In this document: in pieces, positions 1-64,000 of the stretch
How positions within the stretch are numbered: the first letter of the stretch is position 1
Layout: every line of letters begins with the position of its first letter
Source of the DNA: Isurus oxyrinchus
Lineage: Eukaryota
Assembly (NCBI GenBank): GCA_026770705.1
Contig: JANJGN010000052.1
Location: 1,240,001 to 1,304,000, forward strand
Length of the DNA: 64,000 nucleotides
Reading direction: 5' to 3'
Notes under the pieces: model-generated
Databases searched by the model: none
The model's input: the letters and a program-made list of their open reading frames with translations, nothing else
What the model was told of the DNA's origin: nothing
Program-made: the position numbers and the translations under genes

Positions 1-599
1 TATTCTGAGTTATCATGAGTGTCTCTGACCTGCTGCAGAGTTTAAATTTCACAGAATCTGAGCACTTTGCAGCTCAGAGAGAGACCATTGACTCACTGCC
101 TGAAAGGGCGGTGGAAGCAGATTCAACAGGAACTTTCAGAAGGGGAACTGGATAAATACTTGAAGGGAAATTTGCAGGGATGTGCGAAAGGTGCTGGAGA
201 GGAATTGGGAAAGAGCCAGCACATGCACGATGGGTCACATGAGCTCCTCCTGTGTTGTATCATTCAACAATCAGACAATTTAAGACCCTTGTCAGCAAAT
301 CTTCAGAATCCTGCTGAATCACAGATGTTTTAGAAGTACAGGGAACAAGAAGTTTCTGGTAGCAGCGTTTCATGTGGGGCCCAGTTCAGTTTGAACAAAT
401 AAACAACACCATCTTTGAAAGTCATGAACCCACCACAGCGGCACCTCCGACACATGCAGAGCTCAGGCTAGAGGCGCTTTGTTAGTGTGTGTCACAGGGT
501 CTGCTGGAGTAGGGTCAGTGCTGAGCTTGGGGACAAGTCAGTCTACAATGCTGCATCGGAATCAACAATACAACAATATGGGGTTTGGATCAGAAATAA

Positions 600-790
600 T
601 CCATTAGACAATGAGGATCCATAGATATTCCTTAGACAATGAGGATCCAAAGAGATTCCTTAGACAATGAGGATCCAAAGAGATTCCTCAGACAATGAGG
701 ATCCAAAGAGATTCCTTAGACAATGAGGGTCCAAAGTGATTCCTCAAACAATAAGGATCCAAAGAGATTCCTTAGACAATGAAGATACAA
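600..790 (+). repeat. 28-bp minisatellite GACAATGAGGATCCAAAGAGATTCCTTA (paralogous copy 12315-12500)
   Basis: About 7 tandem units in each copy. Confidence 0.9.
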
Positions 791-1000
791 AGTGCACCAA
801 TCAGATTGAATCAGATTAGCCAATCAGCTGTGTTGAAGAGCAGACAGGAATGTTAGGCTAATTAGTGATTCATGACGGTGATAATGGGGGGAGTTCTGAG
901 GGCTCCTAATCCATTGTCCTGTCTTGTAAATCAGCACTGAATGGATCTCAATGGGTGGGTCTTGTAGAGTCTGTGTTGGGTGGAAGACTGGCTTCACTAA

Positions 1001-1287
1001 GGGGAAGCGGCAGTAGAGAGGCATTGTCACTGGGCTAGTATTCCAGAGGCCCAGGGTGATGCTCTGGGGCCCTGGGTATGAATCCCATCACAGCAGATGA
1101 ATCGGATTAAAAAGCCTGGTTCACTGATCCCCTTCTGGGAAGGAAATCTCCACCCTTACCCAGTCTGGCCTACATGTCACTCCAAACCCACAGCAATACA
1201 ATTGATTCTTAAATGCCTCTGATGGACATGGGATGGGTAATAAATGCTGGGCACATCCCATGAACGGATAATTTGAAAAACACGTGA
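1001..1287 (+). mobile_element. SINE-like insertion flanked by 40-bp direct repeats
   Basis: tRNA-like head and family sequence also seen at about 23390-23690 and 32220-32550; absent from the paralogous intron at about 14190-14230. Confidence 0.7.
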
Positions 1288-1544
1288 CTTGGAGACACTG
1301 TGTTGGGTGGAAGACTGGTTTCACTAAACAGGGTCCTGACGACCATGAGCCAATGCAGAATGAACTTGTCCACTCCTGTGTCCAGGATTCTCTTCCATCC
1401 ATTGTGAAACCTTGGGGAGATCCCTGTGTGTCCTGTAGATGGTCCACACTGCAGCCACTGTGCCCCAGTGATGGAGGGGGTGGATATCGAGTCTAGTGGA
1501 TCGAAAAAACATCCAGAGTTAAATATTGATATTTCTCTCCCCAG

Positions 1545-1913
1545 TTGGACTGTCACAAGAGTGGAAAGGTGACACTCCACGAGAGGTGACAGCACAGGAA
1601 GATTCGTGTGTACAGATTCCATGTCATTACAGTTATCCATCACATTTGGAAAGCCGACCACGAGTCGGAGTCTGGTTTAATAACGAGAAACAGATTCCCT
1701 GGGCTCCCATAGCCTTTCACTCCAAGGATCACAGTCACGAGTTACCACGGTTCCACCATCGGACCCGGCTGTCTGGAGACCTGAAAGATGGCGACTGTTC
1801 CCTGATTATAAACAACATCAGACGGGAAGATGCAGGACCTTATTTTTTCAGGATAGAATTTGACAATGGTCCGAGCCATAACTATTACCCTGTAACCCAG
1901 CTTCATGTTTCTG
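1545..1913 (+). CDS. Siglec gene A, V-set (sialic-acid-binding) Ig exon
   Basis: ccag|TT GGA ... TCT G|gtaagt, phase 1/1. Siglec signature CVQIPCHYSYP...W...RTRLSGDLKDGDCSLII...DAGPYFFRIE with the essential F-strand Arg and the Siglec-type Cys layout. Leader exon not found in window. Confidence 0.9.
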
Positions 1914-2313
1914 GTAAGTGCTGTGTTATAATTACTCAACAATTCACATTCAACACTCAATGGGAATTAACACAAACTGTGACGTTTACATATTAACACA
2001 AAACACAGCTTATTATAACACACTGTCTGATTCTCAATAACCTGGTGATAGCTTCCAGTTCAGTCCTAAAGCAACCTCTAATACTCACTTTAATATCAAT
2101 GATTAAATGTATTGACTGTGTCCATCAATGTTATCAGGTTATCCACTCTCATCGATCTCTCTAATCCTGTTTAAAATAATTTCCTGATCATTGTAACCTC
2201 TCAGTTCTGATATCATCCTTGTAAAAGTGCTTTCTCTTGTGGGACTGTGGTTTCTATTTGAGCTGACGCTTCATGATATATTTCTCTAAAAGGATCCATT
2301 CTCTGTCTGTTAG

Positions 2314-2610
2314 ATTTCACAGATAAACCCATGATATTCCCTGCTGAAATTATTGCAGGAAAGCGTGTGGATGTAAGCTGCACCTTCAACACAACGTGCA
2401 ATGGAACAGCAGCACCTGTCTTAACCTGGGACATTCCCACTGACGTACCTGGATCAGTCTCAAACACTGTAACTCAGCATGGTGTCACTCTGACCTATAC
2501 TTCTGTTCTGACCCTGACCCCATCACTCAAACACCACGGACACACTCTCAGCTGCAGAGTGAGATATCCATCTGTTTCATCGGAGCGGACCCTCGTACTA
2601 ACTGTACAAG
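2314..2610 (+). CDS. Siglec gene A, C2-set Ig exon 1
   Basis: gttag|AT TTC...CAA G|gtaagt, phase 1/1; VSCTFNTTCNG (extra interdomain Cys)...LTW...LSCRV. Confidence 0.9.
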
Positions 2611-2814
2611 GTAAGTATGGACATCCTTCATTATACATTCGCTGGAACAGTCTAGATTATGCACAGCAGGATCCCACAGAAAGGTATTCTGATGAGAACC
2701 AGATCATCTGTAATTTACGGAAAAACACTGACCAGAAAACAGTTAATGACAGTTTCTGAACATTAACACTGGAGCTTTTTTTTCCAGCCAAGAAGCTGAT
2801 AGAGCAGAGCATCA

Positions 2815-3620
2815 CTCACAATATACTAACCTCCTGACAATGCAGCACTCCCTCAGTACTGACCGCCTGACAGTGCAGCACTCCCTCAGTACTGATCCTT
2901 CAATAGTGCAGCAATCACTCAGTACTGACCCTCCAACAGTGCAGAACTCCCTCAGTACTGACCCTCTGACAGTGCAGCACTCCCTCAGTACTGACCTGCT
3001 GAAATTGCAGCACTCCCTCAGTACTGACCCTCTGACAGTGCAGCACTGCCTCAGTACTGACCCTCCAATAATGAAACAATCCCTCAGTACTGACTCTCCG
3101 ACAGTGCAGCACTCCTTCACTGCTGACCCTCCAACTCTGCAGTGCTCCCTCAGGACTGAAAATCCAACATTTCATATCTCCCTCCTGACTGACCCTCTGA
3201 AATTACAGCAGATCCTCGGTCGAGACCTTCAAACAGTGCAGCACTTCCACAGAACTGAATCTACCCCCCACCCACAGTGCAGCACTTCCACAGTACTGTA
3301 CCTCTGACAGTGCAGCACTCCCTCAGTACTGATCCTCCCACCTGCAGCACTCCCTCAGTACTGACCCTCCCACATGCAGCACTCCCTCAGTACTGACCCT
3401 CCCACAGTGCAGCACTCCCTCAGTACTGACCCTCCCACAGTGCAGCACTCCCTCAGTACTGACCCTCCCACAGTGCAGCACTCCCTCAGTACTGACCCTC
3501 CCACATGCAGCACTCCCTCAGTACTGACCCTCCCACAGTGCAGCACTCCCTCAGTACTGACCCTCCCACATGCAGCACTCCCTCAGTACTGACCCTTTGA
3601 CAGTGCTGCACTACCTCACT
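2815..3620 (+). repeat. 30-bp tandem repeat CAGTGCAGCACTCCCTCAGTACTGACCCTC
   Basis: Directly visible; other arrays at 4510-4975, 12645-12895, 19340-19890, 26425-26660, 28830-29175, 57410-57630, 60445-60800 and inverted at 39550-39660, 41540-41940. Confidence 0.95.
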
Positions 3621-3629
3621 ATTGGCTTT

Positions 3630-4510
3630 AAACTAAATAGAGTGTGGGGCGAATGTTTCTGGAGAAGGTATATGTACAGTTACAAACCAAAAGGATTTAT
3701 TAGCATTGCAGGATAGCTGTTTTGGCAATGATACCCAGTGTGTGACAGGAAGGGACACAGTGTCCAAACATAAAAATACATCAGCAAATAGTGTCAGAGG
3801 GGGGGAAATGATAAAAAGTCAAAATTAATGGCTCTTTACTTAAATGCACATAGTATTTGGAATGCTGACCTTTATTTCAAAGGGAATGGAGTATAAAAAT
3901 AGGGAAGTCTTGCTAAAACTATGCATGGCACTAGTTAGACCACACCTAGAATACTGTGAGCAGTTTTGGTTCCCTTATCTAAGGAAAGATGTACTGGCAT
4001 TGGAGGCAGTCCAGAGAAGGTTCACTAGGTTGATCCCAGTAATGGAGGGATTTTCATATGAGGAGAGGTTGAGTAGGATGGGCCTGTACTCATTGGAGTT
4101 TAGGAGAATGAGAGCTGACCTTATTGAAACATATAAGATTCTTAGGGTGCTTGACAGGGTAGATGCTGAGAGGTTGTTTCCCCTTGTGGGAGAGTCTAGG
4201 ACCAGAGGGCATAATCTCAGAGTAAGGGGTCACCCATTTAAGACAGAGATGAGGAGTTTCTTCTCTCAGAGGGTAGTGAATGTGTGGAATTCTTTACTGC
4301 AGAGAGCTGCAGAGGCTGGGTCATTAATTATATTCAAGGCTGAGATACACAGTTTTTTAATCAGTCAGGGAATCAAAGGCTATGGGGAAGAGGCAGGAAA
4401 GTGGAGTTGAGGATTGTCAGATCAGCCATGGTGTCATTGAATGGCGGAGCATAGTTGATTGGCCGAATGGCCTCCTTCTGCTCTGACGGCTTGTGGTCTT
4501 ATGGTCTTAT
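3630..4510 (+). mobile_element. CR1-clade LINE 3' end
   Basis: ORF2 C-terminus LVRPHLEYC...QRRFTRLIP...FFSQRVVNVWNSL; ends in a short (cttatggt)-like tail. Confidence 0.9.
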
Positions 4511-5096
4511 CACCCTCCAACAGTGCAGAGCTCCCTAATTACTGACCCTCCGACAGTGCAGCACTCTTCCAGTACTGACCCTTCGACAGTGCAGCATTGC
4601 CTCAGTACTGACCCTCCAACAGTGCAGAGATCCCTAATTACTGACGCTCCGACAATGCAGCACTCTTCCAGTACTGACTCTCCGACAGTGCAGCATTCCC
4701 TATGTACTGACCCTCCAACAGTGCAGCACTGCCTCAATACTGACCCTCCAACAGTGCAGCACTGCCTCAATACTGACCCTCCAACAGTGCAGCACTCCCT
4801 CAGTGCTGACCCTCCGACAGTGAAGTACTCGCTCAGTACTGACTATGCGGCAGTGAAGCTTTCACAGTACCCACCCACCATCAGTACAGCAGGTCCTCAG
4901 TACTCACCCTCCAACAGGGCAGCACTCCCTCAGTACTGACCCTCCAACAGTGCAGCACTCCCTCAGTACTGAACTGAAGAGTCTGCCTGAATTATGTGCT
5001 TTGTGGTGAAGGATTGATATTACACCTGTAACATTGTCAGGGTCTCTGAAAGTGCTTCACAGTCAATGTAAGTAACTGATCTTTATTTGTTTTTAG

Positions 5097-5363
5097 ATGC
5101 ACCACAGAATCTCTCAATTACTTTTCATGATATGATTAACGCTTCATGGATCAATATAATTGAGGGGAATTCTGCAGTGATAATCTGCTCTGTCGAGAGC
5201 TTCCCAGCTTCTAACCTGATGTGGCGACATCTTAATGTCCCAATGAACAGAACAAGTTCCAACAATGAGCTGTGGTTGGTGATTCCTCACGTTATATCCA
5301 GGGACACTGGAGATTATCAGTGTGTGGCAGAGAATGAACATGGAGCAGTGGACGGGTTCATAA
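5097..5363 (+). pseudogene. Siglec gene A, C2-set Ig exon 2, 3' end and donor replaced by a LINE
   Basis: ttttag|AT GCA CCA...IICSVESFPASNLMW...DTGDYQCVAENEHG. Homology to the paralogous exon (which ends ITITVE|gtgagt at 16098) stops at about 5363, where LINE sequence starts. Confidence 0.8.
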
Positions 5364-6420
5364 ACATTCTGTTTTTATTAGCTCATGGGATGTGGGTAGT
5401 GTTGACAAGACCAGAAATGATTGCCCATCTGTAACTGCCCCTTGAGAAGGTGGTGGTGAGCTGCCTTCTTTAACCACTGCAGTCCATGTGGTGTACGCAC
5501 ACCCACAGTGCTGTTAGGGAGGGAGTTCCAGGATTTTGTCCCAGTGATGGTGAAGGAACGGCCGATATATTTCCAAGTCCCAGGGCAGACCACCACCTCA
5601 AGTTCGCTTCCAAATCACACACCACACTGACTTGGAACTGTCTTGGTGGAAGAGGTTAAGGGTTTGGAAGGTGCTGTCGAAGGAACCTTTGTGAGTTGCT
5701 GCAGTGCATCTTGTAGATGGTGCACACTGCTGCCACTGTGTGCCAGTGGTGGAGGGTATGAACGTTTATGCTGGTGGATGGGCTGTCGATCAAACAAGCT
5801 GCTCCTGGATGGTGTCGAGCTTCTTGAGTGTTGTTGGAGCTGCACTTATCCAGCCAAGTGGAGATTATTCCATCACACTCCTGAAATGTGCCTTGTCCGA
5901 TGGTGGACAGGCTTTGGGGAGTCAGGAGGTGAGTTACTCACCACAGAGTTCCCAGCCTCTTACCCGCATTTGTAGCCACATTATTTCCTGTTGCCGGGAT
6001 GTTGCCAGGGCCAATAGTCTTTGCTGTATCCAGTATCATCAGCTGATTCCTGATGTCACGTGGAGTCAATCGAATTGTCTGAAAGCTGACATCTGTGATG
6101 CTGGGACCCTCTGGAGGAGGCCGAGATGGAGCATCCACTCAGCACTTCTGGCTGAACATGGTTGCCAATGCTTCAGCCTTGTCGTTTGCACTGATGTGCT
6201 GAGCTCCCCCATCATTAAGGATGGGGATATTTGTGGAACATCCTCCTCCTGTTAGATCTTTAGTTGTCCATCACCATTCATGACTGGATGTGGCAGGACT
6301 GCAGAGCTTAGATCTGACCCGTTGGTTGTGGGATCGCTTTGCTCTGTCTATAGCATGTTATTTCCGCTGTTTGGTGTGTATGTAGTCCTGTGTGTCACCT
6401 CAGCAGCTTGGCACCTCTGT
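5364..6420 (-). mobile_element. CR1-clade LINE fragment interrupting gene A
   Basis: Same family as 21390-23355 and 54751-56848; typical 3' end. Confidence 0.8.
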
Positions 6421-6609
6421 TATATGTGAATCCTCCTTATAGAAACCTGCATGTACATGGATATTATCAATAAATATTACATAGATATATGTTATTTGTA
6501 TAGACCTTTCATGCATAGACAATATCACTTCACAAGTTCAGAATTACTACATGTACACAGGGAACCATTCTCAAACTGTACCGGAGTCATTCATTGGCTG
6601 ATTTTACAG

Positions 6610-6706
6610 GGCGAGATTCCAATGAATGGAAAGCAGGATTGCTTGGAGCTGGAATCTGTTTGAGTGTTGGACTGAGTGGATTCTTCATCTTCAAGTGTGT
6701 GAGAAA
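6610..6706 (+). CDS. Siglec gene A transmembrane exon (no charge in core)
   Basis: ttttacag|GG...AGA AA|gtaagt, 97 nt: RDSNEWKAGLLGAGICLSVGLSGFFIFKCVRK; same length, phases and splice context as gene C TM exon 62194-62290. Confidence 0.8.
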
Positions 6707-7274
6707 GTAAGTGTGAAGGTTTAATTGGTTGTTTTTGAACATGTTTTCTTCAACCTTCTCTCCTTATAGAAAGAACTTGCATTTCTATAGCACCTTTCTC
6801 AACCGAAAACCCTTCACAACCCCTGAAGAGCTTTGATGTTCACTCATTGTTTAACATCTCATCCAACACTCAATGTTTCACAACTCAGTCCTGTAACAGG
6901 CAGTGTTGATCTGGACCATAAAATACCTTGTGACTTCCTGAGGATGTGAAAGGGGATATATAAATGAAGACATTTCTTTTGTTAGTGAATGCAATCTCTT
7001 TCCATTTTCAGTGTCTAACTCACTCTCTCTCTTACCTCCACTAATGCTCTCCTTCTCATTCTCTCTCTCTCTTATTCGCTCTCTCCCCAATCTCCACTAA
7101 TGCTCTCCTTCTCATTCTCTCTCTCGTCCTCTTACACGTTGTTCAGTCTCTCACAATTTTAAGGAGCGCTGAGCAACATCTGCTCCATCAGAAGATACAC
7201 CTCAACACCTGGAGTGAGCAGTGAATTGAAACTCGCTCAACGACTGTTCAGCTTTCCACAGGAATCACGACACA

Positions 7275-7665
7275 CTCAGGACACAAAGGGTTAACAGTTT
7301 GCTTACAACACAACACTAAGGCCCTACGTTTCAGTGAAAGGGTTTTCACAATTGTTCCCCAATTCCTGATTTGACTCACAGTGACACATCAACCCTTTCT
7401 CATTAAATACACAGAGGGAGCAGCACAGGAAGAGGTCATTCAGCCCAAGCAGAGCGTGTGGGCAGTTCCTCCCCAGGCGAGCATTCGGAAAGGTCCTGGG
7501 TAAGTAACGGAACGATTGGAATTCACTTCCACAACCAACACCATCCTTTGTTGATGTTGTGACTTTATAAAGACTGATTCCAATGATTGATGCCTTTGAA
7601 AGATTTCTACTGATTATTGAGATCTGGGTGTGAGACTCAAGTCTGTTGTACAGAACATCTTTCTG
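7275..7665 (+). promoter_or_regulatory. Displaced copy of Siglec promoter + non-coding exon 1 inside gene A
   Basis: Near-identical to 10840-11210 and 13060-13420; donor GG|gtaagt at 7500. Confidence 0.55.
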
Positions 7666-7679
7666 GGTAAATTGTGCAG

Positions 7680-7940
7680 ACAGGTTACACACAGTCTACG
7701 ATTATATTCCCTCAGGTCTAGGAGATTAAGGAGGGATCTAACTGAGAGATTCAAACTGATTAAACACTCGATAGGGTCGATAGAGAGAAGCTATTCCCTC
7801 GGGTGGGGGTGGTTGGTGGGGGTCGGGTGGAGTCCAGAACAAGGGGGCCGGAACTTCAGATTGGAGCCAGGCCATTCAGGGGTGATGTCAGGAAGCACTT
7901 CTTCACACAAAGGGGAGTGGAAATCTGGAACTGTCTCCCC
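7680..7940 (+). mobile_element. CR1 LINE fragment
   Basis: RRLRRDL...KHFFTQRGVEIWNCLP; related pieces at 53200-53720 (-) and about 63530-63615. Confidence 0.75.
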
Positions 7941-8010
7941 AATAATCAAACCCAACACCGAATACACATCATGTTGATTGTCACACTGTCCATTTCCATC
8001 TCTATTACAG

Positions 8011-8115
8011 AAGAGAGGCGAGGGGAAAGCAGGAATCAAATCGAACCATCATGTTGATGAATATCGAGGTCCTGTTTATGAAAACTGTGAGCGTGGTTGG
8101 GCTTTGAGGAATCAG
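8011..8115 (+). CDS. Siglec gene A cytoplasmic exon with YENC motif
   Basis: ctattacag|AAG...CAG|gttagt phase 0/0: KRGEGKAGIKSNHHVDEYRGPVYENCERGWALRNQ. Confidence 0.6.
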
Positions 8116-8249
8116 GTTAGTCACACACCACAGGATCCCCAGCCTCTCAGCTGCTCCAGTAGCCTGGTTATTGATATGGCTGCTCCAGTCCTGTATCTGC
8201 AATGTTTTATACAGTCACTCCCAAACCCAACCAAACTCACACCCAACAC

Positions 8250-8530
8250 CATTCAGTATCAATAATCAAACCCCGTTCAGTATCAATAATCAAACCCCGT
8301 TCAGAATCAATAATCAAACACTGTTCAGAATCAATAATCAAACCCCGTTCAGAATCAATTATCAAAACCTGTTCAGAATCAATAATCAAACTCCGTTCAG
8401 AATCAATAATCAAACCCTCTTCAGAATCAATAATCAAACCCCGTTCAGAATCAATAATCAAACTCCGTTCAGTATCAATAATCAAACCCCGTTCAGAATC
8501 AATAATCAAACCCTGTTCAGTGTCAATAAC
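8250..8530 (+). repeat. 24-bp minisatellite TCAGAATCAATAATCAAACCCCGT
   Basis: About 11-12 tandem units in the last intron of gene A. Confidence 0.95.
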
Positions 8531-8628
8531 TAATGTATCTATTGTGGGTGGAATTTTCAATTTGGATCAATAATACTAAACACTGATCACTCTGATTGTC
8601 ACTCTGATCATTTCTGTTTCTATTACAG

Positions 8629-8745
8629 AAGAAAGATGAGAAGGATCTGGAAATGAAATCTAACCGCGGAGTCAGTCCTGATACAGATGATGATCTTTAC
8701 GCAAACTGTGATTTTGCCAAGGATTCTGTTTATGGGAATTTATAA
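8629..8745 (+). CDS. Siglec gene A terminal cytoplasmic exon with ITIM (SVYGNL)
   Basis: ctattacag|KKDEKDLEMKSNRGVSPDTDDDLYANCDFAKDSVYGNL*; acceptor context paralogous to the 8011 exon. Confidence 0.7.
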   Translation, partial: KKDEKDLEMKSNRGVSPDTDDDLYANCDFAKDSVYGNL

Positions 8746-9864
8746 ACTGAGCAAGAATGAGACACACACAGTGTGGGGAGAATACAGAACGGGAGAATCA
8801 TTCAAAACTCCAATTTACCTTCCTAATATCCACAGGAACTCACTCCCAGGAAATAGATTTAAACCTCTTGATACAATCTGATGGAATTTCTTTGGAATGA
8901 TCTATCCAGGATGATTGTCTGTGGGTTTCAATTCGAACATCCTCCTTCAGAATTGTCCCTCCCTGTTGGAAACATCCTTCTCTCCATTCTGATTGTAAAT
9001 ATCTTTAGATATCGTTCGATGATGTACCAGGACAGAACGGACAAATTCAATCCCGTGTCCTTGATTATGAGTTAATTTTCATTCTGTTATTCACCTTCCT
9101 GTCTGTCAGTGTTTACAGAATATTCATCAGCCAGTGTAGACTTCAGGAAATGCAGGATCGGTGGATAATTGGAGCAGAGGAGATTGGCATAATTTACTCA
9201 GCATTTTGTAATCAAATGTATTTTCAGATATATATTTGGATTTTACACTTCATCGTTAAACAGCAAAACTAACTGCAATCCCAGAAACAGGGAAACAATT
9301 TGTTTGGAGATTTGAGAAATTCTCTGCAGCTCAGAGGATAACAGATGTGCTACAGTGCCACCACTGGTGGGAGGACATCATTTCAGCGTGACATGTTTAC
9401 ATTGATGTTGCCAATGAACATTGGAAATTATGATGTGAAAAATTGGTTGCAGGTTTATCTTCTTCAATATGTCATTGGATGGATGAGACAGCTTTGATAA
9501 CAGAATGAAATAGAGCTGCAATAAACCACCATTTTAGTCTTTCACACTTGGAGAGTACAATTTGCATCCATCCTGATGGTGAGTGGATGGGTGGACTGTT
9601 CGATCTGTTACAGATTACAGAGACCAACATCCTTGATCCTGGTTCTGCTCTATGTTTGATGACATTCTTGGATAAAAGATTGGGAAAATAAATAATCCTC
9701 CTGCATTGATCTGTAACTGGTCTCTCCATCTGTCAATGTCCTGAGGACAGAATTGGGTTTGAGGTCCAAATCATACACATGCTTTGACTGCCCATTGAAT
9801 AGGAACAGGAGGAGGCCATTCAGCCCCCTCGAACCTGCTACACAGGAACAAGAGAGTACCTGAA

Positions 9865-10065
9865 ATAAAAACAGAAAATGCTGGAGAAACTGAGTAGGTC
9901 TGGCAGCATCTGTGCAGAGATAAACAGAATTAGCATTTCGAGTCCGTATGACCCTTCTTCAGAGTCTCAAAGCAAAAACTCTGTTTCTCTCTTCACAGCT
10001 GCTGCCAGACCTGCTGAGTTAAGGCAGCATTTTCCGTTTTTATTTAAGATTTACACCATCTGCAA
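9865..10065. mobile_element. Short hairpin-type (Penelope-terminus-like) repeat
   Basis: aaatgctggagaaactgagtaggtctggcagc ... gctgccagacctgctgagtt inverted arms; related copies at about 14935-15075, 19895-19990, 26935-27085, 36200-36285. Confidence 0.55.
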
Positions 10066-10079
10066 TATTTATTTTTAAT

Positions 10080-10800
10080 GAGAGGAGGACATTCAGCCCC
10101 TCGACCCTGTTACGCAGGAACAGGAGGAGGCCATTCAGCCCACTCAAGCCTGTTACACAGGAACAGGAGGAGGCCATTCAGCCCCATAAGCCTGTTATAC
10201 AGGAAAAGGAGGAGGCCATTCAGCCCCTCAAGCCTGTTACACAGGAACAGGAGGAGGCCCATTCAGCCCCTCCAGCCTGTTACACAGCAACAGGAGGAGG
10301 CCCATTCAGCCCCTCGAGCCTGTTACACAGCAACAGGAGGAGGCCCATTCAGCCCCTCAAGCCTGTTACACAGGAACAGGAGGAGGCCCATTCAGCCCCT
10401 CGAGCCTGTTACACAGGAACAGGAGGAGGCCCATTCAGACCTTCAAGCCTCTAACACCAGAACGGAAGGAGGTCATTTCAGCCCCATGAGCTTGATGAAC
10501 AGGAACAGGAGGAGGTCCATTAAGCCCCTCAAGTCAGTTACATAGGAACAGGAGAAGTCTCATTCAACCACACGAGCATCTTATATAAGAACATGAGGGG
10601 GCCCAAACAGCCCCTCAAGCATGTTACACAAGAAGCGGAGGAGGATGTTCATTCAGTCCCTCGAGGCAATTATAAAGGAACAGGAGGAGGCCCATTCAGC
10701 CACACAAGCCTCTTACACAAGAACAGGAGGAGGTCCATTCAGCCCCTCAAGCCTGTTACACAGGAACAGGAGGAGGCCCGTTCAACCCCCTCGAGCTTGT
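10080..10800 (+). repeat. 42-43-bp minisatellite ACACAGGAACAGGAGGAGGCCATTCAGCCCCTCAAGCCTGTT (inverted copy 33715-33950)
   Basis: Tandem units resembling CR1 3' end sequence. Confidence 0.9.
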
Positions 10801-10839
10801 TGCATGTGAACAGTCGATGGCCCTTCAGCCACATTCTTG

Positions 10840-12650
10840 GCACGCAAAGGGTTAACAGTTTTCTAACTGTGCGAGGCAAAGAGCTGCTTTCTCACTTGGT
10901 ACTAACCACTTCCTCATTTTGTCTCACAGTGACACATCAACCCTTTCTAATTCAACACACAGAGGGAGCAGCACAGGAAGAGGTCATTCAGCCCAAGCAG
11001 AGCGGGTGGGCAGTTCCTCCCCAGGCGAGCAGTCGGACAGGTCCTGGGTAAGTAACGGAACGATTGGAATTCACTTCCACGACCAACACCGTCCTTTGTT
11101 GATGTTGTGACTTTATAAAGACAGATTCCAATGATTGATGCCTTTGAAAGATTTCTACTGATTATTGAGATCTGGGTGTGAGACTCAAGTCTGTTGTACA
11201 GAACATCTTTCTAGCTCAAGGGATGAGGGAAGAGCAGGGACATGAGCTTTGGGGTGTCCTAAGCAGGTGAAAGGCGATATAGAAATGCAAGTCCTTCATT
11301 GTTTTACTTTCTTAAAGCCTTGTAACAATCTGCAGAGCACCTATCATCCCACAGAGAATGAAATTAGTCTCTGAAGACATTGTCTAAAAGCAGTTCTGAT
11401 CTCTCGAGAGGTGTCGGACAAGAGGTGAGGTCTCATTAACTCATTTCTCTTTCACAGCTTGAGAACCAATGAAATACCTGGGAGTGGACAATGATCAGGA
11501 AATCTTACTTCCTCCTGTCACTTCTCCAAGGTAATATCATTGTCAGCTCGGACAGATTTATGGCTAATCATCTTTGTAAAACATAATTCTTATTGAGCTC
11601 TGATTGGGAACAGATTCAGCAGTGAGCCAGTGTACAAACTCACACCAAGTCCCATTCACCCATCACCCCTGTGCTCACTGATATACACTGACTCCCTGTC
11701 TGACAGCAGAATTGGAGGAGACCAGGGGACTTTGAGGTTTGCATGGTTGGAGGAGAAAGTGATTGGAGAAGAGGAATGGAGGGAATGGAAATTGAGGATG
11801 AGAGTCTTAAACTCGAGGCTCTGCTGGACTGGGAGCCAGTGCAGGTCAGCGAGTGGCAGAGGGTGTGAGGTGTCGAGTCGAGAAACAGTGATAAATACTG
11901 GGGGATGAAGTCTATCCTGATGCTTGGACTCCGATAGCAAAGGAATGAAATTTGTGTCTTTTCCTGATTTTAATCAGAATTTCCCATGAAGACAACACAG
12001 CAGCTCCTAGAATAGACAGGCTGTTCAGTGTCACACTTCCTGTCCATTCTCACCTTGCTAGAAACTTCAATAAGGGAGCAAGATAACTGAAAGAGAGAAG
12101 GAAGGTAAAGCTGTCCGTGTGTAAAGGTGTCAATATTCAGTTTGCATATTTGTCTTTCTCTCGACACATGCAGAGCTCAGGCTAGAGGCACTTTGTTAGT
12201 GTGTTTCACAGTCTCTGCTGGAGTAGGGTCAGTGCTGAGCTTGGGGACAAGTCAGTCTACAATGCTGCATCGGAATCAACAATACAACAATATGGGGTTT
12301 GGATCAGAAATAATCCCTTAGACAATGAGGATCCAAAGAGATTCCTTAGACAATGAGGATCCAAAGAGATTCCTTAAACAATGAGGATCCAAAAAGATTC
12401 CTTAGACAATGAGGATCCAAAGAGAATCCTCAGACAATGAGGATCCAAAGAGATTACTTAAATAATGAGGATCCAAAGAGATTCCTCAGACAATGAACAT
12501 ACAAAGTGCACCAATCAGATTGAATCAGATTAGCCATTCAGCTGTGTTGAAGAGCAGACAGGAATGTTAGGCTAATTAGTGATTCATGACGGTGATAATG
12601 GGGGGAGTTCTGAGGGCTCCTAATCCATTGTCCTGTCTTGTAAATCAGCA
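10840..12650 (+). pseudogene. Orphan Siglec 5' fragment: promoter, non-coding exon (donor 11048), leader exon 11458-11530, part of intron
   Basis: PU.1-like CACTTCCTCATTTT 10907-10920; ATG 11491 MIRKSYFLLSLLQ G|gtaat; 12163-12650 duplicates 450-935; no V exon follows. Confidence 0.7.
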
Positions 12651-13705
12651 CCTTAATACTGACCCTCCAACAGTGCAGCACTCCCTCAGTACTGACCCTC
12701 CAACATTGCAGCACTCCCTCAGTACTGATCCTCCAGCATTGCAGCACTCCCTGATTAATGTCCCTCTGACAGTGCAGCACTCCCTCAGTACTGACCCTGA
12801 AACAGTGGAGATCTCCCTCAGTACTGACCTTACAATAGTGCAACACTCGCTCAGTAATGACCATCCGACAGTGCAGCGCTTGCTCAGTACTGACACTGGG
12901 GAGTTTCAGTCTACTCTGTGGGGCAGACGTCCCCTGAATCGGGTCTTGAATCCCACAACATTCTGACCCCCTGAATTTGGCTGTGAAACCCACTGACCCA
13001 CAGGAGAAACTCCTGGTCAATGACTGTCCACCTGTGAGCAGAAATATCACCACAGGGTCAGGACACAAAGTTCACCAACATCTCAAAACATGAGCTGCTC
13101 TGTCACTTTGATCCAACTTCCTCATTTTGTCTCACAGAGACACATCAACCCTTTCTCACTAAATACACAGAGGGGGCAGCACAGGAAGAGGTCATTCAGC
13201 CCAAGCAGAGCGTGTGGGCAGTTCCTCCCCAGGCGAGCAGTCGGACAGGTCCTGGGTAAGTAACGGAACGATTGGAATTCACTTCCACGACCAACACCGT
13301 CCTTTGTTGATGTTGTGACTTTATAAAGACAGATTCCAATGATTGATGCCTTTGAAAGATTTCTACTGGTTATTGACATCTGGATGTGAGTCTCAGGTCT
13401 GTTGTACAGAACATCTTTCTAGCTCAAGGGATGAGGGAAGTGCAGAGACATGAGCTTTGGGGCATCCTGAGGAGGTGAAAGGTGCTATAGAAATGCAAAT
13501 CCTTCATTGATTTTCTTTCTTAAAGCCTTGTAACTCTCTGCAGAGCACCTATCATCCCACAGAGAATCAAATTCTTCTGTGAAGATATTGTCTAAAAGCT
13601 GTTCTGATCTCTTGAAAGCTGTCGGACAATAGGTGAAGTCTCATTAACTCCTTTCTCTTTCACAGCTTGAGAGTGAGAAGTGGATGGACTATCTGGGAGT
13701 GGACA

Positions 13706-13745
13706 ATGATCGGGAAATCTTACTTCCTCCTGTCACTTCTCCAAG
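13706..13745 (+). CDS. Siglec gene B leader exon (coding part)
   Basis: Acceptor ttcacag at 13665; MIGKSYFLLSLLQ G|gtaat, phase 1; upstream non-coding exon donor at 13256 and PU.1-like ACTTCCTCATTTT at 13116-13128. Confidence 0.75.
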
Positions 13746-14435
13746 GTAATATCATCGTCAGTATGGACAGATTTATGTTTAACAGTTTTTGTAAAAGATC
13801 ATTCTTATCTCTTTATCTCTGTAACGTCCTGCAACTCAACCAAACAACTTCCCAGATCTCTGTGTTACTCCAATTCCGGCCTCTTGACCATCCCCCGATT
13901 CCCATCACTCCAATAGTGGCGGCCGTGCCTTCAGCTGCCTGGGGCCTGAGCTCTGGAATTCACTCCCTAAACCTCGGCGATGGAGGAGATCAGAGGGTTT
14001 CATTTTACTGAGAATCACCACGACCACATCACAGCTGCAGTCAGAATAGACAGAGAGTCCAGCCCTCACACTTCCTGCACAGTTTCACCATAGCAACCAC
14101 AATAAGGAAGTAAAATAACTGAAAGTTAAACCGAAGCCAAACCAGTCGGTGTAGAGAGATGAGATGTTTACACAGTTTCCCTGTGTATCTTGTAGACACT
14201 GTGTTGGGTGGAAGACTGGCTTCAGTAAACAGAGTCCTGAGGACCATGAGCCAATGTAGAATGAACTTGTCCACTCCTGTGTCCAGGATTCTCTTCCATC
14301 CATTGTGAAACCTTGGGGACTTCCTTGTGTGTCCTGTAGATGGTCCTCACTGCAGCCACTGTGCCCCAGTGATGGAGGGGGTGGATATCGAGTCTAGTGG
14401 ATTGACAAACCATCCAGAGTTAAATATTGATATTT

Positions 14436-14467
14436 ATATTACCCTGTAACCCGGCTTCACGGTTCTG
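14436..14467 (+). pseudogene. Siglec gene B V-set exon remnant (about 348 bp deleted)
   Basis: Flanks align to gene A 1288-1534 and 1883-2110; acceptor and nearly the whole V exon are missing, donor at 14468 retained. Confidence 0.85.
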
Positions 14468-15326
14468 GTAAGTGCTGCGTTATAATTACTCAACAATTCA
14501 CATCCAACACTCAATGGGAAATAACACTAACTGTGACGTTTACATATTAACACAAAACACAGCTTATTATAACACACTGTCTGATTCTCAATAACCTGGT
14601 GATCGCTTCCAGTTCAGTCCTAAAGCAACCTCTAATACTCACTTTAATATCAATGATGAAAAGCATTAACTGTATTATCAGGTTATCCATTCCCATCAAT
14701 CTCTCCTGTCCTGTTTAAAAGTCTGACGTATCGATAAAAGAAAGATGTGCATTTCTGCTGCGCAATTTACCACCTCAGGAGGATCCAAATCCCTTCACAG
14801 CCAATGAAATTATTCCTGAATTGTAGTCACAGATGTTAAACACAGCAGGCAGTTTGTGCACAGCAAGATCCAACAAACCACAAGGTGATAAATCACCCAG
14901 ATCACTGAGGAAATGAGAAGCCAGTGAACTCAAACCTCTGGTCTGATGAAGAGTCATACGGACTCGAAACGTTAACCCTGTCTTCCTCTCCACTGATACT
15001 GTCAGACCTGCTGAGTCTTTCCAGCAATTTTTGTTTTGGTTTCAGATTTCCAGCATCCGCAGTATTCTGCTTTTAACTCCAATCTCTGGTCTGAGCCTCT
15101 TCTCTCATCCAGTGTTCTCAATTCACATGTCTCGGAGTGAACGTGTATTAAGCTGAGAGACAGAAACACTACTGCCAAAGAGCAAGAAAATCTTTCCTGA
15201 TCATTGTAACCTCTCAGTTCTGATATCATCCTTGTAAAAGTGCTTTCTCTTGTGGGACTGTGATTTCTATTTGAACTGATGGTTCACGTTATATTTCTCT
15301 AAAAGGATCCATTCTCTGTCTGTTAG

Positions 15327-15623
15327 ATTTCACAGATAAACCCATGATATTCCCTGCTGAAATTATTGCAGGAAAGCGTGTGGATGTAAGCTGCACCTTC
15401 AACACAACGTGCAATGGAACAGCAGCACCTGTCTTAACCTGGGACACTCCCACTGACGTACCTGGATCAGTCTCAAACACTGTAACTCAGCATGGTGTCA
15501 CTCTGACCTATACTTGTGTTGTGACCCTGATTCCATCACTCAAACACCACGGACACACTCTCAGCTGCAGAGTGAGATATCCATCTGTTTCATCGGAGCG
15601 GACCCTCGTACTAACTGTGCAAG
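15327..15623 (+). CDS. Siglec gene B C2-set exon 1 (intact)
   Basis: 297 nt, about 6 substitutions versus gene A 2314-2610; AG/GT intact, phase 1/1. Confidence 0.85.
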
Positions 15624-15945
15624 GTAATTACATACACTTTCATTCTACATCAGCACTCCCTCAGCGCTGACCCTCTGACAGTGCAGCCCGTTCTCAGTAT
15701 CCACATTCTCAGACCTCTCTAAGTGCTTCAAAGTCGATAGAAGTTAATTGATCTTTATTTGATTATTGCTGAATGAAGAGACAAGCTGTCTAAACTTTAC
15801 ATCTCGCACACACCATTCTCCATGGCAACACCTCCACCTATCAGAGACCACTTGCCAACCAATCAGCACTCTCTTCCCATTAAGTATAAATTGTTGTTCA
15901 CTTTCTGTTGGTAATCCTGTGAACGGGCTTCTTGATTCCTGCCCT

Positions 15946-16098
15946 GACATCTTAATGTCCCAATGAACAGAACAACTTCCAACAATGAGCTGTGGTTAGT
16001 GATTCCTCACATTACATCCAGGGACACTGGAGACTATCAGTGTGTGGCAGAGAATGAACATGGAGCAGTGGAGGGATTCATAACCATCACTGTGGAAC
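15946..16098 (+). pseudogene. Siglec gene B C2-set exon 2, 5' half and acceptor replaced by a ~185-bp insert
   Basis: HLNVPMNRTTSNNELWLVIPHITSRDTGDYQCVAENEHGAVEGFITITVE|gtgagt; homology to gene A breaks at about 15761-15945. Confidence 0.8.
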
Positions 16099-17776
16099 GT
16101 GAGTGTACACAGACTTCAACATCTCTCGCAGATTCGAACACGACACAAACACCCTCAAACATACACATCTAAGTAGACACATGCAGACACACATATATGA
16201 CCACACAGAAAGACACACTCACACACAAACACACTAACACACACTCCCCTGTGGGCTACCTGACCTCCCTCAGTACTGCCCTGGAGAGTTGGCCTGAATT
16301 CTGGGATTTGTGTTCCCATTCATATTTATGCAAGAATATGGAAATTACAAAGTCTATTACAGACAGTCAGATGCATAGAGACACTCACAGATACTCTCTG
16401 CCTCTCCAACTCTCTCTCTCCCTTTAAGAAGCTTCCTGAAAGCTCACCCTTCGAACAATCACCGGTCCCAAATCCTCCTTATCTGATTTGTGTGATTTTC
16501 TTTGTGTATTTGAGAGTAAGCGAGAGGTGGAGAGGTTTAGGAGGAGAATTCCTGTTGGTGAAAAGCTTACATCATGTTCTCACCTTTCCAGTGCCCATAT
16601 TTTACATGATGTCCAATGTCCTTGTTCATAATGGGAATTGCCTATGTAAACATCACGCTGTAGTTACAGTCTCCTACCAGTGGTGGCATTGTAGCACTTA
16701 ATCCTTGTGTTTCCCAGCTTTTCAAGCAACTCCACTTCCCAGTTTGCTCCACAAGCTGTGAGTTCATTGGAATTCAATTATTTCTCAAACGGTAGATTTG
16801 ATGTCATTTTATTGAAAACTTCCTCAGTGCCTCCCTGAAGGGTTGACACTCTCTGGGAAGCAGGAATAGGCTGGATGTTGGGGAGTTCATCTTTTCCCAA
16901 AGAGTAGTGATCCTCGGGAATGTGCTGTCAGTGGGTGTGGTGGTTGCTGATTCTCTGTCGCCTTCAAGAGGGATCTGGAGTGGTTACTGACTGGGGGAGA
17001 GATCATGGAAACGGAGAATGATACAGCACAGGAGGAGGCCATTCAGTCCATTGTGCCTGTGCCAGGTCTTTCAATGTTCTATCCAATCAGATCCAATAAC
17101 CACCATTCCAATTTGCCACCATCTTCCTCCTTTAAGTATTTATCCAATTTCCCTTTTGAAAGTTCCTATTGAATCTGCTTCCACCGCCCTTTCAGGCAGC
17201 ACCTTCCAGATCACAACAACTCGCTCTGTCAAAACAAATTCTCCTCATCTCCCCCTTCGGTTCGTCAATCTGTGTCCCTCTGGTTACCGAGCCTCCTGCC
17301 CCTTAAGTACATTGATACTGTTCACCTCAACCACTCCCTGTGGGAGCGAGTTCCACATTCTCCCCTCTCTCTGGGTAAAGATTGGAACTGTTTATTAAGT
17401 GAGGCCTGTAAGTCCGTGGGGGAGTCCATCTCGATCCTGCCCGATTCGTACACGCGTCCGAGATGGATTTCCACCCTGCACTAAACGTTTCCAGAATTTT
17501 CTACAGCACAATCCTGTACACAACGATTGGGAGAAACATTGGACAGGGAGTCCAACAGCACAATGATCCATTCTCACCAATGTTCCACGCTAAGGGGAAA
17601 GTTCCGATTGTCCACTCTTAGAGTGTTTACAATGAAAACATTCATTCCACATTGAATCCCAGTGGATGGGTCAATATTACAACAAATGTTGCAGTGATAT
17701 GAAGCTTGATTGTTCAGCCAGAGTGAGAGATTGAAAGCGGAGAGTCAGTGATGATTTCTTTCTGTGTGTTCTCTAG

Positions 17777-17916
17777 ACAGTGGAGGAGAGATTCTGCACG
17801 TGATCCTGATCCTGGGAATACGAGCTGTGATATTCCTTGTGGCTGTGGTTATCACTATCGCTGGAGTCTGTGTCTGGGAGAGACAAACAGTGAAAGCAAG
17901 TCGACAGACTGTTTGA
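17777..17916 (+). CDS. Siglec gene B transmembrane exon, activating type (Arg in TM, short Tyr-free tail)
   Basis: ctctag|AC AGT GGA...: SGGEILHVILILGIRAVIFLVAVVITIAGVCVWERQTVKASRQTV*; CGA (Arg) at 17821-17823; phase 1 matches upstream Ig exons. Confidence 0.8.
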
Positions 17917-18019
17917 AGCTTTGTACAGCAACAATCTGATCAGTCAGTGCGGACAAATAACGTGTGATGTTGGGTTAAGTTGTAATGAAACTGGTCAGTG
18001 TCCTGGTTAGAATCACCTT

Positions 18020-18640
18020 CGTATCAGAGAGGCATTCCAGCACAGTGGGAGCCCATTCAGCCCATTGAGTCCATGCTGTCTCTCTGTAGAGCAATACAGT
18101 CAGTCCCATTTCCCCCGCTCTATCCCCGTATCCCTGCAAGTTTATTTCCCCTCAAGTGTCCAACCAATTTCCTTTTGAAATCGTTCGTCTCCGCTTCCAC
18201 CATCCTCGTAGGCAGCGAGTTCCAGCTCATTACCACTCGCTGTGTAAAAAAGTTACTCCTCACATCCCCCCTCTGCCCAAAACCTTCAATCTGTGTCCCC
18301 CAGTCCTTGTCCCATCAGCTAATGGCAACAGCTTCTCTTTGTCTGCCTTATCTAAACCCATCATCATCTTGTACACCTCGATCAGATCCCCCCTCAATCT
18401 CCTTTGCTCCAAGGAGAACAACCCCAGCTTCTCCAACCCAACCTTGTAGCTAAAATCCCTCATCCCTGGACCCATTCTGCTCAATCTCCTCCCCACCCTC
18501 TCAAGGACCCTCACTTCCTTCCCAAAGTGAGGAGACCAGAACTGGACACAATACTCTAGTTGTCACCTAAACAGAGCTTTATAAATGTTCAGCATAACCT
18601 CCCTGTGTTTGTACTCAATCCCTCGATTTATGAAAAGCTT
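18020..18640 (-). mobile_element. CR1 LINE 3' fragment
   Basis: LEKLGLFSLEQRRLRGDLIEVYK motif. Confidence 0.85.
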
Positions 18641-18849
18641 ATTCTTTCCATCAGCACAAACAGCAATTTCCAAGCGGACTCCCATCAGCAGACAGAGTGC
18701 AATGAAACATCGGCATGCCTGCTTCTTAATGTACGGAGAGAAACCTGGAACGAGAGATTCTCCTTCTTCTCCTCAGCAAGCTGAAACTTTTCCTTATACC
18801 TGGTGCTCCCCAGTCCTGCTGTGTGGACACATCATAACCACGGCATTGT

Positions 18850-19035
18850 CTGGCTGTGTGCAGCCAACATGGTCGAATAGGAATGAACAGAAATGTGACA
18901 TTGCTAAACTCTGTTCTCTGATTGGAATGTGCTTTCTGAATGCTGCACCTTTTTCATGCTGCAATAGATTGTAAGAAGCATTTGGGTTATGAATAAAATT
19001 ACATTGATTAACACAAGTGATTAAAATGCTCAGGC
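18850..19035 (+). other. Siglec gene B 3' UTR-homologous segment with poly(A) signals
   Basis: Homologous (inverted) to 56850-57030 and 54725-54750 downstream of the gene C stop; AATAAA 18992-18997 and ATTAAA near 19020. Confidence 0.6.
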
Positions 19036-21389
19036 TGTTCTGTAGATATTTAAAGATTAAAATTCTTGTTTTGCTGCAAAATACTTGGCTCAAAGACATT
19101 ACTTCATATTGTCATGTTTTCCAATCAGATGAATTCCTCTGTCCATCTTTATAATAGAAATTTCCAATGTAAACATGTCACATTGTAGCTGCACACACTT
19201 GCCAGTGGCTGGTGTGATATCAAAGCTGTCTTGCTGTCGAGAAACAGCGAGAAATATTCCTGTTGTGTGCATGAACTTCATGTTAGCATGAGACACAGGC
19301 ATCAGATACAATTTTGTGCAATTTGTACAATGTTCTTTAGACAGCGGAGCACTCCCTCAGTACTGACCCTCCAACAGTGCTGCACTCCCTCAGTTCAGAC
19401 CCTCCTACAGTGCAGCACTCCCTCAGATCAGACCCTCCGACAATGCAGCACTCCCTCAGTTCAAACCCTCCGACAGTGCAGCACTCCCTCAGTTCAGACC
19501 CTCCGACTTTGCAGCACTCCCTCAGTTCAAACCCTCAGACAGTGCAGCACTCCCTCAGTTCAGAACCTCCGACAGTGCAGCACTCTCTCAGTTCAGACCC
19601 TCCGACAGTGCAGCCCTCCCTCATTTCAGACCCTCCGACAGTGCAGCACTCCCTCAGTTCAGGCCTCCGACAGTGCAGCACTCCTTCAGTTCAGACCCTC
19701 CGACAGTGCAGCACTCCCTCAGTTCAAACCATCCGACAGTGCAGCACTCCCTCAGTTCAAACCCTCCGACAGTGCAGCTCTCCCTCAGTTCAGAGCCTCC
19801 GACAGTGCAGCACTCCCTCAGTTCAGACCCTCCGACAGTGCAGCACTCCCTCAGTACTGAACCTCCGACAGTGCCGCACTACCTCAGTACTTCTCTGCCG
19901 ATGCTGCCAGACCTGCTGAGTTTTTCCAGGTATTTCTGTTTCTGTTTCTGTTTTGGATTTCCAGCATCTGCAGTTTTTTTGCTTTTAGTGCTGGGCAGTT
20001 CCTCAGCAAGGATTCGGGCCACAAAACATTGCGAGTGCTGTGGATCTGCGCCACGATTTAGAGAGCTGTGCTTGGCATGCCTATTCTAGTCCCAGTCCAG
20101 TGTGGTGGGGACAGCCTGGCAGTCCTGGGTTGGTGGTGCCCAGCATGGTGTGAGTGACGTGGTCAGTCCCTCACACACGTCGGTCCTGGGGGTGGGTGGC
20201 TTGATACTAGGCCGCAGGTGGCACAATCCCAGTCAGGGGAGGCATCTGCAGCCTGTCAGTGGGGAGCAGGTAATATAGAGAGTAGGGGTGGGGGTGGGAA
20301 TCGAGGGGGGCCGGTGGTCTCTGTAAGTCACAGTACAATGGGCCTCTAGTTGGAGAGAGGTCAGGTCTACATGGGGCATTGGGATGTCAACATCAGACAG
20401 TCTAGGGAGGAGGACTGGGATGTCAACCCCGAACACAATAAGATCAAGGATTAGAGAGGAAGGGAGGAGACTGATTGGAAGGAGGGGAATGTGCACATTA
20501 TGCTCCTCCAGCACGATGGGAGGGACTGTGATGGTTACGGGGGTGGGGGGGGTGAAGTGGGAGGGGATAGACGCTTACCTGGTGGTATTGCCTCAGCCTC
20601 ACCCTTTTTCAAGCTGATCCAATGTCGCAGTTGAAGAATAAGCTACAAAACAAATTGGCAGGGGAGGTCTCCCAGGGCCTGTGGGAGACATCACCCACTG
20701 CATCTTTGGCCTGTTTGAAGGGGCACCCGAACAATTCCGGCTTTTCCAAATGATGAGGAAGACACAGCTGCACCCCGAGTCCCCTACTGGGGATCCAGAA
20801 GGTTGCAATAGCGCTGCGAGGGACTCATGGGCTCCACAGTGACTCCCTAATTAGCGACTGGAAGGTTTATGTTCATTTATCTTTATTATCCGTTCATATT
20901 GAGCAATGGAGCTCCTGATCTGACACCTTTCTGTACCTCGTCCAATGCTTCTGTTATCAGGACTTCCACATCGATGTGAAAGAGCCATGATGATAGCAGA
21001 CAGTCGCACAATGGGAATGGCACTAGGCCAGTGATCCAGAGGCCCAGGTGAATGCTTTGGAGGTACGGGTTCAAATCCCACCACGGCAGCTGGAGGAATT
21101 TAGATTCGATTAATCAATAAATTTAATTGATTGATACATTTTTTTCTTATTCATTTCAGGGATGTTGGTGTCGCTGACTAGGCCAGTATTTGTTGCCCAT
21201 CCCCATTTGCCTTTGAGAACATATGGATATCTGAGTTAGGATCAGGAGTAGGTCACTCAGTCCCTCGAACCTGCTCCGCCATTCAGTAAGATCATGGCTG
21301 ATCTGATTGTCACCTCAACCTCACATTCCTGCCTACCCCCAATGACCTTTCACCCCATTGTTAATCAAGAATCTATCTAGCTCTGTGGA

Positions 21390-23355
21390 AGGGGAGCCAA
21401 TCAATCGGGCTGCTTTGTCCTGGATGGTGTCAAGCTTCTTGAGTGTTGTTGGAGCTGCACTCATCCAGGCATGTGGAGAGTATTCCATCACACTCCTGAC
21501 TTGTGCGTTGTAGATGGTGGACAGGATTTGGGGAGTCAGGAGGTGAGTTACTGTCTGCAGGGTTCCCAGCCTCTGACCTGCTCTTGCAGCCACAGTGTTT
21601 ATATGGCTGGTCCAGTTCAGTTTCTGCTCAATGGTAACTCCCAGGATGTTGATATTGGGGGATTCAGTGATGGTAATGCCATTGAATGCCAAGGGGCGAT
21701 GGTTATGAATGGTCTGTGGGATATTCTGGTACAAAATGTCAACACTCGGACTCCAGATGCAATATTCAAGTGGTTCCTTTATTAGGCATGTGGGGAGCAA
21801 ACGCTGAGCAGTCCAGGCGCTTCTCCACCGAAGTTCAAATGAGCACAGTTTATATATTTTTTACTCTCAGTTACAAGGTAATGGTATTAGTTAGACAAAG
21901 GCCACAGCACAATGACCCTCCGGTGGGCTGATAATTGTGTTCTTGTACAGTAATTACAGGGCAGAGACTGGCTATTGTCCTTTTGAGACAGCAAAGAATC
22001 TATGTTTGCTCGATACAAAAGGTTTCCGGAGGCTGACTGGATGTGGTTCAAGGCCATCGGACGGTGTGAAATAACCTTCCCCAATTCTTGATTGAGTCAC
22101 CCTGTGTCCTTGTGTGTGTGTCTCCCATTTCCTCATTGCAAATTTCCAGCTGAGCCCTCTGTACAGGTTTTTAGCTTTCACGTAAGGATGTGATTGTCTG
22201 TGTACGCTTTGTCACCCTAGCTGCTGGTCCTGGCTGGCTCTTTAAAATAAATCCAAATTTTCTGCGCCTTCAGTTAGATTCTCTCTTGTTGGAGCTGGTC
22301 ATTGCCTGGCACTTGTGTGGCATGAATGTTACTTGTCACCTGTCAGCCCAAGCCTGGATGTTGTCCAGGTCTTGCTGCATTTGGACATAACTTGCTTCAG
22401 TATCTGAGGAGCCATGAATGATGCTGAACATTGTGCAAACATCAGCAAACATCCCCACTTCTGACCTTATGATGGAAGGAAGGTCATTGATGAAGCAGTT
22501 GAAGATGTTTGAGCCTAGGACACTACCCTGAGTAACTCCTGCAGTGATGTCCTGGAACTGAGATGATTGACCCCCAATAATCACAACCATCGTCCTTTGT
22601 GCTGGGTATGACTCCAAGCAGCGGAGAGTTTTCCCCCGATTCCCATTGACTCCAGTTTTGCTCGGGCTCCTTGTTTTGCCACACTCAGTCAAATGCTGCC
22701 TTGATGTCAAGGGCAGTCACTCTCACCTCACCTCTGGAGTTCAGCTCATTTGTGCATGTTTGAACCAAGGCTGTAATGAGGCCAGGAGCTGAATGATCCT
22801 GGTGGAACACAAACTGAGCGTCAGTGAGCAGGTTCTTGGTAAGCAGGTGCTGCTTGCAAGCGCTGTTGATGACCCCTTCCATCACTTTAGTAATGATCAA
22901 GAATAGACTGCTGGGGAATTGGCTGGGTTGGATTTGTCCTGCTTTTTGTGTACAGGACGTACCCCATAGCCGGGTAGTTGCCAGTGTTGCAGCTGTACTA
23001 GAAAATTCCAGAAAAGCTTGGCTAGGGGCGCAGCAAGTTCTGGAGCACAAGTCTTCAGTACTATTGCCGGAATAATGTCAGGGTCTGGAGCATTTGCAAT
23101 ATCCAGTGCCTTCAGCCCTTCCTTGATATCACGTGGAATTAATCGAATTGGCTAAAGATTGGCATCTGTGATGCTGGGGACCTCAGGAGGAGGCCGAGAT
23201 GGATCAGCCACTCAGCACTTCTGGCTGAAGATTGTTGCGCATGCTTCAGTCTTGTCTTTTGCACCGATGTGCTGGGCTCCTCCATCATTGAGGATGGGGA
23301 TATTTGTGGAGACTCCTCCTCCAGTGAGTTGTTTAATTGTCCACGACTGGATGTG
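21390..23355 (-). mobile_element. CR1-clade LINE ORF2 (RT) fragment with nested solo LTR
   Basis: ALDIKAAFD, GVTQGSVLG, FINDLP, MFADVCT, NILGVTIEQKLNWTSHI motifs across frameshifts. Confidence 0.9.
21706..22272 (-). mobile_element. ERV-type solo LTR (567 bp)
   Basis: TGAA...TTCA termini, perfect 4-bp TSD GTTA (21702-21705 and 22273-22276), TATA near 21850 and AATAAA near 21780 on the minus strand; LINE sequence resumes exactly. Confidence 0.85.
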
Positions 23356-25350
23356 ACATCTGGAATGCGAAGCTAGTCTCAGTAATGGTGACCATGAAAC
23401 TAAGGCCAATTGTTACAAAAACCCATCTGGGTCACTAATGCCCTTTGGGGAAGGAAACCTGCCGTCCTTACCCATTCTGGCCTACGTGTGACTCCTGACC
23501 CACAGCAATGTGGTTGACTCTTAACTGGCCCCTGAAATGGCCGAGCAAGCCACTGAGTTATATCAAAACCCGCCACAGACCAGTCAAACCAGGTGAACTG
23601 CAGCACTTCGAAAAGGCAGCTCAGCACCCCCTTCTCCAGGGCTCAGTCAGGAACAGGTAACAAACGCTGTCCACATCCCGTGAAAGAATTTTGGTAAAAA
23701 GGTAGCCGTGTATCACCACCCACGGCCAGCGCCAACCCCCCCACCCCTACCTGATTGCACCAGTTTCAGATTACACCAGGTCAATGAACGGATAGAAACC
23801 CAAACCAATGAGATGAGCACAGAGAAGGATCAAGCCAGAGAGAGTTGGTGGGAAGAATTGGGAAAGCAACAAAAAAGGCAGAGCGGACACTAACACTATA
23901 ACAAAGTAAAGACCAGAGGAGGAAGGAAGCAAGTGCGAAGAGGAATTGAGAGCAGAGCTGGTAGGCTGCTTGTCGAAGCCAAGGAACCTCCATCGGGCAC
24001 ATCCACAGTGCTGTTGGGGAGGGTGATACATGGTTTTGACCCAGGATCATCAAGTGTTGCACTGGCAGAGCCTTTAAAGTAAAGGGACCTTTACTACCCG
24101 TGCACCCCCCCCGCCCTACAAAGCTGTTGACCTGCTGAGTCCACATGTACAGGCAACCTCCAGACAGTTGGCTACAGAGGCCATTGCAGCTGCTGAATAT
24201 GACTTCCAGTTTCAAACCCTTCATGAATGCAAGGATGGAGAATTCAGCAGGAATATTCCTGCACACCCTGTGGCAGATCCTGTAAATAAAAGGGACCTTC
24301 ACTCACTCCCCAAAGCTGCTGACCTGCTGATTCACATCTATAGGCAACCTCCAAATAGTCAACTAGAGAAGACAACGCAGCTGCTGAATGTGACTCCTAG
24401 TTTTAAACCCTTCACTCTGGAAAGAAGGAATCCAGTGCAATGGCCTCAGTATGATTCTTCACAGAAACTGATTTTAAATCTCATGTCTAAGTATTATTTT
24501 TCCTTTGCTTACATTTTAATCCCTGCACCTGATGGCTTTATCGCTTCAACTTAAATAACTTTCAGCAGGAGCCAGGTTCAAATTGAATGGACAAGCTGGC
24601 TTGGGAGGCCAAAAGGCCTACTCCTGCTTCTGTTTATTTATGTTGGTGTTGTTATGTAGTGGAACTAGAGAGGTTATAGCAGTTATGAGAACATTAAGCA
24701 AACAGCAGCAAGAATTGAACACCTACGTTGTGGTTTATGAAAAGGTTTTCAACCTGGTCAACTGGTAAAATCTGTTGAAAGTGGGCTATCATGGCGTGTG
24801 CCCTTTGTGAGATATTTGTAACAACGTTCTCGATGTCGGAACAGCTTGCATTGAATAAAGCTGATCTTTACCCAGAACTTCAGAGGAAGGGGGGACAATT
24901 GTTCCCTGGTGTGGGGGGCATGGTGGGGGGGGAGGGTGAGGGAGAGACAAGTAGCCTGAAATACCAAGCCAGACACTTTGTGAAGACAAAAGTTGTTTAT
25001 TCATTTTTTTTCACAAATCATAATCTTTACAATTAAAGTCCCGACAAGATGATGGTGAATCATGAACACATTGTCGGGGTCAATCTGTGCCCGGGAGCAT
25101 AAAGCAGCAAAATCAGGAGCCCGCTTTACATCTCTCTGAATTTTAACTATCATTAACCCCAGTAACATCCATTCAAATGACTTAGTCATAAGATTCCTCA
25201 CACATTCACTTGCACACTCACACACCCACACCCACACAGACACACTGACACACTCACTCATTCACATTGACACACACTGACACAGTCACACACACCCACA
25301 CAGACACACTGACACACTCACTCATTCACATTGACACACACTGACACAGT

Positions 25351-25383
<33 letters not shown>

Positions 25384-25842
25384 ACACAATCACACACATT
25401 CACATTGACACGCACTGACAGTCACACATACACACACACACGCTGACACAATCACACACATTCACATTGACACACACATATTGACAGTCACACACACACA
25501 CACACACACACGCTCATAAAGACAGGCACAAACACAGTTACGTGAGGTGAATAGTGTCGATGTATTTAAGGGGAAGCTGGATAAACACACGAGGCAGAAA
25601 TGAATAGAAGGATATGGTGATGGGGTGAGATGGAGAAGGGATGGGCGGAGACTCGTGTGGAGCAGAAACACCAGCATGGAGCAGATGGGCCGAATGGCTT
25701 CATTCCCTGCTGTAAAACGCAGGTAAAGTTTCAGTTGGAATTAATGAACAGGGCCTGTGTGAAATAGATTGCTAAGCAGTAGATAAGGAGGGGAGAGGCT
25801 GTGGCATGGTGCAGGATGACCTTGCGTGAATGAGGCCAGGGT

Positions 25843-25959
25843 CTAATATCTACAGCAGAGACCACAAGTCTCATTTGGTCCTCTCCAATTACAGCAGTTA
25901 CAGCAGAATCTGCAGAGCTGCTGTCTGCCCATTCTCTTCTGGCGCTGCAGCAAGGAGCC
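25843..25959 (-). CDS. HAMP: Hepcidin exon 3 (furin site + mature peptide)
   Basis: Acceptor cctgcttttccag then GGC TCC TTG ... TGC TGT AGA TAT TAG; 39 codons including stop; 8 Cys. Confidence 0.96.
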   Translation of the reverse strand, partial: GSLLQRQKRMGRQQLCRFCCNCCNWRGPNETCGLCCRY

Positions 25960-28900
25960 CTGGAAAAGCAGGAGGACAATAGGTGAGAACATTCCGGAAA
26001 GAAAGAAGGCATCATTTCAATCAGGCGCGTCATTGGAAGGAGGATGGCGCATTTCTATAGCGCCTTTCCCCTCCTCAGGATGGCCCAAAGTGTTCCACAG
26101 CTGATGGAAGGACTTTTTCTGAAGTGAGCTCACCGCTGTAATGTAGAAAACGCAGCAGGCAATTCACGCACAGCAAGATCCCACAAACAGAAATGTGATA
26201 ATGGCCCCGATTTTCAGTTTTTTACCAATGTCAGTTGAGGGATAAATGTTTGCCCCAGGAAAGCAGACATAACTGCATCCCATCCACCCCCCACCACCCC
26301 CTCCACACATACACCCAACTCCTGAAACACTTCATTTAAATTGTGGCCATGGAATCCTCTACATCCATCTGAGAGGGCAGATGTTGTCTCAGTTTAACAT
26401 CTCATCTGAAAGACAGCGCCTTCAACAGTGCAGCACCCCCTCAGTACTGACCCTCCGACTGTGCAGCACTCCCTCAGTACTGACCGTCTGACAATGCAGC
26501 ACCCCCTCAGTACTGACCCTCCGACTGTGCAGTCCCCCGCCGGTACTGACCCTCTGACAGTGCAGCACTCCAAGACTGACTGTCTGACAATGCAGCACCC
26601 CCTCAGTACTGACCCTCCGACTGTCCTGCCCCCCCGCTGGTACTGACCCTCCGACAGCTCGGTAATTTCTCAATTACGCCTGGTGGTCCTTTTAACTCAG
26701 AGCTGAGAGTTGCAGAGAATCGAGCAGACACCCTGAACTGACACTTGCAGTGCAAGTACTGGGAGTGCGCTGGTCATTATCATGCTGCTGTCTGTGGGAT
26801 CTTACAGTGCGCCAATGGCTGATTCTTTTCCCACAGTACATCAGTGACCTCACATGAAAGAAAAAAAGCACTTGATTGTCTGCGAAACAGTTTGGGACGT
26901 CCTGATGTGTTGGAAGGCGCTAGAGAAATGCAAGAGTTGACGTTTCGAGTCCTCATGACCCTTCTGAGGACTCGAAACGTCAACTCTTTTCTTCTCCGCC
27001 AATGCTGCCAGACCTGCTGAGTTTTTTCAGGTAATTCTGTTTTTGTTTTGGATTTCCAGCATCCGCAGTTTTCTTTGTTTTTATAGAGAAATGCAAGTCC
27101 TCTTTGTCTTTCACTCGATCCTCTAAGGTGTCTGTTGATTAACCAGCCTCTCGGTGTATGATGTAGGCCTGGTTATAAACAGTTAGAAGGATCAAATATC
27201 AAAAGTGCTTTGGCTGACAGTCAAACCGATTGTGCATTCGGAGAGATTAGATACGGTCTGCGCACAATGACTCCAGTCTCTGGCACTGACTGCCGCCTGG
27301 GGTCTCCCTTCCACATAACACTCACAACTTGCATTTACACAGCGCCTCGGACATTGCAAAATGTCCCAGCCCACATTACCGGAGCGTAAATCAGAGAGAA
27401 GTCTAACACTGAGTCACATATGGAGATATTAGGGATAGGTGACCAAAAGCTTGGTCAAAGATGTCAGTTTTTAAGGAGCGTCTTAAAGGAGAGAGAGAGA
27501 GAGAGAGAGAGGCAGAGAGGTTAAGGGAGGGTATTCCGGAGCTCAGGGCCCCAGGCCGCTGAAGGCACGGCCACCAATGGTGGAGCGATGGGGATCAGGG
27601 GGACCCGGGAGATGCAGTAATGTCAGAGATTTTGGAGGAACATCGGGACCGGAGGAGGTGTTCTCCTGCTCCATATCTCTCTCTCTCTTCCTCTCTTCCA
27701 CTCCTCCTCTCCCTGTCTCTCTCTCTCCTACTCTTCCTCTCAATTGCCCTCTCTCCCAATCTTTCTCTCCTCTCTCCCTTTTCCTGTCTCTCTCCCTCTC
27801 TCTCCCCTGTCTCCTTCTCCCACTCTGTATCTCTCCCTCTCTCTCACACTATTTTTGTAACTTTCGCTCACTCTGTAACTCTCCCTTCCCTGTTAATTTC
27901 TCTCTCTTGGACAATCTCTCTTCCCTTTTCACTTTCCCTCACTCTGCATCTCTTTAATTTCTCCCTCTGTCACTCTCTCCCACCTATGTTCTTTCCCTTT
28001 CATCCCTCCCCGTCCCACTCTGTGTCTCTCTCTTCCAATCCCTCCCTCCCCCATTCCATCCCTCTCTCCGACTCTCGACTCCCAGCCTCTCTTTAACCCA
28101 CTCCCAGGCTGGATCAGTCTCCCTCTCACTATTCCCGGCGTGGGTTACATTTAAAATTCCTGTGGGGATATGTTCACTTCCTTGGAATTGCCTCTTCCCA
28201 GCTTTGCAAAAAAAGGGTGGGGGGGGGGGTCTCGATTTCAAACATGCCTCCTGAGTATAACCGAGACAGACTGCCACTGAAATCAGCTTGAAATCAGAAA
28301 ACTTTCTGTGGAAGAAACGAGCAGGGAGAAACCTTAAAATAAGGAATGAATTTCCACCTACCGTGTCCGGGGAATCCACAGATTTCTCAATCGTCGAAGA
28401 ACCTAAAGCAGTGTCAACCTGCAAAAAGAAAGAATTTATCAGGGAGAAAGTGAGAGGAGGATTGAGGGAGAGGGAGAGAGAGAGAGAGAGGTACAGGAGA
28501 GAGAGGGGGAGGAGGACAGACTTGCATTTCTCTAACGCCTTTCACCACATCCCAAAGCATTTCACAGCCACTGAAGGATGTTTTTGAAGTGCACTCACAC
28601 TGTAGGAAATGTGGCAGCTGATTTGTGCACAGCAAGATCCCACAAATAGCAATGTGATCATGGCCTAGATCATCTGTTTTTGGTGATGTTGGGTGAGGGA
28701 TAAATATTGGTCCCAGGACACCGGGGAGAACTCCCCCTGCTCTTCCTCCAAATAGTGGCTGTGGGATCTTTCACACCCGCCCGAGAGGGCAGACGGGGGA
28801 CTCGGTTTAATGTCTCATTCAACATTGTTGTGCTCCCTCAGTACTAACCCTTTGACACTGCAGCACTCCCTCAGTACTAACCCTTCGATAGTGCTGCACT

Positions 28901-30384
28901 CCCACAGTATTGTCCCTCCGTCAGTGCAGCGCTCCCTCAGTACTAACCCTTTGACACTGCAGCACTCCCTTAGTATTAACCCTTCGATAGTGCTGCGCTC
29001 CCTCAGTACTGTCCCTCCGTCAGTGCAGCTCTATTTCAGTACTAACCCTTCGACACAGCAGCACTCCCTCAGTACTGACCTCCGACAGTATAGCACTCAC
29101 TCAGTACTGTCCCTCCAATAGTGCAACACTTCCACACTACTGACCCTCTGACAGTCCAGCACTCCCTCAGCACGGAGTGTTGACCGACGTTATGGGACTG
29201 AATTCCCTGGAGTGAGACTCAGACCAGAGATTTAGGTAGGGTTGTTCCGGCTGGAGGAGGTTACAGAGATAGGGAGGGTTGTAGAGGCTGTAGGAGGTAA
29301 CAGAGATAGGGAGGGTTCTAGAGGCTGTAGGAGGTGACAGAGATAGGGAAGGTTGTAGGGGCTGTAGGAGGTTACAGAGATAGGGAGGTGAGTAGGGGCT
29401 GTAGGAGGTTAAAGAGATGGGGGGGGTTGTGGGGGCTGGAGGAGGTTACAGAGGTAGGGAGGGTTGTAGAGGCTGGAGGAGGTTACCAAAATAGATACTG
29501 TTGTAGGGGCCATAGTAGGTTACAGAGATAGGGAGAGTTATAGTGTGGAGAGGACGTTATAGAGTTCATGAGCATTGTAGGGGCTGGAGGAGGTTACAGT
29601 GATTCTGAGGGTCGTGGGGCCTGGAGGAGTTTACAGAGATAGGGAGGGTTGTAGGGCCTGGAGGAGGTTACAGAGATAGGGAGGGTTGTAGGGTCTGGAG
29701 CAGGTTACAGAGATAGGGAGGGTTGTAGGGTCTAGAGGAGGTTACAGTGATCATGAGGGTTGTGGGGCCTGGGGGAGGTTACAGAGATAGGTAGGGTTGT
29801 AGGGGCTGGAGGAGGTTACAGAGATAGGGAGGTTTATAGGGGCTGGAGGAGGTTACAGAGATAGGGAGGGTTGTAGGGGCTGGAGGAGGTTACGGAGATA
29901 GGGACAGTTGTAGGGGCTGGAGGAAGTTACAGAGATAGGGATTGTTGTAGGGGCTGGAGGAGGTTGCAGATATAGGGAGGGTTGTAGCGGCTGGAGGAGG
30001 TTACAGAGATAGGGAGGGGTGTAGGGGCTGGAGGAGGTTACAGAGATAGGGAGGGTTGTAAGGCCTGGTGGAGGTTACAGAGATAGGGAGTGGCTGAGGA
30101 GGGATTGAAAACAAGAATGAGAATTTCAGGGGAAACGACAGAAGGAAATGATGTTAAATTCATAGAGGGCGACAATATTAAAGGCACGAACATAATAATA
30201 TCAAACTGCGGAAGAGACCAGTCTATCTGGGTGGTAGACGTAGAGTCATGTGCAAGAAACACCTCACCCAGAGGGACATCTCTTAGCTTACCCTCGACAA
30301 GGAGAAGAAGTGACTCAGCTGCAGGGAGAGCAGCAAAGTCAGAGTGAACAAGACAAGTCGCCATTTCATCTGGGAGCTTCCCAT
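25843..30384 (-). CDS. HAMP: Hepcidin-like prepropeptide, 3 coding exons: 30384-30292, 28418-28362, 25959-25843 (88 aa)
   Basis: Spliced product MGSSQMKWRLVLFTLTLLLSLQLSHFFSLSR|VDTALGSSTIEKSVDSPDT|GSLLQRQKR-MGRQQLCRFCCNCCNWRGPNETCGLCCRY*. Signal peptide, acidic propiece, furin site RQKR, hepcidin 8-Cys pattern C-x2-CC-x-CC-loop-C-G-x-CC. Both introns are GT-AG and phase 0. TATA upstream. Confidence 0.93.
28362..28418 (-). CDS. HAMP: Hepcidin exon 2 (propeptide)
   Basis: ttctttttgcag|GTT...ACG|gtaggt; 57 nt, phase 0/0, VDTALGSSTIEKSVDSPDT; size typical of hepcidin exon 2. Confidence 0.8.
29240..30090 (+). repeat. 37-bp G-rich minisatellite in hepcidin intron 1
   Basis: GGAGGGTTGTAGGGGCTGGAGGAGGTTACAGAGATAG tandem units. 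Confidence 0.95.
30292..30384 (-). CDS. HAMP: Hepcidin exon 1 (signal peptide)
   Basis: ATG at 30384 (second in-frame ATG at 30369), hydrophobic core LVLFTLTLLLSL, donor AGG|gtaagc phase 0. Confidence 0.85.
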
Positions 30385-30454
30385 CTCTGCCTGTCTCTTC
30401 TGATCTTCTGGCTCTGCTTTGATGCTTTGGTTTGTAACTAGAGGAGCTTCCTGC

Positions 30455-30530
30455 TCTTATACCTGAAACACTTGAAGGGGACAGCCGGGGGCGGGTTGCT
30501 GTGTGGTATCACACCCATTTCTGGATATTG
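30455..30530 (-). promoter_or_regulatory. Hepcidin proximal promoter
   Basis: TATAAGA at 30461-30455 about 75 bp upstream of ATG; GC box GGGGCGGG near 30488-30495; RUNX-like TGTGGT 30502-30507; degenerate STAT-like ATCCAGAAATG (minus) near 30516-30526. Confidence 0.55.
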
Positions 30531-31019
30531 CAGTGTCGATGTTCCCTGTCCCACTGGCCTGGGACCAGCAGTAAGGTCACTGGGACATTGACTGTCTGGC
30601 ACCGAGAACTATCATTCCCTCCGCAACGCCCTTCACCTTGTGCAGATATGTGTTCATATTGACGCAACACAACATAGCAAAAACAGAGGGGCTGGTTCTT
30701 ATGTTGGCAAATCAGGTGAACCGCATGCCCCCTAACCCCTTACTCCTCTCATTGCTACACTTACTATTTTACAAATTGTGTGCGTTGCTTTTATTTTGGA
30801 CAAGGGGCCTCGAGGGGGAACTGATTTACGCTGAGGTTTAGGGGTTAACTGTTTACCATGTGGAGACTGTCTGTCACCAGCTTTGTTCATGGTTTATCCA
30901 GGAACATTGAAGGGCATGAACGTTCTTGCTTTGTATGGAACAAGTTACCAACTGGGTTCAGTCATCGACTCAGACTCACATCAACATAAACTGGCTTCTG
31001 ACAGGTAAGTTTCTATTAC

Positions 31020-31620
31020 ATGAGGGTAGGAGGAGGCCATTTGGCCCCTCGAGCCTGCTCCACCATTCAATGAGATCATGGCTGATCTGCAAACTAGCCC
31101 CATATGGCTTTGTCCCATCTCCTTTAATACCTTTGGATAACAAAAATCTATCAGTCTCACAGGTTTAAAATGAACAACTTGATCGTGCATCAGTTCCTGT
31201 TTGGGGAAGAGAGTTCCAAATTTCTCCCACCCTTTGTACTTCCTAATTTAATTCCTTTTTAGGCTCTGACCCTGAGTCCCAGACTCCTCCCAACCAGGGG
31301 AAATGGTTTCTCTTTATCGCCCCCGATCTGTTCCCCTTATTATCATGCGAACTTTCATCAAATCTCCTGCTTAACATTCTAACTTCCAGGGAATACAAGC
31401 CGAGTTTGTGTTTAATCTCTCCTTGTGATTTAACCCTTGGAGTCCCGGTCTCATTCTGGTAAACTGACACTGCTCTCCCTCCGAGGTCAATATATCCTTC
31501 CTAAGGTGTGGGGCCCAGAATGTCTCACAGTGACTCCAGGTGTGGTCTAGCCAGGGCTTTATGTAGACTGAAGCATGACCTCTGCCCCCTTATATTCTAA
31601 TCCGTGAGATAGAAAGGGCA
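31020..31620 (-). mobile_element. CR1 LINE 3' fragment
   Basis: KLGLYSLE, GLEYKGAEVMLQ remnants. Confidence 0.75.
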
Positions 31621-32719
31621 GAGTTCCAGAATTGTTGTGTTTATTCGACAACAGAATAACAGAGGAAGGTTTCCTCTCTGCCCTCTTCAGCCCCACTGGG
31701 AAGGTCAGGATGAGAAGGTTGGGCTGGGTCCCCTGTACTGGACACTCGCTGAATCTTCCAATGATAGTTCTGGGCTGGATTTCAAAATGCATAGACAAGG
31801 ATTCAGTGTTCCATCACATTCTGCCTTTGTCTCTTTTCCTCTCGTTCTCTTTCTCTACCATCCTCTCTCTCTATCTATCTATCTTTCTCCTCATTCTCTC
31901 CTGCTTCATCTCTATCACTTTCTTTCTACTTCTTTGTGTGTCTCTGTCTGTCTCTCTCTCTCTCACTCTTTCTTTCCTTGTCCTTATCTCTTTCAGTGTC
32001 TCCCTCTTTCTCTCTCTCTCTCTCTCTCTCTCTAAATGTGACCCTCTCTAACAGTTTGGCCCAGTACTCTTATTTCCCTGTTTTACTGGTGTTCCATTTG
32101 AAGGTATACAAGACCAGATCAGACCAGAATGTTTATTTTCCAGTGTTTACTGTGTTTTTTTTCATTCTGGGTGTCTCTCGACTCTGTCTGTCCCTCTCTG
32201 TCCTTTTATTTCATTCTTTCATGTGATGTGGACATCACTGCCTAGGCCAGCATTTATTGCCCAACCCTAATTGCCCTTGTTCAGAGGCCACTTTTTAAAA
32301 GTGAACCACATTGCTGTGGGTCTGGAGTCACATGTAGGCCAGACCAGGTAAGGACAGCAGATTTCCCTCCCTAAAGGGCATTTGTGACCCAAATACAAGA
32401 ATCAGCAATGGTTTCCTGGTCATCATCGGACTTTTAATTCCAGGTTTTTATTGAATTGAAATTCCACCAACTGCTGTGGTGAGATTCTAACCAGGGTCCC
32501 AGGAGCATTACACTGGGTCTCTGGATTACTGGTCCAGCGAAAATACCATCAGGCCCCCTCCTCCCCACTCTTCCCTTCCACCATCTTTCACAATCGCTCT
32601 CTCTCTCTCTCACTCTCCTTCTCTCTTCCCCCTCTCTCAGTCTCTGTCTGTCTCTCAATCTCTCTATCGCTCTCTATCTCCTGGAGGCTCTCTCTCTGAC
32701 TGTCTCCCTCCCTATATCT

Positions 32720-33330
32720 GTAACCTCCTCTCTCTGTCCCTTTCCTCCAGCCCCTACAACCCTCCCTATCTCTGTAACCTCCACCTGCCCCTACAATCCT
32801 CCCCATCTCTGTAACCTCCTCCACCTCCCACAACCCTCCCTATATCTGTAACCTCCTTCACAAGCCCATACAATCCTCCCTATCCCTGTAACAACCTCCA
32901 GCCCGACAACACCCCTATACATGTCACCTCCTCTAGCCACTGTAACCCTAATAATCTCCCAAGCCTCCACCAGCCTTGACAATCCTGCCCATCTCTGTAA
33001 CATCCTCCAACCACCACAACCCTCCCTATTTCTGTAATCTCTTCCAGTCCCTACAACCCTCCCTATCTCTACAACCTGCTCCACCCCCTGCAACTCGCCC
33101 TATCTCTGTGTCATCCTCCAGCCCCTACAACCCTCCCTATACCTGTAACCTCCTCCAGCCCCTACAACCCTCCCTATCTCTGGAACAGCTTCCAGCACTT
33201 ACAACCCTCCCTATCTCTGTAACCTCCTCCAGCCCCTACAACACTCCTTATCTCTGTAACCTCCTCCAGCCCCTACAACCCTCCCTATCTCTGTAACCTC
33301 CTCCAGCCCCTGTAACCCTCCCCATCTCTT
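32720..33330 (-). repeat. Same 37-bp minisatellite, inverted
   Basis: CTATCTCTGTAACCTCCTCCAGCCCCTACAACCCTCC units. Confidence 0.9.
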
Positions 33331-34194
33331 GAAGGGTTCTCAAAATTTCCAACTGTCAAGGAACCCTGGGTTGGTGAGCATGACCCCTGACCTCTCCTAG
33401 TGCAATTTAGTTAGGGTTTGGGGGTGGGACAAGGGTAAGGGCATTAGTAGCGTGATTCTCCCTCGTTATGCCGTGTGTTCCCCATTCTTAACTCAGTGTA
33501 CTTTGTAAGTCTGTATAATCTCAGTGTCATCCTAATGTTATAAGTTCATTTGTGACTTCAGTAAACTCAGTTTTTGTCTTGCACCAAAACCAGTTGTCTG
33601 CTGCACTTTGTGACAAGCCCCGAATAAGTCCAAGGTCTAGAACCCAGGGATTGGGAGTGATTCAGACGGCTCAGAAGTCGCAGGTGAAGCTGACACACAC
33701 CACCACACCCTACAAGGGGCTGAATGGCCTCCTCCTGTTCCTGTATAACGGACATAAGTGGCAGAATGGCCTCCTCCTGTTTCTGTGTAACAGTCTTGAG
33801 GGGGCTGAATGGCCTCCTCCTGTTCCTGTGTAACAGTCTCGAGGGGGCTGAATGGGCCTCTTCTGGTTCCTGTGTAACAGGCTCGAGGGGACTGAATGGC
33901 CTCCTCCTGTTCCTGTGTAACAGGCTCAAGGGGCTGAATGGCCTCCTTCTGCACTGTAAACTTGTTGTGATACTGTAACTGCCTCTTTGGTTTCATTCAG
34001 CTGAATCTTCAGCTCTTCAGTCTCTTCCTTGTATCTCTTGCCTTCCTCCTGGAACATTGGACATGGTTGGGTCTTCCCTGCCAACTGTTTCTTCAGTTTG
34101 CTCAGAGCGGCACAGAATTCGCTTTCTTTCTCTTCAGGATTTTCCAGTGGAACCAACTCTGACCTGAGGGACACTTGCAGCCTGTGAGGATGCT

Positions 34195-35322
34195 TCAATT
34201 CTTCAAACTCATTCCGAGATACACTCTCATATTCCCCCAGCAACTCAGCAACTCCTCCAGTGAAACATTTCAGAGCAGCTGAGCTTGGTTTTCTGGAACC
34301 AGTCTCGGCCCAGAAGACTAGGGCCCTCACCTGTCGCTATGATCACTGGAAGCTGGGCTGTCTGCTGCCTGTAGGACACAGGTACTGGGATGAGGTCCTT
34401 TCCCTGTATGGATTCTCCAGTGTGTGTCTTCAGCTGATCCATTGTTGGCTCTAAATTCAGCGTCTGGGTTCCTTCATTTAGCTGTTTAAATGTGGGCTCT
34501 TCCACCACTGTGTCTGAGGCTCCCGTATCTGCCCCATTACTAGTGGCTGCCCATTCACTTGGGTTGTGATGGTTATAGGTTCAGTTTTTACCACTGTGAC
34601 ATTGGACAGGGAATAGACATCGGTATCAGCAGCTTCAGGCTCTGTGATATTATTCACTTCCATCATGTTGGTGCACTGCCTGATGGGCTGTCTCGATTTC
34701 ACCCTGCATTGCTTTATTACCCGCCCCTTTCTTGTGGCAGTGATGGCATTCTGCCCCCTTGAACCTGCAGGTGTCCAGTACGTGCTCAATGCCCCCCACA
34801 TCGAGAACAGGCCAACTTCGGAGTTGCTGCTGAAATACTCCCACGAAGCCTTTTAGTTTCTGGAGCGGCAGAGACTGTCTCTCGCTTGGCGGCTGTCTCT
34901 CTCTCTCTCTCTCTCACTCCAGTTTGAGCCTCACGCCCGGTGGTTGGTTCCTGTCCCAGCTGAGGACTGGTGCCATGTTGTACATCCTGTAAATCCCGCC
35001 AGTCTCTCCCAGCACTTTCCATGCCTGGCGCTATTTCCATGGTGCGCTTCAAATCGATGTCGGCTTCTGCGAGTAAACGGCTCTGAATGGCGTTGGGGTG
35101 AACGACACAAACCAATCGGCCCCGCAACATGTCATTGAGTGTGTCTCCGAGGTCCCAGTGCTCAGTCACCTGCTTCCACTTCACTGTATAGGTTGCGATG
35201 GACTCTCCCTGGGCCCTTACTCTGGAGTTAAACTTAAACCTCTGCATTATTACCCACGGCTTCAGCTGAAAACACATCTTCATGAGGTCGACTAATTGGT
35301 GAAAAGATTTAGAATTGGGTGC
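34195..35322 (-). mobile_element. Decayed Gypsy/Ty3 LTR-retrotransposon internal fragment (gag, zinc knuckle, protease)
   Basis: QRFKFNSRVRAQGESIATY...LNDMLRGRLVC (gag); CRFKGAECHHCHKKG; frameshifted DTGAS and SLLGRDW protease motifs. Confidence 0.85.
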
Positions 35323-62193: not shown

Positions 62194-62290
62194 TTTCTCA
62201 CACAGATGAAGATGAAGATTCCAGCCAGGAAAACACTCAACATGATCCCAGCCGTGAACAATCCTACTGTCCATTTACTGGAGTCTCTAC
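62194..62290 (-). CDS. Siglec gene C transmembrane exon (neutral)
   Basis: ttttacag|GT AGA...AGA AA|gtaagt: GRDSSKWTVGLFTAGIMLSVFLAGIFIFICVRK, phase 1/2. Confidence 0.88.
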
Positions 62291-62814
62291 CTGTAAAAAC
62301 AGCCATTAATTACTGCACTACAGTTTTACAATGATGCTCCGATGTATCTCGAGAAGCGATACACTCACTCAGTGTTTAAATACTCATTCTCGGGCACGCT
62401 GACATTTATTGTCCATCCCTAGTTTCCCCTTGAGAAGGTGGTGGGGGGTCTTCCTCCTGAACCACTGGTTTGTCCCAAACTGGGAGACCAGTTCAGAGGG
62501 CAGGTAAGAGTTAACCATGTTGGTGTTTGAGACTGGAGTCACATATACACCCAGACCAGTTAAAATGGACAGGTTTCGCTCCCTTAAGATCATTAGTGAC
62601 CCATATTATATATGTAATTTCTATATATATGTATCAACTACCCTCCCTCAAATAATCAATTATCACCTCAATTTCACTCTGTTGTTTGTGGGATCTTGCT
62701 GTGCACAAATCAGCTGTTGCATTTCCTACATGATGACAGTTAGCTCACTTTGAAACTGCTTCACTGGTTATCGAGCGTTTTGGGAATTCCTAAGTATTTT
62801 ATCAACGCAAGTCT

Positions 62815-63445
62815 TATATTTCGATTTAATCCATGTAACATTTATATATAATATTTATCAATGTGATCCCTATAGCATAAATTTATAATATTTATCAATA
62901 TAATCTATGTAACATTTATATATAATTTTTATCCATTTAATCTCTGTAATATTTATATATAATGTTTCTCGATTTAATCCATGTAACATTTATATATAAT
63001 ATTTATCAATGTAATGTATGTAACATTTATATATATTTATTCATTTAATCTGTGTAACATTTATATATAATTTTTATCAATGTAATCTATGTAACATTTA
63101 TATAAAATGTTTCTCGATGCAATCGATGTAACATTTATATATAATATTTATCAATATAATCCATGTAACATTTATATATAATTTTTATCAATGTAATCTA
63201 TGTAACATTTATATAAAATGTTTCTCGATGCAATCGATGTAACATTTATATATAATATTTATCAATATAATCCATGTAACATTTATATATAATATTTATC
63301 AATGTAATCCATGTAACATTTATATATAATTTTTATCAATGTAATCTATGTAACATTTATATATAATATTTATCGACGTAATCTATGTAATATTTATATA
63401 TAATGTTTCTCAATGTAATCTATGTAATGTTTATATATAATATTT
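62815..63445 (+). repeat. AT-rich 37-38-bp minisatellite in gene C intron
   Basis: ATGTAACATTTATATATAATATTTATCAATGTAATCT units. Confidence 0.92.
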
Positions 63446-63794
63446 AGTCGTTTGGGAGGAGAACCTGAGTATTGCTGAGAAAGGACATTTTGTCAAAGCT
63501 TTCTGTCTTGCACCCAATGAAGCAGCTTATCTGGGGGAGAGGGTTCCAGACTTCCACTCCCCTTTGTGTGAAGAAGTGCTTCCTGCCATCACCCCCTGAA
63601 CGGCCTGGCTCCAATTTGACCAAGTGTTGCCATTGTCACATGAGGTCAGGTGATTCAAAGCTTGGTCAAAGGGGTCAGTTGTAAAGAGCATCTTAGAGGA
63701 GGTAGAGAGAGAGGTGGAGAGGTTGAGGGAGGGAATTCTCGAGTTTAGGGATCAATCCAGCTGAGTGGAGATCGATCCTGAGTGAGTCTCTCAC

Positions 63795-64000
63795 CTTTGA
63801 CCCACAGATACACCTTGAACATGGCTTCCCCGTGTGGGTTTTGAACCGAGCAGGATGCAATCACTCCCCCCTCATCCTGGGGTCTCATCAGGGTGAGGGA
63901 ACCAGTCACCAGATGCCCATCTCTGACCTGCCACGACACAAAACCTCCGTGTGTTTGGTTACCACTGATGTTGGCACTGGGCAGGTGCCAGGTGAGGTTT
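63795..64000 (-). CDS. Siglec gene C membrane-proximal Ig exon (partial, runs off window)
   Basis: NLTWHLPSANISGNQTHGGFVSWQVRDGHLVTGSLTLMRPQDEGGVIASCSVQNPHGEAMFKVYLWVK G|gtgaga; resembles MAG domain 5. Confidence 0.8.

What the first reader, a model, noticed from the sequence alone, without database searches (positions are those of the whole stretch)
2314..17916. Paired activating/inhibitory Siglec receptors
Seen: genes A and B share a C2 exon with about 6 differences in 297 nt and near-identical adjacent intron segments. A continues to a neutral TM and a Tyr-motif tail (SVYGNL ITIM). B continues to an unrelated TM with Arg (ILILGIRAVIFLV) and a 12-aa Tyr-free tail. Known: this is the design of mammalian Siglec-5/14 and Siglec-11/16, where gene conversion homogenises ectodomains and a charged TM recruits DAP12; LILRA/OSCAR-type receptors use a similar Arg for FcR-gamma. 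Inference: an independent paired-Siglec system exists, or recently existed, in sharks.
Basis: partly seen in the sequence, partly recalled or inferred. Interest (0 to 1): 0.85.

Follow-up and report, generated by a model that had tools for sequence, protein, structure and literature searches.

The report
Decayed shark activating/inhibitory Siglec gene pair
Two neighbouring shark immune-sensor genes of the Siglec type share a recent duplicate front half but end in a "brake" tail and an "accelerator" membrane anchor; the anchor exon is real and conserved across sharks and rays, but this accelerator copy has lost its sugar-binding exon.

Summary
The two C2 exons (2314-2610, 15327-15623) differ at 6 of 297 bases. 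Gene A runs on to a neutral membrane segment and a tail ending SVYGNL. Copy B runs on to ILILGIRAVIFLV and a 12-residue tyrosine-free tail.

- **Family level: yes.** The arginine membrane exon ends 15 database gene models from 8 shark and ray species, with the arginine invariant. RNA contigs of three runs splice a C2a-type exon to it.
- **This window: not a working pair.** B lacks its V-set (sugar-binding) exon and the first half of its next Ig exon. A repeat insertion has removed the splice donor of A's third Ig exon.
- **RNA does not show B itself expressed.** The contigs carry the letters of a close paralog or ortholog, not B's.
- **Gene conversion is not shown.** The whole 5' unit is a 90-96% duplicate; the exon, at 98%, is only slightly more alike.
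- **The adaptor is unknown.**

B is most likely a decaying activating copy, much like human SIGLEC16P.

This scan has already reported paired Siglec clusters many times on other DNA of this genome, and automatic annotation predicts them in many sharks. I found no paper describing them.

The parts
1545..1913 (+). Gene A, V-set exon (phase 1-1) with CVQIPC, DCSLII and YFFRIE
   Evidence: Pfam V-set and Ig_CD22 above cut-off. Best solved relatives are human Siglec-5, -7 and -8; YFFR aligns with their essential Arg.
2314..2610 (+). Gene A, first C2 exon (C2a), 297 nt
   Evidence: Pfam C2-set_2. 6/297 differences to B.
5097..5371 (+). Gene A, second C2 exon (C2b); last codons and donor missing
   Evidence: Homology to B and to Cetorhinus P0025 (...GFITITVE) ends at 5371. 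No phase-1 donor before the stop.
5372..6270 (.). Dispersed repeat that replaces the 3' end of A's C2b exon
   Evidence: Other copies at 54766-55349, 62024-61604, 59452-59035, 21385-21600 and 23061-23343.
6610..6706 (+). Gene A, neutral TM exon (phase 1 to 2)
   Evidence: Translation. 94-97% identical to TM of Cetorhinus P0025 and Carcharodon P0040.
7415..7499 (+). Gene A, cytoplasmic exon cy0 (K-GSSTGRGHSAQAERVGSSSPGEHSERSW), phase 2 to 0
   Evidence: Matches ...KWSSTGRGHSAQAERVGSSTSGEQSDKSW of P0025. An RNA loose end joins a cy0-type donor to the start of cy1.
8011..8115 (+). Gene A, cytoplasmic exon cy1 (…DEYRGPVYENCERGWALRNQ)
   Evidence: 86% identical to P0025 residues 391-425.
8629..8745 (+). 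Gene A, last exon (…DDLYANCDFAKDSVYGNL, stop); SVYGNL fits the ITIM pattern and all three Tyr are YxN
   Evidence: Translation. 79% identical to the P0025 C-terminus.
10963..11530 (+). Module copy 1: cy0-like exon (10963-11047) and leader exon (11458-11530, MIRKSYFLLSLLQ)
   Evidence: 90-96% duplicate of 13092-13808. tblastn of the leader.
12162..12651 (+). Left end of the A/B duplicated unit (matches 448-937 at 95.7%)
13171..13255 (+). Module copy 2: cy0-like exon used as a 5' exon
   Evidence: GT..AG joint 13255 to 13666 in X1, X5 and X6.
13666..13745 (+). Copy B, leader exon (ATG 13706, MIGKSYFLLSLLQ, phase 1)
   Evidence: Identical to the leader of Carcharodon, Cetorhinus and Scyliorhinus models.
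14435..14467 (+). Copy B, junction of the roughly 348-bp deletion that removed the V exon, with the 31-nt V remnant and its donor
   Evidence: 1288-1534 maps to 14189-14435 and 1883-2176 to 14437-14720. tblastn finds only 10 residues of V here.
14721..15192 (.). Insertion specific to B in the V-C2a intron
   Evidence: Absent between A 2176 and 2180.
15327..15623 (+). Copy B, C2a exon; open frame, intact acceptor and donor
15946..16098 (+). Copy B, 3' half of the C2b exon with its donor; the 5' half and acceptor are missing
   Evidence: Homology to A 5226-5371 only. An RNA contig of an intact relative diverges exactly at 15946 (loose ends).
17777..17916 (+). Arg-TM terminal coding exon (phase 1): SGGEILHVILILGIRAVIFLVAVVITIAGVCVWERQTVKASRQTV, stop
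   Evidence: Joint 15623 to 17777 in three runs. 10 library hits and 15 models in total end in this exon.

Best explanation
The stretch is part of a fast-evolving shark Siglec-like gene cluster.

**Gene A** is an inhibitory-type member: V-set, C2a, C2b, neutral TM, then three cytoplasmic exons carrying YENC, LYANC and SVYGNL. A repeat insertion has removed the donor of its C2b exon. A membrane form would therefore need to skip that exon, which is in frame.

**Copy B** arose by a recent tandem duplication, or unequal exchange, of the 5' unit. That unit runs from an upstream segment to C2b and is about 5% diverged. It was placed in front of an old, conserved terminal exon that encodes a membrane helix with a buried arginine and a 12-residue tail. 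In intact relatives this exon follows C2a (leader-V-C2a-ArgTM). By analogy with all known receptors of this design, it docks an ITAM adaptor that has a membrane aspartate (DAP12, FcR-gamma or a CD3-zeta-like chain).

B later lost its V exon and half of C2b through two deletions. At best it encodes a ligand-blind leader-C2a-ArgTM protein. Most likely it is a decaying activating partner.

**Shown:** the exon anatomy, the duplication, the deletions, conservation of the Arg exon, and its splicing in close relatives.

**Inferred:** adaptor docking, the activating function, and that B is non-functional.
For: - **Anatomy and frames:**
- **Duplication profile:** 90-96% in non-coding parts and 98% in C2a.
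- **V deletion:** at 14435/14437, with no other + strand V exon in the window.
- **Siglec identity of A's V domain:** Pfam above cut-off; closest solved chains are Siglec-5, -7 and -8, with YFFR aligned to their essential Arg.
- **A's tail model:** confirmed exon by exon by Cetorhinus maximus P0025.
- **Arg exon conserved:** 10 significant hits in 1.84 billion representatives, all at a C-terminus except P0011 (a multi-stretch match I did not examine) and one evident chimera (P0012). They carry names from Scyliorhinus, Chiloscyllium, Hemiscyllium, Rhincodon and Mustelus. More models come from S. canicula, Carcharodon and a ray, Hypanus. I, L, R and F are invariant in the alignment.
- **Splicing:** C2a to ArgTM with GT..AG in X1, X5 and X6, and not in the DNA-like X17.
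- **Tail type is scattered** on the C2a and V trees.
Against: - The three remaining coding exons of B keep open frames, good splice sites and compatible phases. RefSeq already holds V-less models in Carcharodon (P0097, P0098). A functional V-less product is therefore not excluded.
- RNA attribution to this locus failed. All contigs read non-B letters at 15516, 15521, 15532 and 17897. This may only reflect that the runs come from other individuals or species.
- No adaptor was examined.
- The V deletion rests on this assembly alone.
Confidence: 0.68

Rival explanations
1. B is a functional V-less receptor. Leader-C2a-ArgTM would be made and would act without binding sialic acid, for example as an adaptor sink, a chaperone, or a partner of other Siglecs. 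Human CD33 isoforms that lack the V-set domain are a comparable case.
For: - Leader (phase 1), C2a (1-1) and ArgTM (1) are in frame with intact splice sites.
- C2a diverged less than the flanks.
- V-less RefSeq models begin MIGKSYFLLSLLQ-DFTDKP (P0097, P0098).
- X1 contigs cover B-specific intron and insertion sequence at 97-99.6% identity (table 8).
Against: - Two independent exon-removing deletions.
- 5 of the 6 exon differences are nonsynonymous, including a new unpaired Cys.
- No contig carries B's diagnostic letters.
- The signal peptide loses the part normally encoded by the V exon.
Confidence: 0.2
2. A and B are a working ligand-sharing pair. Either the missing V exon is an assembly artefact, or B borrows a V exon from elsewhere.
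For: - DNA-like run X17 has contigs that leave the window at 14435 and run into an intact V exon (loose ends).
- Intact relatives with 92-95% identical V domains exist.
Against: - The V sequence in those X17 contigs (CTGAACCCTCACAAG...) differs from A's and fits another paralog.
- The pre-V intron and the V remnant are contiguous in the window.
- No other + strand V exon was found.
- The C2b truncation is a second, independent lesion.
Confidence: 0.05
3. The high similarity of the ectodomain exons is kept up by gene conversion between old activating and inhibitory genes, as in SIGLEC5/14 and SIGLEC11/16, and not by one recent duplication.
For: - C2a is 2.0% diverged against 5.4% in the non-coding flanks.
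- The Arg exon is older than the shark-ray split, while the 5' units are about 95% alike.
- Tail type is scattered on the ectodomain trees.
Against: - There is no sharp tract. Introns and an upstream segment share the 4-6% divergence, and the C2b half is 8% diverged.
- The exon changes are mostly nonsynonymous.
- The trees have few columns and most forks are unresolved.
- Duplication with tail swapping gives the same picture.
Confidence: 0.3

Closest known systems
Human SIGLEC11 / SIGLEC16 (and its null allele SIGLEC16P), PMC5701461
   Same: Neighbouring genes share an upstream region and 5' exons. One has an inhibitory tail; the other has a charged TM and a short tail. The activating partner is often non-functional through a lesion in the V-set exon.
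   Different: - The shark TM has Arg in ILGIRA, not the Lys of Siglec-16.
- Here the whole V exon is deleted; SIGLEC16P has a 4-bp deletion.
- Conversion tracts are shown in primates but not here.
- DAP12 binding is shown in humans but untested here.
Human Siglec-5 / Siglec-14 paired receptors, PMC4042635
   Same: ITIM tail against an Arg-containing TM. The first Ig domains are almost identical. A's V domain has Siglec-5 as its closest solved relative.
   Different: In this window only the second Ig domain is shared, and B has no ligand-binding domain. Judging by the trees, the shark family is a lineage-specific expansion, not an ortholog.
RefSeq models of elasmobranch Siglec-like genes, e.g. 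S. canicula XP models P0015/P0016, Carcharodon P0020/P0021/P0023 and Cetorhinus P0025
   Same: The same exons. P0015/16 are leader-V-C2a-ArgTM. P0025 is V-C2a-C2b-TM-cy0-cy1-cy2, like gene A. TM exon identity is 82-93% and C2a identity 93-97%.
   Different: These are intact. Window copy B lacks V and half of C2b, and gene A lacks the C2b donor.
Macaque activating KIR and KIR2DL4 (Arg in TM, FcR-gamma not DAP12), PMC8102735
   Same: Activating forms arise by recombination of an ectodomain with a TM/tail module that carries Arg.
   Different: A different Ig family. It shows that an Arg alone does not say which adaptor is used.
Skate and zebrafish MDIR families (named in PMC3031540)
   Same: Multigene activating/inhibitory Ig receptors already described in a cartilaginous fish.
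   Different: The ectodomains are CD300/TREM/pIgR-like V domains, not Siglec-type.

Membership tests
Siglec (I-type lectin) family | N-terminal V-set domain with the essential Arg on strand F (YFFR-x-E) | tested here: met
   Gene A only. YFFRIE aligns with YFFRVE of Siglec-5 and YFFRME of Siglec-7. Pfam V-set scores 44 bits and Ig_CD22 35 bits, both above cut-off. B has no V exon.
Siglec (I-type lectin) family | Siglec cysteine pattern: CxxxPC on strand B, Cys on strand E, and an extra Cys in the first C2 domain for the inter-domain bridge | tested here: met
   CVQIPC and DCSLII align with CVLVPC and NCSLSI of Siglec-5. C2a has three Cys (SCTF, TTCNG, LSCRV).
Siglec (I-type lectin) family | Binding of sialylated glycans | not testable with these tools
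   Needs a glycan array with an A ectodomain-Fc fusion.
CD33-related Siglec subfamily (orthology) | Membrane-proximal ITIM plus distal ITIM-like motif (TEYSEI type), and orthology to the mammalian cluster | tested here: inconclusive
   A's tail has YENC, LYANC and SVYGNL; only the last fits the ITIM pattern. The LLYANINF...TEYAQIRF tail type does exist in the family, and on the minus strand near 57118-57165. The best mammalian hit is only 33% identical. No orthology test was run.
Paired activating/inhibitory receptors of the Siglec-5/14 and 11/16 type | Both partners carry a near-identical ligand-binding V-set domain | tested here: not met
   B's V exon is deleted at 14435/14437. The feature is met elsewhere in the family: A's V is 95% identical to the V of the activating model P0020.
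Paired activating/inhibitory receptors of the Siglec-5/14 and 11/16 type | One partner has Tyr-motif tail; the other has a charged TM and a short Tyr-free tail | tested here: met
Paired activating/inhibitory receptors of the Siglec-5/14 and 11/16 type | Ectodomain similarity maintained by gene conversion | tested here: inconclusive
   Exon 2.0% against flanks 5.4% (p 0.013), with no tract boundary. The trees are scattered but poorly resolved.
Paired activating/inhibitory receptors of the Siglec-5/14 and 11/16 type | Both partners expressed (in the same cells) | tested here: inconclusive
   Junction contigs of both types exist, but they carry letters of paralogs or orthologs. No cell-type data.
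DAP12 / FcR-gamma-coupled receptors | Basic residue within the TM helix, conserved, with a short tail | tested here: met
   Arg is invariant in 16 sequences plus the window, from sharks and one ray.
DAP12 / FcR-gamma-coupled receptors | Physical association with the adaptor through that residue | not testable with these tools
   No shark adaptor sequence was in hand, and complex prediction was not run.

The most novel reading that the evidence does not exclude
One ancient Arg-TM exon (I-LGIRA-IF) may serve as a shared, shuffled activating cassette for at least four different elasmobranch Ig-receptor ectodomain families: Siglec/CD33-like, CD22-like, single-V sialoadhesin-like and SLAM-like. Deleted copies such as B would then be retained as ligand-blind regulators that compete for the adaptor.
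Probability: 0.25. Interest if true: 0.6.

Novelty: new member of a known kind. Interest (0 to 1): 0.4.

Why it matters
The published view, built on teleosts, is that fish have only Siglec-1, CD22, MAG and Siglec-15 and lack CD33-type inhibitory Siglecs (PMC7226832). Sharks and rays instead have large Siglec-like clusters with inhibitory tails and an arginine-anchor form. The brake-and-accelerator design therefore either arose independently or is much older than mammals.

This window adds a concrete case of turnover in such a cluster:
- a recent 5' duplication;
- a tail module older than the shark-ray split;
- loss of the ligand-binding exon in the activating copy, which parallels SIGLEC16P and the SIGLEC14 null allele in humans.

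The family is already predicted by automatic annotation, and this scan has reported it repeatedly, so this locus adds little beyond that.

Tried and rejected
- **Exon-length protein queries**. The search only sees proteins of similar length, so it gave three short models. The full family came from the representative search with the TM exon and from a full-length hit used as query.
- **Search restricted to the tail of P0004**. It found only three proteins.
- **Attributing the RNA junction to B.** Rejected. Contigs read C, C, T, C at 15516/15521/15531/15532, and G at 17897. In X5 and X6 they also read A at 17807 and G at 17881. This is the sequence of Carcharodon P0020/P0021 (VIQILGIRA...WEGQTVKGS), not B.
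- **Alternative donors for A's C2b exon.** No phase-1 GT occurs before the in-frame stop.
- **Alternative acceptor for B's C2b remnant.** The only nearby AG gives the wrong phase, and a TGA lies in frame just upstream.
- **Bacterial promoter/terminator scan of the 3' region**. Irrelevant for a vertebrate gene and not used.
- **Joined spliced models of A or B** were not sent to any search or fold tool.
- **Complex prediction** was not run, because no adaptor sequence was in hand and no binding claim rests on it.
- **N runs** (40798-41041, 43145-43279, 53278-53418) were left untouched.


Full report
**What is in the sequence**

The window is vertebrate DNA rich in dispersed repeats and 33-bp satellites. 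Gene A lies on the + strand between 1545 and 8745.

| Exon of gene A | Coordinates | Notes |
|---|---|---|
| V-set | 1545-1913 | |
| C2a | 2314-2610 | |
| C2b | 5097-5371 | 3' end and donor missing |
| TM | 6610-6706 | neutral |
| cy0 | 7415-7499 | |
| cy1 | 8011-8115 | ...PVYENC... |
| cy2 | 8629-8745 | ...DDLYANCDFAKDSVYGNL, stop |

The cy0 exon is needed for the frame, because the TM exon ends in phase 2 and cy1 is read in phase 0. The Cetorhinus maximus model P0025 has exactly this order...CVRK-WSSTGRGHSAQAERVGSS...SW-KRDDGKAGIKSNHRVDEYQGSVYENCERGWALRNQ-KKDEK...DDLYANCDLADDSVYGNV.

A's V domain passes the Pfam V-set and Ig_CD22 cut-offs. Its closest solved relatives are human Siglec-5, -7, -8, MAG, Siglec-10 and CD33. 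YFFRIE lies on the essential arginine of those proteins, and the Siglec cysteines are aligned.

**The duplicate**

A second copy of the 5' unit lies about 13 kb downstream.

| Segment | In A | In B | Identity or differences |
|---|---|---|---|
| Upstream segment | 448-937 | 12162-12651 | 95.7% |
| Intron before V | 1288-1534 | 14189-14435 | 94.7% |
| V-C2a intron, 5' part | 1883-2176 | 14437-14720 | about 90-94% |
| V-C2a intron, 3' part | 2180-2313 | 15193-15326 | 6/134 |
| C2a exon | 2314-2610 | 15327-15623 | 6/297 |
| C2b, 3' half | 5226-5371 | 15946-16091 | 12/146 |

Non-coding parts together differ at 62 of 1150 aligned sites (5.4%), against 2.0% in the exon (Fisher p 0.013). Five of the six changed bases alter the protein, giving four residue changes, one of them to Cys.

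This is the picture of one recent duplication of the whole unit. The C2a exon is somewhat more alike than its surroundings. It is not a sharp conversion tract.

**Lesions**

- **B's V exon is gone.** In B the sequence runs from the intron before V (14435) straight into the last 31 nt of the V exon (14437-14467) with its donor. About 348 bp, including the acceptor and nearly all of V, are missing. tblastn finds no other V exon on the + strand.
- **B's C2b is half gone.** The C2a-C2b intron is reduced to about 320 bp. C2b starts only at 15946, with an in-frame TGA just before and no usable acceptor. An RNA contig of an intact relative leaves the window exactly at 15946.
- **A's C2b has no donor.** Homology to B and to P0025 stops at 5371, four codons before the normal donor. 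A repeat with other copies in the window follows. No phase-1 donor precedes the stop.

Both genes can still give in-frame products by leaving C2b out, since all Ig exons are phase 1-1. B would then be leader-C2a-ArgTM without any lectin domain.

**The arginine exon**

Exon 17777-17916 follows a good acceptor (ttctgtgtgttctctag) in phase 1. It reads SGGEILHVILILGIRAVIFLVAVVITIAGVCVWERQTVKASRQTV, stop.

A search of 1.84 billion representatives gave 10 significant hits. All lie at the C-terminus of the hit, except P0011 (a multi-stretch match I did not look at) and one evident chimera, P0012. Their sources are RefSeq or GenBank models of six species:
- Scyliorhinus torazame
- Chiloscyllium punctatum
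- C. plagiosum
- Hemiscyllium ocellatum
- Rhincodon typus
- Mustelus asterias

Further searches added S. canicula, Carcharodon carcharias and a ray, Hypanus sabinus. In the alignment I, L, R and F are invariant, and ILGIRA is identical in all sharks.

The ectodomains differ. They are Siglec/CD33-like, CD22-like, a single sialoadhesin-like V, and SLAM-like. Some of these could be prediction chimeras. The CD22-like form, however, recurs in two species, and the SLAM-like form recurs in two species and two annotation pipelines.

S. canicula P0015 and P0016 (272-273 aa) are leader-V-C2a-ArgTM. This is the intact form of B.

**RNA**

Contigs of four runs were laid on 12500-18499. All four are Logan contigs and their RNA label is a guess.
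- The joint 15623>17777 (GT..AG) is present in X1, X5 and X6, from three studies and two coded organisms.
- It is absent from X17. That run behaves like DNA, because its contigs run from the pre-V intron into an intact V exon.

It cannot be assigned to B. Every contig reads C, C, T, C at 15516/15521/15531/15532, where B has G, G, T, T and A has C, C, C, C. Every contig also reads G at 17897. X5 and X6 additionally read A at 17807 and G at 17881. The result is exactly the Carcharodon P0020/P0021 tail, VIQILGIRA...WEGQTVKGS. The junction therefore comes from a close paralog or ortholog.

Other joints and loose ends:
- leader>V of the A type;
- V>C2a;
- cy0>cy1;
- a cy0-like exon (13171-13255) spliced to the leader exon.

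**Family picture**

Among the 105 proteins gathered, I classed tails by motif:
- 15 Arg-TM;
- 14 of A's YxN type;
- 15 of the LLYANINF...TEYAQIRF or LYAQLQ...TEYASI type;
- 4 skate models with a Lys at the TM start and a short tail.

On a C2a tree (90 rows, 97 columns) and a V tree (46 rows, 122 columns) the sequences group by taxon, not by tail. The Arg-TM label needs 8 changes for 9 rows on the C2a tree and 8 for 8 on the V tree, no fewer than shuffled labels. Resolution is low.

A's V domain is 95% identical to the V of the activating model P0020, but only 89% identical to that of P0025, its best tail relative. Ectodomains and tails are thus recombined within lineages. Conversion, or duplication with tail swapping, could both explain this.

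**Mechanism**

The family-level reading is that an Arg-TM exon older than the shark-ray split gives a Siglec-type ectodomain a docking site for an acidic-TM ITAM adaptor. Sister genes with almost the same ectodomain instead carry tyrosine tails. The Arg lies about 8-11 residues into the helix. That position is compatible with either DAP12-type or FcR-gamma-type partners. Macaque KIR show that an Arg alone does not decide (PMC8102735). This step is an inference.

For this window, B cannot sense sialic acid. It is most likely a decaying copy, as SIGLEC16P is in humans (PMC5701461). A V-less regulatory product is the main rival.

**Known or new**

- Paired Siglecs are described in primates (PMC4042635, PMC5701461).
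- A teleost study states that fish lack CD33-related Siglecs (PMC7226832).
- The whale shark genome paper only lists Siglecs among Ig families.
- Searches for Siglecs in sharks, elasmobranchs or cartilaginous fish found no description of such pairs.
- The models are nevertheless in RefSeq for many species.
- Earlier notes of this scan report the same design at many other places of this genome, including another Arg exon 33.5 kb upstream of this window. I treated those notes as leads only.

**Limits**

- Only one read-laying run was allowed.
- The species of the window was not established. It is a shark close to Carcharodon and Cetorhinus by identity.

Noticed in passing
window 7359-7664, 10906-11212, 13113-13420: Three 94-96% identical copies of a module contain an 85-nt exon. 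In gene A it is a coding cytoplasmic exon (7415-7499). In the other two copies it lies upstream of leader exons, and RNA contigs splice it to the leader (13255>13666). A 'goes back' joint, 13745>13171, suggests leader1 > cy0-like > leader2 transcripts.
   Followed up: partly
window 62193-62291 (-) and 57118-57165 (-): A second Siglec-like gene lies on the minus strand. Its TM is GRDSSKWTVGLFTAGIMLSVFLAGIFIFICVRK, and its tail carries PDELLYANINFSK. This is the classical ITIM tail type, nearly identical to Carcharodon P0098. Its Ig exons lie beyond the window end.
   Followed up: partly
window 35324-35575 (-): A divergent Siglec-like V-set exon (30% identical to A's V, CVVIPC motif) lies on the minus strand.
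   Followed up: no
window 45938-53201: A 7.3-kb array of a 12-nt unit (CCTCATCCCCCT, about 620 copies) with GC skew near -0.97. A second array, 36745-39236, has 70-72-nt CT/CA-rich units.
   Followed up: partly
P0058, P0061, P0064, P0068 (skates): Skate Siglec-like models end in ...SWKCIVALIVLAV...CCRNK. This is a short-tailed form with a Lys at the start of the TM helix, possibly a second activating-type module specific to skates.
   Followed up: no
window 8011-8115 and 8629-8745: All three tyrosines of A's tail sit in YxN (YENC, YANC, YGNL), the Grb2-SH2 binding pattern. The two exons and their flanks (7954-8047 against 8572-8665, 70% identical) are an old tandem duplicate, separated by a 24-nt satellite (8197-8577).
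   Followed up: no
P0097, P0098 (Carcharodon carcharias): These RefSeq models join the leader directly to C2a, with no V-set domain. One of them has a full inhibitory tail, so V-less products or V-deleted genes are not unique to this window.
   Followed up: partly

Follow-up and report, generated by a model that had tools for sequence, protein, structure and literature searches.

The cartilaginous fishes are the outgroup needed to learn whether hepcidin was originally a defence peptide or an iron hormone. A stretch of shark DNA of 64,000 nucleotides, analysed in full and referred to here as the window, carries a hepcidin gene whose product has a long hairpin loop with an N-glycosylation sequon. 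The locus raises two questions, namely whether the sequon is used, and whether the peptide acts on ferroportin or serves in defence.

A spliced hepcidin gene on the minus strand

The window carries a genuine spliced hepcidin gene with an unusual loop. Its predicted coding sequence of 88 codons is divided over three minus-strand exons, in phase 0 and separated by GT-AG introns. Of the 24 sequencing runs listed, 20 cover part of the stretch, and four were compared, one for each of organisms A to D. The gene has the following features:

30456..30461, minus strand: TATA-like box found by motif scan, 77 bases 5' of the start codon, with a presumed promoter function
30292..30384, minus strand: coding part of predicted exon 1, 31 codons for a hydrophobic predicted signal peptide and the start of the prodomain, phase 0, GT donor
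28362..28418, minus strand: exon 2, 19 prodomain codons, flanked by AG and GT, phase 0
25843..25959, minus strand: coding part of exon 3, with the end of the prodomain, the furin motif, the 29-residue mature peptide and the stop codon (25845-25843)
25933..25944, minus strand: proprotein-convertase motif R-Q-K-R, fitting RX(K/R)R
25915..25932, minus strand: first six codons of the mature peptide, hypervariable, without His3 or a hydrophobic residue 4
25867..25890, minus strand: eight-residue loop between Cys14 and Cys23, with a Gly/Glu polymorphism at 25880 and a 6-base deletion (25876-25881) in organism C
25867..25875, minus strand: N-E-T sequon, a putative glycosylation site, unchanged in four of four organisms

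Exon 3 matched the Pfam family Hepcidin (PF06446) with 31.2 bits, above the curated cut-off of 27 (E 2.7e-7). The precursor has the order hydrophobic leader, prodomain, R-Q-K-R and mature peptide, with the signal peptide judged from hydrophobicity alone; RX(K/R)R is the convertase motif of hepcidins (PMC3325200). Both the precursor (88 residues) and the mature peptide (29 residues) fall inside the ranges given for fish hepcidins (81-96 and 19-31 residues, PMC3978493). The mature peptide contains cysteines at positions 7, 10, 11, 13, 14, 23, 26 and 27, all eight within 21 residues at its C-terminus, and their spacing is that of hepcidin except for the length of the loop. The unmodified mature peptide of the window allele, with four disulfides, has a computed mass of 3411 Da, and the net charge counted from sequence is +3 (+2 for the Glu allele, and about 0 in organism D). 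A single hepcidin copy was found in the 64-kb window. The window contains runs of N at 40798-41041, 43145-43279 and 53278-53418, none of them within the hepcidin gene.

A search of the PDB with the mature peptide, at E values up to 10, gave two matches, both hepcidins (bass 1s6w and human 1m4f). Bass HAMP2 was the best match (E 0.16). Its eight residues from C7 to C14 are identical to those of the shark peptide, and the two also share P-N in the loop together with a sequon (N-M-S in bass), and the lack of a HAMP1-type N-terminus. Human hepcidin-25 (HAMP; PDB 1m4f, 2kef and 6wbv) resembles the shark peptide in its eight Cys, which are spaced identically between C7 and C14 and again beyond the loop, and the genes are alike in having three exons, a furin motif and MAG/Siglec-type genes nearby. 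The shark peptide differs from it in length (29 vs 25 residues), in its loop (8 vs 4 residues) with an N-X-T sequon, in lacking His3, Phe4 and Pro5, and in an N-terminus that is variable between close relatives.

Searches of protein collections with a 38-57-residue query (a 31-100-residue set, a 73-2000-residue set, and 1.84 billion representatives at E 0.001) returned 0 homologues. Teleost hepcidins were likewise missed, so that the empty searches reflect low sensitivity for a short Cys-rich query and not absence. In the ESM Atlas, the values were 0.75 for a hepcidin cluster and 0.76 for gallidermin clusters, all below 0.9 and to be read as leads only. A Cys-pattern scan of metagenome contigs gave 23 loci, of which one was a hepcidin (L010, MDSP01004450.1) and none was a shark-like hepcidin. 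The L010 exon is teleost HAMP2-like, with a loop P-N-M-R-G that has no sequon, and the contig is probably fish DNA inside a metagenome sample. Two AlphaFold2 models of the peptide, made from the single sequence with no alignment, were helical, with pTM of 0.36 and 0.34, do not inform on how the disulfides pair, and were rejected.

Splicing was examined in run X1, which was taken as RNA by guess (it has no library record) and whose contig depth is not usable as an expression level. Nine contigs of this run depart from the stretch at 25960, and by eye their letters match the 3' end of exon 2, showing that a form with exons 2 and 3 spliced exists. Contig depth also steps at the exon 3 acceptor, from 4e5-8e5 in the exon to 1.3e3 in the intron. 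Within intron 2, organisms C and D have 22 extra bases at 26007 that are absent from the window, A and B.

Variation in the loop and the N-terminal segment

The loop residues N-W-R-G-P-N-E-T, which lie between the fifth and sixth Cys (Cys14 and Cys23), are encoded by 25890-25867 of the minus strand. This confirmed an earlier sequence-only reading, which had claimed an eight-residue loop of this sequence with an N-E-T sequon, against four residues in human. The human loop consists of H15, R16, S17 and K18 (Table 2 of PMC5702341; PDB 1m4f alignment). The description of the loop as doubled holds against human (8 vs 4), but not against fish, whose loops already have five residues in sea bass Hamp1 and Hamp2 (PMC5665920) and in five of five seabream peptides (PMC12255565).

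The loop is not fixed, and shows both Gly/Glu variation and a change from eight to six residues among close relatives. Position 25880 encodes Gly in the window, and Glu in organisms B and D and, in run X1 with about two thirds of the depth, in organism A. Because organism D also has Glu, this is probably the older state. In organism C, the 6-base deletion at 25876-25881 leaves a six-residue loop. A deletion placed there, or at the equivalent place +1 base, keeps N-E-T, whereas a start one base lower would not.

A stronger signal than the sequon, overlooked in the sequence-only reading, is the excess of change in the six N-terminal codons of the mature peptide. Compared with the window, the exon 3 coding sequence differed at 11 of 111 bases in organism C, vs at most 1 of 169 non-coding bases (Fisher p 2e-4), and at 9 of 117 bases in organism D, vs at most 2 of 169 non-coding bases (p 9e-3). 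One difference in each organism, tallied without a position, was counted as non-coding. The N-terminal 18 bases held 7 of the 11 differences in C (p 2e-4) and 5 of the 9 in D (p 4e-3), and residue-changing codons held 10/11 and 9/9, respectively. Each organism is represented by one contig (depth 8.3 in C and 5.2 in D), and the two comparisons are not independent, since C and D have seven differing sites in common. The N-terminal replacements are G2S and R3Q in both organisms, Q4R and L6M in C, and Q4H, L6V and R8M in D. Residues 3 and 4 are R3/Q4 in the window, A and B, Q3/R4 in C and Q3/H4 in D; positions 3-5 of the window peptide are R, Q and Q.

Single-contig or minor variants were seen at two further positions. 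In organism C (run X11), the single contig, of depth 8.3, has Gly in place of the final Arg of the furin motif (25935). No R-X-K/R-R site would then remain, which may be explained by an allele, by an error or by a prohepcidin that stays uncut. In run X1, three contigs show a minor variant at 25910, with about 10% of the contig depth, that would alter Arg8. It falls on a base that also differs in organism D, and may reflect pooled animals, an allele or an error.

The segment that changes fastest corresponds to the one by which human hepcidin binds ferroportin, where F4A and I8A are inactive, and H3A, P5A, I6A and F9A decrease ferroportin activity 5-7 fold (PMC5702341). Sea bass Hamp1, with His3 and a hydrophobic residue 4, lowers ferroportin, while Hamp2 does not (PMC5665920). 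Positive selection in the mature region is reported for teleost HAMP2, and not for HAMP1 or mammalian HAMP (PMC3325200). A HAMP1-type N-terminus, with His3 and a hydrophobic residue 4, was present neither in the window nor in organisms A to D, and the mature region departed from HAMP1-type conservation by its excess of replacements in the two related comparisons. The fast-changing N-terminus and the missing His3 and hydrophobic residue 4 point to a role in defence like that of HAMP2. The question of hepcidin origin becomes testable with a shark hepcidin in which the N-terminus that binds ferroportin is missing and the most rapid change falls in this region.

Like sea bass Hamp1, the shark peptide has six residues before the first Cys, Arg8 followed by an aromatic residue 9, and a single copy; unlike the shark peptide, Hamp1 has the ferroportin-type residues 3 and 4, a five-residue loop without a sequon, and no positive selection (PMC3325200, PMC5665920). 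Accelerated change in the mature region is shared with acanthopterygian HAMP2 (PMC3325200), which differs in its five-residue loop and is described only from acanthopterygians and often as multiple copies (PMC3325200, PMC3978493), against one copy in the window. Taken by analogy, these comparisons suggest a likeness to HAMP2 in the pattern of change and in the way of working, and do not place the shark peptide in the acanthopterygian HAMP2 clade.

The N-E-T sequon and its predicted occupancy

N-E-T is the only N-X-S/T sequon in the 88-residue precursor, and its Asn79 lies nine residues before the C-terminus. The middle residue is not Pro, no Pro is present at +3, and the protein is predicted to be secretory. 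With approximate residue frequencies, the chance of a sequon in a random eight-residue segment is about 3%, which makes its presence uncommon, and unremarkable alone.

The sequence-only reading had proposed a glycosylated hepcidin, to be checked by looking for loss of the sequon in relatives. The proposal survived this check, in that N-E-T was present and unchanged in all four organisms, even in organism C with the two preceding codons deleted. This retention is weak evidence because the organisms are close. Their non-coding difference is about 1%, and 13 of the 27 possible single-base changes would destroy N-E-T. Neutral survival of the sequon was calculated as 0.90-0.95 if changes accrue at the non-coding rate, and as 0.45-0.67 for the coding rate. 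Retention in four of four organisms is within this chance range (0.45-0.95), and was rejected as proof of selection.

The residues flanking the sequon were scored with the observed/expected table of PMC6683751 (Table S5), which derives from human-cell data and in which a negative score marks a suboptimal site. Controls gave -0.01 for a published value of -0.007, and -2.24 for a published value of -2.39. N-E-T scored +0.41 in the window, +0.07 in the Glu allele and +0.76 in organism C, where the deletion spares the sequon and raises the score.

A sequon in the hepcidin hairpin loop is not new, as the corresponding loop of bass HAMP2 contains N-M-S (PMC5665920), a site that scored poorly, at -1.9. 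By contrast, 0/5 seabream peptides carry a loop sequon (PMC12255565), so that such sequons come and go. In 2002, Shike reportedly found that native bass gill hepcidin matched the bare (unmodified) sequence. Bass hepcidin was isolated from gills (PMC2866484).

The shark site nevertheless belongs to a class with occupied members. STT3B/MagT1 glycosylates sites that lie in the last 50 residues or are bracketed by disulfides, after translocation, for example N453-V-T of hemopexin (PMC4137057), and occupancy of the shark site is plausible on this ground. The sites in hemopexin and SHBG resemble it as N-X-T near the C-terminus and bracketed by disulfides (PMC4137057). Both are large plasma proteins, whereas the shark sequon sits within a core of 21 residues for which four disulfides are predicted. 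On the basis of these sequence features, we put the probability that Asn79 is at least partly N-glycosylated close to an even chance. With a length of 462 residues for hemopexin, its N453 site would lie nine residues from the end, as in the shark peptide.

If present, an N-glycan on the native loop would have no earlier report for any hepcidin within the literature searched. It would mark a position that tolerates a large group, which is relevant to longer-lived hepcidin mimics, and synthetic or bacterial versions would misrepresent the native shark peptide. Nurse shark plasma contains hepcidin, in a proteome that was searched without glycan or deamidation (PMC9207270), and PMC6795676 and PMC3832898 treat hepcidin only in general terms or in references. 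No literature on shark, skate, elasmobranch or glycosylated hepcidin sequences was found in a search that covered subscription journals, a frequent home of fish and shark peptide papers, only thinly.

Defence peptide, iron hormone or Siglec ligand

The reading that we favour, tentatively and at somewhat less than an even chance, is a secreted HAMP2-like innate-defence hepcidin that is at least partly N-glycosylated on its long loop. The signal peptide would lead the precursor into the ER, where STT3B/MagT1 would add a glycan to Asn79 after translocation and before the four disulfides close, with the longer loop giving room for it. Furin would cleave after R-Q-K-R, and the released peptide would face pathogens in the manner of HAMP2 rather than serve as a ferroportin ligand of the classical type. 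The main effects of the glycan would be to protect the loop and to delay clearance. A net charge between +3 and about 0 is low and a poor fit to a cationic antimicrobial, and would decrease further with a sialylated glycan. Bacterial membranes are not permeabilised by human or medaka hepcidin according to PMC3978493, which together with the low charge also weighs against plain cationic killing. The earlier suggestion that W-R in the loop could aid membrane binding is unsupported on the same grounds, and the low net charge led us to reject W-R as a membrane anchor. A more far-reaching proposal is doubtful, namely that sharks have the first glycopeptide hepcidin, its loop lengthened for an N-glycan and its N-terminus freed from, or racing with, ferroportin under pathogen pressure, and that the peptide is long-lived and, if sialylated, possibly a Siglec ligand.

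The same defence-type hepcidin could carry an incidental, unoccupied sequon if its core folds before the transferase arrives, with the long loop reflecting ordinary drift in length where the peptide is least constrained. We consider this rather unlikely. It would account for a loop that goes from eight to six residues among close relatives and has four or five in human and teleosts, for retention of the sequon within chance, and for the bass HAMP2 loop sequon, which is reportedly unoccupied. Human loop residues 15-18 tolerate alanine (PMC5702341), and disulfide formation restricts STT3B access in Cys-rich domains (PMC6683751), as this explanation would have it. It fits less well with an N-X-T whose flanking score is non-negative, unlike that of the bass site, with the deletion in organism C that spared the sequon and raised its score, and with the known occupied sites of the same class (PMC4137057). 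The peptide could also be the iron hormone of this animal. It would then act on a shark ferroportin co-evolved with a different N-terminus, while the loop, glycosylated or not, would face away and tune half-life; we judge this unlikely. The gene is the only copy in the window, in a seemingly ancestral HAMP position, and may therefore be the sole hepcidin, which must then control iron; for organisms B, C and D, each run likewise yielded a single contig at 80% or more. The position among MAG/Siglec-like genes is like that of mammalian HAMP (PMC4453067), and the detection of hepcidin in nurse shark plasma (PMC9207270) agrees with a circulating hormone. A dye on human residue 17 retains full potency, but longer linkers there are inactive (PMC5702341), so that a full glycan may hinder binding. 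An iron hormone is also difficult to reconcile with a receptor-binding segment that is the fastest-changing part, unlike in HAMP1, and that lacks His3 and a hydrophobic residue 4. In the human hepcidin promoter, GGCGCC and TTC-N3-GAA are BMP/STAT3 control motifs. Neither of these, nor a C/EBP or NF-kB consensus, was found in the 6 kb upstream of the start codon (30385-36400), where two loose STAT-like sites lie at -1078 and -5636. This absence may be a weak hint against classical BMP/STAT3 control.

The remaining alternative concerns the neighbouring genes, which flank the hepcidin gene on both sides:

1556..6700, plus strand: Siglec-like gene of the left flank, with a V-set exon carrying the F-strand Arg, C2-type exons and a transmembrane exon
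57049..62314, minus strand: Siglec-like gene ends of the right flank, with a transmembrane exon 76% like the left one and two tyrosine-motif tail exons

A sialylated loop glycan could make the peptide a soluble ligand for these Siglecs, joining acute-phase signalling to inhibitory receptors, which we consider very improbable. The left V-set exon is indeed Siglec-like, matching Siglec-5 with E 3e-15 and keeping the Arg aligned with the Siglec-5 F-strand Arg, a residue that functions in sialic acid binding, and the sequon is a plausible acceptor. No Pfam family was found for the right-flank tail exons, the tyrosine motifs of which we take to be ITIMs. The proposal requires both occupancy and sialylation, and with one N-glycan the peptide would be a weak, monovalent ligand amid the many plasma proteins that are sialylated. 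Mammals have the gene order USF2-HAMP-MAG-CD22. HAMP, USF2 and MAG lie near FFAR2 in mammals (PMC4453067), and mammalian HAMP near MAG has no loop sequon, so that the neighbourhood is independent of the sequon. Since mammals share this closeness of HAMP and MAG, old synteny probably explains the Siglec neighbourhood, which is then no evidence for a sialylated ligand. The hepcidin-Siglec link proposed earlier has nothing behind it beyond position, and the gene neighbourhood was rejected as proof of a Siglec ligand. A search for literature on HAMP/MAG/CD22/Siglec synteny found none.

Repeats and duplications were observed elsewhere in the window. An array of 7.3 kb (45938-53201) consists of 623 copies of a 12-base purine/pyrimidine-skewed unit; it contains stop-free frames of up to 2453 codons, and is probably not coding. 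At 14437-16087 (plus strand) lies a partial duplicate of the left Siglec-like gene. Its first C2 exon is 98% identical, but the match covers no more than 33 bases in the V-set exon and roughly half of C2 exon two, and the duplicate looks like a broken copy. The tail exons of the right flank (57049-57291 and 60061-60303, minus strand) are in tandem and 88% identical, with two tyrosine motifs each, the first of which differs between them.

Follow-up and report, generated by a model that had tools for sequence, protein, structure and literature searches.

The first nine residues of hepcidin, DTHFPICIF, have ferroportin-degrading activity by themselves (PMC7915682). In sea bass, Hamp1 (two Arg plus two Lys) regulates ferroportin and Hamp2 (two Arg) does not (PMC5665920), and the second hepcidins of fish are considered not to be iron-regulatory (PMC8235187). 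Both hepcidin and the ferroportin Cys that binds it first appear in cartilaginous fish, and certain members of this group possess two ferroportins (PMC8235187). The plasma proteome of the nurse shark showed that hepcidin is produced and secreted in cartilaginous fish; that study reported neither an expansion of the hepcidin family nor a long-loop form, and it gave 'no whale shark ortholog' for an annotation without hepcidin (PMC9207270). No hepcidin entry was found in one text supplement of the same study (PMC9207270). A literature search on hepcidin in sharks and chondrichthyans returned only a review and this proteome; the literature searched has almost nothing on shark hepcidins, and one genome annotation or more lacks them (PMC9207270).

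The window analyzed here, the whole 64,000-nt stretch of Isurus oxyrinchus DNA, carries a hepcidin gene that is real, spliced, and very strongly transcribed (Table 1). On the minus strand, three phase-0 exons join into an 88-aa prepropeptide (31 + 19 + 38 aa), as the initial annotation had proposed; the exon translations bore out every coordinate and letter of that model, including an exon 3 that ends RQKR-MGRQQLCRFCCNCCNWRGPNETCGLCCRY before the stop. The start codon has G at both -3 and +4, the hydrophobic core of exon 1 is a predicted signal peptide, and cleavage at RQKR would be expected by analogy with the family. Both introns are of the GT..AG type, and each acceptor consists of a polypyrimidine tract followed by ag. 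The 3' UTR reaches an interspersed repeat, and its sequence showed no canonical AATAAA.

Table 1 Features of the hepcidin locus and of the neighboring Siglec gene (positions in the window).
Feature	Position	Strand	Details
TATA box (TATAAG)	30456..30461	-	77 bases 5' of the ATG
Exon 1, coding part	30292..30384	-	31 aa; hydrophobic core, then propeptide start; donor gtaagc
Intron 1	28419..30291	-	1873 nt; mostly repeats
37-bp tandem array in intron 1	29233-30090		
33-bp tandem array in intron 1	28833-29170		
Exon 2	28362..28418	-	19 aa, all propeptide; both ends phase 0; donor gtaggt
Intron 2	25960..28361	-	2402 nt; packed with interspersed repeats
Minor extra exon	27014..27168	-	155 nt; repeat-derived; flanked by ag and gt
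Exon 3, coding part	25843..25959	-	38 aa + stop; propeptide end, furin-type site, mature peptide
RQKR candidate proprotein-convertase site (R-x-K-R)	25933..25944	-	abuts the mature peptide
Mature peptide	25846..25932	-	29 residues, 8 Cys; exon 3 translation, Pfam, 1S6W alignment
Enlarged hairpin loop NWRGPNET	25867..25890	-	8 residues, Cys14 to Cys23
N-E-T sequon inside the loop	25867-25875	-	
3' UTR	25560..25842, at least	-	RNA contig depth 6.5e5-8.3e5 over 25560-25889 in X1
Siglec-type V-set exon of the neighboring gene	1526-1996	+	Siglec-5/7/8, MAG, CD33, and sialoadhesin chains, E 4e-15 to 4e-11
C2-set_2 exon of the same Siglec gene	2331-2759	+	Pfam 36.8 bits, cut-off 21; CD33 and MAG chains matched

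Transcription was assessed using contigs of two public runs, X1 and X2, whose run kind, 'RNA', is the tool's guess; the joints and the ratio of exon to intron depth fit RNA. The two predicted junctions were both recovered, with CT..AC on the plus strand: 28418/30292 in 11 X1 contigs and 2 X2 contigs, and 25959/28362 in spliced contigs. Depth in X1 was 1.5e5-8.3e5 in exon bins and about 1e3 in unique intron bins, X2 showed the same pattern, and the exons were 100-800 times as deep as the introns. A total of 0.82 of the sampled 31-letter words from exon 3 plus flank were covered by X1. The depth was still high across the bin at 30345-30480, as would fit a 5' UTR about 45-50 nt long. These very deep contigs could derive from a near-identical copy and not exactly from this locus. 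The minor extra exon brings in a stop at its 10th codon, and the isoform that includes it is thus non-productive; its joints had depths of 510 (25959/27014) and of 844 in X1 and 98 in X2 (27168/28362), compared with 2475 + 13928 for the main junction, and the non-productive form makes up a few percent of the junction depth.

All protein searches were run exon by exon. Exon 3 alone matched the Pfam family Hepcidin (PF06446) with 31.2 bits (E 2.7e-7), its residues 5-37 aligning to profile positions 24-52 of 53; the score is above the gathering score of 27, so the resemblance to hepcidin is more than chance. The eight Cys of the mature peptide follow the family pattern C-x2-CC-x-CC-loop-C-x2-CC, and the gene shares the layout of human hepcidin-25 and teleost Hamp1, i.e., three exons, a signal peptide, a propeptide, and a mature peptide entirely in exon 3, preceded by an R-x-K/R-R site at which the precursor is presumably cleaved. 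The Pfam match and the spliced contigs with both junctions agree with the earlier claim of an intact hepcidin-family gene. A protein homologue search with exon 3 plus its upstream extension returned no candidate sharing three 5-residue words, which is no evidence of novelty, as the index also missed the teleost hepcidins having CRFCCNCC. An exhaustive HMMER search of 1.84 billion representatives, a library for which the 38-residue query is underpowered, gave 0 matches at E ≤ 0.001; the best ESM Atlas score (0.76, to a plant cluster) was under that resource's own reliability line, and neither the loop motif nor the core motif turned up in the literature search. The single-sequence AlphaFold2 model was helical (pLDDT 71, pTM 0.36), a kind of prediction that is unreliable for a disulfide-knotted peptide without an alignment; it was discarded for low confidence, and no fold search was based on it.

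The Cys of the mature peptide are at positions 7, 10, 11, 13, 14, 23, 26, and 27, which agrees with the initial annotation that all eight are kept with the first at position 7. As in human hepcidin-25 and teleost Hamp1, they come in the same order after six residues, with Leu/Ile6-Cys7-x-aromatic9. The N-terminus, MGRQQLCRF, differs from those hormones in having Arg3/Gln4/Gln5 in place of His3/Phe4(Leu4)/Pro5(Ser5). Only Leu6, Cys7, Arg8, and Phe9 agree with the ferroportin-binding epitope that includes His3 and Phe4/Leu4, and these four correspond to Leu6-Cys7-Arg8-Trp9 of sea bass Hamp1. With Arg at residue 3, the NH2-x-x-His (ATCUN) metal-binding motif is absent. The peptide is also longer than usual, as had been noted together with the missing His3/Phe4 (29 residues versus 25-26), and the extra length comes mainly from the loop that joins the fifth Cys to the sixth, a point that the initial annotation had not emphasized; this loop has 8 residues here, 4 in human hepcidin, and 5 in sea bass. 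In the alignment of the peptide with hybrid striped bass hepcidin (1S6W), 1S6W had a four-residue gap facing the loop and the query had a gap of a single residue (net +3). None of the four hepcidins used for comparison (human, the Hamp1 and Hamp2 of sea bass, and hybrid bass 1S6W) has such an 8-residue loop, and it offers a new hepcidin scaffold variant for peptide work.

The shark peptide also resembles the teleost Hamp2 type (sea bass Hamp2 and 1S6W), with which it shares an identical CRFCCNCC core, a similar CG-x-CCR-aromatic end, and the lack of the His3-Leu4 hormone motif. In both cases a canonical copy appears to stand alongside and the gene to be present in multiple copies, the shark gene apparently being one of many, which sets it apart from human hepcidin-25 and teleost Hamp1. 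The Hamp2 loop, in contrast, has 5 residues and no sequon.

One X1 contig ran through the propeptide of this gene to RQKR-M at 25930 and then read SHLSICMYCC (hand-read, reverse-complemented, in the exon frame). The resulting x-S-H-L-S-I-C start is of the canonical Hamp1 type and suggests, from the end of this one contig (38 letters, 30 of them shown), that a conventional paralogue was co-expressed in the X1 sample. Each junction was common to 9-11 distinct contigs, which fits several expressed variants. No second hepcidin exon or partial duplicate was found within the window. The initial annotation had proposed a hepcidin specialized for antimicrobial function, for which a sole hepcidin in the genome would have been a difficulty; the co-expressed transcript indicates a second one. 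That proposal is only partly supported, by the lack of His3/Phe4 and by the conventional paralogue, whereas the charge and the Cys position that it cited are not discriminating. The composition was counted correctly (4 Arg and 1 Glu, net charge about +3), but the iron-regulating Hamp1 of sea bass is more positively charged than Hamp2, and in the non-iron Hamp2, too, six residues precede the first Cys (PMC5665920).

The neighboring Siglec gene lies about 8-24 kb from the hepcidin gene, its exons at 1526-2759 placing the locus in linkage with the MAG/CD22 group of Siglecs, as for vertebrate HAMP. The order on the human map is USF2-HAMP-MAG-CD22, and the proximity of hepcidin and Siglec in the shark echoes the HAMP-MAG-CD22 part of it. 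Among the ORFs checked between the two genes, none had a Pfam domain. The window also contains masked runs of N at 40798-41041, 43145-43279, and 53278-53418.

We favor, with a probability of about 0.6, the reading that this locus is an expressed hepcidin copy in the ancestral Siglec neighborhood, one of a multiplied family, that has moved off the hormone role and most likely serves host defence. The gene is transcribed from the TATA promoter and spliced from the three exons, and its 88-aa product would be secreted, cut by a furin-type convertase after RQKR, and take up the hepcidin hairpin fold with four disulfides, as is usual in the family. The mature peptide has diverged from the hormone type by Arg3/Gln4, by an increase of the loop from 4-5 to 8 residues, and by an N-x-T sequon; the replacement of His3/Phe4(Leu4) by Arg3/Gln4 leaves no NH2-x-x-His metal site. 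The canonical x-S-H-L-S-I-C copy would then be the ferroportin-regulating hormone and the long-loop copy, freed from that role, would most likely act in host defence, being either directly antimicrobial or immunomodulatory.

Such a defence role would parallel that of teleost Hamp2 through an independent duplication. The teleost Hamp2 clade stems from a duplication within ray-finned fishes, a clade in which a cartilaginous-fish gene has no place on the accepted phylogeny, so a likeness in role of the shark gene would be convergent, i.e., a functional analogy. We extend this only tentatively to cartilaginous fishes as a group, the oldest lineage to have the hepcidin-ferroportin pair, which may independently have expanded hepcidin into a family interleaved with Siglec receptor genes, comprising a canonical iron-hormone copy (x-SHLSIC) and His3-less, long-loop, possibly N-glycosylated defence copies, convergent with Hamp1/Hamp2. 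If true, an expressed copy that retains the disulfide scaffold without the hormone epitope, next to a canonical one, would mean that iron hormone and defence peptide parted on more than one occasion, and it provides a natural experiment on the hepcidin residues that ferroportin requires.

The long-loop hepcidin might instead be the main iron hormone of the shark, or one of several, its unusual N-terminus still binding the shark ferroportin because the two co-evolved early in jawed vertebrates. The locus is in the conserved HAMP-Siglec neighborhood, its transcript depth is very high, as liver hepcidin would show, and the hepcidin-binding Cys of ferroportin is first seen in cartilaginous fish, some with two ferroportins (PMC8235187). 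Moreover, the peptide retains all six residues of the N-terminal arm and resembles Hamp1 in Leu6-Cys7-Arg8-Phe9, so ferroportin binding would still be possible, and the shark ferroportin could have co-evolved with the altered peptide. We nevertheless consider this unlikely, given that Arg and Gln have taken the place of His3 and Phe4/Leu4, which belong to the minimal active epitope (PMC7915682), and that the same sample expresses a paralogue whose start is the canonical SHLSIC. A scan of 1.2 kb of promoter for the STAT (TTCNNNGAA) and BMP-RE (GGCGCC) consensus found neither, a weak point against the hormone since under 0.3 matches of each (0.28 and 0.18) were expected by chance and the absence means little.

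The enlarged loop with a glycan could instead be what is functionally new, the product being a secreted, N-glycosylated peptide of the hepcidin kind that acts neither as a hormone nor as a classical antimicrobial and has a new role, receptor-directed or as a carrier. N-E-T within the 8-residue loop is absent from the human, sea bass, and bass hepcidins, and the peptide probably transits the secretory pathway; however, sequons often arise by chance, glycosylation here is a prediction from the sequon, and in a small knotted peptide a site that adjoins a disulfide-bonded Cys may stay unused, which makes this role improbable in our estimate. We give even less credence to a young duplicate nearing loss that is intact and transcribed by chance, with no selected function. 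The region is repeat-rich and prone to duplication and a non-productive isoform is present, but the eight Cys, convertase site, signal sequence, both splice sites, and TATA box are all intact, the loop insertion is in frame, and expression is very high, with the non-productive form being only a minor part of it.

A small three-exon gene of this kind, missing from one shark annotation (PMC9207270), may be overlooked in others. The initial annotation had described it as not recovered as a gene by the ORF track; this holds for the joined product only, as exon 1 lies in a 33-aa ORF and exon 3 in a 49-aa ORF.

Re-reading the window recovered, on the minus strand, exactly the exon coordinates and peptide letters of the initial annotation. 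The introns of the hepcidin gene are all phase 0 and its exons sum to 88 aa; the mature peptide comprises the 29 residues directly after RQKR, including 4 Arg, 1 Glu, and Cys at positions 7, 10, 11, 13, 14, 23, 26, and 27.

Features of the hepcidin gene and its surroundings (window positions)
Feature	Position	Strand	Remarks
Siglec gene	1526-17916	+	
Siglec V-set exon	1526-1996	+	Siglec-5, -7, -8, MAG, CD33, and sialoadhesin chains, E 4e-15 to 4e-11
Siglec C2-set_2 exon	2331-2759	+	Pfam 36.8 bits, cut-off 21; CD33 and MAG chains matched
Hepcidin TATAAG box	30461-30456	-	window sequence
Hepcidin ATG start codon	30384	-	purines at -3 and +4
Hepcidin exon 1	30384-30292	-	31 aa; then gtaagc
Hepcidin exon 2	28418-28362	-	19 aa; polypyrimidine tract and ag before, gtaggt after
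Hepcidin exon 3	25959-25843	-	38 aa and stop; ttttccag before
Extra exon, intron 2	27014-27168	-	interspersed repeat; 155 nt; few percent of junction depth
33-bp unit arrays	2837-3618, 4512-4972, 19340-19888, 26444-26657, 28833-29170, 41544-41966, 57405-57630, 60449-60800		

In four public sequencing runs from one sample of organism A (X1-X4), the share of sampled words from exon 3 and the adjoining 3' flank that was present was 0.59-0.82; contigs of X1 and X2 were aligned to 25560-30480 for junctions and depth. The splice junctions predicted from the sequence, 28362>25959 and 30292>28418, were both present exactly in spliced contigs of these two runs: the joint 25958>28361 (cut +1, i.e., 25959|28362) in 9 X1 contigs, and the joint 28416>30290 (cut +2, i.e., 28418|30292) in 11 X1 and 2 X2 contigs. 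Both read CT..AC on the plus strand, which is GT..AG on the strand of the hepcidin gene, and the contig letters overhanging at 25960 and 28361 are those of the adjoining exon. X1 depth was 1.5e5-8.3e5 in exon bins versus ~1e3 in unique intron bins, with a similar pattern in X2. Given the exact joints and this depth contrast, the X1 and X2 runs fit RNA, not DNA; the run label "RNA?" was a guess by the tool.

The hepcidin transcript was clearly abundant, as judged from contigs, which cannot rank expression, and the deepest of them may derive from a near-identical copy instead of the window locus. Intron-spanning contigs with 0-6 differences from the window locus were also present, indicating that this locus or an almost identical one is present as precursor RNA. 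Translation would end at the 10th codon of the extra exon in intron 2, leaving a product without the mature peptide. Junction contigs carried a G>A change (plus strand) at 28363, a CpG site, which makes the final exon 2 codon ATG (Met) instead of ACG (Thr) and was deeper than the reference form in both X1 and X2. A minor variant, A>C at 28417, replaces GTT (Val) with GGT (Gly). These variants may be alleles or paralogue differences. A scan of 1.2 kb of promoter revealed no STAT or BMP-RE consensus, a result of little weight as 0.2-0.3 matches were expected by chance.

Family searches were run per exon rather than on the joined 88-aa model. Exon 3 alone matched the Pfam Hepcidin family (PF06446) with 31.2 bits (gathering score 27, E 2.7e-7), and its nearest solved structure was that of hybrid striped bass hepcidin (1S6W), with which it has the CRFCCNCC core in common; at the loop, four query residues have no counterpart in 1S6W, and one 1S6W residue has none in the query. 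By its sequence, the gene is thus a member of the hepcidin family. A single-sequence predicted fold of the peptide was set aside as unreliable.

We compared the peptide with human hepcidin-25 and the two sea bass types, the iron-hormone-type Hamp1 and the second type Hamp2 (PMC5665920). The lack of His3/Phe4 proposed in the initial annotation held, with residues 3-5 being Arg-Gln-Gln (His-Phe-Pro in human, His-Leu-Ser in Hamp1, Ser-Pro-Gly in Hamp2). The loop from Cys14 to the next Cys is NWRGPNET (8 residues), compared with HRSK (4), RGNKG (5), and PNMSG (5), respectively. Two other arguments of the initial annotation do not discriminate: a first Cys at position 7, given that all four peptides, Hamp2 among them, have 6 residues before it, and a cationic character, given that the iron-regulating Hamp1 has more basic residues than Hamp2. 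Because its identity to Hamp1 and Hamp2 is about equal (14-15/26, counted by hand), the peptide is not typable as either.

Evidence for a second hepcidin came from an X1 contig end at 25930, the third position of the Met codon after RQKR, where the contig carries the propeptide of the window gene and then diverges. The 30 loose letters past this point, reverse-complemented and read by hand in the exon frame, spell S-H-L-S-I-C-M-Y-C-C; other loose-end rows confirmed that the letters shown are those adjoining the boundary. When numbering starts from the shared Met, the paralogue carries His3, Leu4, Ile6, Cys7, Tyr9, Cys10, and Cys11, and thus an NH2-x-x-His site and a start almost identical to that of the functionally tested sea bass Hamp1 (PMC5665920). 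As this one contig end reads, the sample also expresses a conventional hepcidin, with the propeptide shared and the mature peptide not, and the window gene is not the only hepcidin. The locus of this paralogue is absent from the window, and each hepcidin exon was found only once within these 64 kb. The 9-11 different X1 contigs per junction fit several expressed variants. A low-depth DNA contig from organism D (run X12) spans exon 3 and its flanks (25560-26203). It shows 22 differences plus 39 gap letters, among them 17 bases deleted at 25690 in the hepcidin 3' UTR, and represents either a close relative or a further copy.

The window gene is a long-loop copy without the hormone epitope. As in the family generally, its prepropeptide would be secreted and cleaved after RQKR to yield a hairpin with four disulfides. 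The nine N-terminal residues DTHFPICIF suffice for ferroportin-degrading activity (PMC7915682), and of the two sea bass types only the one with His3-Leu4 acts on ferroportin (PMC5665920). On these precedents, the canonical SHLSIC copy is probably the ferroportin hormone, leaving the long-loop copy free to serve in defence (probability about 0.6). The long-loop peptide retains the six-residue arm and Leu6-Cys7-Arg8-Phe9; that it is still a ferroportin ligand we consider unlikely. Its loop carries an N-E-T sequon, and loop and sequon together are a structural twist that may or may not matter; decay of the copy, or a new glycopeptide role, takes up the small share of probability left beside these two readings.

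The Siglec gene lies ~8-24 kb from the hepcidin 3' end. Human HAMP adjoins MAG and CD22, and by analogy this neighbour argues for placing the window gene at the ancestral hepcidin locus. Sampled ORFs at 57043-62290 had no Pfam match.

Hepcidin in cartilaginous fish is already known: the peptide has been identified in nurse shark plasma, where the annotation gave "no whale shark ortholog" (PMC9207270), and Nemeth and Ganz place the first appearance of the hepcidin-binding Cys of ferroportin in this group (PMC8235187). A literature search, with most subscription journals outside its scope, found no shark hepcidin family, long-loop form, or the window peptide, and sequence-database searches with exon 3 (38 aa) returned no relatives.

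The window is rich in repeats, and their content points to a cartilaginous fish. Arrays of a 37-bp unit at 29233-30090 (23 copies, intron 1) and 32743-33329 (16 copies, ~2.4 kb upstream) lie in opposite orientation and form a large inverted repeat around exon 1 and the promoter. A CT/CA-rich unit of 70-72 bp recurs ~33 times in a 2.5-kb satellite (36745-39236), which also shows higher-order periods of 142-214 bp. A 7.3-kb minisatellite (45938-53201) consists of ~620 copies of the 12-base unit CCTCATCCCCCT, with an extreme strand skew and a spurious 2444-aa ORF. Short tandem arrays of a 33-bp unit (CAGTGCAGCACTCCCTCAGTACTGACCCTCC and its complement), a unit typical of shark genomes, occur across the window, including both hepcidin introns.
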